A stretch of DNA of 64,000 nucleotides from the IMG/VR virus record IMGVR_UViG_3300020165_001964; one strand, 5' to 3'. The DNA comes from a virus. The position numbers and the translations under genes were made by a program. Below are positions 1 to 64,000 of the stretch, piece after piece; the stretch's first letter is position 1; each line of letters starts with the position of its first letter. The notes beneath the pieces are model-generated. The model did no database searches and had not been told where the DNA came from. It saw only the letters and a list, made by a program, of their open reading frames with translations.

Positions 1-1
1 T

Positions 2-1909
2 GCATCTGCTAAAAAGAAAGCAGAATCACTAAAAACCCAACGAGATGAAACCTATGTGATATTCGAGGCTAATGCAGATATTGCAGCACAAATGCAATCC
101 CAAAATAAACTTACTGATAAGTTACTTGGTTCTCTTGGGTTAAGTGCTAGTAGTATGAAAGATATTAAAGACCAGGCAGTATTGTTTGGTAGAGCAATTG
201 CAAAGAATCCTTATTTGTTATTACTTGCTGGTTTAGCATTGGCAGTTTCCTATACAGTCGATATGGTAAAAAACACTCAAAAATTATCTCAAGAATTTGG
301 GTTATCTGCAACACAAGCAGCAAAAGTAAATAAAGAAGTAGGATTTTTTAATAGAAAGTTTTTTGAATTTTTTGGACAAGATACTAATAAAATATCAGGC
401 GAGATAATACAGAACTTTGGTGATATTGGAAACTTCGCAGGATTATCTGCAGAAGAAGTTGCTAAAATGTCTATGGGATTAGGTATTGCTGGAGAGGATG
501 CAGTAAAGTTAGCCAGAACTATGGTAGGATTGGTGGATGGTGTTAACGATGGTGCTGATGGTATGGAAAGACTTGAGGTGTTTTCTGGTATTGCTAAAGC
601 AAACAATGTTGGTACAGGTCAAATAATAAAAGATTTAGCAGAAAATACAGAAACATTTGCAGAGTTCACGAGAGATGGTGGTACTAACATGGCAAGAGCA
701 GCAGTTCAAGCAAGAAAACTCGGTGTTAGTTTACAAACCACTGCAAAGATTGCGAACTCATTATTAGATTTTGAATCAAGTATTGAAAAGGAGATGGAGG
801 CATCTCTATTAATTGGTAAACAATTAAACTTCAACAGAGCAAGAGAACTTGCACTCGCTGGTGATATTGCAGGTGCTACACAAGATGTTGTTAAACAGAT
901 AGGTGGAGCTGGCGAATTACAGAAAATGAATGTTATTCAAAGAAGAGCATTAGCAGAATCTATTGGAGTTAGTGTAGATGAGTTAAGTAGATTAGCAAGT
1001 GGTAAGTTAGAAGTTAAAAGTGATGGAGTTGAACCAATTGATGCAAATACAGAGGCAACTTTATTATTAAATAATACTATTGATGATTTAAGAAGCAACC
1101 TAACAATGATGTCCCCAGCATTATTAGCAATAGAACCTATTGGGAATGCAATGAAAGGAATTGCTAAAAAGTTTGGTGTAGATGTTGGACCAACGAGAAC
1201 TAATCGAGTTGCTAGTGATTTAGTTAAGAAGACACCAGGTGGTAGATTTAAAGCAGAGGGGATGAAAGGGCCTGGATTTAAAGACTCGGCAAAAGCTCTT
1301 TCACAAGCAGATGATATACTAAAAAGTTCTGCAGTTAAAAATTCAACAAAAATTTTGAAAAAAGCAGCATTGCCAGTAGCACTTGCTCTTGATGCAATGG
1401 ATATTGCTTCTACAGCCGCAGATGAGAATAAAACTAAAATGGATGTAGGAAGAGAAGTTGCTGAAAAAGCAGCAGGTTATGGTGGAGCTGCACTTGGAGC
1501 AAAAGGTGGAGCAGCACTTGGAGCAGCAGTTGGTTCTGTAATACCAGTACTTGGTACTGCAGTTGGTGCAGGAATTGGTGGATTGATTGGTGGTATTGGT
1601 GGGTATTTTCTTGGTGAAGGTGCCGCATCAAATACACTTGATGCTACAATGGGAATTGCAACTGGTGATGAAAAAGATAAAGGTATGAGTAAGGTGTTAG
1701 AGGAATACTCAGATTTAGATAAAGAAGAAAGAAAACAATTATCAGATGCACTACTTGGTGGACAAGATAGTATAAATAAATTTATAGAAGCAAATAGTGG
1801 ATTATTTAGTGGATTTAATGATTTAGGAGAATTAGTACAAGTAATGCAAGAAGTTGCAGCAAATACAGGTAAAACAACAACGGAAATAGCAAACTTAATA
1901 AGTGAGTAA
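2..1909 (+). CDS. Tail tape measure protein, 5'-truncated by the window edge
   Basis: Frame is open from position 2. Ala/Leu-rich helical sequence with a C-terminal glycine-zipper segment (GAALGAKGGAALGAAVG), directly upstream of baseplate-type genes. Confidence 0.8.
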   Translation, partial: ASAKKKAESLKTQRDETYVIFEANADIAAQMQSQNKLTDKLLGSLGLSASSMKDIKDQAVLFGRAIAKNPYLLLLAGLALAVSYTVDMVKNTQKLSQEFGLSATQAAKVNKEVGFFNRKFFEFFGQDTNKISGEIIQNFGDIGNFAGLSAEEVAKMSMGLGIAGEDAVKLARTMVGLVDGVNDGADGMERLEVFSGIAKANNVGTGQIIKDLAENTETFAEFTRDGGTNMARAAVQARKLGVSLQTTAKIANSLLDFESSIEKEMEASLLIGKQLNFNRARELALAGDIAGATQDVVKQIGGAGELQKMNVIQRRALAESIGVSVDELSRLASGKLEVKSDGVEPIDANTEATLLLNNTIDDLRSNLTMMSPALLAIEPIGNAMKGIAKKFGVDVGPTRTNRVASDLVKKTPGGRFKAEGMKGPGFKDSAKALSQADDILKSSAVKNSTKILKKAALPVALALDAMDIASTAADENKTKMDVGREVAEKAAGYGGAALGAKGGAALGAAVGSVIPVLGTAVGAGIGGLIGGIGGYFLGEGAASNTLDATMGIATGDEKDKGMSKVLEEYSDLDKEERKQLSDALLGGQDSINKFIEANSGLFSGFNDLGELVQVMQEVAANTGKTTTEIANLISE

Positions 1910-3467
1910 AATGGGATTATTTGATAAAGTAAAAACAGATATAACATCTTTCAATTGGAAAGGTACGATAGGTAAGGAATCAAGAACTAACCAAGATAAT
2001 TTACCGCCCGAACCAGGTCTACCAAATGAGAATCAAGAAGATATGGTTGAGTTTTATGATTATGGTAATGATTCACTAAAGAAGAATGGTGGGGATAGAA
2101 ATCGTCAAGATAACTTACAGGCTAATCAAACAAGTAATAAATCACTTGAAGATAGATTAGATGAAGTTGATGAACAATATAAAAAACTTGGTGGTAACGA
2201 GGGATTAAAATCAGAGGGATTAGGTTTTGATGAACCATTTATCACAAAAGAGATTGGTGATGGTTATGGTGATATACTTAAGATACCTGGAGTGTTTTAT
2301 GGTGGAACTGCATTATCAGTAGTGAGAGCAGCAGAAGATGTTGTTCGTTTAGGTAAGTTTGCATTAACACCAAAAGGTATTCTATGGGGTGTGAAACAAG
2401 CATTACTACAAAAACAAAACACACAAATAAATACACAGAAGTTTGCACCAGTCAAAGGATTAGCATCTATTGTACCAATGGTACATACACCAAGACATGC
2501 AAATAGTTCGTTAAATCCATTCGCAGATTCAGAAACATTTGAAGATACTGATGAGGGTACGAGAAGTGAAACTATAAGTGCAACTGATGTGGGTTCACAG
2601 AAACAAGACCCAGAGGGATTCTTTGCTAATTTAGCAAATGCATTTGGATTCGGTGGTGGACCACAAACAGAAGAAGCATCTGAATATGGATTCCCAAAGG
2701 GTGCAAAGATAAAATCTGCAGGTGGTAATTTATATGAAGTGGGTACAAGTAATATGTTACAAGTTCCTTATGGTGGACAATATGGTAACTATAAAAGAGT
2801 TGCTCAAGGTAAAGGTATGACTCAAGAGAACAACATACCTAAAGATTTTATAAAATTCAAAATAAGAGATGCAGTAAATGGTAAGTGGTTAATATTTCCA
2901 GCACATCTTGGTAGTATAACCGATACAATCTCACCAGAATACACTCAAGATAGATATATTGGTAGACCTGATGCAGTACATATCTACTCAGGTACTAATC
3001 GTAGTGTAAGTTTTGATTTTAAAGTTGCTGCATTCACTAAACAAGAGATACCAATCATCCAAGAAAAGATGAACTATTTAGTTGGGTTAGGATACCCAAG
3101 TTACAAGAGTTACTTTAATGGAGATACAGAGGCGAGACCAGTAACACCATATGTTTATTTAACAATTGGCGATATGTTTAATCAAACACCAGGTTACTTC
3201 AATAGTATCACAATAACAATTGAAGAGAATGCAACTTGGGAAATAGATGATAAACATCAAATACCACAAGTATTTAGTGTAAGTTGTGAGTTTGTATACA
3301 TTGGTAAATACCTACCACAGACAGTAGGTAAACATTATGAAGTGCCTTGGTTAGAGGATAGTGGAGTTGGTGAGAAGAAGTTTGGTACATTTGGTGACCA
3401 AGACCCAACATCATTAGGTAATAGACCTGCTAATGTACAAGATAACAAGTGGGTAAAAGGTAATTAG
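1902..3467 (+). CDS. Putative baseplate/tail-tube initiator protein
   Basis: C-terminal FPAHLGSITDT..YIGRPDAVHIYSGTNRSVSFDF..LTIGDMF pattern is typical of contractile-tail tube initiators; follows the tape measure. Confidence 0.6.
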   Translation: MSKMGLFDKVKTDITSFNWKGTIGKESRTNQDNLPPEPGLPNENQEDMVEFYDYGNDSLKKNGGDRNRQDNLQANQTSNKSLEDRLDEVDEQYKKLGGNEGLKSEGLGFDEPFITKEIGDGYGDILKIPGVFYGGTALSVVRAAEDVVRLGKFALTPKGILWGVKQALLQKQNTQINTQKFAPVKGLASIVPMVHTPRHANSSLNPFADSETFEDTDEGTRSETISATDVGSQKQDPEGFFANLANAFGFGGGPQTEEASEYGFPKGAKIKSAGGNLYEVGTSNMLQVPYGGQYGNYKRVAQGKGMTQENNIPKDFIKFKIRDAVNGKWLIFPAHLGSITDTISPEYTQDRYIGRPDAVHIYSGTNRSVSFDFKVAAFTKQEIPIIQEKMNYLVGLGYPSYKSYFNGDTEARPVTPYVYLTIGDMFNQTPGYFNSITITIEENATWEIDDKHQIPQVFSVSCEFVYIGKYLPQTVGKHYEVPWLEDSGVGEKKFGTFGDQDPTSLGNRPANVQDNKWVKGN

Positions 3468-3469
3468 TA

Positions 3470-3784
3470 ATGAATAGATATAGATTCACAAAGATAAAAA
3501 AAGATAGTACTGAGGGATTTCAACATCGTGTGATAACTGAGTATCCAATCATCACACCTAAAAATTCAGATAGAATTTACTACTCTAAACAAGGTGAAAG
3601 ATGGGATAATATTGCTTATAAGTTTTATCAAGATACTTCACTATGGTGGATAATTGCAAGAGCAAACACAGACATAGATTTTAAAGGTAACATGGCATTA
3701 CCAATAGGTACTAAACTAATCATACCAACAGATGTGGGTGAAATTATATCGGATTTAGAAAGAATTAACCGAATAAGACAATAA
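3470..3784 (+). CDS. LysM/tail X-like baseplate wedge protein (gp53-like)
   Basis: GERWDNIAYKFYQDTSLWWIIARAN..LPIGTKLIIP LysM-like motif. Confidence 0.8.
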   Translation: MNRYRFTKIKKDSTEGFQHRVITEYPIITPKNSDRIYYSKQGERWDNIAYKFYQDTSLWWIIARANTDIDFKGNMALPIGTKLIIPTDVGEIISDLERINRIRQ

Positions 3785-6249
3785 TGTTTCAGTTCACACA
3801 GATTGATAAGAACATTCAAGATACTCTACATAAGAGAATCAATGCACTAACAAGAAGTGGTGAGTTCAATCCATTAGACCCTACTGCAGAACAACAAAGT
3901 AATGCAGTATCAGAAATGTTAACTAAAACTTGTTGGGTTAGAGTTACTTCATCTATACCAGAGTTCAAAAAATATAATAATGAAAGTGATGCTAAAGATA
4001 CAAATAATGGTAAATTTATTAGACCATTAGAAATAGTAAAAGAAAAACCATTTCGTTTAAGTGGTAACTTCAAAGATGGTCAACCAATCAATAGACCAAT
4101 TACATCAAAAGTAAATTTGATGAATAATCCAAATACTTCAACACTAAGAGCACCTGCAGGTGTTACTGGTGTATCAACCGCATTTAAGAACCATTCTATA
4201 CAAAATGTAACAATTAATTGGAAACTATATGATAGAGATGATTTTGATGCATATGAAAGTGCATTTTTAAAACATGGTAGGATTGTTTTGGTAGAGTTTG
4301 GTTGGAATGTTCCTAATGTAAATCTTGGAACAATGGAAAAACCACAAGATATGATACAATATTATGAAAATATACAAGAGAGGATTATCAATTCTGGTGG
4401 TGATTATTATGCAGCAATAGGGAAGATAAAAAGTTTTAATTATGATATAGGACCAAACGGAGAATTTGATTGCAATACAGAATTAACTTCTATGGGTAGT
4501 ACTTTGTTTAAAGGTGCAATAGATACACAAGAACCTATACCAGAAGTTATTCTACAGAAGAACAAAGAAAAGATTGCAGATGCATATAATGATATAAGTG
4601 CAGCATATGAAACCTATATAAAAGATTTAGATAAAGTTATTAAAAAAGAATATGATGGTGGTGCAGAGGGTACTTACTACAATGCAAATACAGAAAAGGG
4701 GTATTGTACTTGGGGTTGGTTTGAAGATATTATTTTAAATACTTGGTTTGCATTTGTATCAGAAAATGAGGGTGGAAAAGAATTAACAACAGAGATTAGA
4801 AGTATTGGTTCGGGTTTTAAAAACAAAGATGGAACCTTAGAAAAAATAGATGGAGATAATCCATGTAGATTTGGACCTGATTTGTTTACTAAAGATAGAC
4901 ACATAATCTTGCCTGGTAGAATATCAAGTATAGATAGTTTGAGAGAAGCAAGTGAGGATGAAAGATTTCAAGAAAAAGTAAGAGAAGAGTACAAAAATAC
5001 ATACGATACATTTAATGAGATAAATGAGAAGTTTAAAACATTTGAATTTGGTACAGATAGAGGTAGTATTAGACGAATGGTGTTTAGTGCAGATTATTTA
5101 AAAAACTTTTTTGGGAGTGTTAGGGATGTAGAAAGTGCATTATCAAGTATGTGGCAATCAGTATCATCAGTATATGGTCATTATTGGAATTTCCAAGTAA
5201 TTCAAGATGATAATAATAATGGTAGGATTGGTGTTATAGATAGTTTCAAACCAGAAACAAGAGTTGCCATTATGAATCCTAATGTAGATGAATCTAAGTT
5301 ATCTAAACCAGGTAATACTAATGGTAAAACATTCGTGTTTCCACTTTATAGTACAAGAAGTTTATTTAAAGATTTTAATTTATCAGTTAATTTATCAAGT
5401 GCAATGGCAACACAAGCATTATATCACTCACAAAAGAATTTTGGTAAAGAGGGACAGAGTACTACAAACAAACCAGAAGATTTATCAATAACTGCATTAG
5501 CAAGTATACAAAATCAATCCATGACAGACCCAGAAGGTCAAGGTGCTATAGCAGAAGATGCACTCTTAAAAGATTATCATAGTGTTATCAAAGGTAAAGA
5601 TGGTGAAGGTGCGGGAAGAACTGCAAGAACAAATCCAAGTGAAGCAAATTCAGAGTTGATTGTTAAACCTATTGATTTTAAAATAGAGGGAGACCCAATT
5701 GCAGATTCAATTAGAAAACAAAGTGAAGTTGAAGCAGCTGCAGCAAGTGAAGATGAAGTAAAGAAAGCAGATGAGGGTATACGATTGATTGATACTAATA
5801 GTGGTTTGATTTATAAATCAGATGGTGAAATGATGGGTGCTTTTCAAAGAGGTATGGATTATTTATTAAATAAAAAAGATGAGGCAAATGTAGATGTTGA
5901 CCCTGTAACACCAATTGAAGTTTCATTTACCATGCCTGGAATAGGTGGTATCAGAATGTATGATATTTTTGCAGTAGATTATTTACCTGATAACTATCGT
6001 AGATATGGATTATTTCAAGTGAGTGGAATTGACCACACACTATCAACAGCTGGTTGGGATACAAAAATTTCAGGTAAATTGAGGGTGGATATGGATACAC
6101 TTATCAAAGATGCTAAATCACAGAATTATTATAAAGAAGAAAGTGTAGAGATTAATACAGAGTTTAGTGAAACAGATAATATTAATTTCTTAACCTTAAT
6201 ACAAAATACACAAAAAGAAGAAACAGAGAAAAGTAATAAAAATAATTAA
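3784..6249 (+). CDS. Putative baseplate hub protein
   Basis: Follows the LysM gene; C-terminal MPGIGGI..FQVSGIDHTLSTAGWDTKI resembles hub (gp27/gpD-like) proteins. Confidence 0.6.
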   Translation: MFQFTQIDKNIQDTLHKRINALTRSGEFNPLDPTAEQQSNAVSEMLTKTCWVRVTSSIPEFKKYNNESDAKDTNNGKFIRPLEIVKEKPFRLSGNFKDGQPINRPITSKVNLMNNPNTSTLRAPAGVTGVSTAFKNHSIQNVTINWKLYDRDDFDAYESAFLKHGRIVLVEFGWNVPNVNLGTMEKPQDMIQYYENIQERIINSGGDYYAAIGKIKSFNYDIGPNGEFDCNTELTSMGSTLFKGAIDTQEPIPEVILQKNKEKIADAYNDISAAYETYIKDLDKVIKKEYDGGAEGTYYNANTEKGYCTWGWFEDIILNTWFAFVSENEGGKELTTEIRSIGSGFKNKDGTLEKIDGDNPCRFGPDLFTKDRHIILPGRISSIDSLREASEDERFQEKVREEYKNTYDTFNEINEKFKTFEFGTDRGSIRRMVFSADYLKNFFGSVRDVESALSSMWQSVSSVYGHYWNFQVIQDDNNNGRIGVIDSFKPETRVAIMNPNVDESKLSKPGNTNGKTFVFPLYSTRSLFKDFNLSVNLSSAMATQALYHSQKNFGKEGQSTTNKPEDLSITALASIQNQSMTDPEGQGAIAEDALLKDYHSVIKGKDGEGAGRTARTNPSEANSELIVKPIDFKIEGDPIADSIRKQSEVEAAAASEDEVKKADEGIRLIDTNSGLIYKSDGEMMGAFQRGMDYLLNKKDEANVDVDPVTPIEVSFTMPGIGGIRMYDIFAVDYLPDNYRRYGLFQVSGIDHTLSTAGWDTKISGKLRVDMDTLIKDAKSQNYYKEESVEINTEFSETDNINFLTLIQNTQKEETEKSNKNN

Positions 6250-6291
6250 CATTTTGACACTTTTCTTTGATATATATTATTAAATGGTTAT

Positions 6292-6435
6292 ATGTCTATT
6301 TGGAAGTCTATCAAATTAAAACTTGCTCTAAAGATGAATTGGATAAATCCTTTCATGAAAACTTATGCACAAAAGTATAAAGAGTTAAGATTAAAAGATT
6401 TAAAAGAACGAATTAAACAAAAAGGAGATGCATGA
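6292..6435 (+). CDS. Small basic hypothetical protein, 47 aa (MSIWKSIKLK...), not in the ORF track
   Basis: Translated by hand; its stop overlaps the thyX start (ATGA). Confidence 0.55.
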   Translation: MSIWKSIKLKLALKMNWINPFMKTYAQKYKELRLKDLKERIKQKGDA

Positions 6436-7127
6436 TGAAAATTGATGTATTAGATAAAGGGTATATTGAATTAGTAGATACACTCGGTGATGATTTAACG
6501 CCAGTAAATGCTGCAAGGGTATCATTTGGTGGTAGAAGTGAAACATTTGAGGAAAAGGATAGAAAGTTATCTAAGTTCTTAATTAAACACAAACATTTTT
6601 CACCATTCAGACATCAACATGGTATGTTCATTATCAAAGCACCTGAGTTCGTGATGAGACAATGGTATAAACATGTCGTTGGTATTGAAACAACATCAAA
6701 TCATCCTACTAAAGACCACGCGTGGAATGAGATTAGTGGTAGGTATGTTCCTTATGATGAATTTTATGAACCAACAGAGTTCAGAAAACAAAGTGATGAT
6801 AACAAACAGGCAAGTGATGGGTTAGTTGATAATCAAAAAGAGATGAAACAATTGTGGACTATCTCTCAACAAAACTCTATTTCTGCTTATAAAGAAATGT
6901 TAAAGAATGGTATGGCTAAAGAACAAGCCAGAAGTATCTTACCACTTACAGTCTATACAAAAGTTTGGTGGACTGCATCATTTCAAAGTGCAATGAATTT
7001 CATTGAGTTAAGAGATGAACCTACATCACAAGTAGAGATACAAGAATATGCGAAAGCATTAAAAGAGATTATGTTAGAGAAGTTTCCAGAAACTACTAAA
7101 TTATGGAGTGAGATTTATTTAGACTAA
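6432..7127 (+). CDS. thyX: Flavin-dependent thymidylate synthase
   Basis: VNAARVSF, HFSPF, RQWYKH, NEISGRY and EQARSILP motifs. Confidence 0.95.
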   Translation: MMKIDVLDKGYIELVDTLGDDLTPVNAARVSFGGRSETFEEKDRKLSKFLIKHKHFSPFRHQHGMFIIKAPEFVMRQWYKHVVGIETTSNHPTKDHAWNEISGRYVPYDEFYEPTEFRKQSDDNKQASDGLVDNQKEMKQLWTISQQNSISAYKEMLKNGMAKEQARSILPLTVYTKVWWTASFQSAMNFIELRDEPTSQVEIQEYAKALKEIMLEKFPETTKLWSEIYLD

Positions 7128-8011
7128 TGAAAGGTTGGATATTCACTACACAAAATGAACCATCGTATGAAACAAGACGATTAGTAGAATGTTTTGATAA
7201 AGAGGGTATAGAATGTTTTTATGTACATCCTAATAATGTAGATATATTTATCAGTAAAGATAATAGAAAATCTGTATTAGTAGATAATGAACACACTTCA
7301 ATACCTGATTTTGTTATACCACGAGTTGGAAGTGCAACCACATATTATCAGAAAGCAGTATTCAGACATTTAGAAAGAATGGGTGTATTGTTTATTAATG
7401 GTAGTGATGCAATTGATAATGTAAAGGATAAACTTTACACAATGCAAATATTATCACAGAATAATATTCCACATCCAAAAACAATGTTGGTTAAGAATCC
7501 AATTGATTCAGGTTATGTACAAAGGAATATTGGTTTTCCTATCGTGGTTAAATCCTTGAGTGGTACACATGGTAAAGGTGTTTATCTTGCAGAGAACAAA
7601 AGGAACTTTGAACAATTAGTAGAGATGATGGAACAATTTAATGATAGGTTCAACATCATCTTACAAGAGTTTGTGAAAGACTCACATGGAAAAGATTTAC
7701 GAATTATCGTAGTAGGTGGTAAAGTTGTTGGAGCAATGAAAAGAGAATCAACTGATGGTGATTTCAGAGCTAATGTTACACGAGGTGGTGGAGCAAAACC
7801 AGTAGAACTTGATGAACAAATGGAGTATCTTGCATTAGAATCTACAAAACTATTAGGATTAGATATAGGTGGTGTAGATTTATTATATGATAACGATGGA
7901 TATAAAATATGTGAGGTTAACTCTTCACCTGGTTTTAGAGGAATGGAAGAATATACTGAAATAAGAGTTGCCGAACAGATAGTTACTTATGTAAAAAATA
8001 AATTAAATTAA
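7127..8011 (+). CDS. rimK: RimK-family ATP-grasp ligase
   Basis: DKLYT, FPIVVK..GTHGKGV, QEFV, DLRIIVVGG, FRANVTRGG, GVDLL and CEVNSSPG motifs. Confidence 0.9.
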   Translation: MKGWIFTTQNEPSYETRRLVECFDKEGIECFYVHPNNVDIFISKDNRKSVLVDNEHTSIPDFVIPRVGSATTYYQKAVFRHLERMGVLFINGSDAIDNVKDKLYTMQILSQNNIPHPKTMLVKNPIDSGYVQRNIGFPIVVKSLSGTHGKGVYLAENKRNFEQLVEMMEQFNDRFNIILQEFVKDSHGKDLRIIVVGGKVVGAMKRESTDGDFRANVTRGGGAKPVELDEQMEYLALESTKLLGLDIGGVDLLYDNDGYKICEVNSSPGFRGMEEYTEIRVAEQIVTYVKNKLN

Positions 8012-9288
8012 TGGTTATAGTAAATTCTAAAGAGAAGTGGTCTCATCTACAAAAAAGGATGAAGACTCAACACTTCGTGTATCTACAAATGTTTTCGGAT
8101 GTACATAAACATCCTAAACAGAATCGTGTGTCTTGTTTTTATATCAGAACAATGCAAGAAGAGTATATCGTACCTGTCAATCACAATGAGAAGTTTGGAA
8201 CAATACAAACCATTGATGTAGATGATAGTAAAGTATGTGTAGGTGATATGAAATCATTTATGCATAATTCAATGATTGATTGTGACCATATATTTGGGTT
8301 GGTAGATTTAAATTGGTGTCATTATATGAAGACTAATCAACCATATGATTTCGATAAACACCTAACAAATGCTCACCACCATAATTACAGATTACACTAC
8401 GAGAAAGAAAATGTTAATGATGTAATCCCTTTGGTGAAACATGGTGAGTATTTTTCAAAACAGTCATTAGATTTAATGAACTACTTAGAAGACCACGATT
8501 ACTATGACCAAGAAATATTGGAAGTTTTATCTAAGGTAGAAGATAATGGAATCCAAACTACAGATGGTTTAGTTTATTCAGAATATAATCCATTTACAAG
8601 TACAGGTAGACCAAGTAATAGATTTGGTGGTATGAACTTTGCAGCACTAAACAAAAAAGATGGTAGTAGAAAACAATTCATAAGTAGACATGATAATGGT
8701 GTATTGGTGGAGTTTGATTATGATGCGTATCATCCACGATTAATTGGTGATAAAATAGGTTATAAATTTCCAAAAGGTAATGTACACCAACACCTTGCAG
8801 ATTCATATGGGTTAAGTTATGATGAGGGAAAACAATTAACATTCAAGTATTTATATGGAGGTATACCTACCGAAATGAAACAAAACCCGTTTTTTGGTAT
8901 GGTAGACGAGTTTATACACCGCTTGTGGAGTACTTGGAAAAGAGATAAAAAGATAGTTTCTGATATTTATAGTAGAGAAATACATAGAGAAAACCTACCT
9001 GATATGAATCCTAATAAGTTATTTAACTATATGATTCAGTTGATGGAGACAGAACAGAATATTCATACCTTAGATGTATTACTACATGATATGAAAGATT
9101 TCAAGAGTAAGATGGTTCTCTATAATTATGATGCATTCTTATTTGATTTTGATTACAAAAAAGATGGATTGAAGTATTTGAAAGAAGTAAAAAATATTTT
9201 AGAGTGGAAAGGTAAATATCCAACAAGAGTTTTCATGGGGGATAATTATCAAGACATGAAAGAAATAACGGAGAAACTTAGTGTATAG
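8011..9288 (+). CDS. Short, divergent family A DNA polymerase-like protein
   Basis: TSTGRPSN, motif A (EFDYDAYHPRL), motif B (KQLTFKYLYG) and motif C (YNYDAFLFD). Confidence 0.75.
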   Translation: MVIVNSKEKWSHLQKRMKTQHFVYLQMFSDVHKHPKQNRVSCFYIRTMQEEYIVPVNHNEKFGTIQTIDVDDSKVCVGDMKSFMHNSMIDCDHIFGLVDLNWCHYMKTNQPYDFDKHLTNAHHHNYRLHYEKENVNDVIPLVKHGEYFSKQSLDLMNYLEDHDYYDQEILEVLSKVEDNGIQTTDGLVYSEYNPFTSTGRPSNRFGGMNFAALNKKDGSRKQFISRHDNGVLVEFDYDAYHPRLIGDKIGYKFPKGNVHQHLADSYGLSYDEGKQLTFKYLYGGIPTEMKQNPFFGMVDEFIHRLWSTWKRDKKIVSDIYSREIHRENLPDMNPNKLFNYMIQLMETEQNIHTLDVLLHDMKDFKSKMVLYNYDAFLFDFDYKKDGLKYLKEVKNILEWKGKYPTRVFMGDNYQDMKEITEKLSV

Positions 9289-9766
9289 TTTAAAACAATT
9301 GTTATATGAATCATTAAAAAAGTATCCACACATGAGGCCTTATAGCCAAAAGGAATTGGATTATGAAGTTGATGAATATCTTAAAAATGATTATACAAAA
9401 AATAAACTTCCAAAAATGTGGAAAGATAAAGATGATGGATATGCAGATATTAAAATGGCATTACATGAATATCCAAGTGAAGAAGAATTAAAAAGTTTGG
9501 AAAATTCAGATGTTGGTGATATATTAGAACTACCACCAGAGGATAGAATGAAACGAGCAGTAGAACTTGCAAAAGGATATTATAAAAATTATAAAGCAAT
9601 TATCGATGGTTTAAACAAAAAAACAAAATTTCCCGCTCCTATTGTAGTTCGCGATAAATCAAAACGATTATATTTATTAGGGGGAAACACGAGATTAATG
9701 TTAGGTGTTGCCATGGGATTAAATTTACCAATAAAAATTATTGATTGGAAAAAGGAAATACAATGA
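9281..9766 (+). CDS. ParB/Srx-like domain protein
   Basis: PAPIVV..LYLLGGNTRL resembles the ParB DGxxR motif. Confidence 0.55.
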   Translation: MYSLKQLLYESLKKYPHMRPYSQKELDYEVDEYLKNDYTKNKLPKMWKDKDDGYADIKMALHEYPSEEELKSLENSDVGDILELPPEDRMKRAVELAKGYYKNYKAIIDGLNKKTKFPAPIVVRDKSKRLYLLGGNTRLMLGVAMGLNLPIKIIDWKKEIQ

Positions 9767-11361
9767 TAAAAGATTTTGATAAAATCTTGAACGAGTTGAG
9801 TTATAGAGTTAAGGATGGTACACCTGATTTAACCAACGAACAACACTTAATCAAATTATTTGATGTATTAAAAGAACATGATTGGCCAATAGATGAAAGA
9901 GTTAGGGTTATACATAATCTTACCAATGAAGAAAAGATTGGACCAAAAATAGCTCAGAAAAAGATGCAATCAAGAATTGGAGGATTATCTTCTGATTTAT
10001 CCACACCTACTAATCCAAAACGAATTGGAAATGATGGGGATTTATCAGACCAACAATTTACTAATTTATTACAAGGTGAGTTCGGTTCTGAAGTAAAGAT
10101 GGTAAAACCATTAACAGGCCAAAACAAAAGTTCTAAGTTTAATATGTTTCTCTTTTCTTTCGAGGGTAATGATTATGATATTACATTAGCAGGAAAGGTT
10201 TCAGGTAGAGGAACTGCTCAAACTAAAGACCAAGAGTTAGCATTTCTACTATCATTGAGTGCAATTCATGCTGGTGCAAATACAAACAACAAAGAAGAAT
10301 TTTTATCAATGATGTTAGACCCAAGTGTATATGGTGAGGTTTACGATGGTTCATCTATTAGTGAAAATGATGCGTTAGGGTTGGTTTCATTCCTTGAGAA
10401 TAATGATGATTGGTATAAATCTACACTTGCACAAACAAAGAAGTTAGCAGGACAAGTAGGTTCATCACCAAAAAAATATTTAAAAGATGATAGTAAGTTA
10501 GATATTAATAAACTTGCAAAACAATTATATAAAGATGAGTATCAAGATAATCTTGATTTAGATAAATGGAATCCAGCAGATGTGTGGTTATACTACACAA
10601 ATAGTGTTCCAACTTTCAAAAGTTTAGCAGAACTAAATAACTATTTATTAGATAGTATTAAGAAAGGTAATGGTATCATAGGTATATCATTGAAGAAAGG
10701 TTCTGGTAATGTTAGTGTTGTAAATGATGGTAAAAAGAAAGAATACGAGTTGAAGAATCTCGGATTAAAGATTGGTGGTTTATTTAAAATTACTGCATAC
10801 CTTGAGTTTAGTGGTAAGGGATTAGATGGATTGGGTTTACAATTCAGAATCTTTCAAGGAAGTGCTAAAGAACCAATCAGAGGTGAGGCAACTACAAAGG
10901 GTGCAGATGCGGTACAAGGAAAAGTTGCACTACCTGTACTTGATTTAGTTAGTGGACAAAGATTAAGTGGTAAGATTAAGAAATTGGGTGGAGAAGATAT
11001 TCTTGATTATGATAAGAAGTCAAAAGAGTTTTCATTCAGTAAGAATGGTTTGAAGAAATACAAAGAGGTATCAAAACTTTGGAACAAGATTAAAAGTAAA
11101 GTGGTGTTTGCAAGAGGTGCTAAATCATCTGATTATTCAAATGCATTTAAATCACCAGATAACTTTCTTGATATGTTAAACAAACTAAACCTTGCTGAGA
11201 ATAAAGCAAAAGCAGTACTGAACTCTCGTTTCCAAACAATTGCATTATTATCATATCTTGGTTCAATGAATAGAGGGAAACAAGCAGATGTGGCAATAGG
11301 ATTGTTGAAGTATGGTAAATCACAATCAGATTGGTCATCGGCACATTTAAAGGTACAATAA
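9763..11361 (+). CDS. Hypothetical protein, possibly a PD-(D/E)XK-type nuclease
   Basis: DKWNPADVW..IIGISLKK pattern. ATG at 9763 overlaps the upstream stop. Confidence 0.45.
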   Translation: MIKDFDKILNELSYRVKDGTPDLTNEQHLIKLFDVLKEHDWPIDERVRVIHNLTNEEKIGPKIAQKKMQSRIGGLSSDLSTPTNPKRIGNDGDLSDQQFTNLLQGEFGSEVKMVKPLTGQNKSSKFNMFLFSFEGNDYDITLAGKVSGRGTAQTKDQELAFLLSLSAIHAGANTNNKEEFLSMMLDPSVYGEVYDGSSISENDALGLVSFLENNDDWYKSTLAQTKKLAGQVGSSPKKYLKDDSKLDINKLAKQLYKDEYQDNLDLDKWNPADVWLYYTNSVPTFKSLAELNNYLLDSIKKGNGIIGISLKKGSGNVSVVNDGKKKEYELKNLGLKIGGLFKITAYLEFSGKGLDGLGLQFRIFQGSAKEPIRGEATTKGADAVQGKVALPVLDLVSGQRLSGKIKKLGGEDILDYDKKSKEFSFSKNGLKKYKEVSKLWNKIKSKVVFARGAKSSDYSNAFKSPDNFLDMLNKLNLAENKAKAVLNSRFQTIALLSYLGSMNRGKQADVAIGLLKYGKSQSDWSSAHLKVQ

Positions 11362-11362
11362 T

Positions 11363-11770
11363 ATGAAAACACAATTACTATGTACATTCACACGACAAGC
11401 AAGGTTTAACGAAACTATAGATGTTATTGTATCATGCAATGATATTCTATATGAAAAGATTTATGTATTTCAAAATCAACAAGATTTAACTCAGTTGATT
11501 TGCACATACAATGTAGAGTTTATAGATAACTTCGAAGAGAATATAGAGAACACTATATCATTACACAGAAAGAAACAAAGTAATACACTATATACAATCA
11601 ATGCATTGAATGAAGTTATCAGAAGTAAGAATGGTGGAGTGTTAGATAAACGATTCAATGTAGATTGGGCAGAGTATCAGAACACATTACTACTAACAAA
11701 CGAGACTGGATTGAATGTAGTACCCACAAAAATCTTTCAAATCATCAATGTAACGGAATGGAACAAATAG
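11363..11770 (+). CDS. Hypothetical phage protein
   Basis: 135-aa ORF tightly coupled to the upstream gene. Confidence 0.7.
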   Translation: MKTQLLCTFTRQARFNETIDVIVSCNDILYEKIYVFQNQQDLTQLICTYNVEFIDNFEENIENTISLHRKKQSNTLYTINALNEVIRSKNGGVLDKRFNVDWAEYQNTLLLTNETGLNVVPTKIFQIINVTEWNK

Positions 11771-11813
11771 TTACACCTGTTACATATCAATTGTAACAAA
11801 ATTTAACACTAAG

Positions 11814-11839
11814 AAACCACTCATTCGAGTGGTTTTTTT
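11814..11839 (+). terminator. Rho-independent terminator
   Basis: AAACCACTC-ATTC-GAGTGGTTT followed by a T run. Confidence 0.85.
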
Positions 11840-11989
11840 ATGCCAATATAAATCTAACAATATCAACACATAAAAAAAAATTAAAATAATTTCCAAAAAA
11901 GGGCCACTTTGGTACACTTATTGTACTATAAGCTGTAGAGGATGGAATCATAAGGATGAAATCTTAAACTAAACTAAAGGAGAACGAAG

Positions 11990-12637
11990 ATGTTCACAGG
12001 CCTTATTAAAAAATTAAAGAGTAGGAGAGGAAACTCTCTTGCTGAATTCGCAGTAACTACAGCAATGATGGCAACTCTCGCAACAACAGCTGCACCAAAA
12101 TTTGGACAGGTTGGAGCAGGTGCTAAAGAAAAGAAAACTATGGCAAACATAGATAAAATCTTGACTGTAGCAAACAATTATTATAACCAAACATTATCTG
12201 AAGAGGGTAAAGGTAGATTCCCAGGCCAAGAAAAATATGATGTCGCTGTAGGTGGTATCGGTTTATCTGAGGGAACTTCTACTGATGAAACTCTTGAGGC
12301 TTATGTTGAAACTATCCTTGATAGTAAAGTATCTTATGATTCAGAGTTAGGTGAGTTCGTATATGTATTCTCACCAACAAGTGATGATGATGATGCACTT
12401 CAAGGTGATTGGATGAGTTTAGAAACATCAGTTGGATTCGATGGTAATTCAGAAATTGGTGCTCTTGATTTCAAGAATGACTTTGGTAACAAAGGTATGC
12501 AATCACCATTTCAGGATGGTTCATATGCTTATTTAGTAATACCTGGTAGTGGAAGTGGTACATCTGCACAAGCACCAGTAATCGTAGTAATAGATACTGA
12601 AAATCCATCTAAACTACACAAAACTTTAGTACCTTAA
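11990..12637 (+). CDS. Type IV pilin/pseudopilin-like protein
   Basis: Class III signal peptide KSRRG|NSLAEFAVTTAMMATLA with E at +5, then a hydrophobic helix. Confidence 0.75.
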   Translation: MFTGLIKKLKSRRGNSLAEFAVTTAMMATLATTAAPKFGQVGAGAKEKKTMANIDKILTVANNYYNQTLSEEGKGRFPGQEKYDVAVGGIGLSEGTSTDETLEAYVETILDSKVSYDSELGEFVYVFSPTSDDDDALQGDWMSLETSVGFDGNSEIGALDFKNDFGNKGMQSPFQDGSYAYLVIPGSGSGTSAQAPVIVVIDTENPSKLHKTLVP

Positions 12638-12669
12638 ATCGTAACATAATATCTTGAAAGGATAATAGA

Positions 12670-13110
12670 ATGAAGAACATAATCAAAAACACAAGTAAAG
12701 GATTCACATTGATTGAATTAGTAATGGTTACAATCATATTAGGAATCTTAGCAGCAGTGGCATTACCGAGATATCAAGAGACAGTTGATAATGCAGAAGA
12801 AACAGCAGAAAAAACATTTGTCGATATGGTGTGGGCGGGGTGTGAACAAGAATCATCTGAAAGATTGACTGCGTTCGGACTTGAAGCATGGCCTTATAAT
12901 CCATTGACAGTAATTGGAAGAAGTCGTAATCTATCAGTTACATTGTTCGAGGGGATACCCGATGAAGATAATGAGTGGCAGTTTAGTGTAGATGCAGTTG
13001 GTGAACCAGCAATATTTCATCAAAGAAGAAATGATGAAATCTATTACTACACATATGATTCATTAACATTTGAATTAGCTGAACTACCTACTCTATACAC
13101 CAATGAGTAA
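12670..13110 (+). CDS. Type IV pilin/pseudopilin with N-methylation motif
   Basis: KG|FTLIELVMVTIILGILAAVALP. Confidence 0.92.
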   Translation: MKNIIKNTSKGFTLIELVMVTIILGILAAVALPRYQETVDNAEETAEKTFVDMVWAGCEQESSERLTAFGLEAWPYNPLTVIGRSRNLSVTLFEGIPDEDNEWQFSVDAVGEPAIFHQRRNDEIYYYTYDSLTFELAELPTLYTNE

Positions 13111-13525
13111 ATCAGTAAACACGATAGAATTAGGCCTCACTGCAGCTATTATGATTGTGGTGGGGTTTGTTTTATTTCAACCTGATATTACTTATATCGA
13201 TGACAAACCTACAATGAAAACATTCTATGATTTTCCACTACAGGCGTGGTTAGATACTGATAGAGGTGGTGATGTTGTTAAGGTTAGATATTTGGTAGAT
13301 AGAACAAAAACTAAATTATATATGTTTGATAAGTATGGTAAAATAGTACATAAACAACCGATATCATTGAGTCCATATGGTGATGGTAGAGAACGAATAG
13401 AAACTTATGTATGGAAACTATATCGTACAGAGTGGACAGATAGAATTGGTGCTGGTGAATATGGTATAGTGGTTGGTACAGATTTTGACCATAGGGGAAT
13501 ATCCATTGAGATTGATATACCTTAG
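13103..13525 (+). CDS. Membrane-anchored hypothetical protein
   Basis: N-terminal TM segment (IELGLTAAIMIVVGFVLF); coupled to the pilin gene. Confidence 0.6.
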   Translation: MSKSVNTIELGLTAAIMIVVGFVLFQPDITYIDDKPTMKTFYDFPLQAWLDTDRGGDVVKVRYLVDRTKTKLYMFDKYGKIVHKQPISLSPYGDGRERIETYVWKLYRTEWTDRIGAGEYGIVVGTDFDHRGISIEIDIP

Positions 13526-13754
13526 TTTATTAACAATATTATATTCACAAGATTCCTTAGATGTTGAACTGAACTTAGATAGTTTGTGGGAAAACTATGA
13601 GTGGGAAGAAATCCAAGAAGTTACAGATGTATATGCTGAAGTAGAACAAATCACAGCAGTTGCAGGAGTTCGTGGTTCTGAGGCAAAGTATGAGATATTC
13701 AAGTATCTATACTACAGAAAATCAATGAAATCAAAAAAAATGAAAAAAAATTAA
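13506..13754 (+). CDS. Small, probably exported hypothetical protein
   Basis: Likely TTG start with signal-like LRLIYLSLLTILYSQ. Confidence 0.5.
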   Translation: MRLIYLSLLTILYSQDSLDVELNLDSLWENYEWEEIQEVTDVYAEVEQITAVAGVRGSEAKYEIFKYLYYRKSMKSKKMKKN

Positions 13755-13825
13755 AATAAAATGTATTTTGAGAATTTATATATATATATATTATTATATC
13801 AAATGATGATATAGAGTTTTTTGAA

Positions 13826-14238
13826 AATTGAGAAATCGGAAAGTACAGAGAGTAATTAGCTCTGTATGGGATTGGCTGAAAAATGAGTATACTTCGGAAG
13901 CTCATAAGGCAATCTATGATTAGTTCGTGGTGAACCTACTTAGGTGTAAATCATTTCGGTAGTTGAGACATCAATAATCAGAAGTACTTGAAGAAAAAAA
14001 CAGAAACGATTCTGTTGACCTTATTGTGGGTAAGGGTAATACTGAAATCCCACTTTATGACTGAACAAACTAAACTCTGAGAGTTAAGGTATTGGCATAG
14101 AGGTTGTACTCGATTCGATGAGATTAACCATCTTGAGAATCACTTTCATAACTGAAAGATGTTAAGTATAAGGTAGAAAAAATCAGAGCTTCAAGTTGTG
14201 AGTAATCGTTAATCTCACATCCCCAAGATTTCCAAATT
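13826..14238 (+). ncRNA. Candidate large structured ncRNA (~410 nt), family unidentified
   Basis: No + strand ORF in the track. Terminal pairing GAAATC/GATTTC, many internal stems, and a 10-bp long-range helix 14119-14128/14208-14217. Strand inferred from context. Confidence 0.65.
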
Positions 14239-14248
14239 TAGATAATAT

Positions 14249-14319
14249 AAAAAATGGCCACATGATTTTTAGTTTCCACTTATAAATAAACTTAAAAAAC
14301 TAGCTGGCCATTTTTTTTT
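14249..14319 (+). terminator. Long hairpin with U-tract
   Basis: AAAAAATGGCCA...TGGCCATTTTTTTTT with further internal pairing. Confidence 0.65.
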
Positions 14320-14434
14320 ACAAATAATGAAAAAAGATTACATTTTTAGCAATCAAGGTTATACTTATTATTGTATCGATAAATGATACCACTAATAAAT
14401 ACAAAATAAACATAAACAAATAGGAGATTAAGTA

Positions 14435-15190
14435 ATGGACTTAAACGCAATTAAAAAACGACTCAATCAGTTACAAACCACAAACAATCGTACTTCCAGT
14501 CTTTGGAAACCACAACCAGGTAAAACTCAAATAAGAATCGTTCCTTATGCATTCAATAAAGATAATCCTTTCATTGAATTATTTTTCCACTACAATCTGA
14601 ACAATCGTTCATATCTTTCACCAATTTCTTTCGGTAGACCAGACCCAATTGAGGAGTTTGCTCAGAAACTAAAAGGAAGTGGTAGTAAAGAAGATTATCA
14701 GCTATCAAGGAAACTTGAAGCAAAGATGAGAACTTTTGCACCAGTAGTAGTTAGAGGAGAAGAGAAACAAGGAGTGAAATTTTGGGGATTTGGAAAGACA
14801 GTTTATCAAGAACTTCTTTCTATAATCGCAGACCCTGATTATGGTGATATCACCGACCCAGTAAATGGTCGTGATGTTGTTGTGGAATTTATCACAGCTG
14901 AAGAAAGTGGTGCGAGTTTTCCAAAAACTAACATTCGTGTCAAACCTAATCAAACATCGATTTCTGATGAACCAGATGTACTTGAATTGGTTAAAACCCA
15001 ACAAGACATCAAGGAAATCTATCAAGAGTTAGCATATGATGACCTTACAGACGTGCTGAATGAATGGTTGAATCCAAATGAGGATTCTACTGAAACAGAA
15101 ACTAAAGAAAAAGAAGTTTCTACTTCAGAACTTTCATCTGCCAAAGTAAGTAATACAGGTGATGCTTTTGACGAATTGTTCAAATCGTAA
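14435..15190 (+). CDS. ssDNA-binding protein (gp32-like)
   Basis: WKPQPGKTQIRIVP, FGKTVY, DITDPVNGRD, acidic tail ending DAFDELF; precedes the recombinase. Confidence 0.8.
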   Translation: MDLNAIKKRLNQLQTTNNRTSSLWKPQPGKTQIRIVPYAFNKDNPFIELFFHYNLNNRSYLSPISFGRPDPIEEFAQKLKGSGSKEDYQLSRKLEAKMRTFAPVVVRGEEKQGVKFWGFGKTVYQELLSIIADPDYGDITDPVNGRDVVVEFITAEESGASFPKTNIRVKPNQTSISDEPDVLELVKTQQDIKEIYQELAYDDLTDVLNEWLNPNEDSTETETKEKEVSTSELSSAKVSNTGDAFDELFKS

Positions 15191-15293
15191 ATTGAATAGA
15201 TAATAATATATAGTGTGTGGCAACATACAACAAAAGTAGAGATGGGTGTTATTGTATTCCCTAACTACACACTATTAACTTAAGGAGATTAGG

Positions 15294-16394
15294 ATGGCAT
15301 CAGTAAATGATGTATTGGCCTCAACATTGGCCGATAGTTTAAATAAAAAATTCAAAGATACTAAGGTAGCATACTTCTTAGATGGAAGTGATTCAACACC
15401 AACAGATATAAAAGATTTTATCTCAACAGGTAGTTCCATGTTGGATTTGGCTATATCAAATAGACCAGATGGTGGTATTGCAGTTGGTAGAATTACAGAA
15501 ATCAATGGATTAGAATCAAGTGGTAAATCACTACTTGGTGCTCATATTCTTGCAGAGACTCAGAAGAAAGGTGGTGTGGCAGTTTATATTGATACTGAAA
15601 CATCTGTTTCCCAAGAGTTCTTGGAAGTAATTGGTGTTGATATGAACAAAATGTTATATCTACACTTAGAGACTGTAGAGGATATCTTTGAAGCTATTGA
15701 TGAAATAGTAACAAAAGTTAGAGAATCAGACAAAGATAGGTTAGTAACTATTATGGTTGATTCACTTGCAGCCGCATCTACGAAAGTAGAAATGGAATCT
15801 GATTTTGAGAAAGATGGTTGGGCAACTGCTAAGGCAATCATTATTAGTAAGGCAATGAGAAAGATTACTCAGATGATTGGTAGACAGAAAATAGCTCTCG
15901 TATTCACAAATCAGTTAAGACAAAAATTAGGTGTTATGTTTGGAGACCCTTGGACAACAAGTGGTGGAAAAGCATTACCATTCCATGCTTCAACAAGAAT
16001 CAGATTGAAGAACATGGGACAAATCAAAGACACGGCAAAGAATGTTCTTGGTATGAAGTGTAGAGCACAGATTGTCAAGAATAGATTAGGCCCACCTTTA
16101 AGACATACCGATTATGATATGTACTTCGATAGAGGTATAGATAATTATGGTGCATGGTTGACTGTGTTGAAAGAACACAAGTTAGTTAAATCAGGTGGTG
16201 CATGGTACACTCTTACAGACCAAAATGGTAAAGACCATAAGTTTTTATCAAAGGATTGGGAAGAGTTGATTGCCAGTAATGATGAGTTGAAAGACTATGT
16301 CTATGGTATCATTTGTGATAAGGTTATATTACAATACAAAGATAAACTTGGTATTGATGATGTAGAGTTCACAGATGAGGTTATAGGTGATTAA
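15294..16394 (+). CDS. recA: RecA/UvsX recombinase
   Basis: GRITEINGLESSGKS, YIDTE, VDSLAA, FTNQLR and GGKALPFHASTRI. Confidence 0.93.
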   Translation: MASVNDVLASTLADSLNKKFKDTKVAYFLDGSDSTPTDIKDFISTGSSMLDLAISNRPDGGIAVGRITEINGLESSGKSLLGAHILAETQKKGGVAVYIDTETSVSQEFLEVIGVDMNKMLYLHLETVEDIFEAIDEIVTKVRESDKDRLVTIMVDSLAAASTKVEMESDFEKDGWATAKAIIISKAMRKITQMIGRQKIALVFTNQLRQKLGVMFGDPWTTSGGKALPFHASTRIRLKNMGQIKDTAKNVLGMKCRAQIVKNRLGPPLRHTDYDMYFDRGIDNYGAWLTVLKEHKLVKSGGAWYTLTDQNGKDHKFLSKDWEELIASNDELKDYVYGIICDKVILQYKDKLGIDDVEFTDEVIGD

Positions 16395-17442
16395 TAAGAG
16401 ACACTTATCAATATTTGAAGAGATTAAGAAATCTGGCGGTAAAGTAGATAGTGGTGAACCAAACGACTCGGTTTTACTTATAGATGGTTTGAACACTTTT
16501 ATTAGAGTGTTCACCGCAATACCTACTACTAATGAGGATGGAATTCACATTGGTGGAATAGTAGGTTTTTTAAGGTCTTTGGCTTTCACTATAAATATGG
16601 TTAGACCTACACGAACTATCATAGTATTTGATGGTAAAGGTGGGTCTAATCGCCGTAGAAAGATATTTCCTGAATATAAGGCAGGAAGAAAAATGTCTCT
16701 AAGGTTAAATAGATTTACAGATGTTTCTTTGACTCGTGAACAAGAACATAAGATGATGATTCAACAATTAAATCGAGTGATTGAATATCTTGAATGTTTA
16801 CCATTAACAATAACAAATGTTCCTAATATAGAAGCAGATGATGTTATTGGGTATGCATCAAAACATTGTTTCAAAGATAATTGTACAATCATGTCAACCG
16901 ATAAAGATTTTCTTCAGTTGGTAGATGAACGAATCAAGGTATGGTCACCAACGAAGAAAAAGATGTACGATGAAGAAAGAATACTAAATGAATATGGTAT
17001 CAATGCAACAAACTTTTTACTATTCAGAACAATGGATGGTGATAAATCAGATGGAATACCTGGAATCAAGGGTGCAGGAATAAAAACATTATTAAAAATG
17101 TTTCCTTGGCTTGCTTCCCCACACAAACATTCCATTGATGATTTATTAAAAAGTGCAGAACCTAAAAGAAAACAATTCAAACTATGTGAACAGATAGTAA
17201 ACTCAGAAGACCAATTACTTTTAAATAAGAAACTAATGGATTTAGATGATTTAAACATATCTGGTCATAGTAAACGAACTATTCAAACGCTAGTAGAGAA
17301 TCCAATTCAACGAATGGTTAAGCACAAGTTTCAGAAGATGTTCTTAGAGGATAAAATGTATACTGCATTACCTAATCTTGATAGTTGGTTACACTCAACA
17401 TTTAATAGATTAAATCATATGGCAGAGAAGACACATGGGTAG
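16387..17442 (+). CDS. 5'-3' exonuclease/RNase H (FEN-like)
   Basis: LLIDG, VFDG, YKAGR, EADDVIG, STDKDFLQL and GDKSDGIPGIKGAG. Confidence 0.92.
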   Translation: MINKRHLSIFEEIKKSGGKVDSGEPNDSVLLIDGLNTFIRVFTAIPTTNEDGIHIGGIVGFLRSLAFTINMVRPTRTIIVFDGKGGSNRRRKIFPEYKAGRKMSLRLNRFTDVSLTREQEHKMMIQQLNRVIEYLECLPLTITNVPNIEADDVIGYASKHCFKDNCTIMSTDKDFLQLVDERIKVWSPTKKKMYDEERILNEYGINATNFLLFRTMDGDKSDGIPGIKGAGIKTLLKMFPWLASPHKHSIDDLLKSAEPKRKQFKLCEQIVNSEDQLLLNKKLMDLDDLNISGHSKRTIQTLVENPIQRMVKHKFQKMFLEDKMYTALPNLDSWLHSTFNRLNHMAEKTHG

Positions 17443-17623
17443 GAAGAAGAAATATTTTACAGCAAAAGAGAAACGAGATGCACAAAGAAAGTGGCAGATG
17501 GAACATTACAAACGAAATGCTGATAGGATAAAAGCAAAAGCACGACAGAGATATCGTGATATGAAAAGAACGGAATTTTATGATAAAAAAATACAAGATT
17601 TGTATGGCAATCTTGATACTTAA
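17435..17623 (+). CDS. Small basic hypothetical protein
   Basis: 62-aa Lys/Arg-rich ORF coupled to its neighbours. Confidence 0.6.
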   Translation: MGRKKKYFTAKEKRDAQRKWQMEHYKRNADRIKAKARQRYRDMKRTEFYDKKIQDLYGNLDT

Positions 17624-17635
17624 TAATAGGTTATA

Positions 17636-18997
17636 ATGAGTGAATCTTTAACACAATACGGAACAAATTTTCAAAGTAAGATGCTTACATCTTTAATCAC
17701 AGATGTAAAGTATACAAAAACAATTTTAGATATCTTAGAGATAAGTTACTTCGATTCAGATAGTAACAAATTCATAATCAAATCCATCAAGGATTATTTC
17801 AAAAAATACAAAACCACACCAACAATGGAAGCATTAAAAGTTATTGTTGATGAGGTAGATAATGATGTGTTAAAAACATCCATAGTAGATGGATTAAGAA
17901 GTGCATGGCAACATCGTGAATCACCAGATTTAGCTTTTGTAAAAGAGAAATCTCTTGAGTTTTGTAAGAACCAAGTTGTAAAGAATGCAATTATGGAATC
18001 AGTTGAATTATTAGAAGTACAGAAGTATGATGAAATAAAAACCATTATAGATGAAGCTATGAAGGCGGGTGTAGAAACTGATATCGGACACGAATACATC
18101 ACAGGTTTAGAGGAGAGATTATCCAAACAAACAAGAGTATGTTTACCTACACAATGGGATAGTGTAAATGATTTGATGGATGGTGGATTGGCAGGTGGTG
18201 AGTTGGGTGTGATTGTTGCTCCTGCTGGTATTGGTAAATCTTGGACTCTTCAAGCATTGGGTGCTCATGCAGTTGCACAAGGAAAGACGGTACTTCATTA
18301 TACATTAGAGTTAAATGCTCAGTATGTAGGGTTAAGATATGATACAATAGTAAGTGGACAACCAACAGGTAACTTACAATACTATAAAGAAGAAGTACAA
18401 CAAAAGATTTCAAAGTTAAAGGGTGAGTTAATCATCAAATATTATCCAACAAAAAGTGCAAGTGTTAATACTCTTGCAGCACATATACAACAATGTGAGA
18501 TGAGAGGTATAAAACCAGATATGATTATTGTGGATTATGCAGATATTATGAAATCTACACAACACTTCAATGAAAAAAGACATCAAATAGGTCATGTGTA
18601 TGAAGAACTACGAGGTATGGCAGGTGAGTTTGATATACCATTATGGACAGCATCTCAAGCTAATCGTTCAGCATTAGAAGAAGATGTGATTGGAGCAGAT
18701 AAAGTATCAGAAGATTATTCAAAGGTTATGACAGCAGATTTTGTTATGAGTATGAGTAGAAAAGTAGAAGATAAGATTGCTAACACAGGTAGATTCCATG
18801 TTATTAAGAATAGATTTGGGCCAGATGGTATTACATTCCCTGCTACTATCAACACTAATACAGGTTTTATACAAATCTATGAAACAAACACACAAGGTGG
18901 TAAAGAAGTACAAGGAAAAATGAATAATGCTGATGAATATATTCGTAAAACATTGGCACAGAAGAAGAAAGATTTTGATGGCGAAGGGTTTGAATAA
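17636..18997 (+). CDS. Replicative DnaB-like helicase (gp41-like)
   Basis: Walker A APAGIGKS, TLEL, IIVDYAD, TASQANR and KNRFG. Confidence 0.92.
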   Translation: MSESLTQYGTNFQSKMLTSLITDVKYTKTILDILEISYFDSDSNKFIIKSIKDYFKKYKTTPTMEALKVIVDEVDNDVLKTSIVDGLRSAWQHRESPDLAFVKEKSLEFCKNQVVKNAIMESVELLEVQKYDEIKTIIDEAMKAGVETDIGHEYITGLEERLSKQTRVCLPTQWDSVNDLMDGGLAGGELGVIVAPAGIGKSWTLQALGAHAVAQGKTVLHYTLELNAQYVGLRYDTIVSGQPTGNLQYYKEEVQQKISKLKGELIIKYYPTKSASVNTLAAHIQQCEMRGIKPDMIIVDYADIMKSTQHFNEKRHQIGHVYEELRGMAGEFDIPLWTASQANRSALEEDVIGADKVSEDYSKVMTADFVMSMSRKVEDKIANTGRFHVIKNRFGPDGITFPATINTNTGFIQIYETNTQGGKEVQGKMNNADEYIRKTLAQKKKDFDGEGFE

Positions 18998-19112
18998 AAC
19001 TTCGAAGAAAATCTTTTTAAAACTTCGAAAAAATTAAAAAACTTTGTATTATCTGCTGTATATATAATACTTATTTATCGGAGAAAACAAGTTTTAAATT
19101 AAGGAGACAAGA

Positions 19113-21131
19113 GTGGGACATAAGTTTAAATTATCAGAGAATTTTATAAATAAATTCAAAAGAAAAAAACCACCATTTGGTTTTAATGGATTGGGAGAGT
19201 TGGTTTACATGAGAACCTATTCCAGAATTAAAGAAGATGGAAAGAATGAAAGATGGTGGGAAACTGTCCAAAGGGTTGTAGAGGGAACATATTCAATGCA
19301 AATGAATCACATTGAATCACATCAGTTAGGTTGGAATCCTTGGCAAGCACAGAAATCTGCACAAGATATGTATGAAAGAATCTTCAACATGAAGTTCTTA
19401 CCACCAGGTCGTGGTTTATGGGCAATGGGAACAGCAATCACAGAAGAAAAAGGATTATATGCTGCACTAAACAATTGTGCGTTCGTATCAACAAAAACAA
19501 TTAAAGAAGATTATTCCAAACCATTTTGTTTCCTAATGGATGCAAGTATGTTAGGTGTTGGAGTAGGTTTTGATACTAAAGGAGCGGGGGAAATAGTTGT
19601 TAAAGGTGTTGATATCAAACGAGATGAACAAACTTTTCAAATACCAGATACTCGTGAGGGTTGGGTAGAATCTTTAAGATTATTATTAGAGAGTTACTTT
19701 CATGGACAAGCACCAGTTCATTTTGATTATAGTTTAATCAGACCTGCAGGAGTTCCAATCAAAGGTTTTGGTGGAGTTAGTTCAGGCCCAGACCCATTAG
19801 AAGAAGTTCACGAAAGTGTTAGACAAGTATTAGAGGGTAACACAGGTAATCCAATCACAATCACCACAATCGTAGATATTATGAATTTAATCGGTAAATG
19901 TGTTGTGGCAGGTAATGTAAGAAGAACTGCAGAGATTGTATTCGGAGACCCACACAATGAAGAGTATTTAGATTTAAAAAATTACAAAGTAAATCCACAC
20001 AGAGAACAATTTGGTTGGACATCTAATAATAGTATATTCGCTGAGTTAGGTATGGATTATACAGAAGCCTCAAAGAGAATAGCAGATAATGGAGAACCAG
20101 GTTTTGCGTGGTTAGAAAATATGAGAAAGTATTCTCGTATGAAGAATGGTGGAGATAACAAAGACCATAGAGTTATGGGTGGTAATCCTTGTTTGGAACA
20201 ATCACTTGAATCCTATGAGTTATGTTGTTTAGTGGAAACATTTCCAGCAAATCACGATTCATTAGAGGATTATCAAAGAACATTAAAGTATGCTTATTTG
20301 TATGCAAAGACTGTTACATTAGGTAGAACACACTGGTCAGATACCAATAGAGTTATGTTGAGAAACAGACGAATTGGTTGTTCAGTAAGTGGTATTGCTC
20401 AATTCATTACCAATCGTGGATTAAATGAGTTGAAAAATTGGTTAGAAGAGGGATATGATACTATACAAGAATGGGATGATATCTATTCAGATTGGTTTGC
20501 TATTCCAAAATCAATTAAAACCACAAGTGTAAAACCAAGTGGGACAGTTTCTTTGTTAGCAGGTTCAACACCTGGATTACATTATCCTGAATCAAGATTC
20601 TATACAAGAAGAATTAGAATATCAATTAATTCTGATTTAGTTGAACCATTGAAAAAAGCAGGTTATAAAATCGAACCAGCATTTGGTTCAGAGGATTCAA
20701 CATTAGTAGTTGAAGTTCCTGTCGATGTAGGAGAGGGTATAAGGACAGTCGGAGAACTATCCATATGGGAACAATTCAGTTTGGCAGCATTTATGCAAAG
20801 ACATTGGGCTGATAACCAAGTGAGTTGTACTGTCACCTTTAATCCAGAAACAGAAGCTGATATGATACCACAAGTATTAAACTATTATCAATATCACCTA
20901 AAGGGTATTTCTCTTTTACCAAGACACGATTACGGAGCATATCGACAAATGCCTTATGAAGCGATTGATGAAAAAACATATAATAAAGATGTTAAGAAGT
21001 TAGGTAAACTAAACTTCGGAGTAATCAAAGCTGAAGAAGCAAATGTAGAGAAGTTTTGTGATGGTGATTTTTGTGATGTAGAAATCACACCTACGACAGG
21101 TGATAATGACGACCAAGATTATGCGAACTAA
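19113..21131 (+). CDS. nrdJ: Class II (adenosylcobalamin-dependent) ribonucleotide reductase, RTPR type
   Basis: RTYSR, PPGRGLW, LNNCAF, GNVRRTAE, GGNPCLEQ, TSVKPSGTVS and a C-terminal FCDGDFC pair; no beta subunit adjacent. Confidence 0.92.
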   Translation: MGHKFKLSENFINKFKRKKPPFGFNGLGELVYMRTYSRIKEDGKNERWWETVQRVVEGTYSMQMNHIESHQLGWNPWQAQKSAQDMYERIFNMKFLPPGRGLWAMGTAITEEKGLYAALNNCAFVSTKTIKEDYSKPFCFLMDASMLGVGVGFDTKGAGEIVVKGVDIKRDEQTFQIPDTREGWVESLRLLLESYFHGQAPVHFDYSLIRPAGVPIKGFGGVSSGPDPLEEVHESVRQVLEGNTGNPITITTIVDIMNLIGKCVVAGNVRRTAEIVFGDPHNEEYLDLKNYKVNPHREQFGWTSNNSIFAELGMDYTEASKRIADNGEPGFAWLENMRKYSRMKNGGDNKDHRVMGGNPCLEQSLESYELCCLVETFPANHDSLEDYQRTLKYAYLYAKTVTLGRTHWSDTNRVMLRNRRIGCSVSGIAQFITNRGLNELKNWLEEGYDTIQEWDDIYSDWFAIPKSIKTTSVKPSGTVSLLAGSTPGLHYPESRFYTRRIRISINSDLVEPLKKAGYKIEPAFGSEDSTLVVEVPVDVGEGIRTVGELSIWEQFSLAAFMQRHWADNQVSCTVTFNPETEADMIPQVLNYYQYHLKGISLLPRHDYGAYRQMPYEAIDEKTYNKDVKKLGKLNFGVIKAEEANVEKFCDGDFCDVEITPTTGDNDDQDYAN

Positions 21132-21147
21132 GAAAAGTTTCACATAC

Positions 21148-21182
21148 TACTGGCAGGCGACACACCAGTATAAAAATGTGTC
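21148..21182 (+). promoter_or_regulatory. H-type RNA pseudoknot in the TonB receptor leader
   Basis: Stem 1 TACTGG/CCAGTA; stem 2 GACACA/TGTGTC. Confidence 0.55.
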
Positions 21183-21206
21183 ATTCACAAGTAAACAAAC
21201 AAGGAG

Positions 21207-23969
21207 ATGATTATGAATAATTATCGTAATCTTATCGCATCAGTATTTATGATGGCAGGATTGTATGCACAATCTATTGTCGGAGTTGTTACTGATGTTG
21301 ACTCACAACCACTTGAGGGAGCTAATATTGTAGTTGTAGGAACAGATGTAGGTGGAGTATCAGATAATTCTGGTGCTTTCAAAATTGATGTTCTATCAGG
21401 TACATACGATGTAACTGCTTCTTTCATAGGTTACTCTTCAATAACGAAATCAGTAGTTGTTGAGGATATAGTTTCAAGTGTTAATTTCATATTAGAAATT
21501 GATTTCTTGGGATTATCAGATGTAGAGGTGTTAGCATCTCGTGCATCTGAAACAACACCTGTTGCTTACACTAATGTTAGTAAAGCTGAAATGGATGTTC
21601 GTCTTGGTTCACAAGACATTCCAATGATTCTTAACACAACACCAAGTGTATATGCAACCCAACAAGGTGGTGGTGCGGGTGATGCTCGTATCAACATTCG
21701 AGGTTTTAATCAACGAAATGTTGCAGTAATGATAAATGGTGTACCACAGAATGACATGGAGAATGGTTGGGTGTACTGGTCTAATTGGGACGGAGTTGGT
21801 GATGCTACATCATCTATTCAGGTTCAAAGAGGACTAAGTGCAGTTAATCTTGCGACTCCATCCATTGGTGGAACAATGAACATTATTACAGACCCAACCG
21901 CGATGGAAAAAGGTGGAAAGTTCAAACAAGAAGCTGGAGATGGGGGTTTTCTAAAGACTACCGCTACCTACCATACTGGTCTCATCGGAGATAAGTTAGC
22001 TTTAAGTGGAACAATTGTTCGTAAAACTGGTGATGGAATTATCGATGGGACATGGACAGATGCATGGGCCTATTATTTCGGTGGTTCTTACGCCGTAAGT
22101 GAAGACCAAAGAGTTGAGTTGTACGCAATAGGTGCACCACAACGACACGGTCAGAACTTATACAAACAAAACATAGCAACATACTCACAAGAGCTTGCAG
22201 GTGATGTTGATGGATATGATACTGATGCATTTGCAGATGGTAACAAATTCGAAACTGAAGCAGGTAGGTTCTACAATCAAAATTGGGCACCAGTAGATGA
22301 ATCATACACTGGTCAACAATATTGGTATATGTATGGAGCAAAAACAACCGATAGATTCAATAAAGGTTTTATAAATGAGAGAGAAAACTTCTTTCATAAA
22401 CCATTAGTGAATCTAAATCACTTCTTAACAATAAATGACAAGACTCGTTTGAGTTCAGTTCTTTATTGGAGTGGTGGTTCTGGTGGTGGTACTGGTACAT
22501 ATGGTAGTGTTTCAAGAACACCTGCAGTTGAGGGAGAAAGATGGTATGCATCTTCGCCTTGGATGTGGGATTGGAACGCAGAGATAGAACAAAACAGAAC
22601 AAACTTCGATGCTGATTATTCTGAAACAGATGCTCGTTCAACAGGTATTCTTCGTAACTCAATTAATCGTCAAGATACATATGGTTTGATTTCAAAATTA
22701 AACTACATTGTTAATGATGAACTTGAATTACAAGTTGGATTAGACTGGAGAACAGCAGGTATCGAACACGCTCGTGAGGTTCGTGATTTATTAGGTGGAG
22801 ACTACTATGTAGATTTCGCTGATGATAATGCACCTGATGGGAAAGTTGTTGGTTTAGGTGATATCATTGCCTATCATAATGAAACCACAGTCGATTGGAT
22901 TGGTGGATTTTTACAAGGTAATTATAATACTGAAAAATTAAACCTATATGGTATGGGTGGATTATCAAGTATTACATACTCTTATGAAGACCACTTTGCT
23001 GTTAATGTAGATGAAGATGGGAACACCATTGATAATCTTGTTAAAGCAGATGCAATCACGACCTATCAGTTAAAAGGTGGTGGATTATATAACATTAACG
23101 ATAATCTTGGAGTATTCCTAAACGCAGGTTTAGTTGAAAAAGCACCAATATTAGACAATGTTATCTACTACGATGGTACAGTCTCAACAGACCCAGCAAA
23201 TGAAAAATTCATTGCTAGTGAGTTTGGAGTGAACTATGGAACTGAAAGGTTCGGAGTTAAAGTTAGTGCTTATAACACCGATTGGAAAGATAGAAACCTT
23301 ACTAAATCTGTTTCAACAGGTCAAGGTTCATCAGGTGATACTGATATTATCTTCTTAACAGGTGTTGACCAAAACCATAAAGGTATTGAGATTGAAACTA
23401 AAGTAAAACCACACGATATGGTTGAACTTGATTTCATCGCATCTTATGGTAGTTGGAAGTTCGTTGGTGATGCCGATGGTACTTACCAAGAACAAGAGTT
23501 TAATGATGATAACCAAGTAATTGGTGTTCAGACTACAGATTACTCTTATGCACTTGATGGATTATGGGTTGGTGATATGCCACAAACATCTTATATTTTA
23601 GGTGTTACTCTTAAACCAATTAAAGGTTTGAGATTACAGGCATTGTACAAAACATATGACAGAAACTTTGCTGATTGGTCACCTGATTCTCGTGAGATTG
23701 AGGGTGATGCCGACAGAACACAAGTTTGGGAAGCCCCAGGTTATTCTAAACTTGATTTACATGCATCATACAATCTTCCAAGTGTTGCTGGTTTAGATTT
23801 GACTCTTACAGGTCATATCTTCAACGCACTTGATGATGTATTTGTACAAGATGCAGTTGACAATAGTCAATACAATGGGTATGGTGATAAACTTCACTTA
23901 CCACATAACGCAGAGGTATTCTTAGGAACACCACGATATGCAAACATTGGATTGACTGTTAATTTCTAA
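21207..23969 (+). CDS. TonB-dependent outer-membrane receptor with N-terminal carboxypeptidase-regulatory-like domain
   Basis: Signal peptide, GVVTD..PLEGANI, plug motifs (INIRGF, INGVP), beta-barrel pattern and C-terminal Phe. Confidence 0.92.
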   Translation: MIMNNYRNLIASVFMMAGLYAQSIVGVVTDVDSQPLEGANIVVVGTDVGGVSDNSGAFKIDVLSGTYDVTASFIGYSSITKSVVVEDIVSSVNFILEIDFLGLSDVEVLASRASETTPVAYTNVSKAEMDVRLGSQDIPMILNTTPSVYATQQGGGAGDARINIRGFNQRNVAVMINGVPQNDMENGWVYWSNWDGVGDATSSIQVQRGLSAVNLATPSIGGTMNIITDPTAMEKGGKFKQEAGDGGFLKTTATYHTGLIGDKLALSGTIVRKTGDGIIDGTWTDAWAYYFGGSYAVSEDQRVELYAIGAPQRHGQNLYKQNIATYSQELAGDVDGYDTDAFADGNKFETEAGRFYNQNWAPVDESYTGQQYWYMYGAKTTDRFNKGFINERENFFHKPLVNLNHFLTINDKTRLSSVLYWSGGSGGGTGTYGSVSRTPAVEGERWYASSPWMWDWNAEIEQNRTNFDADYSETDARSTGILRNSINRQDTYGLISKLNYIVNDELELQVGLDWRTAGIEHAREVRDLLGGDYYVDFADDNAPDGKVVGLGDIIAYHNETTVDWIGGFLQGNYNTEKLNLYGMGGLSSITYSYEDHFAVNVDEDGNTIDNLVKADAITTYQLKGGGLYNINDNLGVFLNAGLVEKAPILDNVIYYDGTVSTDPANEKFIASEFGVNYGTERFGVKVSAYNTDWKDRNLTKSVSTGQGSSGDTDIIFLTGVDQNHKGIEIETKVKPHDMVELDFIASYGSWKFVGDADGTYQEQEFNDDNQVIGVQTTDYSYALDGLWVGDMPQTSYILGVTLKPIKGLRLQALYKTYDRNFADWSPDSREIEGDADRTQVWEAPGYSKLDLHASYNLPSVAGLDLTLTGHIFNALDDVFVQDAVDNSQYNGYGDKLHLPHNAEVFLGTPRYANIGLTVNF

Positions 23970-23980
23970 TAATGTAATTT

Positions 23981-24004
23981 GGGGGGATTTATTTCCCCCC
24001 ATTT
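23981..24004 (+). terminator. Terminator hairpin
   Basis: G-run/C-run stem followed by a T-rich tail. Confidence 0.7.
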
Positions 24005-24029
24005 ATATTAAAAAAGTTATAAATAATAC

Positions 24030-24059
24030 TTGACACATATATGCTTTTTTCACTATATT
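24030..24059 (+). promoter_or_regulatory. Sigma70-like early promoter
   Basis: TTGACA-N18-TATATT. Confidence 0.75.
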
Positions 24060-24064
24060 CACAT

Positions 24065-24421
24065 ATGAAAAACAAAGGATATATTATGAACTTAAATGAG
24101 ACAATTTACAATAGTAATCATATAATGGGTGTAGAAGACTTAAGTGTTAACACTCGTGAGATTCCATTCAATCAGTTAATGACAGAATTTTGTGATGATT
24201 ATGATTCAAGTGATAATTGTGAAGAATTTGCGGTTGTATGGAAAGAGTATCATGGAGAACTACAAATAGAACAGATTTATAACCACGAGACAGGTGAAAT
24301 ATATTGGGAAGATAACTTCGATGATGTAGATACACCAAGTGGTAGAGATTGGAACCCTAACGATGAAATACTTTATTGCAGTATTTTAATGTGGGGTGAG
24401 TTGGAACAAACTATAGGATAA
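24065..24421 (+). CDS. Acidic hypothetical protein (start 24065 or 24086)
   Basis: ORF directly downstream of the promoter. Confidence 0.6.
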   Translation: MKNKGYIMNLNETIYNSNHIMGVEDLSVNTREIPFNQLMTEFCDDYDSSDNCEEFAVVWKEYHGELQIEQIYNHETGEIYWEDNFDDVDTPSGRDWNPNDEILYCSILMWGELEQTIG

Positions 24422-24424
24422 TTA

Positions 24425-26929
24425 GTGTATAAGAACATATATTACGAGAAAAGACGAAACAAAATTCATGTATGGGATGACAAACGCGGACATCTCATTG
24501 TACCTTATAAGAAATATGCATATGTAAAGAATGCAGCAGGTTACCACCACACCTTAGATGGTGATAAAGTAAAGAAAGTATACAAGTGGGATGATGATGA
24601 CCCCAATTTATTCGAGAGTGATGTTCCTATCACCACAAGATTTTTAGTAGACCAATATACAGATTCAGATGATGCAAGTGAGGGATGTAAAACTTTTTTC
24701 TTTGATATCGAGGTAGAAGTTGTAGATGGTTTTCCAGATGTAACAAAAGCAAACGAGAAGATAACTTCTATTGCGTTCTATGATGAGATGATAGAAAAGT
24801 ATTATTGTTATACTTTAGATGAACAGAAAACTATGCAGAATTATGAAAAGGATGATGAGATAGTTGAGTTATTTACAAGTGAACACGACCTATTAACAAA
24901 GTTTTATCAGAAGTATGCAGAGATATCACCTGATATATTAAGTGGTTGGAATTCAGAGTTCTTTGATATCCCTTATCTATATAATCGTAGTGTAAATGTA
25001 TTAGGTAGAGAAGTTGCAAATATGTTATCACCTATTCGTGATGTATATTATAATGAATACAAAAAGAAACATAATATTGCTGGTATCAGTTGTTTAGATT
25101 ATCTCACATTATATCGTAAGTTCTCGCCAATCCAACAATCAAGTTATAGATTAGATTATATCGGTGAAGTAGAAGTTGGTATGAAAAAGATTGAGTATCA
25201 AGGAACACTTAATGATTTGTATGAAAAAGATTTAGATAAGTTTATTAAATATAACATTCGAGATGTACGAATCCTAATCGAGTTAGATAAAAAGTTAGAT
25301 TTTATTGGTATTGCAAGAGGTATAGCACATCTTGGTCATGTACCTTATGAAGATGTTATGATGAGTTCAAGATATCTTGAGGGTGCTATCTTGGTTTACC
25401 TAAAGAAGATGGGTATTGTTGCACCAAACAAACCAAAGAATGTTTATAAGAGAGGTGAGGATGATAAGTTTGAAGGTGCATATGTACAGAAACCACAAGC
25501 AGGTAGACACGATTGGGTATATGATTTAGATATCACAAGTATGTATCCAAGTGTTATTCGTTCTTTAAATATATCACCAGAAACAAAGGTTGGTAAAGTA
25601 GAGGGTTGGGATTCAGTTGAGTTCGTAAAGGGTGATACTATAAAGAATTACACTTTAAAGAATGGACATGGTAAAACAATTGACACAGTCGATAATAAAC
25701 AATTAAAATCCTATTTAGAAGAGACAGGGTTAAGTATATCATCTAATGGTATTATGTATCGTACAGATAAACAAGGATTGATTCCTGCACTTCTAACCAA
25801 ATGGTTCGAAGAAAGAGTTGAGATGAGGAAACTTGTTAATAAATTCCACGAACAAGGTGATAAAAAGAAATCTCAATATTTTGATAGGAGACAATACCTA
25901 CAGAAAATTTTGTTAAACTCATTGTATGGTGTGTTAGGATTACCAGTATTTAGATTTTATGATTTGGATAACGCAGAGGCAACCACATCTACAGGTCAAG
26001 CCTTAATTAAGTTCAGTAAGAAGATTACAAACCACTTTTATAACAAAGAGTTGGGTAATACAGAAGACTATGTGATTTATATAGATACTGATAGTATTTT
26101 TGCCTCTGCGGTTCCATTGATAGAGAATAGGTTTCCAAATCAAAAGTTAAGTGAAACCATGATGACTCAGAGAATTATGGAAGTTTGTGGTGAGGTACAA
26201 GATTTCTTAAATGAGAGTTATAATTACTTTGCAAAACAATTCTTAAATATAGATAACCATGTGTTTGATATTAAACAAGAGGTGGTTGCAAAAACTGCAT
26301 TATTCATTACGAAGAAACGATATGGATTAAGAATTATAAATGATGCAGGTAGAAAGTGTGATAAGGTTCATGTTAAGGGTTTAGATACAGTCAGAAGTAA
26401 CTTTGCAATTGCTATGAAATCATTGTTATCAGATGTATTGGAAGATATCTTGGCAAATGTTCCTAAAGAACAAATCGATGAACGAATTAGTAAGTTCAAA
26501 AGAAATATGCATATGTTACATTATGATGTAATGGCAAATCCAATCGGTGTAAAGGGTATTGGTAAGTATGAAGTAACGGATGAGGATTCATCTTTCAGTA
26601 AATTTAAAAAGGGTGCACCTGTCCATGTGAAATCCGCAATCAATTACAATTCATTATTACAACATTGGTTCGAGGGTAGAAAATATGAGAAGATTGGTAA
26701 TGGTAGTAAGATTAAATGGGTGTATTTAAAAGAGAATACATTTGGATTTGACACCATAGGATATAAAGGTTGGGAAGACCCACCACAAATATTAGATTTT
26801 ATTAAAAATCACATTGACCACAATAGAATGTTTGAACAAGCGATGAGTAAGAAACTCGGTATGTTTTATAAAGCTATGAAGTGGGAAGATGTAGTAGACA
26901 AAGAACAAAGTATTGAAAGATTTTTTTGA
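24425..26929 (+). CDS. Family B DNA polymerase (gp43-like)
   Basis: Exonuclease FDIE and GWNSEFFD; polymerase DITSMYPS, KILLNSLYG, YIDTDS and KKRY. Confidence 0.96.
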   Translation: MYKNIYYEKRRNKIHVWDDKRGHLIVPYKKYAYVKNAAGYHHTLDGDKVKKVYKWDDDDPNLFESDVPITTRFLVDQYTDSDDASEGCKTFFFDIEVEVVDGFPDVTKANEKITSIAFYDEMIEKYYCYTLDEQKTMQNYEKDDEIVELFTSEHDLLTKFYQKYAEISPDILSGWNSEFFDIPYLYNRSVNVLGREVANMLSPIRDVYYNEYKKKHNIAGISCLDYLTLYRKFSPIQQSSYRLDYIGEVEVGMKKIEYQGTLNDLYEKDLDKFIKYNIRDVRILIELDKKLDFIGIARGIAHLGHVPYEDVMMSSRYLEGAILVYLKKMGIVAPNKPKNVYKRGEDDKFEGAYVQKPQAGRHDWVYDLDITSMYPSVIRSLNISPETKVGKVEGWDSVEFVKGDTIKNYTLKNGHGKTIDTVDNKQLKSYLEETGLSISSNGIMYRTDKQGLIPALLTKWFEERVEMRKLVNKFHEQGDKKKSQYFDRRQYLQKILLNSLYGVLGLPVFRFYDLDNAEATTSTGQALIKFSKKITNHFYNKELGNTEDYVIYIDTDSIFASAVPLIENRFPNQKLSETMMTQRIMEVCGEVQDFLNESYNYFAKQFLNIDNHVFDIKQEVVAKTALFITKKRYGLRIINDAGRKCDKVHVKGLDTVRSNFAIAMKSLLSDVLEDILANVPKEQIDERISKFKRNMHMLHYDVMANPIGVKGIGKYEVTDEDSSFSKFKKGAPVHVKSAINYNSLLQHWFEGRKYEKIGNGSKIKWVYLKENTFGFDTIGYKGWEDPPQILDFIKNHIDHNRMFEQAMSKKLGMFYKAMKWEDVVDKEQSIERFF

Positions 26930-26992
26930 TTTTGAGAATTCTTGTATATATGTATATATAGAGAGATTAAATAACAATTAACAAATGGAGAA

Positions 26993-27727
26993 ATGGTTAT
27001 GAACAAAAATGCGTTACTAAGGTTTATCAATAAATACACTCTCGGTGGAGAGATTAAATCTGTGAAGTGGTCTTCCGATGGAACGGCACTATCTACGAGG
27101 TTTATCTCAGGTGATAAATCATTGGTGGGTTCAGTAAAACTTGATAAAATTAAGGATATTGGTCCAAGTGATGTTGGTGTATATAATACATCACAATTAG
27201 TTGCTCTTCTAAATATATTGGGGGAAGATGTCGACTTCCAATATCAACAGATGGGTGATAAGTTTGTAAGTGTTGAGATGGCAGATACTCATGGTACTAA
27301 ATCAAAGTATATGTTGAGTGATTTATCAGTTATCCCTACACCACCAGACTTAAAAAATCTACCAAGTGAGTGGGATTTAGAAATCGAAGTAGATTCCTAT
27401 TTCATTAATACATTCATTGGTGGTAAAAGTGCGTTACCTGATACAGATACATTCACTATTGCTAATTCAGATGGTAAGATAGAAGTTATCATTGGTTTTA
27501 GTAATCAGGCAACAAACAGAGTTACAATTCCTGTCAAAGGTGATTTGACTGGTAAGTTAGATGTTGTATCATTTAATGCAACAATGTTTGCTAATATTCT
27601 AAACGCTAATAAAGAATGTCAGAAGGCAGTTCTTAAAGTTAGTTCACAAGGTATTGCAACGATTAGTTTTAATATTGATGATTACTATTCGGAGTACTAC
27701 TTAGTAGCAACACAACAAGTTAACTAA
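26993..27727 (+). CDS. Sliding clamp (gp45-like)
   Basis: Size, position between PolB and the clamp loader, and GVYNTSQLVALL resembling gp45. Confidence 0.75.
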   Translation: MVMNKNALLRFINKYTLGGEIKSVKWSSDGTALSTRFISGDKSLVGSVKLDKIKDIGPSDVGVYNTSQLVALLNILGEDVDFQYQQMGDKFVSVEMADTHGTKSKYMLSDLSVIPTPPDLKNLPSEWDLEIEVDSYFINTFIGGKSALPDTDTFTIANSDGKIEVIIGFSNQATNRVTIPVKGDLTGKLDVVSFNATMFANILNANKECQKAVLKVSSQGIATISFNIDDYYSEYYLVATQQVN

Positions 27728-28941
27728 TGTACTTAGAGTACTTTAACAAGTTCAAGAATATGGAACCATATCTTTTTATTGGTGAAGAGGAATGGGAACA
27801 CATCAAGAATACTTTTGATAAAGACGATGTAAAAGAATCTTTGGCAAAAGTTGCGATGGAATATCCCATTCCTTATGCCAGTATTTCTGAGGATGATGCA
27901 TTTGATGCTCTCAAGAAACTAAAGGGTATGAGACACAACGAAATACTCGTTGAGGGAGAATGGTTCGCTCGTGAGGGTACTGATTTTAAATACGATTTAA
28001 CATTCGAGGGTAAACAACAATACTTTAAACGAATCAATACTGGTAACAAAGCAAGTAATTTCTTTCAACAAGTAAATCGATGGAGTGTTGATGGTACAAT
28101 TGCACCAGGTCCAAAGAGAACTTGGGAAACCGAAAAGTATATGACGAGTTTGATGGGTTCTGCATACTCACTTAAGTTATCAAAGATAGATGCAGGTAAC
28201 TTGAGAATTATGTTGAGTTTGAGAAAATATATTTGTTCTCAATTTAAACCAAATGTTGCCAAGGTATTGTATGATAAGTTAGGAAGTAAAAGTATATTGG
28301 ATTTCTCAGCAGGTTGGGGAGATAGATTGGCTGGATTCTATGCAAGTGAAACAGGTGAGTTTTACATGGGTATAGACCCACGAAAAGAAAATCATCCCAT
28401 CTATCATGAACAATCAGAGTTCTACGATAAACACAGAACTATGTTTGAAGTTCCTAAGAAGAGTATGTTTGTAGAACATCCTGCAGAGGATTTTGAATAC
28501 AAAAAGAATTCGTATGATACGGTCTTTACATCACCACCTTATTTTAATGTTGAGAGATATAGTTATGATGATACACAAAGTTGGGTTAGATATAAAACTA
28601 TTGATGAGTGGAATAAAAACTTTTTACAACATACACTAAAAAAAATATGGCCTTCTATCAAGAGAGGTGGATATTTATTAGTGAACATAAGTGATGTTTA
28701 CGCAAGTAGTGGTGGTAGTAAGAAGTGGTTAGAGATATGTAATCCTATGAATGATTTCTTAAGTACACTAAGTGATTCAGAGTATCAAGGTTGTATTGGA
28801 ATGGAGATGGCTAAACGACCTAATAGTGGTGGGGCAGGAACAGCATCAGAAGATAGATACAAAGACGAAACAAAGGAACTGGCAGAACAGACGAAAGATA
28901 AAACATTTTGTGAACCAATATGGGTATGGAAAAAGTATTAA
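27727..28941 (+). CDS. SAM-dependent amino (N4C/N6A) DNA methyltransferase-like protein
   Basis: LDFSAGWG motif I and FTSPPYF motif IV. Confidence 0.8.
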   Translation: MYLEYFNKFKNMEPYLFIGEEEWEHIKNTFDKDDVKESLAKVAMEYPIPYASISEDDAFDALKKLKGMRHNEILVEGEWFAREGTDFKYDLTFEGKQQYFKRINTGNKASNFFQQVNRWSVDGTIAPGPKRTWETEKYMTSLMGSAYSLKLSKIDAGNLRIMLSLRKYICSQFKPNVAKVLYDKLGSKSILDFSAGWGDRLAGFYASETGEFYMGIDPRKENHPIYHEQSEFYDKHRTMFEVPKKSMFVEHPAEDFEYKKNSYDTVFTSPPYFNVERYSYDDTQSWVRYKTIDEWNKNFLQHTLKKIWPSIKRGGYLLVNISDVYASSGGSKKWLEICNPMNDFLSTLSDSEYQGCIGMEMAKRPNSGGAGTASEDRYKDETKELAEQTKDKTFCEPIWVWKKY

Positions 28942-28955
28942 CAAAAAGGAATAAC

Positions 28956-29879
28956 ATGGAAGAAATTAAAAACACATTATGGGTAGAAAAATATCGGCCG
29001 TCGAAACTTGACAGCTACATAGGTAACCAACACCTAAGAAGTAAAGTCAAGGTCTACATCGAGAGTGGAGATTTACCACACCTTTTACTATACGGACGTG
29101 CTGGTACAGGTAAAACCACTCTCGCTAAATTACTTGTTAATAATATAGAGTGTGATTATCTTTACATCAACGCATCTGATGAGAATAGTGTGGATGTGGT
29201 TCGTGATAAAGTAAAGAACTTTGCATCAACACTTGGATTCAAAGAGATGAAAGTTATTATCTTGGATGAGTGTGATTACATTACACCAAATGCTCAGGCA
29301 GCACTAAGAAATCTAATGGAAACATTTAGTAAGAATTGTAGGTTTATCTTAACTTGTAATTATGTTGAGAGAATCATTGACCCAATTCAAAGTAGATGTC
29401 AATCATTTCAAATCATTCCACCAGATAGAAAAGAAGTTGCAGTTCATTTAAATACCATCCTAACAAAAGAGGGAGTTAAATCAGATATTGAAGATATTGT
29501 AACCATAGTTAATGGTGGTTTTCCTGATTTAAGAAGAGTGATTAATGCCGCACAAAGACAAGTAGTGAATGGTGAGTTGGTTATTGATGAGGGTATGAGT
29601 ATTCAGAATGATTACAAGAACCAAGTATTAGAAATCTTGAAAACACAAGATAAGAAGAATTGTTTTAAAAATATAAGACAACTATTAGCAGATTCAAAGG
29701 TAACAGATTTCTCTGATTTATTCAGATTGTTATTTGATACAGTCGATGATTGGGGTAGAGGTCATGTGGCTGAGTGTATTTTAGTTTTGGCTCAGTATCA
29801 ACAAAGTGATGCAGTAGTGGTAGATAAAGAAATTAACATTATGGCAATGTTTATTGAAATTATTGGCAAGGTAAAGTGA
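28956..29879 (+). CDS. Clamp loader AAA+ subunit (gp44/RFC-like)
   Basis: WVEKYRP, GRAGTGKT, NASDE, LDECD and SRC. Confidence 0.95.
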   Translation: MEEIKNTLWVEKYRPSKLDSYIGNQHLRSKVKVYIESGDLPHLLLYGRAGTGKTTLAKLLVNNIECDYLYINASDENSVDVVRDKVKNFASTLGFKEMKVIILDECDYITPNAQAALRNLMETFSKNCRFILTCNYVERIIDPIQSRCQSFQIIPPDRKEVAVHLNTILTKEGVKSDIEDIVTIVNGGFPDLRRVINAAQRQVVNGELVIDEGMSIQNDYKNQVLEILKTQDKKNCFKNIRQLLADSKVTDFSDLFRLLFDTVDDWGRGHVAECILVLAQYQQSDAVVVDKEINIMAMFIEIIGKVK

Positions 29880-30991
29880 GAAAAGGATTTTGTGTATCAC
29901 CATTTCGATATGCCGAAATAAGAGATAACGGAGATGTTTGGCAGTGTTGTACGAGTTGGATAGAAAAACCAGCTGGTAATATCTTAACAGATAAATGGGA
30001 TGATATTTGGAATAGTAATTACGCAAAAAGATTAAGAAGAAGTATGCACAAAGGTGATTTCTCTATGTGTGATGAAAACTTATGTCCTTACATTCAAAAG
30101 TGGAATAAAGGTGAAGAGGATTATTCAGCATACTTTCCAATATATGATGAATCAACATTTGAAAAGTTATGGGATGCAAAAGAAATAAATCCTAATGGAA
30201 AGAAAAAGTATCAAAATATAATAGAAAACAAAACTATTGATTTACCTTATGGGCCTGAAAGTGTTACATTTGCTCACGATAGAAGTTGTAATTTAGCTTG
30301 TCCATCTTGTAGAAAAGATTTCTTTAAAACAGAGGGTAAAGATAGAGAACAAACTTATAAGATACAAGAGTTAATTATGGGAGAACCTATATGTGATACT
30401 CACGAGGTTTATATAACTAACTCAGGTGATGCATTTGGAGCAGATGTATTTAGAGATTTATTGAAAATGATTAACACTAAAGATTTTCCAAATTTAGTTA
30501 ATTTACATTTACATACAAATGCTAATAGTTGGTCAAGAACACATTGGAATAAACTTAAAAACTTACACGATATTCCAAGATTAACTTGTCATATTAGTAT
30601 TGATGCATGTACAAAAGAAACTTACGAAATAGTAAGAAAAGGTGGTAAGTGGGAAACACTTCAGAAAAACTTAAAGTTTATATTTGAAGATATTCCTAAT
30701 TTAAAATTTATTAGAACATCATTTGTTTGTCAAGATTTAAATTATAAAGAGATGAGTGGTTTTGTAAAATTAATTGATGATTTAAGTTATGGTTCAGATG
30801 CCATAGTTGAAGTAGAGTTTGGACAATTTACTGATTGGGGTGTGAGTTCAAAGGAAATAGTTGAACAAAGACAGATATTTAAGAGAACACATCCTAATTA
30901 TAATTTGTTTTTAGAAGAATATAAAAAAATGTTAAAGTTAGATAAGAATGTACTTATTACAGATAATTTAGATATAGAGGAGTTAACATGA
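29876..30991 (+). CDS. Radical SAM protein with N-terminal SPASM/twitch-like domain
   Basis: CNLACPSC (CxxxCxxC); N-terminal C..GDVWQCC..GNI..IWNS. Confidence 0.85.
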   Translation: MRKGFCVSPFRYAEIRDNGDVWQCCTSWIEKPAGNILTDKWDDIWNSNYAKRLRRSMHKGDFSMCDENLCPYIQKWNKGEEDYSAYFPIYDESTFEKLWDAKEINPNGKKKYQNIIENKTIDLPYGPESVTFAHDRSCNLACPSCRKDFFKTEGKDREQTYKIQELIMGEPICDTHEVYITNSGDAFGADVFRDLLKMINTKDFPNLVNLHLHTNANSWSRTHWNKLKNLHDIPRLTCHISIDACTKETYEIVRKGGKWETLQKNLKFIFEDIPNLKFIRTSFVCQDLNYKEMSGFVKLIDDLSYGSDAIVEVEFGQFTDWGVSSKEIVEQRQIFKRTHPNYNLFLEEYKKMLKLDKNVLITDNLDIEELT

Positions 30992-31224
30992 GTAAAGATA
31001 GAAAATATCAAGAACCACCACAACCTGTGGATATTAGTGATACAGAAACAATAGTTTGTGAAGAGTGTGGAAACGCATCTTTCATACAATCATTCTTTCT
31101 GAAAAGAATATCACCATTAGTATCACCAACAGGTAAAGAAGCAATCGTACCAATACAAGTATTTGCATGTGGTAATTGTGGTTCAATACCAAAGAACATG
31201 ATGAATCAAATTGCAGAGCAATAG
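30988..31224 (+). CDS. Zn-ribbon protein
   Basis: CEECG..CGNCG. Confidence 0.7.
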   Translation: MSKDRKYQEPPQPVDISDTETIVCEECGNASFIQSFFLKRISPLVSPTGKEAIVPIQVFACGNCGSIPKNMMNQIAEQ

Positions 31225-31664
31225 TGTATTACAAAATAGATTTAACTGATTATGAACCACGAGAAACTCATAATTATTTAGAGTTTGATGAGTTTAAATT
31301 TAATCCTTATCAATTAGAAACTATTGAAAAGGAATTAAATAACTTTCAAGATTCATTTGGAAGACCTTGGAAAGAGTGGGATATGTCTGATTTGAAAGAT
31401 AGATTGCAAAACAATTTCACATTTTATTTACTTGAGGGTGGTTGGTGTTTTATAGATTGGGATAAAAAATATCCTTATTTATGTAATCGTTATGTGTTTT
31501 CAGAACACAGAGGCAAAGGGTTAGGAAAAGATTTGGTTTGGTTAAGGTGTAATGAAATCAAAAAACGAGGATTAAATACTGCTTCAATTAAATTAGATTG
31601 GTGGAACACACCAGCATTATCAGTCAAAAAAGATTATATTTTCACCGAAATTGATGGTATTTGA
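31224..31664 (+). CDS. GNAT-family acetyltransferase
   Basis: YVFSEHRGKGLG acetyl-CoA motif and NTPA; probable GTG start. Confidence 0.75.
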   Translation: MYYKIDLTDYEPRETHNYLEFDEFKFNPYQLETIEKELNNFQDSFGRPWKEWDMSDLKDRLQNNFTFYLLEGGWCFIDWDKKYPYLCNRYVFSEHRGKGLGKDLVWLRCNEIKKRGLNTASIKLDWWNTPALSVKKDYIFTEIDGI

Positions 31665-31705
31665 TATTTATATATGAAAAGTTTTATAGAAATTAGGAAA
31701 ACAAT

Positions 31706-33970
31706 ATGTCAACACAGATAACAAGAACAACAGAATTTATTAATCATATTACAGGTAGTGCAGGTAATTGGCCTTCATTATCAAATGCTGGAATTCTTGG
31801 TGGTATAGACTACCTTATAGAAAGTGGTTCCAACGAAGTAAAATTTATAGAAATGAATACCAATATTGGAATTGTTGGTAGTGCAGCAATACAGACAGGT
31901 AGTTACTTCGATGTAATATCAGATTATGTAAATGATAAAGGATACACGACTACTTATGTTTATGGAGTTAATCACAATGGTAAAAAAAATCCATCAACAC
32001 TTCAACAACCATTAATTAGTGCTAGTTTTGCACGACATGATATAACGACTAATTTTGAATATGGTGATAGTCTAACAAGAACATACTTTTTACAAAGAGG
32101 AGACGAAGACCACTTAGATAAGTTTCATTTATGGATGCAAACGCCTTGGTATAGTGATGATAATTTAAAAAGTATAGTTAGTGGTTCATTTGATAAAAAT
32201 ACATTTAGAACATTTTTGGGTAATTCACCATTTAGTTCTTCTTTGATACCATCATTTGATAAGGATAATTATACACCAAATAATAATTATCCAGATTTTG
32301 TAGTTAAAACTGCAACTCAAGATTCGAGTGTTCAAACTAATAAAATTGGTTTTTACACATACAATTCAACAAGTTCAAGTTATCAAAATGGAGTTGATAG
32401 TGGTTCTTTGATAGAAGAATATATTGTTCATAGTGGAAGTTACAGAGATGGACAATCACATTTGGGTGTGGGTAAAATAGAGTTTATGATGACACCAGAA
32501 AAGGTTATTGTGTTTGGTGATAGAGATTCTGGTAGAAATGTTAAACTAAAACCTACAGCAACAGATAGTTGGGATTATATAGGGCAAAAAGCAAAAACAT
32601 CTGCGAGTGGTAGTTTAATTAAAATGTATGATGGTTCAACAAAACAGGTTCAAGATGTTGAAGTTGGGGATGTTGTTTTAAGTTATCAACCATATGGAAT
32701 GCCAGATGAATCAAAAGATTATTTATCTTACACCACAACAGATTTAAGTGGTTCTACAACACAAGGTTCTATTGTTGTAGATGTAATGAACACCGAAAAT
32801 TATGGATATTATTTAATCAATGGTAGTATTAAAGCACCTTATAATTTACAACAGGCTAGTAGTGATATTAGATATTTTGTAAAACAAGGAGATACTTGGG
32901 AATGGATAACAACAGATGCTATTAGAACTGGAGATTATCTTTTAGACACAAGTGGTAATGAAACAGAAGTTACATCAAAGACAGAACATGATGGTGATAC
33001 ACTTTGGTATGCACTTGATGTAGAGGATATTGATACTTACTTCCAATCAAATATATTGGTTCACAATATTCCACCAAAGTGTTTTGTAGCAGGAACACCA
33101 ATCACTATGGGTGATGGAACTACAAAAGTTATTGAAAGAATTGAAATCGGTGATGAAGTTATGAATTATAATTTCAAAGATGAAGAAGTTCAGACAGGTA
33201 AAGTTACCACGATTGATACACCAACACACGCAGATATTATAGAGATTAGTTTTGGTGATAAGAAGACAAAGAATACATTTGACCATCCATATTGGGTAGT
33301 TGGAAAAGGTTGGAGTTCATATAAACCAGAGTGGACTAAAAAACGATATGATATAGAATCAAATCAATTAGAAATTGGTGATAAGTGTTTAGAACTTCGT
33401 GATGGTAAATTAGTGGAAAGAGAAATTACTAATATTGTTGAAGATATAAATCCAGTCCAAACTTATTCATTAGAAATAACAACAAACCATAACTATTTTG
33501 CAAATGATGTATTAGTTCATAACAAATTTTGTTTAATGGAAGACCAAGTTATTAATATGGGAGATGGTGTTTATAAAAGAATTGATGAGATAGAATTAGG
33601 TGAAAGTATTTTACAATACGATGAAGAAACTGAAGAGTTTAAAGAGGGTAAAGTAAATATGATAAGAAAGAAACTACATGATAATTGTTATGGAATCAAA
33701 GTTGAAAGTGGACAAACAATTAAAGCAACTGATAACCATCCATTTTTATTGAGAGATAAAGGTTGGTCTACAATTGCTGAGAACAATCCAATGTTTTTAC
33801 AAGATGGTGGTGGTATTATAAAAGTTGGTGATTATGTTAGAGATATAGATGGATGGGTAGAAATTGTAGAAATCAATAAAATTGAGGGAGAATATATAAC
33901 ATATAACTTGTTAGAACAAGATTATGGAACTATTATTGCTCATGATATTGTAACTCACAATTCACCTTAA
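31706..33970 (+). CDS. Putative permuted ATP-grasp domain fused to three tandem Hint (intein-like) domains
   Basis: Hint1 aa298-454 ending LVHN; Hint2 aa459-606 (CFVAGT..TFDHP..LVHN); Hint3 aa609-752 (CL..TDNHP..VTHN). N-domain has GIDY..FIEMNTN before PDFVVK..LIEEYI. Confidence 0.8.
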   Translation: MSTQITRTTEFINHITGSAGNWPSLSNAGILGGIDYLIESGSNEVKFIEMNTNIGIVGSAAIQTGSYFDVISDYVNDKGYTTTYVYGVNHNGKKNPSTLQQPLISASFARHDITTNFEYGDSLTRTYFLQRGDEDHLDKFHLWMQTPWYSDDNLKSIVSGSFDKNTFRTFLGNSPFSSSLIPSFDKDNYTPNNNYPDFVVKTATQDSSVQTNKIGFYTYNSTSSSYQNGVDSGSLIEEYIVHSGSYRDGQSHLGVGKIEFMMTPEKVIVFGDRDSGRNVKLKPTATDSWDYIGQKAKTSASGSLIKMYDGSTKQVQDVEVGDVVLSYQPYGMPDESKDYLSYTTTDLSGSTTQGSIVVDVMNTENYGYYLINGSIKAPYNLQQASSDIRYFVKQGDTWEWITTDAIRTGDYLLDTSGNETEVTSKTEHDGDTLWYALDVEDIDTYFQSNILVHNIPPKCFVAGTPITMGDGTTKVIERIEIGDEVMNYNFKDEEVQTGKVTTIDTPTHADIIEISFGDKKTKNTFDHPYWVVGKGWSSYKPEWTKKRYDIESNQLEIGDKCLELRDGKLVEREITNIVEDINPVQTYSLEITTNHNYFANDVLVHNKFCLMEDQVINMGDGVYKRIDEIELGESILQYDEETEEFKEGKVNMIRKKLHDNCYGIKVESGQTIKATDNHPFLLRDKGWSTIAENNPMFLQDGGGIIKVGDYVRDIDGWVEIVEINKIEGEYITYNLLEQDYGTIIAHDIVTHNSP

Positions 33971-33992
33971 TAGAAACTAAAAAGGTTGTAGG

Positions 33993-34619
33993 ATGGGAAA
34001 ATATAAACATAATAATAATTTCAAGTATTCAATTCAAATACCAAATTTCTTATCACATGAAAAGTGTGATGAAATAATTAAACAAGTTACAGATACAGAA
34101 GAACAAGTTGTAGGTTGTGTTGGTGATGAAAAGGGTAGTGTAATCATACCAGAAATCAGACAAACAAAAGAATGGTATTTAACAGACCAACCATTAAATG
34201 ATATGAGACCTGATAAAACTGCCAATGATTGGGGTTGGATACAGAAGAAAATGTACACGATTATTCAAATGGTAAATAAAGATATTTTCAAATTTGATAT
34301 CAGAGGTTATCATGATGAGTTAAAACTAATAGAATACCAAGATGGTGGTTTCTATGGTTGGCATACAGATTTTAATGCAGGTTATTGTTCAGTAAGAAAG
34401 TTAGTAGGAATAATTCAATTAACAGACCCGAGTGAATATGAGGGTGGAGATGTTCAATTCGGTATCCAAGATAAAAATACAAAAGAATGGTACACTATGG
34501 AGAAGAAAAAAGGCTCACTAACAATCTTTCCAACATTCTTATCACACAATGTAACACCAGTCACTAAAGGTAAACGACATGTAATTCAAGAATTATTTGT
34601 AGGAGACCATTTTAGGTGA
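33993..34619 (+). CDS. 2OG-Fe(II) oxygenase (P4H/PKHD-like)
   Basis: WHTD..YEGG..HNVTPVTKGKR. Confidence 0.92.
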   Translation: MGKYKHNNNFKYSIQIPNFLSHEKCDEIIKQVTDTEEQVVGCVGDEKGSVIIPEIRQTKEWYLTDQPLNDMRPDKTANDWGWIQKKMYTIIQMVNKDIFKFDIRGYHDELKLIEYQDGGFYGWHTDFNAGYCSVRKLVGIIQLTDPSEYEGGDVQFGIQDKNTKEWYTMEKKKGSLTIFPTFLSHNVTPVTKGKRHVIQELFVGDHFR

Positions 34620-35149
34620 TTGCAAATAAAAACTTTGAGTGGTTTTTAGTTAGAGATAACTTTTTATCATCTCAAGAGTGTGATGATGAAATTAAGTTTA
34701 TAGATAGTAATGTAAAAAAAGATAATTTTGTTTCGGGTGATATGCATGATTGTAAAAATGTTGATATAGAAAATGAAAAATTATTAGATAGACTATGGAA
34801 AGTAGTAAAACTATCTAACACATTGGTATATAAATTTGATATATCAGGTATTCAAGGTTCTTGTGGGAAGTTATATTCAGTAGATACATTTACAGCAGAT
34901 GATAATTATCATACAGACTTTGCAGCAGGAGATGGAAGTGTTGTTAATAGTTGTACTAAATTATCTTGTTTAATATTTTTAAATGATGATTTTGAGGATG
35001 GTGGATTACAAATTTGGAACGATAAAATAGATGCTAAAAAAGGTAGGTTAGTTATATTTCCATCATTTGCAGCACATAAAGTTTTACAATTTAGTGAAAA
35101 GGATAGATACACATTAATAACTTTCATAGGGGGCAATACTTTTAAATGA
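34616..35149 (+). CDS. 2OG-Fe(II) oxygenase
   Basis: YHTD..FLNDDFEDG..HKV..DRY. Confidence 0.88.
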   Translation: MIANKNFEWFLVRDNFLSSQECDDEIKFIDSNVKKDNFVSGDMHDCKNVDIENEKLLDRLWKVVKLSNTLVYKFDISGIQGSCGKLYSVDTFTADDNYHTDFAAGDGSVVNSCTKLSCLIFLNDDFEDGGLQIWNDKIDAKKGRLVIFPSFAAHKVLQFSEKDRYTLITFIGGNTFK

Positions 35150-35757
35150 AATATAAAAATATAAACATGGAAGAGTTGAAGATAAACCAAGATTTTAGAT
35201 GGTTTATTACAAGACCTAATTTCTTTTCAAAGGATGAATGTGAATATATGATAAAACATATAGATAAGACCTCAACAAGAAAGAAAGGACATTATACTGA
35301 AAACCGAGAAGATAGTTCATCATTGACTTGGGATACAACAGAGGATAGTAATGTTTGTATGTTAAACATTAGTAGAACAGAAGAGCAAAAGTATCTTGAT
35401 AAGTTTTGGAGTGCAATACAAATTGCAAACATAACAACATTCAAATATAATTTAAGTGGAATATTTGAAAATAGAGTACAGGCACACAGATATGATGTAG
35501 GTGATTGGTATAATCCACATGCGGATTTTCACTCAATACAAAAGTTTAGTTCAGTAAAATTAACTTGTATTGTATTTTTAAACGACCAACAAGATTATGA
35601 GGGTGGTGAGTTCAGAATGTTTGACGGAACAATCATAGAACCAGAAGTGGGGAAATTAATTATACATCCCGCATTTGCAGGACACGAGGTTAAACCAGTT
35701 ACAAAGGGTGAGAGATATTCTTGTGTTTGTTGGGCAGTAGGAGATACTTTCGTATGA
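35146..35757 (+). CDS. 2OG-Fe(II) oxygenase
   Basis: PHAD..YEGGEF..HEVKPVTKGER. Confidence 0.92.
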   Translation: MKYKNINMEELKINQDFRWFITRPNFFSKDECEYMIKHIDKTSTRKKGHYTENREDSSSLTWDTTEDSNVCMLNISRTEEQKYLDKFWSAIQIANITTFKYNLSGIFENRVQAHRYDVGDWYNPHADFHSIQKFSSVKLTCIVFLNDQQDYEGGEFRMFDGTIIEPEVGKLIIHPAFAGHEVKPVTKGERYSCVCWAVGDTFV

Positions 35758-36323
35758 TACAAAATGATAATTTTAAATTTGTAGTACATAAAGAGAATTT
35801 TTTATCTAATTCACAATGTGATAACTTGATAAAATATTTGGATGAAGTAAATCCAAATGATTCAGAACTTGCAGGAAAGTATGATGAAAATATTTTAAAT
35901 AAAAAGGTTCGTAACAATAAAGAAGTTATATTCAAAGATGATAAATTAAGAAATAAACTAAAAATGATTTTTGAATTATCAAACTTATCAATTTGGAATT
36001 TTGATATACAGAAAATGGAAGATGTAAAACTTTTAAAGTATGATGTTGGTGGTAAATATGAATGGCATACTGATTGTGGTTCCAAGAAAACTTCTAAAAG
36101 AAAACTAACTGCCATTGTTCAGTTATCAGATGAAACAACATACGAGGGTGGAGATTTAGAATTTGGAATCACCGAAGATTCAGGTGGGAAAAATTATACT
36201 GCACCAAGAGAGAGAGGGAGTATCACAATATTTCCTGCGTTCTTATCACATAGAGTAACACCAATCACTAAAGGAACTCGTTACTCATTAATAACTTGGA
36301 TGTTGGGAAATGCATTTAAATAA
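35754..36323 (+). CDS. 2OG-Fe(II) oxygenase
   Basis: WHTD..YEGGDL..HRVTPITKGTR; ATG at 35754 overlaps the upstream stop. Confidence 0.92.
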   Translation: MIQNDNFKFVVHKENFLSNSQCDNLIKYLDEVNPNDSELAGKYDENILNKKVRNNKEVIFKDDKLRNKLKMIFELSNLSIWNFDIQKMEDVKLLKYDVGGKYEWHTDCGSKKTSKRKLTAIVQLSDETTYEGGDLEFGITEDSGGKNYTAPRERGSITIFPAFLSHRVTPITKGTRYSLITWMLGNAFK

Positions 36324-36951
36324 AGTATTAGTATTAGGTTGTAGTCGTAGTGGAACAACAGAGTTTTGTAAAACACTACAAGAAGTTTCATCAAAGAAAT
36401 TTGTATGGGAGTTTGGATTTGATGACAATCTCAATAGATTAGTTAGTAGTTTAGGCATTACAGAATTTTTAGATAGAATATACAAAGATAAAAATACTCT
36501 TGGAATCAAGTATGGTGTTTATCCACAGAAAAAAATACATTTAGATTTGATAGATTCTCATGATATTGTTTTTTTCTTATCAAGAAGAAATGTATTTGAA
36601 CAGGCAATTTCATTGAACTTAGCAAAAAGAACGGATAAGTGGAGACCAATAGATTTTGGAGTTGAAACATTTTCACAAAAAGAAAAAGATGAATACAACA
36701 AGTTAAAAATTGAAAAGATTGAGGTTGAAGATATAAAAAAAGATATACAAGGTATTAAAGAAGCATCAATCAAGGTTATTGATTATTTAAAAACTCACAA
36801 GAGTTCAAGGGTATTATTTTATGAAGATTTATTTGGATTCTTTTCAGGTGTGAAATTAAATACACAAAAGAATTATAAAAATATTGAGAACTGGCAAGAA
36901 CTAAAAACTTTTTACGAACAGAATAAAGATTTTTGTCATTTTCACTTATAA
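36310..36951 (+). CDS. Sulfotransferase (Stf0-like)
   Basis: LGCSRSGTT PAPS-binding loop, RRNVFEQAIS and YEDL. Confidence 0.8.
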   Translation: MHLNKVLVLGCSRSGTTEFCKTLQEVSSKKFVWEFGFDDNLNRLVSSLGITEFLDRIYKDKNTLGIKYGVYPQKKIHLDLIDSHDIVFFLSRRNVFEQAISLNLAKRTDKWRPIDFGVETFSQKEKDEYNKLKIEKIEVEDIKKDIQGIKEASIKVIDYLKTHKSSRVLFYEDLFGFFSGVKLNTQKNYKNIENWQELKTFYEQNKDFCHFHL

Positions 36952-36983
36952 GTTTTATACTTATTTATATCTAAAAGGTTATT

Positions 36984-37415
36984 ATGAAAACAAAATCGTT
37001 ATTCGACCATATAAAACAAATTACTAATGTACAAAATCCAATGTATTGGGAATCACTTGATGAGGGTGATAAAAAAACTTGGAGTAACTACATGGTTCAT
37101 CGCTTTCTTAGTATGAAATCAGAGTGGTTGGTTGTAGTAAATGAAATACAAAAGTATTGGGAGTTGGCTCCTAAGAATGTGTATCAGTTTTACACCGATG
37201 TACTACCAAAGGGTAGAACATTCTTAAGGTATGTGAAATCAAAAAAGAAATCTAAAGTAGAGAAGTGGGCAATGGAACATTTAGTAGATTACTTTGAATG
37301 TAGTACACGAGAAGTAGAACAGCACTTAGATATTTTGACTAAAGAACAAGTTACCACCATCATTATGAAATATGGTGTAGATGATAAACAATTGAAAAAG
37401 ATATGGAGTAAGTAA
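36984..37415 (+). CDS. Clamp loader small subunit (gp62-like)
   Basis: SLFDHIKQI..YMVHRFLSM..YFECS pattern typical of gp62 homologues. Confidence 0.75.
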   Translation: MKTKSLFDHIKQITNVQNPMYWESLDEGDKKTWSNYMVHRFLSMKSEWLVVVNEIQKYWELAPKNVYQFYTDVLPKGRTFLRYVKSKKKSKVEKWAMEHLVDYFECSTREVEQHLDILTKEQVTTIIMKYGVDDKQLKKIWSK

Positions 37416-38207
37416 TTGGTGGAGAATATCTATTGGACTGGTGGATTTGATTCTACATTCTTAGTTTGTAAAAGGTTAATTATAGAAAAGAAACCAATTG
37501 AAACATACTATTTGAATTTCCCATGTGATGGTTACCAGCATAACTATAATAGATTTGATTCAAGTAATTTTCATAATTGTATGATTGATAATGAATTGAA
37601 TGCTGTTGATAATGACCCATATGGTAGAAAAAGTTATGGTAGATATAGTAGATTAGTAGAAGTAGAAGTAATGAATAAATTAAGAGAAATGATTATCGAT
37701 AAATTCCCATACACCAAAGAGTTGTTTCCTAAAGTGAATTTGGTTAAAGAATTTGAAATTGATTCTGAAGTTCTAAATGATTCAAAAGTTATTTGTGATG
37801 AGTATAATTCAAGACCTGATAGACCAGACCAAAGTTTGTATATGATACAATTCTCTTTAGATTTAGATGAAGATATATCTGTTGCGTGGGAAGCAGATAA
37901 GGATGGAGAAGATTATTGTTTATCAACACGATTGGTACGAAAGCATTTAAATAAAAAGTTTAAGGTACATAGTGATTCGATAAAAGAATTATGGTTGTAT
38001 AAGAATTGGGTATTACCATTAGTAGAAACTTATAGAGAAGAGATGGTCAACATGGCACAATCTTCTAATTTCATAGATATCTTGAAACATACTTGGTCTT
38101 GTAGGTTTCCAAAGAAAAACGGAGATGTTTGTGATGATTGTACATTAGATATTAAGGAACTGAATAGAGTTGATAATTACAAGGATATATTATGTACGAC
38201 TATTTAA
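37416..38207 (+). CDS. QueC-like PP-loop ATPase
   Basis: WTGGFDST PP-loop and TWSC..CDDC cysteine cluster. Confidence 0.7.
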   Translation: MVENIYWTGGFDSTFLVCKRLIIEKKPIETYYLNFPCDGYQHNYNRFDSSNFHNCMIDNELNAVDNDPYGRKSYGRYSRLVEVEVMNKLREMIIDKFPYTKELFPKVNLVKEFEIDSEVLNDSKVICDEYNSRPDRPDQSLYMIQFSLDLDEDISVAWEADKDGEDYCLSTRLVRKHLNKKFKVHSDSIKELWLYKNWVLPLVETYREEMVNMAQSSNFIDILKHTWSCRFPKKNGDVCDDCTLDIKELNRVDNYKDILCTTI

Positions 38208-39448
38208 AAGAAATTCCACCAGAGTATAAGGAAAAATATAAAAATTCAGTTAATAATGCTCTATCTACACCTTTCGGAACTCAAGAAAGATATGATTTTG
38301 TAAAATATCAATTAGTTATAATTGCGTATAAAGAAGAGAATTTTATAGGTGAATGTGTAGAATCACTTATTAATCAAACTGCTTCACCTCATGAATTTGA
38401 AGTATTAATTATAAATAATTGTTCAGTAGAAGAAGAATTAGATAATACTGAAATGGTAGTTAAAGAGAAATTAGATAAATACAAATATGATAATATACAT
38501 TTAATAAATGTAAAGTTTCCCAAAGAAATACAAGGTGCAGCCTTAGCAGCAAAATTTGGAATAGATGTTGCATTACATAGATGGAGTAATTATGAGGATT
38601 TTAATGATGGAATAGTTGCATTTCTTGGAGCAGATAATATTTTTGAAAATCATTATGTTGAGGAAGTAATAAAAACATTTGAGAATCCATCAAACTATAA
38701 AAACCCACATCAATTGAATCCGATAGAAGAGGATACATTAGATATATTGGTAACGAATTGTGATAATTATAAGTTTACCAGTTCTGATAATATAATTAAT
38801 ATTTCAGTATTGAAACCTTATCTAAATAAATTGGATGTTATGAATGAGTTATTGGGAAAGTGGTACTTTAAAAATTTTGATATAAATTGGGGAGTAAAAA
38901 AAGAAACCAAAAAAACCTTAGATGATAATTTATTGTATAGAGAGGATGATGGAACTTCAGTATGGCCCAAAACATTTAGAGCATCAACATATAATGATTT
39001 AGGTGGAATTGGAATTCAACCACAAGAAGAGCAGTCTATAATCATAAAGGCCGTAGTAAATAATTGTGTTTTCAAATATAATGATATGACAAATTATACT
39101 CATGTACATAGATTAGAAAAACCAAGAGTACCCGATGGTAGTATATCACAATGGTATTATGATAGTGCTCAAGCTTATATTAATAAGTCTGAATTAGAAG
39201 CCTACTCTCTTGATTATTGGACGATGAGAAACAACATTGAAAAGTATTTTTACGAAAAAAAATTCTATAGTGGTTGGAGACCAAAGTTTTTTTCAGAACA
39301 AGACTTAGATAAAATATTAAAAGAGTCAGGAGAATCATATTTATATTTTAGAAATAAGTTTATTCACCAATATCAAGGTGAGATAAATAAGATTTACAAA
39401 AAACAAAACATCAATAAAGTTATTGATGACATAAAGAAAAACCTATAA
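38192..39448 (+). CDS. GT-A fold (GT2-like) glycosyltransferase
   Basis: VIIAYKEENFIGECVESL..VLIINN..FLGAD. Confidence 0.7.
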   Translation: MYDYLKEIPPEYKEKYKNSVNNALSTPFGTQERYDFVKYQLVIIAYKEENFIGECVESLINQTASPHEFEVLIINNCSVEEELDNTEMVVKEKLDKYKYDNIHLINVKFPKEIQGAALAAKFGIDVALHRWSNYEDFNDGIVAFLGADNIFENHYVEEVIKTFENPSNYKNPHQLNPIEEDTLDILVTNCDNYKFTSSDNIINISVLKPYLNKLDVMNELLGKWYFKNFDINWGVKKETKKTLDDNLLYREDDGTSVWPKTFRASTYNDLGGIGIQPQEEQSIIIKAVVNNCVFKYNDMTNYTHVHRLEKPRVPDGSISQWYYDSAQAYINKSELEAYSLDYWTMRNNIEKYFYEKKFYSGWRPKFFSEQDLDKILKESGESYLYFRNKFIHQYQGEINKIYKKQNINKVIDDIKKNL

Positions 39449-39465
39449 ACGAAGTGGAGTAAAAA

Positions 39466-40026
39466 ATGAGTAAGAATTATAGAAATGAAGAAGCATTTTA
39501 CATGAAAGAGATGGAATGGGGTGTTAATTCAAAAACAAACACTACTTACATGAACTACGAATTTGATATAGATTCACTATATTCAACGATGGTTAAATGT
39601 GATTACTTAGTGAGAGTAAATCCAGGTACTGATATTAATTTAAAGATTGCATCTTATGGTGGTGATGTTTATGCGATGTTAGGTTTAGTTGATTACATCA
39701 GAAGTTTAGATGTAAAGGTTAACACACATTGTGTTGGAACTTGTATGAGTGCAGCATCAGTATTGTTAGCAAGTGGTACTGGTACAAGGACTATGAGTAA
39801 AAACTCTACAGTCATGGTTCATGAGGGTTCAGCGATAGAGACTGGTAAGGTTGGTGATGTTATGAAAGGTGTTGACCATTTGAAAGAACTACAAAAAGAA
39901 ATCAATAAATTGATGGAAGAAGTTACAAATAAAGATGCAAGGTTTTGGGAACTCACTCAGAGAAATGATACTTATTTGAACGCAAAACAATGTTTAGATA
40001 ATGGTATCATCGATAAAATTATTTAA
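39466..40026 (+). CDS. clpP: ClpP-like protease
   Basis: IASYGGDV, CMSAAS (catalytic Ser), VMVH and DTYLNA..GIIDKI. Confidence 0.85.
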   Translation: MSKNYRNEEAFYMKEMEWGVNSKTNTTYMNYEFDIDSLYSTMVKCDYLVRVNPGTDINLKIASYGGDVYAMLGLVDYIRSLDVKVNTHCVGTCMSAASVLLASGTGTRTMSKNSTVMVHEGSAIETGKVGDVMKGVDHLKELQKEINKLMEEVTNKDARFWELTQRNDTYLNAKQCLDNGIIDKII

Positions 40027-40034
40027 AATAATAC

Positions 40035-40064
40035 TTGACAAGTATACAGAAAAAGCCTTATATT
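40035..40064 (+). promoter_or_regulatory. Sigma70-like early promoter
   Basis: TTGACA-N18-TATATT. Confidence 0.75.
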
Positions 40065-40089
40065 AAGGGGTATTAAATTGGAGAAAAAT

Positions 40090-40464
40090 ATGGTAAAGGT
40101 TATAAAAGATAAACCTAAATCTAAAGCTGATGTTATTAGTTATATGGAAAACAAATATCCTAAGATGACATCTGAATTTAAAAGGATTCAAAAGGAACAA
40201 TATGAATTGTTCTTAAGAAAACAGCACGATTATGGTCCACAAAATATTGCAGTTGGTACTGCATTAATTAATGATGAAGATAAGAGATTATCTTTGATGG
40301 GCATTTGGTTTAGGATTAATGATAAAGTAGAAAGAATCAAAACTCTTATTATGAGGGGTGATGATGGTTCTTTAGAGAATGAGGGTTTGGTAGATAGTTA
40401 TTCAGATATATCAAACTATGGAGTTATGGCACAAGTAGTAGCGAGTGGTAAATGGGCAAAATAA
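40090..40464 (+). CDS. DUF1599-like nucleotide-modification-associated protein
   Basis: KQHDYG..RINDKVER..DISNYG. Confidence 0.65.
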   Translation: MVKVIKDKPKSKADVISYMENKYPKMTSEFKRIQKEQYELFLRKQHDYGPQNIAVGTALINDEDKRLSLMGIWFRINDKVERIKTLIMRGDDGSLENEGLVDSYSDISNYGVMAQVVASGKWAK

Positions 40465-41318
40465 GTTATAGTCAGTTCTCACAATGGGACAAGTGTCCAC
40501 AGATGTGGAAGTTAAATTATCTTGAAAAACTTGGTACATTTCAAGGTAATATTTATACTATCTTTGGTTCTGCACTACACGAAACTCTTCAGGCTTACTT
40601 AGTTGCATACTATGAAAAGACTGTTGCAATTGCAGATTCATTACCATTGGGTGATATTCTACAATACAGAATGGAAGAGAATTACAAACGAACTAAAGAA
40701 AACTCAAGTGAACCTGTCGATGTATCACTCGAAGAAATGAAAGAGTTCTTCAATGATGGTCTTAATATTATTAATGAGTTCTTGAAGAGGAAGAGAGGTT
40801 ACTTCCCTAAAAAAGACCATGAGTTATTAGGTATTGAGTTGGATATAGATTTTAACTTACCGAGAGAAATGAGGTTTGTTGGGTTTATGGATGTGGTGAT
40901 ACACAATAAAAAGACTGGTAGAGTTAGGATTATCGATATCAAAACATCTACAATGGGTTGGAATAAGTATATGAAAGCTGATAAGAATAAAACTAATCAG
41001 TTGTTATTGTACAAAAAATTCTTTTCAAAACAGAGAGATATTCCAGAGGATAAAATAGATGTTGAATATTTAATATTGAAGAGAAAATTGTATGAAAATA
41101 CAATGTATCCTCAGAAACGAATACAAGTGTTTTCACCAGCGAGTGGAAAACCAAGTTTGAATAAAGTTACAAGTAGATTACAAGAGTTTATAACAGATTG
41201 TTTTGATGATAATGGTACATTGATTGAAAAAGATTACTTCAAGAATGTATCAACAAAAAATTGTAAGTATTGTGAGTTCAAAAGTAAACCAGATTTATGT
41301 GATAGGAAACAGGCATGA
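40452..41318 (+). CDS. PD-(D/E)XK exonuclease (Cas4/AddB-like, Fe-S)
   Basis: ISYSQ..KCP, GFMD..IIDIKT, QLLLY and CKYCEF..C. Confidence 0.85.
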   Translation: MGKISYSQFSQWDKCPQMWKLNYLEKLGTFQGNIYTIFGSALHETLQAYLVAYYEKTVAIADSLPLGDILQYRMEENYKRTKENSSEPVDVSLEEMKEFFNDGLNIINEFLKRKRGYFPKKDHELLGIELDIDFNLPREMRFVGFMDVVIHNKKTGRVRIIDIKTSTMGWNKYMKADKNKTNQLLLYKKFFSKQRDIPEDKIDVEYLILKRKLYENTMYPQKRIQVFSPASGKPSLNKVTSRLQEFITDCFDDNGTLIEKDYFKNVSTKNCKYCEFKSKPDLCDRKQA

Positions 41319-41749
41319 TTACACCAACAATAAGATTCTACCTACCAGATGCATTAGAGTATGGAGATTATAAAAATATGTCAGATATATTAAATCATAC
41401 TCATTGTCATAGAGTATTTTTTTGGTATGAGAAGAATGATTTGACACAAAAACAAATTAAAGATTTCGTAGACACATGGGGTGAGTTTAAACATCAAAAT
41501 TTTAAAACTCACATTCAACCTATGTTTACTGATTTACAAAGAGATTTTATATGGTATGATTTTATGCCACACAAAAAATTAAACGAGAATCCAGCACAAT
41601 ATTATAGATTTCGTTGGGAATATGGTTTACCTAAATCAATAGAAAAGGGTTTAACAGAGTTCAAAAACACATATGATTTTGTTACTGAATCTCAAACACC
41701 ACAGAAAAAACAAAAGAGGAATGATGGCGAAGATAGCAATCATAGGTAG
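41315..41749 (+). CDS. Hypothetical protein
   Basis: 144-aa coupled ORF. Confidence 0.6.
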   Translation: MITPTIRFYLPDALEYGDYKNMSDILNHTHCHRVFFWYEKNDLTQKQIKDFVDTWGEFKHQNFKTHIQPMFTDLQRDFIWYDFMPHKKLNENPAQYYRFRWEYGLPKSIEKGLTEFKNTYDFVTESQTPQKKQKRNDGEDSNHR

Positions 41750-42128
41750 TAGGTGTTATACCAACAAGAGAAAGATACGAGAGTTTATCTTTAAATTAAA
41801 AGACCAAGTTGGAGAAAAATTAGAGGTAGTAAGTGGTGGAGCGAAAGAGGGAGCAGATAAATATGCAAAGAAATTTGCTCTTGATTTTGATGTGAATTAT
41901 TCAGAGTTTCCAGCATACCATGAAGTACATAATATTCATTGTGTTCAAGAATCATATAGATTTGGTAAACCATATAATGTAGGACATTATCACAGAAGAA
42001 ACAAAGATTTGGTAGAATATAGTGATAAAGTAGTTGCATTTTGTACAGATGGGTTGGTTACAAACGGAACATTATCTGCATTAAAACATGCAGAAAAAAT
42101 AAATAAAAAATCGATTATTATTGATTAA
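41721..42128 (+). CDS. SLOG/YspA-like protein
   Basis: IAIIGSR, VSGGAKEGAD, RN..V and GT motifs. Confidence 0.8.
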   Translation: MMAKIAIIGSRCYTNKRKIREFIFKLKDQVGEKLEVVSGGAKEGADKYAKKFALDFDVNYSEFPAYHEVHNIHCVQESYRFGKPYNVGHYHRRNKDLVEYSDKVVAFCTDGLVTNGTLSALKHAEKINKKSIIID

Positions 42129-42174
42129 AGTTATATTTATTATATATACATATATACAACAAGAGGTATAAAAT

Positions 42175-42369
42175 ATGAATGAAGTTAAATTGACTTCGGT
42201 AAAGGTTATAACCGAGTTATACAAAAAGTTTAAAAACAAAACGATTGATGATGAGTTTTCATTACAGAAACTTGTTAATAGAACACTCGATAAGTTTGTT
42301 CACGATGAGGAGTTTTGCAAAGACATACTAAAACATGAAAACTTACATCAAAGTGGAAGTAAATTTTAA
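42175..42369 (+). CDS. Small hypothetical protein, possibly ribbon-helix-helix-like
   Basis: LTSVKV strand followed by two helices; GAGG RBS. Confidence 0.5.
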   Translation: MNEVKLTSVKVITELYKKFKNKTIDDEFSLQKLVNRTLDKFVHDEEFCKDILKHENLHQSGSKF

Positions 42370-42390
42370 TTATAATATTAAGGGTTATAA

Positions 42391-43833
42391 ATGACAAAGT
42401 TAAAGTTACCAAAGTTAAAATCAGTAGAAAAAGTTAAAGAAGTAAAGAAGAAGAAAAAGATTCTTTTACTATCAGACGACCTAAGAATGTCAAGTGGTGT
42501 CGGTGTAATGTCGAGAGAGATTGTTATGGGAACCATTGATAAATATGATTGGGTTCAGATTGGTGGAGCAGTAAAACATCCTGATGAGGGTAAAACCATC
42601 GATATGTGTGAAGCAGTAAGGAATGATTATGGTGTAGAGGATGGGTATCTAAAAGTTTATCCAGTAAGTGGTTATGGTAATCAAGATATTCTGAAACAGA
42701 TTATGGAGATTGAAAAGCCAGATGCAATCCTACACTATACAGACCCAAGATTTTGGGGTTGGTTATATCATATGGAACACGAGTTAAGACAAGAGATTCC
42801 TATCTTCTATTATAATATATGGGATGATTATCCCGCACCACAATACAATGAGTTCTTTTATGAGAGTTGTGATTTGATTATGAATATATCAAAACAAACT
42901 CATGCAATGGTAAATGCGGTTGCAAAGAAGAAACCAAGAACAGATTGGGATTGTACTTATGTACCACATGGTATTAATGAAAAAGAATTTTATCCAATTA
43001 AGGATGAGACTCAATTGGCAGAGATGAATAAGTTTAAACAGCAAATAGTTGGTAATAAACCAACAGATTTTATTTTGTTGTATGTTAACAGAAACATCAA
43101 ACGAAAGATGATTGGAGATTGTATGTTGGCATTCCAATCATTCCATAATCAGTTACCAAAAGAACAACAAGATAGGGTTGCATATGTTATGCATACACAA
43201 CCAATCGACCAACATGGTACAGATTTACCACATTTGATTGAGGATTTAATGCCAGAATGTAGAGTACATTTCAGTGCTAATAAACTTGAACCTAAAGAAA
43301 TGAATTACCTATATAATATTGCAGATGTTACAATGAACATCGCTTCTAATGAGGGATTTGGATTAGGTACTTGTGAATCATTAATGGCTGGAACACCAAT
43401 CATAGTAAATGTTACAGGTGGATTACAAGACCAATGTGGATTCAGAGTTAATGATAAGTTGTTAACAATAGATGATTACAAAGATATTAAATCTTTACAT
43501 AATCACAAGGAGTGGGAACACAACGAAGAATTAACTTGGGGTGAGTGGGTAAAACCAGTATGGCCTAAGACTCGTTCTCTAATGGGTTCAGTACCAACAC
43601 CATACATTTTCGATGATAGATGTGATTGGGAAGATGCCGCAGATAGAATAAAAGAGTGGTATGAAATGGGAAGAGAAGCCAGAAAAGAGTGTGGATTTAA
43701 AGGACACGAATTTGTAACAAGTGATGATGCAAATATGAGTGCAAGAGCAATGTGTGGTTTATTCATAGACCATATGGAAACTGCATTTGATAAGTGGACT
43801 CCAAAACAAAAGATTAATGTTTATAAAGTGTGA
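42391..43833 (+). CDS. GT-B (GT4-like) glycosyltransferase
   Basis: VPHGI, NRNIKRK and NEGFGL..ESLMAGTP. Confidence 0.88.
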   Translation: MTKLKLPKLKSVEKVKEVKKKKKILLLSDDLRMSSGVGVMSREIVMGTIDKYDWVQIGGAVKHPDEGKTIDMCEAVRNDYGVEDGYLKVYPVSGYGNQDILKQIMEIEKPDAILHYTDPRFWGWLYHMEHELRQEIPIFYYNIWDDYPAPQYNEFFYESCDLIMNISKQTHAMVNAVAKKKPRTDWDCTYVPHGINEKEFYPIKDETQLAEMNKFKQQIVGNKPTDFILLYVNRNIKRKMIGDCMLAFQSFHNQLPKEQQDRVAYVMHTQPIDQHGTDLPHLIEDLMPECRVHFSANKLEPKEMNYLYNIADVTMNIASNEGFGLGTCESLMAGTPIIVNVTGGLQDQCGFRVNDKLLTIDDYKDIKSLHNHKEWEHNEELTWGEWVKPVWPKTRSLMGSVPTPYIFDDRCDWEDAADRIKEWYEMGREARKECGFKGHEFVTSDDANMSARAMCGLFIDHMETAFDKWTPKQKINVYKV

Positions 43834-43840
43834 GGGATAA

Positions 43841-45160
43841 ATGAACAAACCATTAGTATTAGTAACAGCACCAGTCAAAACAAGAAGTGGTTATGGTAAT
43901 CACTCACGAGATATTTGTACTGCGTTAATTAACTCAGATAAATATGATGTTATGATTAACAATTGTAGATGGGGTGGAACACCTATGACTGCATTAGAAA
44001 AGGGTAATTCACAACATGATGCGATAGAAGAAAGATTATTAACATCACCACAATTACCACAACAACCTGATTTACATATTCACATTGTAATACCGAATGA
44101 GTTTCAACCGATTGGTAAAAAGAACATGGGTATCACTGCAGGTATAGAAACAACAATACCAATGCCATCATGGATAGATGGTGCTAACAAAATGGATACC
44201 ACGATATTCACATCAGAGTTCACTAAACATTGTTTTGATGCTGCTGAATTTGAAGATGGTAAAACAAAAAGAATTGTAAAGTTCGATAAACCAGGTTCAG
44301 TATTATTTGAGGGTATTGATACAGATACCTACAACGAAACAAGAACCTTTTCAGATGAAGTAAAAGAAGTATTTGATGGTATTGATAGTGATTGGAACTT
44401 CTTATTTGTAGGACATTGGTTAAGTGGTACACTTGGTAAAGATAGAAAAGATATTGGTATGTTGATTAAAGTATTCTTAGAATCATTTAAGAATCAAAAG
44501 AATCCACCAAACTTAATTCTAAAAACAAGTGGTGCAGATTTTAGTATTCTTGATAGAGAAGATATACTTTCAAAAATAAAACATCTTAAAGATAGTGTAA
44601 ATGGTGTGTTGCCAAATATTTATCTTATACATGGTGATTTTACAGATTCTCAGATGAATGAATTATATAATCATCCTAAAGTAAAAGCACATATTACATT
44701 CACACATGGTGAGGGATTTGGTAGACCATTATTAGAGGCTTGTCAAAGTGGTAAACCTGTAATTGCACCAGATTGGAGTGGACAGGTAGATTTCTTAGAT
44801 AAGAACTATGCAACTCTACTTCCAGGTAGTTTAGTACAAGTACCACAAGGTGCATTCAATAAAGATATTTTCTTTGAATCACCTGATAATAAGTGGTTCA
44901 CAGTCAATTATAATGTTGCATCACAAGTGATGAAAGATGTATATAAGAACTATACTAAATACATGGTAAAGGCTAAACAATTAAAGGTAGTTACTTCTAC
45001 CAAGTTTAGTTTACAGAAGATGCAAGATAAGTTAATCACAGAGGTTGATAACTTACTAAAGGATGTACCAAAATCAGTAGAACTTAAACTACCAAAGTTG
45101 AATAAAGTTGAAGATAAAAAAACAGATGGTATTAAATTACCAAAATTGAAAAAGGTATAA
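43841..45160 (+). CDS. GT-B (GT4-like) glycosyltransferase
   Basis: SGYG, DRKD and GEGFGRPLLEA..GKPVI. Confidence 0.88.
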   Translation: MNKPLVLVTAPVKTRSGYGNHSRDICTALINSDKYDVMINNCRWGGTPMTALEKGNSQHDAIEERLLTSPQLPQQPDLHIHIVIPNEFQPIGKKNMGITAGIETTIPMPSWIDGANKMDTTIFTSEFTKHCFDAAEFEDGKTKRIVKFDKPGSVLFEGIDTDTYNETRTFSDEVKEVFDGIDSDWNFLFVGHWLSGTLGKDRKDIGMLIKVFLESFKNQKNPPNLILKTSGADFSILDREDILSKIKHLKDSVNGVLPNIYLIHGDFTDSQMNELYNHPKVKAHITFTHGEGFGRPLLEACQSGKPVIAPDWSGQVDFLDKNYATLLPGSLVQVPQGAFNKDIFFESPDNKWFTVNYNVASQVMKDVYKNYTKYMVKAKQLKVVTSTKFSLQKMQDKLITEVDNLLKDVPKSVELKLPKLNKVEDKKTDGIKLPKLKKV

Positions 45161-45161
45161 C

Positions 45162-45623
45162 ATGGCAGAGAAAAAGATAACTTGTCCTAATTGTTTCAAT
45201 GGTGAAAGGTGTTTTGAAGATACACAAGAACAAGATGGTAAAACATTTAGTTCCTATATGTGTTTTAATTGTGGGTTCACAAGTAATTCAGCATACAAAT
45301 GGGGTTCACAAGAATTAAAGAAAGCACAATTGGGTGCAACTCAATTAATGAATGATATCGCACTTTTAGATGAAGAAAGAGAGATAATGTGGTTTCCATC
45401 AGTATTAAACATGGGTAAGTTTGGGGTTATTTATCCAGAGGGAACACAAAATAATTGGGTATATAAATTTGCAGAGGTTCGTAAGTTAACGGATTTAGAA
45501 AAGAAAGATGATAAATATGAAGGTCATGACCAAATGTTAGATGTTGAGAAATCAAAAGAGTATGGTCAATACGAGTTTTTAGATGCGTGTAAAGATATGG
45601 GAATCATTAAGGATATTGATTAA
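45162..45623 (+). CDS. Zn-finger hypothetical protein
   Basis: CPNC..CFNCG. Confidence 0.6.
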   Translation: MAEKKITCPNCFNGERCFEDTQEQDGKTFSSYMCFNCGFTSNSAYKWGSQELKKAQLGATQLMNDIALLDEEREIMWFPSVLNMGKFGVIYPEGTQNNWVYKFAEVRKLTDLEKKDDKYEGHDQMLDVEKSKEYGQYEFLDACKDMGIIKDID

Positions 45624-46129
45624 TGGCACTAAGAAATACCGCATGGCATCAAGTTGAACCAGGTCAGATTGTAACTTTCTTATATAAAGGAAAGGATTCT
45701 AAACGAGCAGTTAAAAGAACTATATTAGTTCTAAATCCTAATCTAAGATACAGAAAGAAATCTACAAAAAGAGTTAAGAGTTTTGTAGTTGGGTTACAAT
45801 TAGATACTGCAATCACACCACCAATAACTTCAACAAAACTTGAGAATTTATTTGGAAAGATAGGTGGATTAGAAATAGAAGAGGGTGCAATTGCTGGTGA
45901 TTTAAAAGATAGAATGACACCTGCAGATACTACAAGATTATACAGAAAACTAAAGAACTTAGTTAGTAAGTACAATAACTATCGTACATTCAGTAGAAGA
46001 ATGTGTTTAAAACGAAGAGTTTACCTTGAGGTTGCATACTCAAAGATTCCAAAAGATACATTGGATGAGTTTGGTAGAGAGATGAATAAAAAGTTTCAGA
46101 ACCAATTAGAGGGCAATGATGAAGATTAG
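45623..46129 (+). CDS. Hypothetical basic protein
   Basis: 168-aa coupled ORF. Confidence 0.6.
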   Translation: MALRNTAWHQVEPGQIVTFLYKGKDSKRAVKRTILVLNPNLRYRKKSTKRVKSFVVGLQLDTAITPPITSTKLENLFGKIGGLEIEEGAIAGDLKDRMTPADTTRLYRKLKNLVSKYNNYRTFSRRMCLKRRVYLEVAYSKIPKDTLDEFGREMNKKFQNQLEGNDED

Positions 46130-46751
46130 TTATGGTATTACTGTCCACAAAGAACACGAAGAGTTAAATCAGTTATTAGAGTTATTAGTTAACGAAACTG
46201 ATACCGAAGATGAAATCATTATTGTTCAAGATGGTGATGATAAAAAAGTAGAGGGAGTTATATCTAAGTGGATGAACGAAACCTTAGATTGGAAAGGTAT
46301 CTACTGGCACACACATGAACTCAATGGTGATTTTGCAAAACACAAGAATTTTGTAATCGAAAAATGTGAGGGTGATTATATCTTCCACATTGATGCAGAT
46401 GAATATCCAAACAAAATATTACTACAACAAGTAAAAGATATTTTAAAAATAAATCAAGTAGATTTGATTTGGGTTCCAAGAGTAAATACTGTCGATGGTA
46501 TTACACAAGAACATTTAAAAGCATGGGGTTGGAGACAAACAGAACAAGGTTGGATTAATTATCCTGATTACCAAAGTAGAATATTCAAAAACTCACCAGA
46601 TATTAAATGGCAGAGAAAAGTACATGAACAGATACAAGGTTGTAAAACATATGCACACTTACCACCACATGAGGAGTTAAGTTTGTATCATCCAAAAACA
46701 ATTCAAAAACAAGAAACGCAGAACAATTTATATAGTGAGATACTATCATGA
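46116..46751 (+). CDS. GT2 glycosyltransferase
   Basis: DFAKHKN, IFHIDADE, PDYQSRI and VHE. Confidence 0.85.
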   Translation: MMKISYGITVHKEHEELNQLLELLVNETDTEDEIIIVQDGDDKKVEGVISKWMNETLDWKGIYWHTHELNGDFAKHKNFVIEKCEGDYIFHIDADEYPNKILLQQVKDILKINQVDLIWVPRVNTVDGITQEHLKAWGWRQTEQGWINYPDYQSRIFKNSPDIKWQRKVHEQIQGCKTYAHLPPHEELSLYHPKTIQKQETQNNLYSEILS

Positions 46752-47479
46752 AAAATGTAATGATATTCCAAGATTTTATTGATGAGAAAACTTATGGTCA
46801 TCAATGGAAAACTGAAGAACTATTCAAATACTTCAAAGCACAAATAGATAATAGTATTAGATTAGGGTGGGAACCAAAAGATATTTGTATTGTAACTAAT
46901 TTAGACTTCGAGTACAGAGATGTAACCATCATCAGAACTAAAACACTATGTACTTATAACAAGTATTTCAATAAGATGTTTGGTATGTTAGAACTATTAG
47001 AATCTAATTTGATTGATGATGATTTTTGGTTTCATGATTTTGATGATTGGCAATTAAGTGAGTTCGATGGATTCCCATACTTTCCAGGTGTTATTGGTGG
47101 TTGTAAATATATTTTTGATAATCCTACACCACAATGGAACACAGGTTCTCTATTTGTAAAGAGAGAGGCATTACCAATCTTTAAATACATTGTTAGGATG
47201 ATGGAAGAAAATAAGAACCATGAAAAGATTCACACATTCGGTGATGAAAACCTTTTCAATCTATGTGTATATCAAGTTTATCCAGATAATGTTAGTGAGA
47301 TAGATTATACATATAATGTTGGGTGTACAGGTTTCCAAGATAGGATGGATAGAGTTTATAGTAAACCAGTCCGAGTTGGAGCATTCAAACCAGATGAAGA
47401 AAGAATAAGTTTATTTAAAGATGCAGGTTTGATTGATGATGAACTGATGGATATATTTAAAAAGTATGAGTTGTTATGA
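46748..47479 (+). CDS. GT-A fold transferase-like protein
   Basis: WFHDFD (DxD), WNTGSLF, DE and YNVG. Confidence 0.6.
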   Translation: MKNVMIFQDFIDEKTYGHQWKTEELFKYFKAQIDNSIRLGWEPKDICIVTNLDFEYRDVTIIRTKTLCTYNKYFNKMFGMLELLESNLIDDDFWFHDFDDWQLSEFDGFPYFPGVIGGCKYIFDNPTPQWNTGSLFVKREALPIFKYIVRMMEENKNHEKIHTFGDENLFNLCVYQVYPDNVSEIDYTYNVGCTGFQDRMDRVYSKPVRVGAFKPDEERISLFKDAGLIDDELMDIFKKYELL

Positions 47480-48033
47480 TAGATGTAAAAACATTACCAA
47501 ACAAAGATGAAGATAAAAATACAACATCTCACAAATTCAAACAAGATTTAATTGAGTTCTTCAAAGGTAAAAATCTAAAATCATGTCTTGAGGTTGGTAC
47601 TAATAGAGGTTATTCCACATTAGTTTTAAGTCATATATTTGATTGGGTTACTACGATGGAGATTGATAACGATAACATAGAGTTTGCAAAGAATGTTTGT
47701 AAAGATAGAGAGAACATTGAGTTTCTACAGAAAGATGTTTATCAATGGAATTGGAACTTCCCTAATTTTGATGTGGTGTTCATAGATTGTAGACATGATT
47801 ATCAAGGTGTTAAACAAGATTATAATAATGCGTGTGATTTAGAACCACAATATATAGTGTTTGATGATTACGGATTGCCAGAGAATCATCCTGCAGTAAA
47901 AGAATGTGTAGATGATATACTATCACAATCAGATTATTGGAACGCAATACCAATAGGAATGAAACCAGGTACATCACTAAGAAGAGGTAGAACATTAAGA
48001 GATTACGAGGGGATGATATTTTATCATGCATGA
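47476..48033 (+). CDS. Class I SAM methyltransferase
   Basis: LEVGTNRGYS, VFIDCRHDY and VFDDY. Confidence 0.85.
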   Translation: MIDVKTLPNKDEDKNTTSHKFKQDLIEFFKGKNLKSCLEVGTNRGYSTLVLSHIFDWVTTMEIDNDNIEFAKNVCKDRENIEFLQKDVYQWNWNFPNFDVVFIDCRHDYQGVKQDYNNACDLEPQYIVFDDYGLPENHPAVKECVDDILSQSDYWNAIPIGMKPGTSLRRGRTLRDYEGMIFYHA

Positions 48034-48658
48034 TGTTATAATTTGTACCACCGCAGTTGATAGACCAGAACTACACAAACATATATTTCCAAAGTATTTA
48101 GAATTTTTAGATGGTGTTGATTTTCATTGGTTAATACATATCAATAATGTTTGGGGTGGAGTTCAAAATGCAGTTGATGAGTTATCGGTAATACTTCCAC
48201 AAGATTCAAGTTATGAGTTTATATTATCAGAAGAGGGTGGAAAGAATATAGATTTCTTCAATGCAGGTAAAAAACTAATAGAAGAGTGTACTAACCATGA
48301 AAGTAAGTATGGTGTTCTTTGGTTAGAAGATGATTGGGAATACAATGGCAGTGATAAATTAATCGATATAGTTGGTGATTATAAATACCTACAATTAGTA
48401 TCAAGAAATAAAGAGATGAGTTTTAATCCAGGTTTATTTAGTTGGGATGTACTGAAGAATATAATGCAACCAAATATGAAAAGGACAGGATACCAATACT
48501 ACAATGATAATCCTGAGAGAACTGCATTATTTCATGATAAAGTTAATGCATCCATTAGTGTTGATAATCATGTGGTGAAACCAAACTTCAGAGATATTGG
48601 CAGAGATTGGATGTCAAGAAAACACGATGGTAAAAGGGTGTTTAATATAAATGTATAG
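48026..48658 (+). CDS. GT-A fold transferase-like protein
   Basis: TTAVDRP, LWLEDDW, SFNPGL and DIGR. Confidence 0.6.
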   Translation: MHDVIICTTAVDRPELHKHIFPKYLEFLDGVDFHWLIHINNVWGGVQNAVDELSVILPQDSSYEFILSEEGGKNIDFFNAGKKLIEECTNHESKYGVLWLEDDWEYNGSDKLIDIVGDYKYLQLVSRNKEMSFNPGLFSWDVLKNIMQPNMKRTGYQYYNDNPERTALFHDKVNASISVDNHVVKPNFRDIGRDWMSRKHDGKRVFNINV

Positions 48659-49370
48659 TATATTCACAATAATGAATTCAGGTTATAGTAATTTTGGTAG
48701 AATATTTTTTAATTCACTACATCAGAATTTAACTCTTGATGAGATTGATACAATTTGGGTGGGTGATACTGGTATTGATGAAAGAGATAGAGAATATCTA
48801 AAACAATTTAAAAAAGTTAAAATACTCGATTCAGGTAAGGTTACAAAAAATAATAGATTACATGATAAAGATTGGTTAGAAAGTGTTTCACAAAAAACAA
48901 TACTACTTAGAAGTGTGTGTTCAGTTTCGGAATCACCCGTAGTGATGATTGATTTGGATTCATATTTTATAAGTGATTTTCATCAACATTTAAAATTGGA
49001 TTGTGATGTACAAGTTGTACATAGAGAAAAGAATCCACCACATATTGCATCATGGTTTGCAGTAAACAATTTACAAAAAGGAGTTGAGTTTATTGATGAT
49101 TGGATTAAAACTATGAATAAGTGGGATGGAGTACCAAAAGAATCACCATCATTAAATCATTTAGTATTAAATAACGATAAATATGTAATCGGAATAGAAC
49201 AAGAGAGATTACTTGCTGCATATGGCACTCTTGAAGAATCAAAGTTTTGGGGTTCACATATTGTACATTACAAAAGTAGTAGAATTGCATCATCACCACA
49301 AGAAGATTTTCACAATAGAGTTTATAAAAGAGGATTTGAAGAATTAGTAGGGGGTTGGGTAGATGTGTAG
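48651..49370 (+). CDS. Nucleotide-diphospho-sugar transferase-like protein
   Basis: VMIDLD (DxD) and IVHYK. Confidence 0.65.
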   Translation: MYSIFTIMNSGYSNFGRIFFNSLHQNLTLDEIDTIWVGDTGIDERDREYLKQFKKVKILDSGKVTKNNRLHDKDWLESVSQKTILLRSVCSVSESPVVMIDLDSYFISDFHQHLKLDCDVQVVHREKNPPHIASWFAVNNLQKGVEFIDDWIKTMNKWDGVPKESPSLNHLVLNNDKYVIGIEQERLLAAYGTLEESKFWGSHIVHYKSSRIASSPQEDFHNRVYKRGFEELVGGWVDV

Positions 49371-50682
49371 TTTTACCATTACTGATAAGGATACGAATAT
49401 CTATAAAGATACTAATTTCTATTCACAAAAACGAGGACCAGATTCTACAACACAACAACAAATTGATGGTGTTCAGTTCTTACATAACTTACTACATATT
49501 ACAGGTGATGTAAACCATCAACCACTTACTGATGATGATATAGTTTGTGTGATGAATGGTGAGATTTATAATTACAATGAGTTTGGTGATTACAAAAGTG
49601 ATGCAGATTGTATCATACCATTATACAAAGAATATGGATTAGAGTTTGCAAAAAAATTAGATGGTGAATTTGCTATCGTGGTTATTGATTTTAAAAGAAG
49701 AAGAATTAATTTAATCAATGATACCTTTGCTACAAAACCATTATGGTTTACCTTTGAGAATTCAAACTTTGGTATTGCATCATACGAAAGTTCATTAAAC
49801 GCGTGTGGATTTACTGAAGTAGAAAAAATGTGTGGTAATCAAGCGATAGAATATAACCTGGATACCTTTACAAGAATTAGAAGTATTACACTAACGAGAT
49901 GGGATTTAAATCAACACAAAGATACTTACGATGATTGGGTTACTGCATTTGAAAATTCAATACGAAAAAGAACTCTAAATACAGAACAAGGTATATTTTT
50001 AGGGTTGAGTGCTGGATATGATAGTGGTGCGATAACTTGTGAGTTGACTAAACAAGATGTTGATTTTACTGCATATACTATTTTATCTACAGAGAACAAG
50101 GATGTTATTAATAACAGACATAAAATGATTGTAAGTGGTGATATTATTGAACTTACACAAAATGAGTATGATGAGTTTCAAGCGAGATTAATAACTGATT
50201 GTGAAGAGTTCACATATACTGATAGATTTAAGAACTATAATATCAAGGGTGATAAAGCATCAGTTGGATTGAGTGTAATATGTGATAGAGCAAATTATAA
50301 TGGTGAGAAAATATATTTTTCTGGTCAAGGTGCAGATGAGATTATATCTGATTATGGCTTCAATGGTAATAAAATTTATGACCATAGTTCTTTTGGTGGT
50401 AAATTCCCTACAGATTTAGATGGATTCTTTCCATGGCATAGTTTTTATGATGGAACTCAAGTACAATATTTAAATAAAGAAGAATATGTTGCTGGTTCGT
50501 TTGGTATTGAAACAAGATATCCATTTTTAGATAAGCAATTAGTACAAGAGTTTTTATGGTTAACACCAGAATTAAAAAATAAATCGTATAAGGCACCACT
50601 TCAACACTATTTATCTAAGAATGATTTTCCATTTGAGGATGGAAAGAAAACAGGTTTTCAAGCAGATAGGAATTTACTATGA
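49363..50682 (+). CDS. Asparagine synthetase-like Ntn amidotransferase
   Basis: N-terminal MC, RGPD, NGEIYNY, LDGEFA, LSAGYDS, SGQGADE and RYPFLD. Confidence 0.88.
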   Translation: MCSFTITDKDTNIYKDTNFYSQKRGPDSTTQQQIDGVQFLHNLLHITGDVNHQPLTDDDIVCVMNGEIYNYNEFGDYKSDADCIIPLYKEYGLEFAKKLDGEFAIVVIDFKRRRINLINDTFATKPLWFTFENSNFGIASYESSLNACGFTEVEKMCGNQAIEYNLDTFTRIRSITLTRWDLNQHKDTYDDWVTAFENSIRKRTLNTEQGIFLGLSAGYDSGAITCELTKQDVDFTAYTILSTENKDVINNRHKMIVSGDIIELTQNEYDEFQARLITDCEEFTYTDRFKNYNIKGDKASVGLSVICDRANYNGEKIYFSGQGADEIISDYGFNGNKIYDHSSFGGKFPTDLDGFFPWHSFYDGTQVQYLNKEEYVAGSFGIETRYPFLDKQLVQEFLWLTPELKNKSYKAPLQHYLSKNDFPFEDGKKTGFQADRNLL

Positions 50683-51497
50683 TTAATATTATAATGTCGG
50701 AGTTTGGTGATAGGAGAGTTAATAGAGGTGGTGGTAACTTTGGAGATTTACATAGATTAGACCCATCAGTAACTTCATTTAGTTCATGGTTTCGTACTGA
50801 TGAACTAAAGTTGACTGTATATTCAGATTACGAAATAGATGTTTCAGGTTTTGATATTGAAACAGAGGTAAAGGTTGTTGATAAAATATCATCTGGACAT
50901 AGAAGTGGTTATCACGCTGCAGATTACTACAAGTTCTATGGTATGTTAAAATCACCATACGAAACTGCTATCGCAATGGATAATGATATGGTTACAATGA
51001 GTAAGGCGGTTAGAACACTACCTTACCTTGCAAAGAAGTTTGGTATTTGTTTACCAATAAATCCAAGATTGTTGGTTAATCTTGATAGTACAAAAGGTGA
51101 TGATAGTAATTACGATATTAAGGAAGATAAAAGTAATGGTTGGGGGTTAACTTATAATTTAACACCAATGGCATGTAATCCACACGACCTACGAACAAAG
51201 AAGTTATTAACATCAGTATGTGAACACCTACAGAAGAGACAGGGTAGGGGTGCAACTGCAGTGTGGAGAGGAATGAGAGATACTGGTATTACACCAAATA
51301 CTCTATCATTTCATTGGTGTGTATGTGATAGTGGATTAGGAATGTATGCAGACCCACCTGCTGGAAATGTAGTTGGTATTAAGAATCCTATCATGTTACA
51401 TATCGGACATGATAAAGTAAAGAATCACTATATCAAGGATTGGGATAGTTTTTGGAATGATACTAAAAGTAGAACTTGGACAGAGGAGTTAACATGA
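50679..51497 (+). CDS. GT-A fold transferase-like protein
   Basis: SPYETAIAMDND (DxD). Confidence 0.55.
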   Translation: MINIIMSEFGDRRVNRGGGNFGDLHRLDPSVTSFSSWFRTDELKLTVYSDYEIDVSGFDIETEVKVVDKISSGHRSGYHAADYYKFYGMLKSPYETAIAMDNDMVTMSKAVRTLPYLAKKFGICLPINPRLLVNLDSTKGDDSNYDIKEDKSNGWGLTYNLTPMACNPHDLRTKKLLTSVCEHLQKRQGRGATAVWRGMRDTGITPNTLSFHWCVCDSGLGMYADPPAGNVVGIKNPIMLHIGHDKVKNHYIKDWDSFWNDTKSRTWTEELT

Positions 51498-52258
51498 AGA
51501 ATGTAGTGTTCATGACATGTTTTGAAAAAGCACCAGATTTTCTTGATTACAAAGAATGGTGTTTTAAAACTTGGAAATATTGGTGTGATAAAAATGATGT
51601 AGAGTTACTAATATTAGAAGATGAATTAAGACCTACAGGTGGTGGAGTATTCAACGATGGTGTTGGAATGAAACCAACATGGCAGAGATGGCATGTGTGG
51701 GATGTATTAGAAGCAAATGATATAGATGCCGATAATGTTGCGTTAGTTGATATTGATACGATGATTCATTGGGATTGTCCTAACTTCTTTGATGCAGCAG
51801 GTGGAGAGTTTGGTTGTGTACAAGATAAGTTCTTCTTAGAGTGGACTATTAATAGTATTAATGGATATCAAGATATGTTCCCTAATGTAAAGTTTGATTG
51901 GACTACATACTTTAATTGTGGATTTATCGTATTGAATAAAAAACACAAAGAATGGGCAAAAGGAGTTACTGATTTCTATTATGAAAATGAACTTGAGTTC
52001 AAAACAAGACAACACAAGACTGTGAAGAAAGGTTCAGACCAAACACCTATTAACTACATGATTCGTGATAGTGAACATCCAATTGCGTATTTGGATGAAC
52101 GATATAATTTACAACAATTACACATTAGGGGTATATTGAATCCAATGATTACAGAAGCAGGGTGGATATGGCACTTCAATGGGTTTGATAAACAACAACG
52201 AAATAAACTAATGGGACAGGTTTGGGATATGGTAAAGGATAACTATGAAACTAACTAA
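51494..52258 (+). CDS. GT8-like glycosyltransferase
   Basis: VDIDT, YFNCG, DQTPIN, YN and WHF. Confidence 0.78.
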   Translation: MKNVVFMTCFEKAPDFLDYKEWCFKTWKYWCDKNDVELLILEDELRPTGGGVFNDGVGMKPTWQRWHVWDVLEANDIDADNVALVDIDTMIHWDCPNFFDAAGGEFGCVQDKFFLEWTINSINGYQDMFPNVKFDWTTYFNCGFIVLNKKHKEWAKGVTDFYYENELEFKTRQHKTVKKGSDQTPINYMIRDSEHPIAYLDERYNLQQLHIRGILNPMITEAGWIWHFNGFDKQQRNKLMGQVWDMVKDNYETN

Positions 52259-53309
52259 TAAGTTTGCGATAGGATGTTTAGTACAATTCTATGAGATAGA
52301 TATCATTAGAGATTATTTAGTAAGTGTAAAAAAATCATTAGATAATGTAGAAAATAAAGACAATGTGATTATTGATATTTGTTTTAATTTGAATCAAGGT
52401 TTAGAAAAGGTTGATAAAAACAAAATATCAGTTGGTGAACTAAGAGATAAATTCAGAGTAATACTAAAAGAGGTATTTGGTTATGACCACCGCTATAATG
52501 ATGCACAAAACTACACTATAAACTTAGTAGAACATGATACCAATGGTGGTGATACGATAGAAGAGATTTATACTATTGCAGATTATAGAAGAGAGTTTAA
52601 TGAAAAATATTGTGAACAAGTTGATGTATTGATGTGGGGAGAAAGTGATGCGTTAATACCATCACAAACTTGGGAAGTATTAGATAACTTACATCTGGCA
52701 TCACAGAATAATGGTGTTCACAAGTATGTTAGTTTCTTTGCTACTTGTAAGATGTGGGATGATACTTGGAAGATATTAGAACATCCAGATTTTACAGATA
52801 AACCATTCATAGAGATGGATACAGAGAATTGGTGGAGTTTGAGATATAATATGAACCAAGATGAAATGGATGAGATTAATGATAGAACTGAAGAATTAGA
52901 TATACAACAAACAACACAATTAAAATTTAATGGGTGTGGTTTAGTGATTTCATCAGATGTAATTAAGAGTGGAGCAAATATTCCAAAGAGTGTATTTTTT
53001 GTACACGAGGATACTGCGTTCATGAATAATTGTTTGATACACTTTAGAAATCAATTACCACAATATATTATTAAGAACATTCTATTAGTACATAATAGGA
53101 AGTTAGAAAACAAGAGAATGTATGTACAAGGACAAGATTTCTCAGATGGTGATATGACGAGAATGAGAAAACAACAATATTGGTTTCCAAATGCCGATAA
53201 GATGAGTCAAAAAAATGCATTCAACACAACAGAACAAGGATATACATATTCATGGGAAGATGTATTTAGGGAGTTTGAAAATGGGAGCAATACACAGAGT
53301 AATACCTGA
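52245..53309 (+). CDS. Putative glycosyltransferase
   Basis: GESDAL and HEDTAF, inside the GT island. Confidence 0.5.
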   Translation: MKLTNKFAIGCLVQFYEIDIIRDYLVSVKKSLDNVENKDNVIIDICFNLNQGLEKVDKNKISVGELRDKFRVILKEVFGYDHRYNDAQNYTINLVEHDTNGGDTIEEIYTIADYRREFNEKYCEQVDVLMWGESDALIPSQTWEVLDNLHLASQNNGVHKYVSFFATCKMWDDTWKILEHPDFTDKPFIEMDTENWWSLRYNMNQDEMDEINDRTEELDIQQTTQLKFNGCGLVISSDVIKSGANIPKSVFFVHEDTAFMNNCLIHFRNQLPQYIIKNILLVHNRKLENKRMYVQGQDFSDGDMTRMRKQQYWFPNADKMSQKNAFNTTEQGYTYSWEDVFREFENGSNTQSNT

Positions 53310-53670
53310 TGATAGACCAGGACAAGTGTGGTGGTTTCATGGAAACAGCGGAAGTGGAAAGACAAACATAGCTTTAAAGTTTGATGTACCTAATAAGATA
53401 GTATTAGATGCAGATGATTTCAGAGAAAGTGTTTGGGATGATTTGGGTTTTGATGAAAAAAGTAGAAGAAAACAGAACGATAGGTTAGCGAGGATAGCAA
53501 GAGTGTTATGGGTACAAGGGAAAAATGTAGTTATAGCATCTATATGTCCATACGCAAACCAAAGAAAACAGATAAGGAACGAGATACTACCTGATGTTAA
53601 GTGGATTTATGTCAATAGTAAAGATAGTAAACCATCAACAAAAGAGTATCCATTCGAAGAAGGCTGGTAG
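53281..53670 (+). CDS. cysC: Adenylylsulfate (APS) kinase-like protein
   Basis: WFHGNSGSGKT, LDADDFR, LGFDEKSR, VIASICPY and PFEE. Confidence 0.8.
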   Translation: MGAIHRVIPDDRPGQVWWFHGNSGSGKTNIALKFDVPNKIVLDADDFRESVWDDLGFDEKSRRKQNDRLARIARVLWVQGKNVVIASICPYANQRKQIRNEILPDVKWIYVNSKDSKPSTKEYPFEEGW

Positions 53671-54135
53671 ATGTATAAAAAAATGATAGAGTGGTGGAAG
53701 AATATAACATTGGTATTGGCATTACCATTAATGGTGGTTAATACAATGATGGATTATTATAATGGTTGGGAATCAAGGTCGTTAGAAAAAGAAACTGCAT
53801 TGATTCAAAAGCAAAAAGATGATGCATTCCGATACCACTCGCATCATTTTTTAGATAGTTATTATGTTACAAAAGATGTTGATGGTAATACGATTAAGAT
53901 ACTTGAACACCAAAAAGGTGATGTAATTCTACCAGAATTTTCAGGTACTTTTGATTTCTTAAAAGAGTATGATGAAACACCACAAGTAAAGGTTGATAAT
54001 GTATTAACCAAAGTATTTAAACCAATACAGAATGTAGTGGGTAAAGTTACAAGTTGGTTCAAATGGCATCTATGGGAAAAGTGGATGGATAGAAAGAAAA
54101 GAGAAGATTTGATTGAGAAAGGATTAAGAGGATGA
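53671..54135 (+). CDS. Hypothetical protein with N-terminal hydrophobic segment
   Basis: ITLVLALPLMVV. Confidence 0.55.
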   Translation: MYKKMIEWWKNITLVLALPLMVVNTMMDYYNGWESRSLEKETALIQKQKDDAFRYHSHHFLDSYYVTKDVDGNTIKILEHQKGDVILPEFSGTFDFLKEYDETPQVKVDNVLTKVFKPIQNVVGKVTSWFKWHLWEKWMDRKKREDLIEKGLRG

Positions 54136-54794
54136 CTAATGTAATAGTTGCAATAGATGATGTACATCCAGAAAAAGGTTGGGGAGTTGAGGGTGATGTT
54201 CAAGTACAATACCTTGAAAACCTACATCATAATTTTGGAGTAAAGTTTAATTTATTTGTACCAAGTAATTATCATAACAAGTTTCCAATCACAAAAGAGT
54301 TCGTAGATTTTTGGACACAACACGATTGGATAGAGTTAAGTAATCATGGACACTTTCATGCGTGTAAAAACGAGGGATATGGTGAGATGGAGTTCTTTGA
54401 ATTAAATTATACTGAGGCAGTTCAGAGAATACAAGAGAGTCAAGATTTATGGAAGAGTTGTGGATATACACCAAAAGGATTTAGAGCACCAGGTTGGGGA
54501 GTGAACCAACAATCAGCAGATGCTATCAGTAGTTATTTTGATTGGGTTGCAGGACATGAAGAACATAATAAAGGATTGAATTGGGGATGCCATTTCTTCG
54601 AGGGTTGTGATGGTATAAATGAACCAGATAATTTAAGTTTGTATGGTGATACATTTATGTTTCAATCACATATCAACGGAACACATAATGATAATGTTTG
54701 GAATGAAGAAAATTTCTTGCATTTTGAACGAGTAATTGAATACTTATTATCAGAGTATAGTTTAGAGTTTTTAACAATATCAGAGATAAAATGA
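54132..54794 (+). CDS. Polysaccharide deacetylase-like (NodB fold) protein
   Basis: IDDVHP, NHGHFH and GFRAPGW. Confidence 0.82.
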   Translation: MTNVIVAIDDVHPEKGWGVEGDVQVQYLENLHHNFGVKFNLFVPSNYHNKFPITKEFVDFWTQHDWIELSNHGHFHACKNEGYGEMEFFELNYTEAVQRIQESQDLWKSCGYTPKGFRAPGWGVNQQSADAISSYFDWVAGHEEHNKGLNWGCHFFEGCDGINEPDNLSLYGDTFMFQSHINGTHNDNVWNEENFLHFERVIEYLLSEYSLEFLTISEIK

Positions 54795-55726
54795 AAGTTG
54801 CATTCTTTTCAGAGACATCAATAGAGGGTAAACCACCAAGAACATTCGAGAACGCTCGTACAGAAATTGCGTGGTCAATAGCATTAGATGCTCCATTTTA
54901 TCCATTGAATAAATTACCATTGAAAAAGAAGTTTGATTTGGGTATCGTAATAATACCAAAGAAAAATCCAAGTGTAATGTTGTCACAGATAAGAAAGATG
55001 TGTGATAAAGTTGCAGTAATGCAAGAGGGACCACATTGGTTTTTCCAAGATTATAAAGTTGAATGGCAGTTTCATTATGTGAACACATTATTAGATGCAG
55101 ATATAATGTATTGTCATAATGAATCTGATGTAAACTATTTCTTAGGGTTAGGTTGTAAGGATGTAAGAGTGATGAGAAGTTTGATGATACCAGAGGGACT
55201 AAAACCAAGAACTACAGAGGGTGATTACTTTAAAAATAATGTAAATGGTACAATGATGGGTGGTAACTTTTGTAATTGGTATGGTGGATTTGATTCCTAT
55301 ATGGTGGCAAGAGAGATAGGTAATCCTATATCTGCACCATCAATGGGTAGGAAACAAGAACAAGAAGATTCAATAGAAGATATAAATTATTTAAATTATA
55401 TGAATTGGAGAGAGTGGATAGATAAATTATCAGAGTATAATATAGGTGTTCATTTAATGAGAACACACGCAGCAGGAACATTTAGTATGAATTGTGGGTT
55501 TCATGGAATACCTTGTATTGGATATAAAGGATTAGATACACAAGAATTATTACATCCATTAACCACAGTCGAAGTTGGTGATTTGGATGAGGCAAAAAGA
55601 ATAGGAAGAAAACTACAAGAATCTGAGAAGTTTTATAACTTATGTAGTGAAACTATCAGAAAAAGATTTAATGAATATTATACAGAGAAGGCATGGAAAA
55701 CAAATTGGAAGGCGACAAACAAATGA
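54791..55726 (+). CDS. Putative GT-B glycosyltransferase
   Basis: AAGTFSMNCGFHGIPCIG, inside the GT island. Confidence 0.55.
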   Translation: MKVAFFSETSIEGKPPRTFENARTEIAWSIALDAPFYPLNKLPLKKKFDLGIVIIPKKNPSVMLSQIRKMCDKVAVMQEGPHWFFQDYKVEWQFHYVNTLLDADIMYCHNESDVNYFLGLGCKDVRVMRSLMIPEGLKPRTTEGDYFKNNVNGTMMGGNFCNWYGGFDSYMVAREIGNPISAPSMGRKQEQEDSIEDINYLNYMNWREWIDKLSEYNIGVHLMRTHAAGTFSMNCGFHGIPCIGYKGLDTQELLHPLTTVEVGDLDEAKRIGRKLQESEKFYNLCSETIRKRFNEYYTEKAWKTNWKATNK

Positions 55727-56571
55727 ATGTATTAGTAACGGGTGGAGTAGGTTTTATCGGAACGAACCTAATTAAGAGATTATTAAAAGATGGACACAAT
55801 GTAGTTAGTTTGGATAACTATAGTAATGGTAAAGAAGAGAATGAACAAGAGGGTTGTACATATCACAATGTAGATATTAGAGATTGTCTTGATTTTGATT
55901 TCTTTATGGATGATGTAGATATTATATATCACATGGCAGCATTACCAAGAATCCAACCATCATTTGAAGAACCAGAAATAACATTTGAAACCAATGTATT
56001 GGGAACCATGAATATAATGAGTTGGGCAGATAGAAAAAAATGTTCTGTCATATATGCAGGTTCATCATCATCACATGGAGATGTGTTTGCTAATCCATAT
56101 ACATTCTCAAAATCTCAAGGTGAAGAAATGGTGAAGATGTGGAATAAAATCTATGGTGTGAAATCATCAATATGTAGGTTCTATAATGTTTATGGCCCAC
56201 ATCAATTAACAGAGGGAGAATATTGTACTGTCATTGGTATATTTGAAAAACAATTCAAAGATGGTGTAGAGTTAACTATTACAGGTGATGGTGAACAGAG
56301 AAGAGATTTTACTCATGTAGATGATATAGTGGATGGTATAATTAAGTGTGGAGAACAAATAGATGAATCAAATGGTAAAATATTTGAATTGGGTAAAGGT
56401 GAAAATCATTCAATAAATGTAATTGCTCAATCATTTGATGCAGGATATACTTACATCGATGCACGACCTGGTGAAATGAGAGAAACACTTTGTACAGATA
56501 CTTTGGCTCACGAGTTATTAGGTTGGGAGCCCAAGATAGATATATTAGATTACATAGAATCTGTGCGATGA
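55723..56571 (+). CDS. NAD-dependent sugar epimerase/dehydratase
   Basis: VTGGVGFIG, YxxSK, RFYNVYGP and RDFTHVDD. Confidence 0.93.
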   Translation: MNVLVTGGVGFIGTNLIKRLLKDGHNVVSLDNYSNGKEENEQEGCTYHNVDIRDCLDFDFFMDDVDIIYHMAALPRIQPSFEEPEITFETNVLGTMNIMSWADRKKCSVIYAGSSSSHGDVFANPYTFSKSQGEEMVKMWNKIYGVKSSICRFYNVYGPHQLTEGEYCTVIGIFEKQFKDGVELTITGDGEQRRDFTHVDDIVDGIIKCGEQIDESNGKIFELGKGENHSINVIAQSFDAGYTYIDARPGEMRETLCTDTLAHELLGWEPKIDILDYIESVR

Positions 56572-57912
56572 ATGTTATCACAAGAGTTTTTAATTGAGAG
56601 AGGTTATTGTTGTGGACATGGATGTCTCATGTGCCCATATGAACCAAAACACACAAAGGGAAATACAAATATAATGAAACCAATTAGTTTTATAATTCCA
56701 TCAAGGAATAATCTAAAGTATTTGAAACAGGCATACGAAAGTATTCGTACAAACCAATCAGTAGAACATGAGATATGTATTGCAGATGATGCAAGTACAG
56801 ATGGAACTTCTGAATGGGTATTGGTTCAGATGAAAAGAGATAAGAATCTGAAACTTCATATCAACAAAGGACCTGAGAGATTAGGACATACCATATTATA
56901 TGATACATTGATTAATGATTACTCTACACTCGACAGAGTTATGATATTTCATGCTGATATGTATTTAACACCTAATTCAGATAAAGAGATAGATAAATAT
57001 CTAAAAGAGGGTGTTGTAGTATCACTTACAAGAATCGAACCACCTTTACATCCTGATGGGCCAGAGAAAATACTATTGGATTTTGGTATTGAACCAGAAG
57101 AGTTCAAAGAGAAAGAATTATTAGATGCAGTAGATGATATTCAGACTGGTAAAGATGGGTTAAAATATGGCCCACTTGCGTTGAATCGAGATATATCTGA
57201 GGGGATATTTGCTCCATGGGCTATTATGAAAAGTGATTGGGATTATATAGGTGGACATGACCCTATCTTTGCTCCACAATCCAAAGAGGATAGTGATATA
57301 TTCAATAGGTTTCATCTTGCTGGATATAAGTTTGTACAAGTATGGAAAGGGTTAGTATACCATATGACTTGTAGAGGTAGTAGATTTAAAGATGGTGCAA
57401 TAAGAAATCCTGCAGGACAGGTATTCATGAAGAATAGAGAATCAGACGAGTGGTTAAAACAAAATCAGAAATCCACAAGAGAATTTATTCGAAAATGGGG
57501 ACATTTCGTAAAACACGATACGATGATGAAACCAGTAGTACCACCAAAGTATCGTGTTGGATTTGTAGTAGAAAACCTTAATTTGAAATCATTAGAATTA
57601 TTAGAGCCATGGTGTGATAACATATATGGTGATATAGTGGGACACAAGGGTTTTGGTGCAAATCAGTATATAGAGAATGAAAAAACATCATTTGATTTGA
57701 AAAAGAGAATACATTCAGACCATTTTAATCCAACAGATAAAGTGGTGGTTAGGTTTGATGCGGAAAAATTAGACCAAGAACAATTTGACATGATACAAAA
57801 GTTATCCGAGATACTACAAGACAGTGGGGAAATTGGTATATCAGAAATAGGTATATTCAATATTGAAATTAAATCCCTTGAAACAAGAACAGACGAGTTA
57901 ATACGATTATGA
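56572..57912 (+). CDS. GT2 glycosyltransferase with N-terminal Cys-rich (DUF5522-like) mini-domain
   Basis: RGYCCGHGCLMCPY in frame with ISFIIPSRN..DDASTDGT..HADM..EDSD. Confidence 0.8.
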   Translation: MLSQEFLIERGYCCGHGCLMCPYEPKHTKGNTNIMKPISFIIPSRNNLKYLKQAYESIRTNQSVEHEICIADDASTDGTSEWVLVQMKRDKNLKLHINKGPERLGHTILYDTLINDYSTLDRVMIFHADMYLTPNSDKEIDKYLKEGVVVSLTRIEPPLHPDGPEKILLDFGIEPEEFKEKELLDAVDDIQTGKDGLKYGPLALNRDISEGIFAPWAIMKSDWDYIGGHDPIFAPQSKEDSDIFNRFHLAGYKFVQVWKGLVYHMTCRGSRFKDGAIRNPAGQVFMKNRESDEWLKQNQKSTREFIRKWGHFVKHDTMMKPVVPPKYRVGFVVENLNLKSLELLEPWCDNIYGDIVGHKGFGANQYIENEKTSFDLKKRIHSDHFNPTDKVVVRFDAEKLDQEQFDMIQKLSEILQDSGEIGISEIGIFNIEIKSLETRTDELIRL

Positions 57913-58151
57913 CATATTTCATATTAGGTAAGAACGAACCTAAAGAAAACCTAATGTTTGATACAAACATATTGGGTGAAGAGAGTTTAGGTACTTGGTA
58001 TGCAAGTCAAGGTATGGTTGCACTAACCAATATGATTACCCATAGTCCAGAGTCATTAGAAAAGTTTACCATTTTGGATGAAAAAGGAACTATTTATAGT
58101 ATAGAAGAGTTTCTTTCCATAGTGGAAAAATTAAAAATAAAAAGACGTTGA
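57909..58151 (+). CDS. Hypothetical protein
   Basis: 80-aa coupled ORF. Confidence 0.6.
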   Translation: MTYFILGKNEPKENLMFDTNILGEESLGTWYASQGMVALTNMITHSPESLEKFTILDEKGTIYSIEEFLSIVEKLKIKRR

Positions 58152-58177
58152 CTCGTATACACAAAGTTTATTATATT
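58148..58177 (+). promoter_or_regulatory. Sigma70-like early promoter
   Basis: TTGACT-N18-TATATT. Confidence 0.75.
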
Positions 58178-58189
58178 TAGGAGTTATAG

Positions 58190-58351
58190 ATGCCAAAGAT
58201 AGATTGGAGTGATGTTGATTCTTATGAAGAAGAGATATTCAGAGAAAAAGTTGAAAAGAAAGTTAAACCTAAAAAGAAGAGGAAAAGTTATAATGATGTT
58301 AAACAAAGAGAGAATAGCCAGATTAGTAAGAAACATCCTAATCGTAGGTAG
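58190..58351 (+). CDS. 53-aa acidic-then-basic protein (MPKIDWSDVDSYEEE...), not in the ORF track
   Basis: AGGAG RBS directly after the promoter; translated by hand. Confidence 0.65.
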   Translation: MPKIDWSDVDSYEEEIFREKVEKKVKPKKKRKSYNDVKQRENSQISKKHPNRR

Positions 58352-58820
58352 TGTATTTTTCATAGGGTGTGAGGACACCATAAATGATTCGTTTGTAAGT
58401 TATGAATGGGATGCAAGGTTACCTGTGGATGAGAATGGGTATTACCATTTAGAGATGGATAGAAATAACCATCAGACATTACATAGATTATCAGGTGTGG
58501 TTACAGAGAATGGTGAGGCATTAGAAAATTTTCGTGTTACTTGGGAAAGTGATTTATATTGGGTATTAGGAGATACACTTGGGTATATCGTACATAGTGG
58601 ATATACTGATGAGTGGGTTTATGTAGCATATGATACCACCTATGTGACAGGATTTAATGGAGAAGAAGTAAGAACATCGAATTGGGCAAGTTATTCAGAT
58701 TCCTATGGAGAAGTAAACAATATGATTGCACCCGTCAAAACAATGATTGGTGATACATTAAATGTTGGTGCTTATGAAAGAGGGGAACTGATTCATGTGT
58801 TCAGTATCGTATTAGATTAA
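58293..58820 (+). CDS. Lipoprotein
   Basis: Basic N-region, hydrophobic core and lipobox FIG|C; GAGG RBS before 58293. Confidence 0.7.
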   Translation: MMLNKERIARLVRNILIVGSVFFIGCEDTINDSFVSYEWDARLPVDENGYYHLEMDRNNHQTLHRLSGVVTENGEALENFRVTWESDLYWVLGDTLGYIVHSGYTDEWVYVAYDTTYVTGFNGEEVRTSNWASYSDSYGEVNNMIAPVKTMIGDTLNVGAYERGELIHVFSIVLD

Positions 58821-58833
58821 AAGGAGATGAGAG

Positions 58834-59112
58834 TTGAAATACTACTTAGTAAACAAATTAGATGAGATAGCTGATAAAGTAGATATGAGTGATGATGTTG
58901 GTTTAAATGGAGCAAGAACATATTTCATAGGTAGAAAACAAATAGGTGCACGAGAGTTTGATAAATTATGGAAAGTGATGACAAAAGATGAATGGAACAC
59001 CAATTTTAAAAATAACTTACAAGATAGGCAAATGGGTAAGATGAAATATAAATGGTGGGAAGAAGATAAAATTGAAACGGATGAATCCTTAAATGGTAAG
59101 GATGGATTATGA
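58834..59112 (+). CDS. Hypothetical protein
   Basis: AGGAG RBS and TTG start. Confidence 0.6.
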   Translation: MKYYLVNKLDEIADKVDMSDDVGLNGARTYFIGRKQIGAREFDKLWKVMTKDEWNTNFKNNLQDRQMGKMKYKWWEEDKIETDESLNGKDGL

Positions 59113-59222
59113 TAGAAACAATAATAACAATAATTTTTGTATACGCATTCTACAGATTGTGTGTAAATTTAGATAGAGATATATTTGAACAATACAGAGA
59201 TATTGAAAGAGATATAAAATGA
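59109..59222 (+). CDS. 37-aa single-TM protein
   Basis: MIETIITIIFVYAFY; ATGA overlaps at both ends. Confidence 0.55.
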   Translation: MIETIITIIFVYAFYRLCVNLDRDIFEQYRDIERDIK

Positions 59223-59323
59223 CAATTGACCAGATAATAATCACTATTGGTACACTTGGTGTAATAGGAATTTGCTTTTACCATATGTACAAAGATGATT
59301 ATAATGATAAATTTAAGTTTTAG
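59219..59323 (+). CDS. 34-aa single-TM protein
   Basis: MTIDQIIITIGTLGVIGICFY; ATGA overlap. Confidence 0.55.
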   Translation: MTIDQIIITIGTLGVIGICFYHMYKDDYNDKFKF

Positions 59324-59336
59324 ATAGGAGATAGAA

Positions 59337-59630
59337 ATGATAGATAATGTATGGATTGCATTCCTAAGTGGAATGATAGTAGGTAGTTCAGTTGGAATTA
59401 TGGCTTTTGCAATAAGTTTAATCAATAAAGATAATACACTTAGAGGTATAATAGATGAGAACGAAGGCAGAATCAATGATTTAGAGTTGCAAAGGAAATT
59501 ATTAAAGGGTGAAATATTCAGAATGAGTAAGAATTATAAACCAAGAAAACCGCAACCAAGAAATAGAAGACAGAAGTTTCAGAAGAAATATTCTGCATCT
59601 TCTAAGAAAAATCAATCAAAAAAATCATAG
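59337..59630 (+). CDS. Membrane-anchored coiled-coil protein
   Basis: N-terminal TM, heptad region and basic tail. Confidence 0.6.
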   Translation: MIDNVWIAFLSGMIVGSSVGIMAFAISLINKDNTLRGIIDENEGRINDLELQRKLLKGEIFRMSKNYKPRKPQPRNRRQKFQKKYSASSKKNQSKKS

Positions 59631-59694
59631 ATTTTTTTACATAGTTTTTATATATACAATACTTATTAGTGTATGGAAAATATAGGAACTACAC

Positions 59695-59982
59695 ATGAAC
59701 CAAAAAGATAGAACAGAATTCGATTTAATCCACAATAAGATTGACCACATTACGCAATCTATTGAGGATATGAAGACAGAAATGGATAAGGCACATCAAG
59801 AAGTGTCCACAGATATCAAATTTGTGAAAGAGAATCTATTTAATCCACATGAGGGTTTATGGGCAGAAACGAAACAAAACACCCAATTCAGGCAAGATAC
59901 AAAGAAATGGCGTGGAGTTATCGGAACAGGTTTCGTAGGGTTATTAATAAAACATATAGTTGATATGTTTAAATTATCTTAA
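59695..59982 (+). CDS. Coiled-coil protein with C-terminal TM (XhlA/holin-like architecture)
   Basis: Heptad repeats followed by GVIGTGFVGLLI. Confidence 0.5.
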   Translation: MNQKDRTEFDLIHNKIDHITQSIEDMKTEMDKAHQEVSTDIKFVKENLFNPHEGLWAETKQNTQFRQDTKKWRGVIGTGFVGLLIKHIVDMFKLS

Positions 59983-60018
59983 ATAACTAAAATAAATCAA
60001 AATAATTCAAAAAAACAC

Positions 60019-60048
60019 TTGACTCGTATCGGCTTTTTGCCCTATATT
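60019..60048 (+). promoter_or_regulatory. Sigma70-like early promoter
   Basis: TTGACT-N18-TATATT. Confidence 0.78.
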
Positions 60049-60071
60049 ATAGTATGATAAAAGGGGATAAC

Positions 60072-60233
60072 ATGAAGAACTTAGTAATAAACGCGTTTGG
60101 TGATTTAGTTGAGAGAACTGATTATGGTAATCACAAGAATCAATTAAATCTATTTGATAATCTCAATGAGATAGTTGAAGAGAACGAAACTGCTAATGAT
60201 ATTTTAGATTTTTTATTCAATAGAAAAAAATAA
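60072..60233 (+). CDS. 53-aa early protein with QLNLF and LDFLF motifs, not in the ORF track
   Basis: Own promoter and AGGGG RBS; MKNLVINAFGDLVERTDYGNHKNQLNLFDNLNEIVEENETANDILDFLFNRKK. Confidence 0.7.
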   Translation: MKNLVINAFGDLVERTDYGNHKNQLNLFDNLNEIVEENETANDILDFLFNRKK

Positions 60234-60243
60234 AAAAAAACAC

Positions 60244-60273
60244 TTGACTTATATAGGAAAAAAGCCGTATATT
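60244..60273 (+). promoter_or_regulatory. Sigma70-like early promoter
   Basis: TTGACT-N18-TATATT. Confidence 0.78.
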
Positions 60274-60313
60274 TAGGTATAAGTTAAAGAAAGAAAATAA
60301 AGGAAAGAAAAAA

Positions 60314-60565
60314 ATGGATGAACTAAGATTAACAGACCACTTCGTTGAGAGATTCAACGAGAGATATTTCGGTGGTTATCAAATCGCTGATAAGAATCTA
60401 CTAAAGAGATATATGGAAAAGGTTATGAAACCTTACCAGTTCAGACATCTTCTAAGGAGAATGAGGTTTAATGACCCACAATACATTCACTTTGGAACTG
60501 GACACTACTTGGTTGTGAGAAACAACGCAGTGATAACAATCTATAACAGAAACGGACAATACTAA
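60314..60565 (+). CDS. Hypothetical early protein, possibly RelE/DUF4258-like fold
   Basis: LTDHFVERFNER..VITIY. Confidence 0.55.
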   Translation: MDELRLTDHFVERFNERYFGGYQIADKNLLKRYMEKVMKPYQFRHLLRRMRFNDPQYIHFGTGHYLVVRNNAVITIYNRNGQY

Positions 60566-60789
60566 TGGCTAAGGATGCAACTCGATTTTTTGTAAATGTA
60601 AGTTTGGAGATATATGTACCAGACCAAGGTTTTGGTGAAAAAGCCAACACAAACGAGTGGAAAGATGCTGAATGGTTCGCTAATGAGATATGTTCACAGA
60701 TACCAAAAGCTATCAACAAGAACTTTGAGTATTCTGAAAGACCATACTCAGTAAATTGGGCCCATAAGGGTAAAGTTGAGAGAGGCTAA
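60565..60789 (+). CDS. Hypothetical protein
   Basis: Coupled ORF. Confidence 0.6.
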   Translation: MAKDATRFFVNVSLEIYVPDQGFGEKANTNEWKDAEWFANEICSQIPKAINKNFEYSERPYSVNWAHKGKVERG

Positions 60790-60808
60790 AAATACTTGAA
60801 AAAAGTAC

Positions 60809-60838
60809 TTGACAATTATAGTAAAAAAGCCTTATATT
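60809..60838 (+). promoter_or_regulatory. Sigma70-like early promoter
   Basis: TTGACA-N18-TATATT. Confidence 0.78.
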
Positions 60839-60872
60839 ACTATATGATTTTTAATAAGAATAGGAGTGTTTC

Positions 60873-61070
60873 ATGAAGAAACTAAAAACAACAGTCAAGA
60901 AATCCAATAAGAAGAGGGTTTCAAAAAATGATATCGGATATGGAGTCAAAGTTAAGGCTCTTGAAGATATGGGGTTGAAGAATTCAGAGTTTGATACTTT
61001 GAATGATATGTTCGGTAATCCAGTCGAAGAGTTCGAGGATTTAATGGATGATGTTTTCGATGTTGGATAA
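60873..61070 (+). CDS. Small basic-then-acidic hypothetical protein
   Basis: AGGAG RBS after the promoter. Confidence 0.65.
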   Translation: MKKLKTTVKKSNKKRVSKNDIGYGVKVKALEDMGLKNSEFDTLNDMFGNPVEEFEDLMDDVFDVG

Positions 61071-61233
61071 TCCATTCCCAACAAATGACCCGTTGTGGAT
61101 AACTGCACAGCATATGAGTCCAGATATGATGTTGTTAATTATTGATATGGTAGAGGAATGGATTGTAGAATCCAAACCAGATATCACATTGATGGATGCA
61201 TGTTTTATAACCAATAATTTTGGAGTTGCGTGA
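61048..61233 (+). CDS. Hypothetical protein (start uncertain)
   Basis: ORF fills the gap between its neighbours. Confidence 0.5.
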   Translation: MMFSMLDNPFPTNDPLWITAQHMSPDMMLLIIDMVEEWIVESKPDITLMDACFITNNFGVA

Positions 61234-61445
61234 TGAAAGAAATATTAGAACTGATTAACGAGATAGAATGTGAGTTAGATGATTCAGTAAATTCTCTACC
61301 TGAGTACTCAAGTACTACAGATAGTAGGAGTTACATAGATGGTGCTCGTAATACACTATATGTGTTGAAAGAAAAAGTGGAAGAGGTTATAGAGAAGGCA
61401 AATGCTTTCGAAAAAGGTTTAGATTTGTATAATAGGAAGAATTAG
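61230..61445 (+). CDS. Hypothetical protein
   Basis: Coupled ORF. Confidence 0.6.
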   Translation: MMKEILELINEIECELDDSVNSLPEYSSTTDSRSYIDGARNTLYVLKEKVEEVIEKANAFEKGLDLYNRKN

Positions 61446-61447
61446 AT

Positions 61448-61951
61448 ATGAGTTATGTAGATTATCCAGAAAAACTGAATAAGGTTAAACGACAACTTAA
61501 CCACATACTGAACGACCATAGATACTATCAACCAGATAATTCAAGAGAGTTCACTATCAGTATGTACAATGCGTTTGGTAAAAGAAAAATAACTGCCAAA
61601 ATGCAAATCAGTATGGATAAGATTGTTGCCCAATATGTGAAGTGGCAAGAGAGTGAGAACAAGTTGGATAAGTATGAGAAGTTGGAGAGAATCGAAGATG
61701 GTACTTACAAGATTAATCTCATCAGAACTCTATTGAGTGGATGTGATTACCAACCTGGTTATGTAGTTAGAAGTAATGAATTTTTAGGTAGTGTAGAGAA
61801 ACAATTGCGTTTCAATGGTACACTATCAGTTAAACAAAGAAAGGCAATGAATCAAATGTACAAACGATTCAAAGCAAGGTGTGAATCTCGTGGGATACAT
61901 AATGTTCGTATCGAGATGAAAGACGAAAAGAAAGTAAGGAGTTCTAAATGA
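61448..61951 (+). CDS. Hypothetical protein
   Basis: 167-aa ORF with LSVKQ..MY motif. Confidence 0.6.
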   Translation: MSYVDYPEKLNKVKRQLNHILNDHRYYQPDNSREFTISMYNAFGKRKITAKMQISMDKIVAQYVKWQESENKLDKYEKLERIEDGTYKINLIRTLLSGCDYQPGYVVRSNEFLGSVEKQLRFNGTLSVKQRKAMNQMYKRFKARCESRGIHNVRIEMKDEKKVRSSK

Positions 61952-63420
61952 ACGAAAACAAGACAGCACTTGGTAGGTTGTCAAACCAACAATATGAGTT
62001 GAATGTTGGTGGACTAACTATCCGAGAAAGATTGAATGTAGGTAGTTTCGGATTGAAACTACGAAAGAAAGTAAGTGAAGTAGGGGTAACTCTATATAAC
62101 TTCTTGATAGGTGAATCAGAAAAAGTGGATGGTGCCACATTTCTGAATATCAGTAACCACTTGAAAGTACCTAAGAGGTTTCAAAGAAAGTTCGTAAAAG
62201 ATGTATCTGGTCAACAGAGTATCATGTGTGCGATACTTGATGGAACACTTCAGAATCCACTATATCTGTGGTTGAGGGAAACTCTAAATGTACTTGAAAT
62301 CATTGATGGACAACAGAGATGGATAACTTGTAAAAACTTCTTGAGTAACAAGTTCTCTCTTGGTTCAGGTGTGATAGTTCAAGGATTGAATGGACAGTAT
62401 GTTGACCTAAGTGGATTGACATACCAACAGATAGTTGATGAACTACCTAATGGTGATATATTGTGGGATACCTTGATGGAGAAACTACAATTACCTGTTG
62501 TGATTGTGGATGGTACTGAATCACAAGTTCGTCAATTGTTCATTAAGTTGAATAGTGGTTCTACTGGTCTAAACAAGATTGAGATACTATTGGCTGAAGA
62601 AAGTGATACATACGATTGGGTTCGTGGAATGAATGACGAGTATGATTGGGATAGTAGAGGTATTGGTACATTGAGATATACCGCTTCAGAACAAATACTC
62701 AAGTGGTTCTATATCTTCCTACATGGTCCAAATAAGGTAAATCTACCTAAGATGAGAACATTGGTAGGGGAAAAGATTCCAAGTGGATTCAAGACTATCA
62801 TCAAACAAGTTGGTGAGATGATAGAGAGTATACCAGATAAGTGTGGTAAGAGTGAGTTCGGATTGGGTAAGGTTCGTGCCTTCGTATGGTTCATGATTGA
62901 CCTATCCAAACTATACAATGTGAAGATAACAGATAACAAGAAGTTCTTCGAGTTCGTAAACAAGATGTTCCATGATGTAACCACGAAAATGGGAACTATG
63001 GATAAGGGTACTGGTAAGAAAGTATATAAGTTCCTTGACCTTCTAAGATTTGATGATTCAGAAACTATCACTGCGGTGACCAATGAATTGAATCACTACT
63101 TCGATATGAAGTTGGGTGAGTTGGATGGTGAGTTCACAAAGTTCAATGATGAGTATGGTGTTCAGTTGAGACAGGTGGATAGGAATGTGAACAAACAACA
63201 GAGGTTCGAAGTACTATTGAACCAAGATTGTAAGTGTCCTATATGTGGAGAGACAGTTCACCTACAAGATGATGCTCATCACATCGAAGAGTATCAGTAT
63301 GGTGGAGAAAATTCAGTAGAGAATATTGTGATACTACATAATGAGTGTCATAAGAAAGTACACCATGATGATGAGGTTTCTCTAAATGAGGAACCTATCG
63401 AAGAGGACGAGGATGCGTAA
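61948..63420 (+). CDS. DUF262 (GmrS/ParB-like) domain fused to a C-terminal HNH nuclease
   Basis: FQRKFV, IIDGQQR and FIKLNSG; CPICG..DAHHI..GG..N..LHNECH. Confidence 0.85.
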   Translation: MNENKTALGRLSNQQYELNVGGLTIRERLNVGSFGLKLRKKVSEVGVTLYNFLIGESEKVDGATFLNISNHLKVPKRFQRKFVKDVSGQQSIMCAILDGTLQNPLYLWLRETLNVLEIIDGQQRWITCKNFLSNKFSLGSGVIVQGLNGQYVDLSGLTYQQIVDELPNGDILWDTLMEKLQLPVVIVDGTESQVRQLFIKLNSGSTGLNKIEILLAEESDTYDWVRGMNDEYDWDSRGIGTLRYTASEQILKWFYIFLHGPNKVNLPKMRTLVGEKIPSGFKTIIKQVGEMIESIPDKCGKSEFGLGKVRAFVWFMIDLSKLYNVKITDNKKFFEFVNKMFHDVTTKMGTMDKGTGKKVYKFLDLLRFDDSETITAVTNELNHYFDMKLGELDGEFTKFNDEYGVQLRQVDRNVNKQQRFEVLLNQDCKCPICGETVHLQDDAHHIEEYQYGGENSVENIVILHNECHKKVHHDDEVSLNEEPIEEDEDA

Positions 63421-63616
63421 ACAAAGTACGACTCGCTTATTTTGAGAAAGTTGAATAAAGTTTAGACTTTTTTTCTTCATGTTATATATGTATATATGAA
63501 GACGGGATAATTCAACAAAGTTACGACTCGATAAGTTCATGGGATAATCTCTTCGAGATTACCCAAATCACATATCAAAATCGTGTAAATAGATTAGTTA
63601 AGTAAAAGGACAAGTT

Positions 63617-64000
63617 ATGAAAATCTTTTCAAGTAAATATTTTTTCTCTATAGTTCACATCATAGTGATGATGGTTGTGTTATTTGGTACGCAACTTCGC
63701 GGACAACACGATACTCGAATAACCGAGATAATTCCTTATAGATTGGTTCCGAGTATGACGGAGGGATATGGATGTTGGTTAGAGATAGAGTTCATTGGAT
63801 TAGGTGAGAAGATGCGTTCCGATGAAGAGTTATTAGATGCACTCAATAGATTAGTGGTGATGAAAGAGACAGGCGAGATAGGATTCCACGAGGAAGATTT
63901 TAAATGGAATGGGGTTACTTATATACTCGTGAAAATCCAAGTGCCATCCCCTTATAGTGTATTACCAAAGCAAACCATAATGGAAGTGGAGATTGAGGAT
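63617..64000 (+). CDS. Exported hypothetical protein, 3'-truncated by the window edge
   Basis: AGGA RBS and signal-like MKIFSSKYFFSIVHIIVMMVVLFG; frame open to the window end. Confidence 0.6.
   Translation, partial: MKIFSSKYFFSIVHIIVMMVVLFGTQLRGQHDTRITEIIPYRLVPSMTEGYGCWLEIEFIGLGEKMRSDEELLDALNRLVVMKETGEIGFHEEDFKWNGVTYILVKIQVPSPYSVLPKQTIMEVEIED

What the first reader, a model, noticed from the sequence alone, without database searches (positions are those of the whole stretch)
13826..14238. ~410-nt highly structured orphan ncRNA candidate
Seen, in a 680-nt gap of an otherwise dense genome: closing stem GAAATC 13832/GATTTC 14227; TACAGAG 13844/CTCTGTA 13860; GATTG 13870/CAATC 13910 enclosing ATGAG..CTTCGG..CTCAT; ATGATT 13916/AATCAT 13949; AACAGAA-ACGA-TTCTGTT at 13999-14016; a CCTTAT/GTAAGG hairpin whose GTGGG can pair with CCCAC 14049 (possible pseudoknot); CTCTGA 14075/TCAGAG 14183; and perfect TGAGATTAAC 14119/GTTAATCTCA 14208. 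It has an AT-rich promoter-like run upstream and a terminator downstream. Inference: a stand-alone large phage RNA, comparable in kind to GOLLD/ROOL, or a new class.
Basis: partly seen in the sequence, partly recalled or inferred. Interest (0 to 1): 0.75.

Follow-up and report, generated by a model that had tools for sequence, protein, structure and literature searches.

The report
Two-core manA-type phage RNA gene
The flagged stretch is a real gene for an elaborately folded RNA of about 400 bases in an uncultured marine phage; it is an enlarged, two-module relative of the known "manA" RNA (reported in a 2026 preprint to build RNA-only cages), not a wholly new class, and it is made behind the anti-termination signal found in front of ribosomal RNA genes of the probable host group.

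Summary
Window 13831-14233 (+) is a conserved, non-coding, heavily base-paired RNA. In 35 homologues under 90% identical, 93% of cells pair (77% shuffled, 35-43% slid) and 77 of 109 pairs show double compensatory changes. Four are rejected. I add a second covarying loop-loop helix, ACGA 14006/TCGT 14206.

It is not an orphan. Rfam manA (RF01745) matches 14025-14223 at 58.8 bits (cut-off 55.2), and 12 of 20 relatives pass. The 5' half is a second manA-like core, so this is an uncatalogued two-core variant.

It looks like a gene of its own: promoter-like block, leader hairpin, and a boxA matching the 16S leader and spacer boxA of Marinimicrobia (the likely host). An intrinsic terminator follows, then a separate promoter-like motif before the SSB gene. 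RNA-library contigs from three further studies cover it.

Function is unknown. My best guess is a stable, probably self-associating RNA.

This scan has already found enlarged two-core manA-like phage RNAs on other DNA.

The parts
13766..13800 (+). Promoter-like block: TTTTGAGA, then a TATATATAT run ending in TATTATTATATC, preceded by an A-rich tract
   Evidence: Conserved in homologues although the gene further upstream varies. The exact motif TATTATTRTATC occurs only here and at 14366 before the SSB gene. The scan also finds TTGAGA-18-TATTAT. The transcription start was not mapped.
13795..13813 (+). Short leader hairpin (TATATC/GATATA) between the promoter-like block and boxA, in the position of boxB in rrn leaders
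   Evidence: The arms differ but stay complementary in homologues, for example GTATC/GATAC and GTATCT/AGATAC; some homologues carry a larger hairpin here (read by eye).
13816..13829 (+). boxA-like element GTTTTTTGAAAATT (family consensus GTTTTTTGA[A/C]AATT)
   Evidence: Nearly invariant in 35 homologues. The same motif lies 62-79 nt before the 16S rRNA gene and again in the 16S-23S spacer of two Marinimicrobia genomes.
13831..14233 (+). Body of the structured RNA, closed by helix P0 (13832-37 with 14227-32)
   Evidence: Covariation statistics. P0 changes sequence but stays complementary (GAAATC/GATTTC, TGGAATT/AATTCCA, TGAAAAT/ATTTTCA): the longest helix averages 6.99 bp against 6.06 +/- 0.12 for swapped partners. 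No conserved ORF. Many invariant G-U pairs fix the + strand.
13843..13867 (+). Hairpin P1, whose loop carries a self-complementary hexamer (TAATTA)
   Evidence: Helix 1: 6 of 8 pairs with double changes. Loop variants TAATTA, TTATAA and GATC stay self-complementary; 11 of 87 sequences lose this. Chance of a 6-nt palindrome in a shuffled loop is about 0.18.
13868..13872 (+). 5' strand of long-range helix P2 (GGGAT), pairing with ATCCC 14219-14223; the counterpart of the manA outer stem
   Evidence: 87 of 87 sequences paired at all five pairs; 13870-14221 is G-C in 72 and A-T in 15; helix 2.
13873..13981 (+). Module A, the first manA-like core: TGGCTGAA..hairpin..ATAAGGCAAT, then a stem (13917-21/13976-80) closing three hairpins, the first with the loop GTGGTG
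   Evidence: Helices 3-7 covary. The module B model hits 13871-13947 at 12.8 bits, E 0.008, the second-best match in 701 nt. The consensus of the first 60 nt aligns to module B at z = 5.9 against shuffles.
13986..13993 (+). 5' strand of long-range helix P6 (ACTTGAAG), pairing with CTTCAAGT 14189-14196
   Evidence: 76-85 of 87 sequences paired, with up to 5 pair types per position; helix 8.
13999..14016 (+). Hairpin P7. Its loop ACGA (14006-09) forms a 4-bp loop-loop helix with TCGT 14206-09 in the loop of the 3' hairpin
   Evidence: 14006-14209: A-T 43, G-C 40, T-A 2, C-G 2. 14007-14208: C-G 65, T-A 21. 14008-14207: G-C 78, A-T 7. Formal count together with the other pseudoknot: 98.9% paired against 86.8% shuffled and 14-37% slid.
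14018..14023 (+). 5' strand of helix P8 (ACCTTA), pairing with TAAGGT 14169-14174 and enclosing module B
   Evidence: Five of six pairs covary; 86-87 of 87 sequences paired at those five; helix 10.
14025..14223 (+). Match to Rfam manA (RF01745)
   Evidence: 58.8 bits against a gathering score of 55.2, E 2e-12, over the full model length. 12 of 20 diverse homologues pass at 59-73 bits.
14056..14167 (+). Module B, the second manA-like core: TGACTGAA..hairpin..TTAAGGTAT, then a 7-bp stem (14092-98/14159-65) closing three hairpins with loops GTTGTA, TTAACCA and TAAC
   Evidence: Helices 12, 13, 15-17 and 19 covary. Extra pair 14098-14159: C-G 49, T-A 32. Model R1 was built on this module.
14075..14080 (+). 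Pseudoknot strand CTCTGA in a hairpin loop of module B, pairing with TCAGAG 14183-14188
   Evidence: 87 of 87 sequences paired at all six positions. 14077-14186: C-G 48, T-A 36. 14078-14185: A-T 48, G-C 28, T-A 11.
14198..14218 (+). 3' hairpin (GTGAG/CTCAC) with the loop TAATCGTTAAT, matching the last hairpin of manA
   Evidence: Helix 20: 100% paired, 3 pairs with double changes; Rfam alignment.
14249..14319 (+). Intrinsic-terminator-like long hairpin: A run, TGGCCA...TGGCCA, then nine T
   Evidence: The outer stem covaries across homologues (TGGCCA, GGTTC/GAACC, GCCCC/GGGGC, GGTGGTGAG/CTCATCACC) and is always followed by 6-9 T. The simple scan missed it because its loop limit is 8 nt.
14366..14377 (+). 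Second copy of the promoter-like motif (TATTATTGTATC) with its own short hairpin, in front of the SSB gene (14435-15190)
   Evidence: SSB identified. SSB starts within 450 nt of the RNA in 72 of 83 unique loci.

Best explanation
This is an independent gene for a stable, abundant RNA of about 400 nt in a roughly 180-kb uncultured marine phage, probably a phage of Marinimicrobia (SAR406).

Shown or read from sequence:
- Transcription appears to start at a conserved promoter-like block and passes a short hairpin and a boxA element like the one in Marinimicrobia 16S leaders.
- The RNA then folds into a closed architecture: an outer stem, two manA-type cores, several long-range helices and two pseudoknot or loop-loop helices.
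- Transcription appears to stop at an intrinsic terminator before the separately promoted SSB gene.

Inferred:
- BoxA recruits the host Nus-factor antitermination complex, so that this long untranslated transcript is completed and folded as rRNA is.
- The product acts as an RNA in its own right. By homology with single-core manA RNAs, which form 8-, 10- and 60-mer RNA-only cages in vitro through intermolecular kissing loops, it probably associates with copies of itself.
- Candidate contact elements are the self-complementary P1 loop, the ACGA/TCGT loop pair, and the GTGGTG and AACCA loops.

What the particle does for the phage is unknown.
For: Structure: 93.1% of cells paired, 77 of 109 pairs with double changes, 0 of 500 shuffles as good. 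Two tertiary helices at 98.9% paired. Outer stem covaries. No conserved ORF.

Family: manA above the gathering score here and in 12 of 20 relatives. A second core is found by my model of the first (E 0.008) and by consensus alignment (z = 5.9).

Own transcription unit:
- A conserved promoter-like block and hairpin upstream, although the upstream gene varies: a homologue of it is present in only 11 of 77 loci.
- BoxA identical in kind and position to the leader and spacer boxA of two Marinimicrobia rrn operons.
- A covarying terminator plus T run directly after the RNA in nearly all homologues.
- The linker between the RNA and the terminator is the least conserved stretch: identity 0.26, 33% gaps.
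- A second copy of the promoter motif lies before SSB.
- In a minority of loci the next gene is not SSB but Hsp20, a Mom-like protein or unknowns.

RNA libraries: contigs from three further studies lie on the RNA. X5 has one 405-nt contig at 13817-14219. X11 has a 374-nt contig at 13873-14224 from a run of only 4.6 million letters. X6 has two contigs spanning 13850-14256.

Self-association: manA RNAs form closed homo-oligomers in vitro (preprint 10.64898/2026.07.01.735769). The P1 loop stays self-complementary through three different sequences.
Against: - No raw reads were available, so the 5' and 3' ends, the strand and the level of the transcript are not measured. RNA libraries can also contain DNA.
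- The RNA-then-SSB order is kept in 72 of 83 loci, which would also fit a functional link to SSB.
- Cage formation is shown only in vitro, only for single-core manA RNAs under 200 nt, and only in a preprint. Nothing here tests oligomerisation of the two-core form.
- Covariation cannot tell intramolecular from intermolecular loop contacts.
- The P1-loop palindrome is weak evidence: chance is about 0.18 per A/U-rich loop, and 11 of 87 sequences lack it.
- BoxA function is inferred from sequence and position only.
- Eight of 20 relatives fall below the manA cut-off.
Confidence: 0.6

Rival explanations
1. Cis-acting leader or riboswitch. The RNA is the 5' leader of the SSB-UvsX-exonuclease module, and a ligand or protein binding to it decides whether transcription passes the 14249-14319 terminator. 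This is the original 2010 reading of manA as a riboswitch candidate.
For: SSB begins within 450 nt downstream in 72 of 83 unique loci, on the same strand. manA was proposed as cis-regulatory because it lies before genes, including nucleotide-metabolism and ibpA genes (PMC2864571). One relative here has Hsp20 downstream. A boxA-modified polymerase could read into SSB.
Against: The stretch between the RNA and the terminator is the least conserved part and offers no conserved alternative pairing with either terminator arm. A separate promoter-like motif and hairpin lie between the terminator and SSB. Some loci have other genes downstream. An aptamer of 400 nt with two repeated cores is unlike any validated riboswitch (my own knowledge). 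The single-core family forms cages without ligand.
Confidence: 0.12
2. Monomeric trans-acting decoy or scaffold. The RNA acts alone, for example by binding and sequestering a host or phage protein in the manner of 6S RNA or of RNA inhibitors of defence or nucleases, and does not multimerise in vivo.
For: It is a stand-alone, apparently abundant phage RNA. The invariant loops (GTGGTG, TTAACCA, GTAAGGGTAA) could be protein-binding sites. Both covarying tertiary helices can be drawn within one molecule.
Against: No partner protein is indicated: the upstream neighbours vary, and the downstream SSB is a DNA-binding protein with its own promoter motif. The nearest relatives multimerise in vitro.
Confidence: 0.2
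3. Chance or compositional artefact, or a small-protein coding region in an A/T-rich spacer.
For: The folding-energy z-score is only -2.23, and the minus strand gives -1.86. Short ORFs exist in the window copy.
Against: Massive compensatory covariation. The ORFs are kept open in only 4-25 of 87 homologues, and the longest frames are no longer than in shuffled sequence. There is an Rfam family match.
Confidence: 0.01

Closest known systems
manA RNA motif (Rfam RF01745; Weinberg et al. 2010, PMC2864571; cryo-EM assemblies in the preprint Ren et al. 2026, 10.64898/2026.07.01.735769)
   Same: The 3' half scores above the family's gathering cut-off. It shares the core hairpin flanked by TGACTGAAYAA and TAAGGT, the junction closing three hairpins, the first hairpin's G-T-rich loop (the manA consensus GUGGUG itself stands in module A), the final hairpin with a GGTA...TAATCC loop, and a C-rich 3' strand that closes the fold. 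Like manA it comes from marine phages, and one relative lies before an Hsp20/ibpA-type gene.
   Different: It is about twice the size, roughly 400 nt against 192 model positions. It carries a second manA-like core (module A) inserted between the 5' strand of the outer stem and the first core. The long hairpin of the manA model (about positions 118-150) is absent; its place is taken by three strands that pair with upstream segments (P6, P8 and the CTCTGA/TCAGAG pseudoknot). There is an extra outer stem P0, an extra hairpin P1 and a covarying ACGA/TCGT loop-loop helix. It has its own boxA leader and terminator rather than a 5'-UTR position. Eight of 20 relatives fall below the Rfam cut-off.
rRNA-operon leader with boxA (Nus-factor antitermination; established knowledge for E. 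coli rrn operons)
   Same: The order is promoter, hairpin, boxA, then a long structured untranslated RNA. The boxA sequence GTTTTTTGAAAATT matches the 16S-leader elements of two Marinimicrobia genomes (GTTCTTTGAAAATTTGG and GTTTTTTGATAATTTGG) and their spacer copies.
   Different: The product is a 0.4-kb phage RNA, not rRNA. No boxC or long RNase III processing stem was identified (P0 is only 6-9 bp). Binding of NusB/NusE was not tested.
GOLLD and ROOL (large ornate RNAs often encoded by phages; RNA-only multimers by cryo-EM, bioRxiv 10.1101/2024.12.08.627333)
   Same: It is a large, ornate RNA of unknown function encoded by a phage. If the manA analogy holds, it would also be an RNA-only multimer.
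   Different: No Rfam match to either family, even at E up to 10. It is smaller. Its conserved core belongs to a different family.

Membership tests
manA RNA (RF01745) | Covariance-model score at or above Rfam's gathering score (55.2 bits) | tested here: met
   58.8 bits, E 2e-12, model positions 1-192. 12 of 20 diverse homologues reach 59-73 bits; 8 fall below.
manA RNA (RF01745) | Core hairpin flanked by the conserved UGACUGAAUAA and UAAGGU strands | tested here: met
   Aligned with high posterior probability. The helices 14060-62/14088-90 and 14068-71/14082-85 covary. The same motif is present a second time at 13873-13912.
manA RNA (RF01745) | Multi-stem junction closing three hairpins, with G-U-rich and UAAC-type loops | tested here: met
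   Helices 15-17 and 19 covary. Loops are GTTGTA, TTAACCA and TAAC in module B; GTGGTG in module A.
manA RNA (RF01745) | Outer stem (consensus GGGAG/CUCCC) closing the core | tested here: met
   The Rfam alignment deletes it. However, ATCCC 14219-23 at the equivalent 3' place pairs with GGGAT 13868-72 in 87 of 87 sequences with covariation. The 5' strand is displaced upstream by the inserted module A and other helices.
manA RNA (RF01745) | Long local hairpin between the junction and the last hairpin (about model positions 118-150) | tested here: not met
   It aligns with non-pairs and deletions. This segment (14169-14196) instead pairs with upstream strands at 14018-23, 14075-80 and 13986-93.
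manA RNA (RF01745) | Position as a 5'-UTR cis-regulatory element (the Rfam type) | tested here: inconclusive
   It lies upstream of SSB in most loci, but is separated from it by a conserved terminator and a second promoter-like motif.
manA RNA (RF01745) | Assembly into closed homo-oligomers (preprint, in vitro) | not testable with these tools
   Only indirect hints: self-complementary P1 loop variants and covarying loop-loop pairs that could act in cis or in trans.
rrn-type boxA antitermination leader | BoxA sequence like that of the host group's rRNA operon, placed between the promoter and the structured RNA | tested here: met
   Window 13816-29 is nearly invariant in homologues. Two Marinimicrobia genomes carry it 62-79 nt before the 16S gene and again in the 16S-23S spacer.
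rrn-type boxA antitermination leader | NusB/NusE binding and read-through of Rho-dependent terminators | not testable with these tools
   Needs biochemistry.
GOLLD / ROOL | Match to the family's covariance model | tested here: not met
   No match at gathering scores on the whole window, nor at E up to 10 on 13600-14500.
Riboswitch (aptamer plus expression platform) | Conserved alternative pairing between the aptamer's 3' part and a terminator or RBS | tested here: not met
   The linker 14235-14248 is the least conserved and most gapped stretch. No complementarity was seen between P0/P2 3' strands and the terminator arms across homologues (by inspection).

The most novel reading that the evidence does not exclude
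The two-core RNA is a natural covalent tandem of the cage-forming manA protomer. In infected SAR406 cells it is mass-produced through the hijacked rRNA antitermination system and assembles into RNA-only particles, via the palindromic P1 loop and the kissing loops. These particles would serve the phage as a compartment or scaffold, for example around its replication and recombination proteins. That would be the first in-vivo role for an RNA-only cage.
Probability: 0.12. Interest if true: 0.85.

Novelty: new variant of a known kind. Interest (0 to 1): 0.55.

Why it matters
manA has been an orphan for 16 years. It was first filed as a riboswitch candidate, and a 2026 preprint now reports that it builds RNA-only cages in vitro, but no biological role is known.

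This locus adds four things:
- A well-determined secondary structure for an uncatalogued, double-sized form: more than 20 helices and two tertiary helices, all covarying.
- Evidence that the RNA is a gene of its own, with an rRNA-style boxA leader, which argues for a stable RNA product and against a switch.
- Presence in RNA libraries of several independent marine studies.
- A probable host group (Marinimicrobia/SAR406) that has no cultured members as far as I know.

A natural tandem of the cage protomer is a direct test case for how RNA quaternary assemblies are built and whether they exist in cells.

Tried and rejected
- blastn of the region against 50,697 GenBank phage records: no match.
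- The window's own assembly is not held. The nearest record, G001, is a 58-kb fragment with the same single manA hit.
- The simple terminator scan found nothing because its loop limit is 8 nt.
- RNAalifold's GATT 14008/AATC 14181 is rejected: it clashes with the covarying pseudoknot and with hairpin P7.
- A module A counterpart of the pseudoknot (ACTTC 13891/GAAGT 13981) is perfect in some lineages but mismatched in most (28-68 of 87 paired): unresolved.
- Pairing of the leader T run with the A run at 14177-82 shows no compensating changes, by eye.
- GTGGTG (module A) with AACCAT (module B) as a bridging loop pair: both loops are nearly invariant, so it cannot be tested.
- A loose all-against-all covariation screen was swamped by G-U 'pairs' from shared ancestry. 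The strict Watson-Crick version gave the ACGA/TCGT helix.
- Full-text search for boxA consensus strings returned only unrelated primer hits.
- The boxA pattern is not enriched in the window as a whole: 4 matches against 5.5 expected.
- Read laying: in X5, X6 and X11 the flanking genes have no cover while the RNA does. Because these are contigs, and absence of cover proves nothing, I do not count this as evidence. Contig ends (13817, 13850 and 13873 at the 5' side; 14219, 14224 and 14256 at the 3' side) are at most a weak hint. No joints or circular junctions were seen.
- No second manA-like core elsewhere in the window.

Full report
**What is there.**
Window 13755-14434 is a 680-nt gap between a small ORF of a pilin-like cassette (ending at 13754) and a gp32-like single-strand DNA-binding protein gene (14435-15190). 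A UvsX-like recombinase and an exonuclease follow. Rfam finds exactly one family in the whole window: manA (RF01745) at 14025-14223 on the + strand, 58.8 bits against a gathering score of 55.2. The alignment keeps the conserved core but deletes the model's outer stem and most of one long hairpin. No GOLLD, ROOL or other family appears, even at E up to 10. There are no tRNA genes in the window.

**Homologues.**
The SSB protein has at least 593 relatives in IMG/VR. The whole spacer is conserved upstream of many of them at 66-89% identity. A scan with one conserved 22-nt pattern added more loci. A profile search then gave 87 distinct full-length copies, 52-95% identical to the window copy. No GenBank phage record holds it.

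**Structure.**
I aligned 35 copies that are under 90% identical to each other (A2). On this alignment my model of 109 pairs has 93.1% of cells paired, against 77.1% in shuffles and 35-43% when partners are slid. 77 pairs show changes on both sides, and the covariation score is 0.499 against 0.193; no shuffle of 500 reaches any of these measures.

The fold is nested:
- Outer stem P0 (13832-37/14227-32).
- Hairpin P1 (13843-67).
- Long-range P2, GGGAT 13868-72 with ATCCC 14219-23.
- Module A (13873-13981).
- Long-range P6, 13986-93 with 14189-96.
- Hairpin P7 (13999-14016).
- P8, 14018-23 with 14169-74.
- Hairpin 14026-53.
- Module B (14056-14167).
- A 3' hairpin (14198-14218).

P0 is misaligned by MAFFT. 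Taken sequence by sequence, it changes (GAAATC/GATTTC, TGGAATT/AATTCCA, TGAAAAT/ATTTTCA and others) yet stays complementary: the longest helix averages 6.99 bp against 6.06 +/- 0.12 when the 3' tails are swapped among sequences.

Two tertiary helices covary:
It is paired in 87 of 87 sequences at all six positions, with C-G/T-A and A-T/G-C/T-A exchanges.
- A new 4-bp loop-loop helix joins ACGA 14006-09 to TCGT 14206-09. Pair 14006-14209 is A-T 43, G-C 40, T-A 2, C-G 2.
- Together they are 98.9% paired, against 86.8% shuffled and 14-37% slid.

Invariant G-U pairs, the Rfam hit, boxA and the T run all fix the + strand. Folding energy alone is a weak signal, z = -2.23. There is no conserved reading frame.

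Five are confirmed and four are rejected; details are in the observation check. The striking 10-bp complement TGAGATTAAC/GTTAATCTCA is a peculiarity of this copy. In homologues it is only 66% paired, and each arm sits in a covarying local hairpin.

**Two cores.**
Module B is the part Rfam recognises. Module A has the same build:
- TGRCYGAATAAT, then a hairpin, then ATAAGGYAAT.
- A stem closing three hairpins, the first being a 3-bp stem with the loop GTGGTG. That is the exact loop of the manA consensus.

A covariance model built only from module B finds module A as the second-best match in the region: 12.8 bits, E about 0.008 with rough calibration. The consensus sequences of the first 60 nt of the two modules align at z = 5.9 against shuffles, and none of 1000 shuffles scores as high.

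Relative to the Rfam model, the second core is inserted inside the outer stem. The model's long hairpin is replaced by strands that pair with upstream segments. Twelve of 20 diverse relatives pass the manA cut-off and eight do not. This is therefore a divergent, enlarged subgroup that the current model only half covers.

**A gene of its own.**
- *Upstream.* Homologues share an A-rich tract, TTTTGRGA, a TATATATAT run ending in TATTAWTGTATC, and a short hairpin whose arms differ between copies but stay complementary. The nearly invariant GTTTTTTGA(A/C)AATT follows. The gene further upstream is not conserved: a homologue is present in only 11 of 77 loci.
- *Likely host.* The window's TonB-dependent receptor (21207-23969) has 51-69% identical homologues almost only in Marinimicrobia/Neomarinimicrobiota genomes, which points to the host group.
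- *BoxA.* In two such genomes the 16S leader carries GTTCTTTGAAAATTTGG or GTTTTTTGATAATTTGG 62-79 nt before the 16S gene. A further copy lies in the 16S-23S spacer. These are the classical boxA positions. The phage element is thus a boxA of the probable host's type. That it recruits Nus factors is an inference from established rrn biology.
- *Downstream.* Nearly every copy is followed at once by an A run, a G+C-rich stem that covaries between lineages, and 6-9 T. The linker between the RNA and this terminator is the least conserved stretch of the spacer. I see no conserved alternative pairing of the kind a riboswitch platform needs.
- *SSB promoter.* The exact promoter-like dodecamer occurs in the window only twice, before the RNA and before SSB.
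- *Gene order.* SSB follows within 450 nt in 72 of 83 loci. Elsewhere the next gene is Hsp20, a Mom-like protein or unknowns. One distant relative has a tRNA gene 80 nt upstream.

**Expression.**
All runs offered are assembled contigs, so ends, strand and level cannot be measured. What can be said:
- In X5, one 405-nt contig spans 13817-14219 without a single difference.
- In X11, a 454 run of only 4.6 million letters, a 374-nt contig spans 13873-14224.
- In X6, two contigs span 13850-14256.
- In X1, contigs cover the whole stretch.

I take this as presence in RNA libraries of several independent marine studies. As an inference only, it is also a sign of high abundance.

**How it probably works.**
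Shown: a conserved, closed, two-core fold with its own leader and terminator.

Inferred: boxA-assisted synthesis of a stable RNA that acts as RNA. A 2026 preprint reports that single-core manA RNAs under 200 nt assemble in vitro into octamers, decamers and a 60-mer icosahedral cage. The assemblies are built from pentamers held by intermolecular kissing loops (10.64898/2026.07.01.735769). By homology I think self-association is the most likely activity here.

Candidate contacts:
- The P1 loop stays self-complementary through different sequences (TAATTA, TTATAA, GATC). Chance alone gives a 6-nt palindrome in about 18% of such loops.
- The ACGA/TCGT helix could act in cis or in trans.
- The invariant GTGGTG and AACCA loops are complementary to each other, both here and in the manA consensus.

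None of this is tested. The biological role is open.

**Rivals.**
A leader or riboswitch for SSB would explain the synteny, but the terminator, the second promoter motif and the unconserved linker speak against it. A monomeric decoy cannot be excluded. Chance or coding is excluded.

**Novelty.**
The family is known. The two-core architecture, the extra helices and the boxA-equipped gene layout are not in Rfam or in the papers I could find. Earlier agents of this scan reported similar enlarged two-core manA-like RNAs, some with boxA leaders, in other phage genomes. Those notes led me to the preprint and to both readings, which I then tested here. They are not independent evidence.

Noticed in passing
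window 21207-23969; loci L197-L275: The phage's TonB-dependent receptor has 51-69% identical homologues almost exclusively in Marinimicrobia/Neomarinimicrobiota (SAR406) MAGs and SAGs, some on contigs over 200 kb. Together with the matching rrn boxA, this suggests the roughly 180-kb phage infects SAR406.
   Followed up: partly
L196 (NZWA01000089.1, 44-kb contig binned as Flavobacteriales): The best receptor hit (82% identity) is on a 44-kb contig of a 'Flavobacteriales' MAG. It may be a contig of a related phage binned into a bacterial genome by mistake.
   Followed up: no
window 14262-14300: The inner part of the terminator hairpin (GATTTTTAGTTTCCAC...AAACTTAAAAA) is more conserved than the outer stem: identity reaches 0.96 at 14265-74. 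That is odd for a mere terminator loop, and I have no explanation.
   Followed up: no
window 14366-14395: The SSB gene has the same promoter-like dodecamer as the RNA gene, followed by its own short hairpin (GTATC..GATAC) and an A/U-rich leader. This could be a phage promoter class with a 5' stabilising hairpin.
   Followed up: partly
L096:2567-3040: In one relative the gene after the RNA is an Hsp20/alpha-crystallin (IbpA-type) chaperone. This echoes the 2010 report that manA RNAs lie before ibpA genes.
   Followed up: partly
L076:1165-1236: In the most divergent relative a tRNA gene lies about 80 nt upstream of the RNA. Other manA-like RNAs noted by this scan also sit in tRNA arrays.
   Followed up: no
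L166, L136, L144, L085 (between the promoter block and boxA): Some relatives carry a 60-110-nt insertion forming a larger hairpin in place of the short leader hairpin.
   Followed up: no
window 13891-13895 with 13981-13985: The loop of the module A hairpin is perfectly complementary to the strand after module A in this copy (ACTTC/GAAGT) and in another lineage (ACATT/AATGT), but mismatched in most. It may be a lineage-specific counterpart of the module B pseudoknot.
   Followed up: partly

Follow-up and report, generated by a model that had tools for sequence, protein, structure and literature searches.

A variable enzyme island with a predicted ligase-Hint protein and 2OG-Fe(II) oxygenases between the clamp-loader genes of uncultured marine T4-like phages

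Introduction

Iyer et al. (2010) predicted gene clusters in which dioxygenases occur together with ATP-grasp ligases, acetyltransferases, sulfotransferases and PAPS synthetases; the predicted chemistry was hydroxylation and then sulfation or methylation (PMC2938197). Multi-copy 2OG oxygenases are in addition a general trait of marine T4-like phages (PMC3037559). The locus described here is of the same broad type and combines a predicted ATP-grasp ligase, a GNAT acyltransferase, four oxygenases and a probable sulfotransferase. It lies between the clamp-loader genes gp44 and gp62 of an uncultured marine T4-like phage (IMG/VR record IMGVR_UViG_3300020165_001964), of which a stretch of 64,000 nt, the window, was analysed.

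With a probability of about 50%, we propose that in a clade of uncultured marine T4-like phages this gap holds an accessory island that evolves rapidly, recombines and carries one functionally linked tailoring module. Its constant core would consist of the GNAT, the ATP-grasp ligase fused to a degenerate Hint domain and two to five anciently diverged P4H/PKHD-type 2OG-Fe(II) dioxygenases. Around this core, twitch- or B12-type radical SAM enzymes, several sulfotransferase families, a SAM methyltransferase, a Zn-ADH and Asp/Arg-hydroxylase-type oxygenases appear to be interchangeable. The ligase would form an amide bond between a carboxylate and an amine at the expense of ATP, the GNAT would perform an N-acylation and the oxygenases several hydroxylations, after which the new hydroxyls may be capped by sulfation, with PAPS from the phage APS kinase, or by methylation. 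As substrate of such a module, a sugar or glycoconjugate comes first, if tentatively, followed by a peptide or protein (the ligase's own [IL]P[PK]x tail among the candidates) and then by a small amine, for instance a polyamine or an amino acid, which is rather doubtful; other substrates make up the rest.

Results and discussion

Gene content of the gp44-gp62 interval

The tailoring-enzyme genes are tightly packed on the + strand between the two clamp-loader genes (Table 1). They abut or overlap one another, and no terminator-like sites were found on the + strand inside the island. All genes that an earlier note on this DNA had named were recovered in place on this strand, with identities based on profile, motif and fold matches. 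A tblastn search with gp44 matched clamp-loader genes in 2,760 phage records, the best being 40-47% identical.

Table 1. Positions of the island genes, protein domains and neighbouring genes in the window
Feature	Position	Strand	Basis
gp44, clamp-loader large subunit, left backbone flank	28920..29879	+	AAA E 5e-19; weak Gp44_lid match
Radical SAM, N-terminal twitch/SPASM-type auxiliary-cluster domain; optional island part	29876..30991	+	PF13186, PF04055
Zinc-ribbon protein, 78 residues, four-Cys; backbone gene	30988..31224	+	CEEC, CGNC
GNAT N-acyltransferase, core partner directly upstream of ligase	31176..31664	+	PF00583
Ligase-Hint protein, predicted ligase domain and three Hint domains	31706-33970	+	
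Predicted ligase domain, residues 1-297	31706..32596	+	Predicted structure, fold matches
Hint 1, residues 298-454, apparently degenerate BIL/PT-Hint	32597..33067	+	PF07591, structure matches
IPPK stub, Hint 1 Asn454 to Hint 2 Cys459	33068..33079	+	
Hint 2, residues 459-606, apparently complete, BIL/mini-intein-like	33080..33523	+	Cys1, TFDH, HN
Hint 3, residues 609-752, apparently complete, mini-intein-like, then Ser-Pro-stop	33530..33961	+	PF14890 E 4.5e-13
Oxygenase 1, P4H/PKHD-type 2OG-Fe(II) dioxygenase	33993..34619	+	PF13640 E 3e-12; phrog_61 E 7e-28
Oxygenase 2	34616..35149	+	PF13640 E 4e-9
Oxygenase 3	35146..35757	+	PF13640 E 1.6e-15
Oxygenase 4	35721..36323	+	PF13640 E 1e-15
Probable Stf0-like PAPS sulfotransferase, optional	36310..36951	+	Pfam Stf0 E 0.006, fold match
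gp62, clamp-loader small subunit, right backbone flank	36984..37415	+	phrog_225 E 7e-18
QueC-like PP-loop ATPase, outside gp44-gp62 interval	37416..38207	+	TGGFDS; PF06508 E 0.018
GT2 glycosyltransferase	38192..39448	+	PF00535 E 5e-12
APS kinase, in downstream glycan island	53215..53670	+	PF01583 E 2e-15

The N-terminal 297 residues of the ligase-Hint protein, which the earlier note had called a Hint polyprotein, are predicted to be a circularly permuted ATP-grasp amide ligase with the glutathione-synthetase/GspS/YgiC fold. Their AlphaFold model (pLDDT 80) matches YgiC (7uk8) in Foldseek at E 1e-7 and reaches Z scores of 10.2-11.9 against GSS22, T. brucei GS, YgiC and GspS over 217-259 aligned residues (VIA), while 17 diverse members all have D35, E49 and N51. 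An Atlas feature search with the ligase led to ATP-grasp and GshA clusters. No match to this domain was found in Pfam or NCBIfam, nor in any phage record, and the family counts only 39 representatives among 1.8 billion. We read it as a new, previously undescribed ATP-grasp type that is permanently fused to a degenerate Hint domain.

The four PF13640 oxygenases span 33993-36323, share 30-38% identity with each other and all keep the HxD...H...R catalytic residues. Among solved structures, oxygenase 4 is closest to the PKHD-type hydroxylases PiuC (E 5e-5) and Sbal_3634. The GNAT scores 25 with its Pfam model (E 2.4e-5), above the cut-off of 20.7, and carries an RGKGLG acyl-CoA motif. For the probable sulfotransferase, the Pfam Stf0 match is below cut-off, and the AlphaFold model (pLDDT 78.5) has Stf0 (1tex) as its top fold match (E 3.8e-5, TMq 0.58), with P-loop kinases close behind. 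Its GCSRSGTT motif lacks the Walker-A Lys; the family is small and carries no Pfam annotation on record. The APS kinase is a possible source of PAPS for this enzyme.

In the radical SAM protein, the SPASM/twitch domain covers residues 6-66 (E 1e-8) and PF04055 residues 136-278, with CxxxCxxC at 138-145. The best NCBIfam model is N_Twi_rSAM (NF033640), with an E value of 3e-23, yet its 82 bits fall short of the cut-off of 170. The zinc-ribbon protein has its CEEC at 24 and CGNC at 61. Downstream of gp62, the QueC-like protein combines the TGGFDS motif with a C-terminal Cys cluster; its own Pfam QueC match is marginal, and a relative in L034 (26% identical) matches QueC at E 7e-5.

Conservation and recombination of the island

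Conservation was surveyed across marine viral and metagenome contigs, which yielded 110 non-identical ligase genes. A PF13640 oxygenase lies directly 3' of the ligase in 87 of the 93 loci with enough downstream sequence, and a sulfotransferase takes this position in two. The most frequent neighbour of the ligase is the orthologue of oxygenase 1. The GNAT is upstream of the ligase in 60 of 77 informative loci, directly in 51 and with a Zn-ADH between them in nine. Because the arrangement recurs in more than 100 related contigs, it is not due to chance. Nearly all loci come from a single phage clade, so that the conserved order may reflect inheritance rather than selection; only about three independent contexts are represented (the main clade, L030-34 and L073-74).

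Around the core, two radical SAM types, four sulfotransferase types, the methyltransferase, the Zn-ADH and Asp/Arg-hydroxylase-type oxygenases are shuffled into at least 20 combinations among 45 complete islands. In relatives, the sulfotransferase is swapped for a B12 radical SAM (found near the ligase in L020, L023 and L026) or other enzymes. The radical SAM of the window is absent from L004-6, 50% identical in L007-11 and 95% identical in L042-45, though the ligase there is 48% identical. The QueC-like gene and the GT2 are kept in a subset of relatives; in L008, L010, L011 and many others the GT2 is absent and ClpP directly follows gp62. The earlier note had counted these three genes and the zinc-ribbon gene to the cluster. 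All four are present, but the first three occur in only some relatives, and the zinc-ribbon gene belongs to the backbone: in L026-28 it retains 92-97% identity, against 36-38% for the ligase.

Gene by gene, the island is a mosaic that evolves apart from the backbone. In L026, identity to the window is 96-97% in the flanks but falls to 37% for the ligase and 44-51% for the oxygenases. Pairwise identities of gp44 and gp62 correlate with a rho of 0.71, versus 0.17 for ligase and gp44 and 0.16 for ligase and gp62. Ligase and GNAT reach 0.62; linkage decays inside the island (0.14 for ligase and oxygenase 4), and which radical SAM allele is present does not depend on the ligase. Moreover, the gap between gp44 and gp62 is a site of insertion more generally: nrdC and a small ORF occupy it in cyanophage ACG-2014f, and L030 and L034 carry ClpP, PfkB, an aaRS-like gene, Vut_1, GT25 genes and AdoMet decarboxylase.

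Such data could also mean that no common pathway exists and that unrelated genes have gathered at a recombination hot spot: stray transferases, a selfish gene laden with Hints, and oxygenase arrays like those of cyanophages. The mosaic exchange, the unrelated cargo in the same gap, the multiplicity of 2OG oxygenases in marine T4-like phages (PMC3037559) and the behaviour of extra Hint domains as mobile add-ons all fit this explanation. As the earlier note had cautioned, oxygenase arrays are common: a search with oxygenase 4 found homologues in 361 phage records, PF13640 arrays are widespread in marine phages that lack the ligase, and the ligase domain matched no phage record. However, the order GNAT, ligase, oxygenase persists at a ligase identity of about 50%, and even at the 36-38% of L026-28, and the island genes are translationally coupled. 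Furthermore, distant ligase-Hint genes (27-32% identical) adjoin oxygenases and sulfotransferases of other families: Sulfotransfer_4 and Asp_Arg_Hydrox in L030; Sulfotransfer_2, PhyH, 2OG-FeII_Oxy_5 and a methyltransferase directly upstream in L073, where no gp44 or gp62 match occurs within 8 kb on either side. Near the ligase of L037, Sulfotransfer_2, a Zn-ADH and a methyltransferase are found. Re-recruitment of non-orthologous enzymes of the same classes argues for a functional link, and we consider a chance assembly quite unlikely. In L033 and L034 the ligase is present and no oxygenase or GNAT is recognisable.

An inserted modification module, as the earlier note had proposed, is thus consistent with the recurrent order, the other-family enzymes beside distant ligases and the APS kinase; the excised peptides that it had attached to this module as substrates are not supported (see below).

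Glycan context

The island might instead act with the neighbouring glycosyltransferase genes in the synthesis or decoration of a sugar polymer or glycoconjugate of the virion or host surface. The ligase would then amidate a sugar carboxylate and the GNAT would acetylate an amino sugar; sugars would also be modified by the oxygenases, sulfotransferases, methyltransferase and ADH. Uronic acids are substrates of ATP-grasp amidoligases in capsule pathways, and carbohydrate sulfotransferase families include Stf0 and Sulfotransfer_2, both of which count in its favour. The QueC-like gene and the GT2 immediately follow gp62, with GT2, methyltransferase and APS kinase genes further downstream; three GT25 genes lie in the L034 gap and a PfkB sugar kinase in that of L030. 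In L073, the ligase-Hint gene is surrounded by two GT7 genes (one with a fused ConA-like lectin domain), a GT2-like gene and a CMP-sugar cytidylyltransferase gene. With such sugar-type accessory enzymes, a glycan has to be taken seriously as a substrate. On the other hand, many relatives keep the core without the QueC-like and GT2 genes, the large GT island 5 kb away is conserved regardless of the island variants, and sugar-nucleotide enzymes are absent from the gp44-gp62 interval of the window. Protein side chains are also the best-known targets of P4H/PKHD-type and Asp/Arg-hydroxylase-type oxygenases. Overall, a dedicated glycan pathway seems unlikely, if the least so of the alternatives to a linked tailoring module.

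Hint domains and the [IL]P[PK]x stub

The three Hint domains described in the earlier note are present. The model of Hint 1 resembles BIL2 (6tmm, Z 10.3), a BIL (2lwy, Z 9.9) and Hedgehog (1at0, Z 9.3), with residue 298 aligned to Hedgehog Cys258. This position is T, S, F, I or V across the family and TxxH is absent from Hint 1. Judged from these residues, the domain is degenerate and has kept only the C-terminal His-Asn of the catalytic set. Since both the conserved nucleophile and TxxH are missing, Hint 1 is presumably unable to cut itself off the ligase, while the His-Asn, needed for Asn cyclisation, would shed anything C-terminal to it. Hint 1 ends in an invariant VHN where a tail exists (66 loci) and in VHS-stop where there is none (5 loci). 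The tail is a stub of 4-5 residues, [IL]P[PK]x, followed directly by the protein end or by Cys1 of a further Hint.

Hint 2 has Cys1, TFDH at 524, HN at 605-606 and Lys at +1; Hint 3 has Cys1, TDNH at 675, HN at 751-752 and Ser at +1. By these motifs, both are complete and probably self-cleaving BIL/mini-intein-like additions. Hint 2 shares 25% identity with Hint 1 and 30% with Hint 3; among phage sequences it is closest to inteins in Vibrio phage helicases (31%). Hint 3 is missing in one- and two-Hint relatives, and L035, L040 and L049 have a Hint without the Asn in its place. Hints 2 and 3 are gained and lost among close relatives and are therefore dispensable for the pathway. This speaks against the proposal that excised IPPK, KF and SP peptides are the substrates: proteins carry one to four Hints, the linkers differ (KF, KSSF, KGPGSF, KICRF), SP is present only if Hint 3 is the last domain, and one-Hint forms have the same enzyme sets as multi-Hint forms. 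Independence of Hints from the enzymes, which the earlier note had regarded as counter-evidence, is seen in part, as five ligase-Hint loci lack both the GNAT and PF13640 oxygenases, and the oxygenase homologues of the 361 phage records occur where no ligase domain was matched.

A narrower peptide explanation is that Asn454 cyclisation at Hint 1 releases the stub, which would be free in one-Hint forms and a thioester on the next Hint's Cys1 in multi-Hint forms. Oxygenases, GNAT, and sulfotransferase or radical SAM would hydroxylate, acylate, sulfate or methylate it, and the ligase would join it to an acceptor. Its near-constant form is in line with this idea: in 66 loci the length is constant and the [IL]P start invariant, and extra Hints always begin directly after it. 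Asn and tail also co-occur, and the five tail-less loci are the same that lack the GNAT and PF13640 oxygenases, but this co-variation amounts to a single phylogenetic contrast. RiPP pathways often contain SPASM/twitch and B12 radical SAM enzymes, and the carboxylate substrate of GspS-type ligases is a short peptide, glutathione; both count for a peptide. Yet stub positions 3-4 vary (PK, KR, KM, KK, PL, PI, PRK, PGK), KF and SP are not conserved, two to five oxygenases are too many for one or two prolines or lysines, and spending a 450-residue protein per tetrapeptide would be a costly single-turnover design. The oxygenase family is widespread without the ligase, and the window showed neither a discrete precursor gene nor a Pro-rich or collagen-like target. 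A short post-Hint tail occurs in the unrelated protein NCTB as well. We consequently hold release of a stub peptide to be improbable.

NCTB is a phage tail-region protein with a C-terminal Hint that ends in HN followed by 7 residues.

Genomic context and gene content

The window is AT-rich (about 29-37% GC) with all long ORFs on the + strand, and its clamp genes show that it derives from a divergent marine T4-like phage. By tblastn, gp44 has clamp-loader matches in 2,760 phage records, and identity reaches only 40-47% in the best. Both genes flanking the island are homologous to the gp44/gp62 pair of the T4-type clamp loader. The interval between them is tightly filled by ten genes, many of which overlap at their stop and start codons; intergenic gaps measure 23-42 nt, and no terminator-like sites were seen on the + strand of this stretch. 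In cyanophage ACG-2014f, the same pair is separated by only two small genes. Megablast of the 9.6-kb stretch against GenBank phages gave no match at the DNA level, and tblastn of its radical SAM protein against GenBank phages gave none either. The gene inventory of the earlier note was correct, as each gene it named is present in the window. The GC content is about 29-31% over the island (window 30001-40000), 33-34% over the replication genes upstream (26001-30000) and 31-33% downstream (40001-44000).

Table. Positions of features in the window and on related contigs (L-numbered, carrying ligase-Hint genes or comparators)
Feature	Contig	Position	Strand	Match or remark
gp45-like sliding clamp	window	26993-27727	+	phrog_223
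gp44	window	28920-29879	+	AAA, E 5e-19
Ligase-Hint protein	window	31706-33970	+	
Four PF13640 oxygenases (Ox1-4)	window	33993-36323	+	
gp62	window	36984-37415	+	phrog_225, E 7e-18
PP-loop (QueC-like) protein, GT2, ClpP	window	directly after gp62, in that order		
APS kinase	window	53215-53670		PF01583, E 2e-15; inside downstream glycosyltransferase-rich region
Fifth oxygenase paralogue	L011	12919-13509		also in L012, L014, L016
Further PF13640 oxygenase	L026	2204-2869		
Second ClpP-like protease	L030	2290-2898		
Aminoacyl-tRNA-synthetase-like protein	L030	5284-6696		PF00587, E 8e-6
DUF5020 and Vut_1 transporter genes	L030	6697-7993		
DUF5020 and Vut_1 transporter genes	L034	5126-7990		
Protein ending in a complete Hint	L072 (Phage NCTB, LT598654.1)	1548-5462		
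ORF with Hint 1-like half	L073	2233-3297		
Hint 1-like domain	L075 (Shewanella hanedai, NZ_VKGK01000015.1)	8001-8444		

The ligase domain

The ligase-Hint protein has 754 residues, and an AlphaFold model was built on 17 diverse members of its family (pLDDT 80, pTM 0.82). Residues 1-294 match the fold of circularly permuted ATP-grasp ligases (Foldseek E 1e-7 to 7uk8; VIA Z 10.2-11.9, with 217-259 residues aligned to 5oeu, 2wyo, 7uka and 2io7). The matched structures are E. coli YgiC and YjfC, eukaryotic and trypanosomal glutathione synthetases and glutathionylspermidine/trypanothione synthetases, and a language-model look-up also points to ATP-grasp and GshA clusters. Residues 1-297 gave no profile match in Pfam (e.g. 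GSP_synth), NCBIfam or PDB sequences, and a ligase profile searched against PDB sequences did not reach GspS or YgiC. Because these sequence profiles failed, the link to GspS/YgiC is structural only.

D35, E49 and N51 are invariant in the 17 members, down to 24% identity. They probably represent the acidic residue and E-x-N pattern of Mg-ATP binding, a catalytic role inferred from the canonical ATP-grasp motif rather than from residue-level superposition, and they lie near the N-terminus as expected from the permuted order. According to the model, the domain is most probably a permuted ATP-grasp enzyme of the GspS/glutathione-synthetase branch and a candidate carboxylate-amine ligase. It shares the fold and the N-terminal D...E-x-N motif with GspS, YgiC, YjfC and glutathione synthetase, but it measures ~300 residues against 370-600 in those enzymes and is always fused to a Hint domain.

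Relatives of the ligase are rare, with only 39 found among 1.8 billion representative proteins in a full HMMER pass. All full-length relatives have at least 445 residues, so the ligase domain always precedes a Hint domain. Searches with the ligase domain matched none of the phage records, and nothing was found in viral or metagenome contigs for the distant family member P0016. The ligase was not found among 185,579 species genomes, in a scan made with a single Hint 1 motif that leaves absence unproven. The sole ligase-Hint profile match in these genomes is a Hint 1-like domain of Shewanella hanedai, 29% identical and without a ligase domain.

The Hint domains and the C-terminal stub

Hint 1 (residues 298-454) is of the BIL/PT-Hint kind (Z 10.3 to Tetrahymena BUBL BIL2, Z 9.9 to the Clostridium thermocellum BIL). 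Residue 298 superposes on Hedgehog Cys258 and on intein residue 1, and is T, S, F, I or V across the family. An N-terminal Cys/Ser/Thr nucleophile is thus not conserved, and the TxxH of block B is absent, so that self-cutting from the ligase is not to be expected. Wherever a tail is present (66 loci), Hint 1 keeps its C-terminal His-Asn, and a 4-5-residue stub, [IL]P[PK]x, comes next. Ile or Leu at +1 would permit C-terminal cleavage but no splicing. Five loci encode a protein that stops at ...VHS, without Asn or stub.

Hint 2 carries Cys459, TFDH at 524 and HN at 605-606, and resembles Vibrio phage helicase inteins (31% identity). Its +1 residue is Lys607 and not an intein nucleophile, which allows cleavage only and no splicing, as in BILs. 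Hint 3 has the complete intein motif set (Cys609, TDNH at 675, HN at 751-752 and Ser753 at +1; PF14890 E 4.5e-13) and no endonuclease domain. Given Ser at +1, it is predicted to be able to splice KF to SP, the short segments after Hints 2 and 3. The three Hints are not recent tandem duplicates, as their mutual identity is only 21-30%, and other inteins of the window can be ruled out as their source since it contains none.

Among the relatives, one (ending ...VHN-LPPK-stop), two, three or four Hints are found, in the combinations H1, H1+H2', H1+H2+H3, H1+H2+H2', H1+H3' and H1+H2+H3+H2', where H2' lacks the terminal Asn. The linkers between them differ as well (KF, KSSF, KGPGSF, KICRF). Therefore, the extra Hints are accessory, and KF and SP are not conserved products. 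The sequences show that the ligase remains joined to Hint 1, which can at most shed what comes after it, and that Hints 2 and 3 are dispensable.

The protein shares with BIL/PT-HINT domains (PF07591; BUBL BIL2 6tmm/6y75, C. thermocellum BIL 2lwy) the Hint fold, fast-evolving genes, a position before a variable C-terminal part and, in Hints 1 and 2, a C-terminal His-Asn without a +1 nucleophile. Unlike those domains, Hint 1 has neither the N-terminal nucleophile nor TxxH; its 'cargo' is a 4-5-residue stub or further Hints instead of a toxin or ubiquitin-like domain, and its host protein is a cytoplasmic-type enzyme. Hint 3 resembles the mini-inteins of phage replication proteins in Cys1, TxxH, His-Asn, +1 Ser and the lack of an endonuclease domain. 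Whereas mini-inteins interrupt essential proteins at a conserved site, the Hints studied here follow one another at the very C-terminus and have exteins of 2-6 residues. For intein biology, the fusion is unusual in that a half-disabled Hint is kept permanently and complete Hints are gained and lost at a 4-residue stub.

Two further Hint proteins were noted. In Phage NCTB, a gene beside the tail-fibre genes encodes a protein of 1,304 residues whose C-terminus is a complete Hint (Cys1, TQQH, VHN) plus a 7-residue tail, so tiny-tailed C-terminal Hints are also present in phage tail-region proteins. On contig L073, a 354-residue ORF precedes the ligase-Hint gene by 5 kb; its C-terminal half is Hint 1-like and its N-terminal half is unmatched.

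The other island enzymes

All four oxygenases pass the PF13640 gathering threshold (37.6-59 bits, cut-off 27). H124, H185 and R195 do not vary, each of the four window copies retains the Asp of HxD, and the mutual identity of the copies is only 30-38%. Their nearest solved relatives are PiuC and Sbal_3634, whose entries name both merely PKHD-type hydroxylases; no literature was found on PiuC with 2-oxoglutarate. A fifth paralogue occurs in four related contigs, in which H-S-G replaces the HxD iron ligand pair, so that it may be catalytically dead. A further PF13640 oxygenase gene of L026 lies outside the gp44-gp62 gap, with gp44 on one side and a DNA methylase-like gene on the other.

The radical SAM protein has an N-terminal auxiliary-cluster domain of the SPASM/twitch type (PF13186, residues 6-66) and, after it, CxxxCxxC at 138-145. 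This domain order is that of NCBIfam N_Twi_rSAM (NF033640), and at 82 bits (cut-off 170) the protein is probably a relative and no certified member of that family. The Zn-ribbon protein has 78 residues with four Cys. The GNAT carries an RGKGLG motif; against PDB sequences it gave only non-significant matches, to diamine acetyltransferases (E 0.2-0.6), and a polyamine reading was not rested on matches at such E-values.

The sulfotransferase candidate (213 residues) scores 16.6 bits with PF09037 (Stf0; cut-off 22). Its AlphaFold model (pLDDT 78.5) fits best to Stf0 1tex (E 3.8e-5), with P-loop kinases just behind. The P-loop (RSGTT) lacks the Walker-A Lys, and the stretch SRRNVFEQAIS resembles the 3'-PB motif. 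Searches of PDB sequences with the single sequence and with a profile returned only noise, and the homologues are all close relatives, none of which has a sulfotransferase family on record. It is the only sulfotransferase candidate seen, 16 kb upstream of the APS kinase, whose presence predicts that the phage can make PAPS. At the sequence level, the catalytic motifs are intact.

Related loci and island evolution

About 150 loci were collected from IMG/VR and marine metagenomes, representing 110 distinct ligase genes after removal of identical sequences; with 201 matching stretches, the module is widespread in ocean metagenomes. Loci were mapped with the window proteins and others typed here, 80 metagenome loci being annotated by tblastn with typed proteins only. 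Where at least 900 nt were available, the next gene downstream of the ligase is a PF13640-type oxygenase in 87 of 93 loci and a sulfotransferase in 2 of the 93, while the previous gene upstream is a GNAT (51 of 77) or a Zn-ADH with a GNAT just before it (9 of 77).

Island content is variable, with at least 20 enzyme combinations in 45 complete islands. Two to five oxygenases are found, as well as a SAM methyltransferase, a Zn-ADH and an Asp/Arg-hydroxylase-type oxygenase. The radical SAM enzyme is either twitch-type, after gp44, or a B12-binding protein of ~700 residues before gp62, and the sulfotransferases are Stf0-like, Sulfotransfer_2 or other. Between L026 and the window, gp45, gp44 and gp62 are 96-97% identical; the ligase is 37% and the oxygenases 44-51% identical.

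Across 13 complete, non-redundant loci, gp44 and gp62 agree well in their pairwise identities (rho 0.71), and those of the ligase correlate poorly with gp44 (0.17) and gp62 (0.16). Within the island, the ligase is linked to the GNAT (0.62), the Zn-ribbon gene (0.57) and Ox1 (0.54), and this linkage falls off to 0.14 at Ox4. Alleles of the radical SAM gene and the ligase assort independently. Exchange of the island as a single cassette is ruled out, as linkage decays gene by gene. The island is a gene-level mosaic evolving apart from its flanks. It evolves much faster than the surrounding replication genes, which is the behaviour expected in phage-host conflict.

Possible functional linkage and substrate

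We place the probability that the island genes form a functionally linked tailoring module at roughly 50%. The strongest evidence in its favour is given by the most divergent ligase-Hint genes, beside which the island's enzyme classes are represented by different families. In L030, whose ligase and gp44 share 32% and 71% identity with their window counterparts, genes for a Sulfotransfer_4 protein (E 5e-24) and an Asp_Arg_Hydrox oxygenase come after the ligase. In L073 (ligase 31% identical), the Hint is extended by ~200 residues, and the 8 kb on either side of the gene gave no match to gp44 or gp62. Directly upstream are a Sulfotransfer_2 protein, a PhyH dioxygenase, a methyltransferase and two 2OG-FeII_Oxy_5 oxygenases; downstream are GT7 glycosyltransferases, a radical SAM protein and a CMP-sugar cytidylyltransferase. 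Inheritance alone explains poorly that analogous oxygenases and sulfotransferases were recruited repeatedly beside the ligase.

However, the independent contexts number only about three, and in L033 and L034 the ligase stands without a recognisable oxygenase or GNAT, which counts against the link. The gp44-gp62 gap also takes up clearly unrelated genes: L030 and L034 carry ClpP, PfkB, an aaRS-like protein, Vut_1, DUF5020, GT25 genes and AdoMet decarboxylase there, and a cyanophage carries nrdC. Moreover, members of the oxygenase family were found in 361 phage records, chiefly of cyanophages and in some cases of pelagiphages and OM43 phages, and the ligase domain in none, and multi-copy 2OG oxygenases are a long-known trait of marine T4-like phages (Sullivan et al. 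2010, PMC3037559). The ClpP of L030 is a second ClpP-like protease, and its aaRS-like protein, of class II with 470 residues, adjoins the PfkB kinase.

If the genes do act together, family chemistry suggests how. The ligase would form an amide bond, the GNAT would acylate an amine and the diverged oxygenases would add several hydroxyl groups, to be capped by the sulfotransferase (using PAPS made via the phage APS kinase) or a methyltransferase, and the radical SAM enzymes would bring further changes.

Systems of this general class have already been predicted. Iyer, Abhiman, de Souza and Aravind 2010 (PMC2938197) described gene neighbourhoods of bacteria and phages in which several 2OG dioxygenases and ATP-grasp ligases accompany GCN5-type acetyltransferases, methyltransferases, sulfotransferases and PAPS synthetases, and proposed that peptides, secondary metabolites, collagen-like or tail-collar proteins are hydroxylated and then sulfated or methylated. 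They also reported tandem dioxygenase arrays in cyanophage Syn9. The clusters of these two papers share with the island the side-by-side enzyme classes, the hydroxylate-then-sulfate/methylate/acylate logic, the multi-copy, anciently diverged oxygenases in marine T4-like phages and the lack of a known product. Unlike those clusters, the island's module is placed between gp44 and gp62, and a GspS-type permuted ATP-grasp enzyme fused to Hint was not found in the available text of either paper. New are the ligase-Hint fusion, the ligase being known to date solely from viral and marine metagenome contigs (with cellular genomes scanned by a single Hint 1 motif), the conserved stub, the coming and going of additional Hints, the constant location between the clamp-loader genes and the combinatorial shuffling of tailoring enzymes. 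Of the unexplained 'auxiliary' genes of marine T4-like phages, multi-copy 2OG-Fe(II) oxygenases rank with the commonest. A module that links a set of them to a putative ATP-grasp amide ligase with a built-in self-cleaving domain offers a concrete handle on their substrate.

Points in favour of a peptide or protein substrate are the type of the oxygenases, the GspS-like ligase, the RiPP-style radical SAMs and the single co-variation seen, namely that the Asn and stub occur exactly where the GNAT and PF13640 oxygenases occur. No Pro-rich or collagen-like ORFs were found in the window. The island contains no separate precursor-peptide gene and no small ORFs in its intergenic gaps, which leaves the 4-residue tail of the ligase-Hint protein as the sole candidate RiPP 'core'. 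In such a route, Asn cyclisation in Hint 1 would shed [IL]P[PK]x (thioester-activated if a Hint follows), and the prolyl/lysyl-hydroxylase-like oxygenases, GNAT, sulfotransferase or radical SAM enzymes and ligase would turn it into a hydroxylated, acylated and sulfated peptide conjugate. We consider this unlikely. If true, it would be a new class of phage-made micro-RiPP in which the ligase-Hint enzyme carries its own ribosomal substrate and a Hint domain replaces the leader peptidase. The earlier note saw a tailoring cluster around the Hint protein and proposed a scheme in which IPPK, KF and SP would be excised and decorated. The linked module stays plausible, the decoration of KF and SP is not supported, and IPPK, the first stub, survives as a minority possibility.

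A glycan substrate is favoured by the carbohydrate-type sulfotransferase families, by the ADH, PfkB, GT25, GT7, GT2 and CMP-sugar synthetase genes and by the glycosyltransferase-rich region downstream. It is conceivable that the two combine, with hydroxylated residues anchoring glycans. Neighbouring DUF1599, QueC-like, methylase and SLOG genes would suit DNA modification, which was rejected as the leading reading because the oxygenases are of the P4H/PKHD type and not Tet/JBP or AlkB.

In their gp44-gp62 gap, directly upstream of the ligase-Hint gene, the most divergent relatives, L030 and L034, carry a DUF5020 gene and a Vut_1 (YhhQ-family) transporter gene, and the gap of L034 also holds genes for a QueC-like protein and AdoMet decarboxylase. 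A link of these genes to 7-deazaguanine precursors or polyamines is possible.

Follow-up and report, generated by a model that had tools for sequence, protein, structure and literature searches.

Why would a bacteriophage line up three Hint domains, with only two to four residues between them, at the end of a single protein? The question is raised by a 754-aa open reading frame of an uncultured marine T4-like phage, which lies in a window of 64,000 nucleotides (the whole stretch of DNA analysed here, IMG/VR record IMGVR_UViG_3300020165_001964; Table 1). Known roles of Hint domains are those of selfish inteins, of autoprocessing modules in Hedgehog and BIL proteins and of toxin releasers. For the present protein, a preliminary description had proposed programmed processing that yields the micro-peptides IPPK, KF and SP.

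Table 1. Domains of the ATP-grasp–Hint protein and neighbouring genes (positions refer to the window).
Feature	Residues	Coordinates	Strand	Description
Whole ORF		31706..33970	+	ATP-grasp-like domain, Hint1, IPPK, Hint2, KF, Hint3, SP, stop; 332 homologues from metagenomes
N-domain	1–297	31706..32596	+	Predicted fold: ATP-grasp ligase, circularly permuted (glutathione synthetase/GspS/YgiC type)
Hint1	298–454	32597..33067	+	Degenerate, PT-HINT-like; no Cys/Ser1 constraint, no TxxH, terminal His-Asn retained
IPPK	455–458	33068..33079	+	Native C-terminal tail of the family; disordered in the model (pLDDT below 50)
Hint2, type A	459–606	33080..33523	+	A-type BIL-like; Cys1, TFDH, HN
KF junction	607–608	33524..33529	+	Only the Lys conserved in homologues
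Hint3, type B	609–752	33530..33961	+	Mini-intein-like; Cys1, TDNH, HN
SP and stop codon		33962..33970	+	Hint3-less allele ends in KLSP
Radical SAM/SPASM protein		29876..30991	+	Start of the island, between clamp-loader genes
78-aa protein		30988..31224	+	Two CxxC pairs; conserved island member (65% identity)
GNAT acetyltransferase-like gene		31176..31664	+	55–57% identity in loci L001 and L006
2OG-Fe(II) oxygenase ‘ox1’ (PF13640)		33993..34619	+	Linked to the ATP-grasp–Hint gene in 52/52 loci
Three further 2OG-Fe(II) oxygenase paralogues		34616..35149, 35146..35757, 35721..36323	+	Within 34616..36323

The layout given in that description, i.e. an N-domain of ~297 aa followed by three Hints that are split by IPPK and KF and end in SP, was reproduced to the exact coordinate, and a reading of the sequence found the catalytic residues of all three Hints as described. 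Each Hint segment returns Hint-clan Pfam matches of its own, and the full-length protein matches PT-HINT (3e-15), Intein_splicing (4.5e-13) and Hint (1.1e-10). Within the protein, BLASTP aligns Hint1 with Hint2 (E 1e-8) and Hint2 with Hint3 (E 8e-16); the triple-Hint architecture is well past chance. As had also been noted, there is no homing endonuclease, for which domains of 144–157 aa leave no room. A tblastn search of cultured phages (INPHARED) with the whole protein left the N-domain unmatched and returned only remote Hint or intein matches and no annotated relative. The family was found in marine viral metagenomes only and is restricted to one marine T4-like phage lineage, in which it is widespread. 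Hint-like domains often occupy the C-terminus of marine phage proteins.

What lies upstream of the Hints is predicted to be an enzyme. The AF2 model of the N-domain (pLDDT 87) was placed by Foldseek next to YgiC (8.5e-8, probability 1.00), with GSS and GspS also matched, and its comparison with VIA gave a Z of 12.0 and an rmsd of 4.9 over 252 aligned residues. The modelled domain thus has an ATP-grasp fold in the permuted, GS/GspS-like topology. Among family members that are 24–100% identical, D35, E49-x-N51, K201 and E237 are invariant, residues which may be the counterparts of the metal- and ATP-binding residues of GS and GspS. Since the N-domain found no sequence match in Pfam or PHROGs, and a seven-member family profile found none among PDB sequences at E values up to 10, the ATP-grasp assignment is based on the predicted fold alone. 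In the BFVD library of viral structures, the model had no match at E ≤ 0.001.

Hint1 follows this domain directly. It is 35% identical to a complete C-terminal Hint of phage NCTB and, searched alone, reaches PT-HINT (PF07591) with 3.7e-6 and 27.7 bits, the gathering cut-off itself being 27.7. Its first residue is Thr, TxxH is absent and the domain ends in HN. In homologues, position 1 is occupied by T, S, I, F, V, L or R and the block-B His is absent, while the HN is retained in 131 of 134 sequences and followed by a conserved (I/L)-P. The combination of a variable position 1, a missing block-B His and a retained HN leaves Hint1 without an N-terminal nucleophile and with only C-terminal chemistry available, in agreement with the earlier view that the domain looks able to cleave at its C-terminus only. 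Hint1 also lacks the block-F His, a frequent helper of Asn cyclisation. In a model of residues 1–458 (pTM 0.87), Hint1 packs rigidly against the N-domain and the tail is floppy, suggesting that N-domain and Hint1 form one rigid enzyme core.

The tail itself does not look like a spacer intended for release, as had been supposed: IPPK is the native C-terminus of many alleles that carry no Hint beyond the core. At 22 of ~50 viral loci, as well as in further minimal forms, such Hint-less alleles stop directly after HN-IPPK, HN-IPKR or HN-IPKM. The border is the same at the DNA level: the block of additional Hints begins after the very Lys codon that precedes the stop in Hint-less alleles. A narrowed version of the original idea would nevertheless have Asn454 of Hint1 cyclise and free this tail—alone as IPPK in Hint-less alleles, with the add-on Hints still joined to it in the present one—whereupon the Pro-rich peptide could be ligated or cyclised by the ATP-grasp domain and hydroxylated by the neighbouring 2OG oxygenases. 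It would account for a His-Asn and (I/L)-P kept by Hint1 despite the loss of its N-terminal requirements. Short peptides are among the substrates of GS and GspS, and ox1 is linked to the gene in all 52 loci. PT-HINT, the best Pfam family for Hint1, is thought to free whatever lies downstream (PMC3417536). The distant relative P0158 does carry a 140-aa domain past the HN; downstream of Hint1 there is only IPPK or further Hints, so that Hint1 does not resemble a releaser of toxins or effectors. Moreover, each protein of 450–750 aa would give a single tetrapeptide, the final residues of the tail differ across the family (K, R, M, GK, RK, F or L), the two members that diverge most lack a tail and end in ‘HS’, and the missing block-F His is a further point against cyclisation. 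The oxygenase linkage, for its part, may be synteny inherited within one phage lineage. We rate such a release of the tail as distinctly improbable.

If the tail is the native end, Hint2 and Hint3 are additions to it, and the family shows how such additions behave. Members carry zero to three add-on Hints, with A always preceding B and B preceding T. All types have an invariant Cys1 and a conserved TxxH (the former in each of the 26 unique type-B domains of the alignment), the terminal HN is invariant in type A (52/52) and type B (32/32), and the +1 residue never varies, being Lys in 52/52 type-A domains, Ser in 32/32 type-B domains and Glu in the remaining type. The junctions vary otherwise, as does the −1 residue (K, F, L, I, P or C). 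Type T is the commonest add-on, present with 87 of 118 core sequences. It combines Cys1 and TDDH with the lack of a terminal Asn, and its VSD end means that it cannot be a splicing intein. On the core tree, Hint-less forms make up the basal branches and add-on content changes at least 14 times, such that even cores 85% identical differ in it. A fixed programme of peptide production would not predict such turnover among close relatives. Randomly varying spacers together with eroded catalytic residues had been named as an outcome that would refute the preliminary proposal; the KF and SP spacers do vary, whereas the catalytic residues are uneroded throughout the family.

This conservation of Cys1, TxxH and HN indicates that the self-cleavage chemistry of the add-ons is under selection. 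It bears directly on the proposal that none of the three Hints processes anything and that they are stable, β-rich binding or scaffold domains whose catalytic-looking residues are leftovers. Hint1 itself clearly does not splice and in the model acts as a structural partner to the ligase domain, and the frequency of C-terminal Hint-like domains in marine phage proteins would also fit. Leftovers would erode, however, and at only ~50% identity Cys1/TxxH, the +1 residue and, in types A and B, the HN are kept while adjacent positions vary, making purely structural add-ons very improbable.

Hint2 was previously called BIL-like, and its relatives bear this out. Its Pfam matches are AXH (1.9e-18), PT-HINT (3.4e-7) and Hom_end_hint (2.9e-6), and it has the features of an A-type BIL domain, with Cys459, TFDH, the HN ending at 606 and, instead of a +1 nucleophile, Lys607. 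In a phmmer search of the PDB, the nearest solved structures are BIL2 of the Tetrahymena BUBL proteins (6TMM/6Y75, E 2e-12 over the full length) and the bacterial BIL domain 2LWY (4e-11), compared with 2e-5 or weaker for inteins; by sequence, Hint2 is thus closer to BIL domains than to inteins. BUBL BIL2 joins the C-terminus of its N-extein to lysine ε-amines without ATP (PMC8616854). By analogy with BIL2 or Hedgehog, the add-ons could activate the tail carboxylate as a thioester, again without ATP, and pass it on to an amine. Acceptors could be the +1 Lys, with an isopeptide as the result, lysines in proteins of the phage or its host, or small amines bound by the ligase domain. The relationship to BIL2, the invariant +1 Lys and the prevalence of type T, which resembles Hog and B-type BIL domains, all point this way, as does the fact that GspS-type ligases bind amines. 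Hog and B-type BIL domains carry out thioester formation and resolution only. We nonetheless consider conjugation unlikely: the core cannot depend on the thioester for its function, given how often Hint-less alleles occur and that they are basal, add-ons have been lost repeatedly, the −1 residue is variable and no adduct-recognition region follows any of the Hints.

Hint3 presents a different picture. Its Pfam match is Intein_splicing (2.3e-9), its matches to solved structures are weak and fall on DnaB, DnaX and other mini-inteins (E 2e-5 and weaker), and it has the residues of a class-1 intein (Cys1, TDNH, HN752 and Ser753), so that the complete splicing set ascribed to it is present. It does not interrupt a needed host function, as SP is its entire C-extein and the site lies past the native C-terminus of Hint-less alleles. 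An allele without Hint3 ends in KLSP where the present one reads KF, Hint3 and SP, which places Hint3 between K(F/L) and SP; on sequence comparison, the two alleles differ as expected for a precisely inserted, intein-like element. KF and SP were dropped as peptide products in the main reading, because the junctions differ in length and sequence among homologues, with KL, KFI, KGSF, KGGPGSF, KICRL or K in place of the former and SSF, SRL, SGPGDS or SRP in place of the latter.

Taken together, the favoured answer is that Hint2 and Hint3 are BIL/intein modules that remove themselves and can be dispensed with, and that cleavage between K458 and C459 restores the native end of the enzyme, a reading to which we give about half of our belief. 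The core would be a GS/GspS-like permuted ATP-grasp ligase packed on a degenerate Hint1, with HN-IPPK as its native tail; in the present allele, the tail Lys would be followed by two complete modules, first Hint2 as an A-type BIL and then Hint3, which resembles a class-1 mini-intein. After translation, an N–S acyl shift would take place at Cys1 of each module. Resolution of the K458~C459 thioester would detach the Hint2-KF-Hint3-SP block and leave ATP-grasp-Hint1-IPPK, the very product that Hint-less alleles encode directly. Inside the freed block, Hint3 would splice or cleave (using Ser+1) and Hint2 would cut at Asn606, KF and SP being junction residues and incidental by-products. In evolution, the add-ons would be gained and lost freely, as selfish or merely tolerated elements. 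The domain layout, the conserved residues, the Hint-less alleles, the turnover of modules and the fold assignments are results of the analysis; the occurrence and order of cleavage, like the ligase activity of the core, we infer from sequence and predicted structure.

Removable modules are favoured by the commonness of Hint-less alleles with their shared Lys-codon border, by the basal position of these alleles and the repeated changes, also between cores 85% identical, by the conserved catalytic residues of the add-ons next to variable junction peptides, by the KLSP allele, by the respective affinities of Hint2 and Hint3 to BIL domains and mini-inteins, and by a core modelled as a rigid unit with a floppy tail. 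On the other side, this reading does not explain why Hint1 keeps an invariant His-Asn with a conserved (I/L)-P after it, and the strict A-B-T order and invariant +1 residues (K, S and E) suggest constraints beyond tolerance. The terminal T-type domain of most members hints at use of the thioester, and, lacking a homing endonuclease, the add-ons have no evident route of selfish spread.

The neighbourhood adds a functional context. The GNAT gene lies directly upstream of the ATP-grasp–Hint gene in both homologous locus sets compared. As 2OG oxygenases always adjoin the gene too, it is likely to mark a modification pathway, so far uncharacterised, that operates in infected cells. Fourteen apparent occurrences of ox1 without the ATP-grasp–Hint gene were discounted, the gene being present in all 14 at 1–2.5 kb upstream, behind another oxygenase paralogue. 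A more elaborate proposal would combine these parts into a self-processing peptide pathway of the phage, either RiPP-like or a form of ‘peptidylation’. Asn cyclisation by Hint1 and the add-on thioesters would release or activate the conserved, Pro-rich (I/L)PP.K tail, the Hints replacing a leader peptidase; the GspS-like domain would then ligate or cyclise the tail, or a BIL domain would transfer it to lysines, and its tailoring would fall to the GNAT and to the invariably linked oxygenases, which are prolyl-hydroxylase-like. We regard this as a long shot.

Searches of the literature found no treatment of the present family, of tandem phage Hints or of ATP-grasp–Hint fusions, nor any description of an ATP-grasp ligase with a degenerate Hint embedded in its core or with up to three interchangeable BIL/intein modules on its C-terminal tail. 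Natural alleles with zero, one, two or three add-ons constitute a ready-made experiment on whether such modules are parasites or tools, and bear on the use of BIL thioesters beyond ciliates. Being compact, domains of types A, B and T might also be turned into orthogonal self-cleaving tags.

Each part of the protein nevertheless has recognisable counterparts. The N-domain shares its predicted fold and permuted order (an early E-x-N metal motif, conserved Lys residues later) with GS, GspS, YgiC/YjfC and Cp1B, yet it is smaller (297 versus 370–480 aa), has no detectable sequence similarity to them and is fused to a Hint domain. With the Pretoxin-HINT domains of polymorphic toxins, Hint1 has its best Pfam match and the C-terminal HN in common; it differs from these and from Hog in the missing N-terminal nucleophile, the mere tetrapeptide downstream and the absence of a toxin domain or sterol-recognition region. 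Type T shares with Hog and B-type BIL domains the lack of a C-terminal Asn motif, leaving N-terminal chemistry only. Hint3 has the Cys1, TxxH, His-Asn and Ser+1 of class-1 mini-inteins such as DnaB and DnaX, and its flanks are joined (KLSP) in the allele without it, but only two residues form its C-extein, and instead of occupying a conserved functional site it sits downstream of where the host protein natively ends.

Bacterial BIL domains of the A and B types (Amitai 2003, Dassa 2004; reviewed in PMC7765530; PDB 2LWY) are counterparts of Hint2, which shares with the A type Cys1, TxxH, a terminal His-Asn, the lack of a +1 nucleophile and of an endonuclease, and a location in a variable protein region. 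Unlike bacterial BIL domains, the add-ons are phage-borne and stacked, up to three in a fixed order, at the extreme C-terminus behind a degenerate core Hint. The BUBL polyproteins of Tetrahymena likewise place tandem intein-like domains in one polyprotein, with thioester chemistry at Cys1 and a lysine amine as the acceptor in BIL2 (PMC8616854). In BUBL, however, folded ubiquitin-like cargo domains lie between the BILs, whereas the phage protein has two to four residues between its Hints, an enzyme upstream of them and alleles that dispense with the add-ons altogether.

The window comes from a T4-like phage (G+C ~32%) and encodes a DNA polymerase, a sliding clamp and a clamp loader; the polymerase shares at most 43% identity with that of any cultured phage. 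The ATP-grasp-Hint gene belongs to an island flanked by clamp-loader genes 44 and 62 and encodes a protein in which Pfam places one Hint-clan domain each in residues 298-454 (Hint1), 459-606 (Hint2) and 609-752 (Hint3). These domains match one another (BLASTP, E 1e-8 and 8e-16), with IPPK and KF as linkers and SP as the end; Pfam, BLASTP and translation thus bear out the three tandem Hints of the preliminary description, along with every residue it had named.

Coordinates of features in the window and in comparison loci
Feature	Position	Strand	Remark
Gene 44-gene 62 region	28920-37415		
Clamp-loader gene 44	28920-29879		
Radical SAM gene	29876-30991		371 aa
ATP-grasp-Hint gene	31706..33970	+	754 aa, ORF call
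AXH match in Hint2	33080-33400		N-terminal two thirds
ox1 (2OG-Fe(II) oxygenase)	33993..34619	+	PF13640
Gene after oxygenase array	36310-36951		213 aa
Clamp-loader gene 62	36984-37415		
P0148, divergent family member	L011:2998-7420		
P0158, distant family member	L013:3556-5496		
NCTB protein gene	L015:548-4462		LT598654.1, 1304 aa
Start-codon overlap	L047:5982-6010		T-ending allele
Start-codon overlap	L094:2027-2060		T-ending allele

Sequence methods (Pfam, PHROGs and a family profile against PDB sequences) gave no family assignment for the N-domain (residues 1-297). Its AlphaFold2 model, built on an alignment of 39 family members (pLDDT 87), matches E. coli YgiC and YjfC in Foldseek, together with eukaryotic glutathione synthetases and glutathionylspermidine/trypanothione synthetases (best E 8.5e-8 for the whole group). 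An independent structure search returned the same enzymes plus the E-64 ligase Cp1B (Z 12.0, 252 residues, rmsd 4.9); classical ATP-grasp enzymes reached only Z 5-6, aligning just residues ~80-300. This is the pattern expected of a circularly permuted ATP-grasp ligase, as which the modelled N-domain is predicted. D35, E49-x-N51, K201 and E237 are invariant down to 24% identity, and the E-x-N metal motif lies ahead of the conserved lysines, which we take to be the permuted order of the GS and GspS structures. Given a pTM of 0.87 for residues 1-458, the model joins ligase domain and Hint1 in a single predicted rigid body, from which the tail (455-458) extends disordered in the model.

Besides four 2OG-Fe(II) oxygenases (PF13640), the island encodes a GNAT, a radical SAM/SPASM protein, a 78-aa protein that carries two CxxC pairs and a weakly sulfotransferase-like protein. 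These tailoring-type genes part the gene 44/gene 62 pair by ~7 kb in the window, and the pair is likewise parted in two related metagenomic loci (L001, L006). In the window's radical SAM protein, the SPASM Fe-S domain (6-66) precedes the radical SAM core (136-278), the opposite of the usual arrangement; in related loci a 683-aa radical SAM gene lies 3′ of the oxygenases instead. The sulfotransferase-like gene follows the oxygenases and matches Stf0 weakly (E 0.006); sulfotransferase genes also lie beside two distant family members, an association that recurs but is weak. CxxC protein, GNAT and ox1 are orthologous even where the Hint protein has diverged to ~50% identity, and every one of the 52 viral loci with enough upstream DNA has the ATP-grasp-Hint gene ≤2.5 kb 5′ of ox1. 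Oxygenases likewise adjoin a 38%-identical form; the most distant forms are adjoined by sulfotransferases and AdoMet decarboxylase instead, as at P0148, where AdoMet decarboxylase, a QueC-like gene, a Vut_1 transporter and a sulfotransferase are found and 2OG oxygenases are not. The linkage to ox1 suggests a shared pathway, although, confined to one phage lineage, it is no proof of one.

A search of 5.8 billion proteins yielded 332 relatives, all from marine metagenomes or viral contigs; the family of the N-domain is a very small one, with 39 representatives in 1.8 billion proteins, and every structural look-alike from the ESM Atlas is viral. Splitting every member into domains gave one core (N-domain plus Hint1) and four add-on Hint types, invariably ordered core, A, B, then T or A2.

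Add-on Hint types (window: Hint2, type A; Hint3, type B)
Type	Position 1	Block B	End	Following residues
A	Cys	TFDH	HN 52/52	+1 Lys 52/52
B	Cys	TxNH	HN 32/32	+1 Ser 32/32
T	Cys	TDDH	VSD 98/99	acidic tail, usually ES(D/E)T(E)
A2 (rare)	Cys	TDDH	HN 2/3	+1 Glu 2/3

Among 146 unique proteins, 69 are H1-T, 19 H1-A-T, 18 H1-A-B (the window's architecture), 11 H1-A-B-T, nine H1 only and three H1-A. Hint1 ends in HN in 131/134 sequences, with Ile or Leu and then Pro as the next two residues; in homologues it starts with T, S, I, F, V, L or R and lacks the block-B His. P0158, downstream of a sulfotransferase gene, continues from the Hint1 HN into a ~140-aa Gly/Tyr/Trp/Thr-rich domain with no tetrapeptide, and the most divergent members, such as P0148, end in LVHS without a tail. 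Four proteins of the window protein's 90% cluster (P0129, P0130, P0128, P0136) were called as 448-494 aa on contigs up to 220 kb, beginning within the N-domain end or Hint1; these could be frameshifts, assembly errors or genuine truncated alleles.

The preliminary description had proposed IPPK, KF and SP as released micro-peptides. Among 80 further viral loci retrieved via the downstream oxygenase, ~50 carry the gene, and in 22 of these the allele ends four residues after Hint1 (HN-IPPK, HN-IPKR or HN-IPKM); divergent minimal members end in LPPK, IPGK, LPRK or LPKK. The Hint-less DNA reads ...CAC AAT ATT CCA CCA AAA TAA and the window ...CAC AAT ATT CCA CCA AAG TGT TTT..., so that the add-on block begins immediately 3′ of the shared Lys codon. 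By this comparison IPPK is the native C-terminus of the family and no purpose-made spacer. Nor do KF and SP hold up as products, since only the first residue is kept at junctions after type A (KF, KL, KFI, KGSF, KGGPGSF, KICRL or K) and type B (SP, SSF, SRL, SRF, SGPGDS or SRP). Because a type-A-only allele ends in KLSP, Hint3 lies precisely between K(L/F) and SP, intein-like within an otherwise continuous tail. In two T-ending alleles (L047, L094), the oxygenase start codon falls within the acidic-tail codons (VSD-ES..); the two genes thus overlap and are probably translationally coupled.

On a core tree of 118 sequences, Hint-less forms occupy basal branches and architecture changed at least 14 times (type A at least four, B at least seven, T at least six), with cores 85% identical differing by a whole module; the add-on Hints thus appear dispensable for the core's function and swapped at exact module borders. 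Across homologues the spacers vary, against the peptide idea; the add-on catalytic residues are conserved throughout despite module turnover, not eroded. That no processing whatever takes place, with catalytic residues this constant, we regard as very unlikely.

The nearest solved structure to Hint2 is Tetrahymena BUBL BIL2 (6TMM/6Y75; phmmer against PDB, E 2e-12, full length), followed by the bacterial BIL 2LWY (E 4e-11), identities confirmed by PMC8616854. Hint2's top Pfam match is AXH, the Ataxin-1/HBP1 module (1.9e-18, 114/116 profile positions), and phmmer matches it to human Ataxin-1 AXH structures (~5e-9), giving a clear sequence similarity between this BIL-type Hint and the eukaryotic domain; 'AXH domain' was absent from the top-ranked literature matches for AXH domain, intein and Hint.

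We see about an even chance that Hint2 and Hint3 act as BIL/intein modules that remove themselves from the native C-terminus to which they are appended. Resolution of a K458~C459 thioester would give the product that Hint-less alleles encode directly; on this view KF and SP are residues of the junctions. Self-removal leaves unaccounted for Hint1's invariant His-Asn, the strict order of the modules, together with their fixed +1 residues, and the prevalent terminal T-type Hint, capable of thioester formation only, and these keep rival readings alive. Considerably less likely is that the thioester is handed on to an amine or a lysine in the manner of BUBL and Hedgehog; BUBL BIL2 couples the ubiquitin-like domain upstream of it, through that domain's C-terminus, to lysine epsilon-amines and needs no ATP (PMC8616854). 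Less probable again is that Hint1 frees the Pro-rich tail as a pathway peptide, the His-Asn speaking for it.

A literature search turned up no account of this family or its architecture. Hint1 shares 35% identity with the complete C-terminal Hint of the phage NCTB protein; that protein has a Calx-beta domain and adjoins a tail-fibre gene, and its Hint (Gly6-Cys1 ... TQQH ... VHN, then seven more residues) has the look of a Hedgehog-style autoprocessing domain at the C-terminus of a structural protein. Hint2 fits A-type BILs, which keep His-Asn without a +1 nucleophile, and the T-type Hint fits B-type BILs, which are devoid of the C-terminal motif (PMC7765530). Hint3 matches solved mini-inteins weakly and carries the complete residue set of class-1 inteins. 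The chemistry is of no new kind: the protein would represent known Hint/BIL autoprocessing on a previously unrecognised, predicted phage ATP-grasp ligase.
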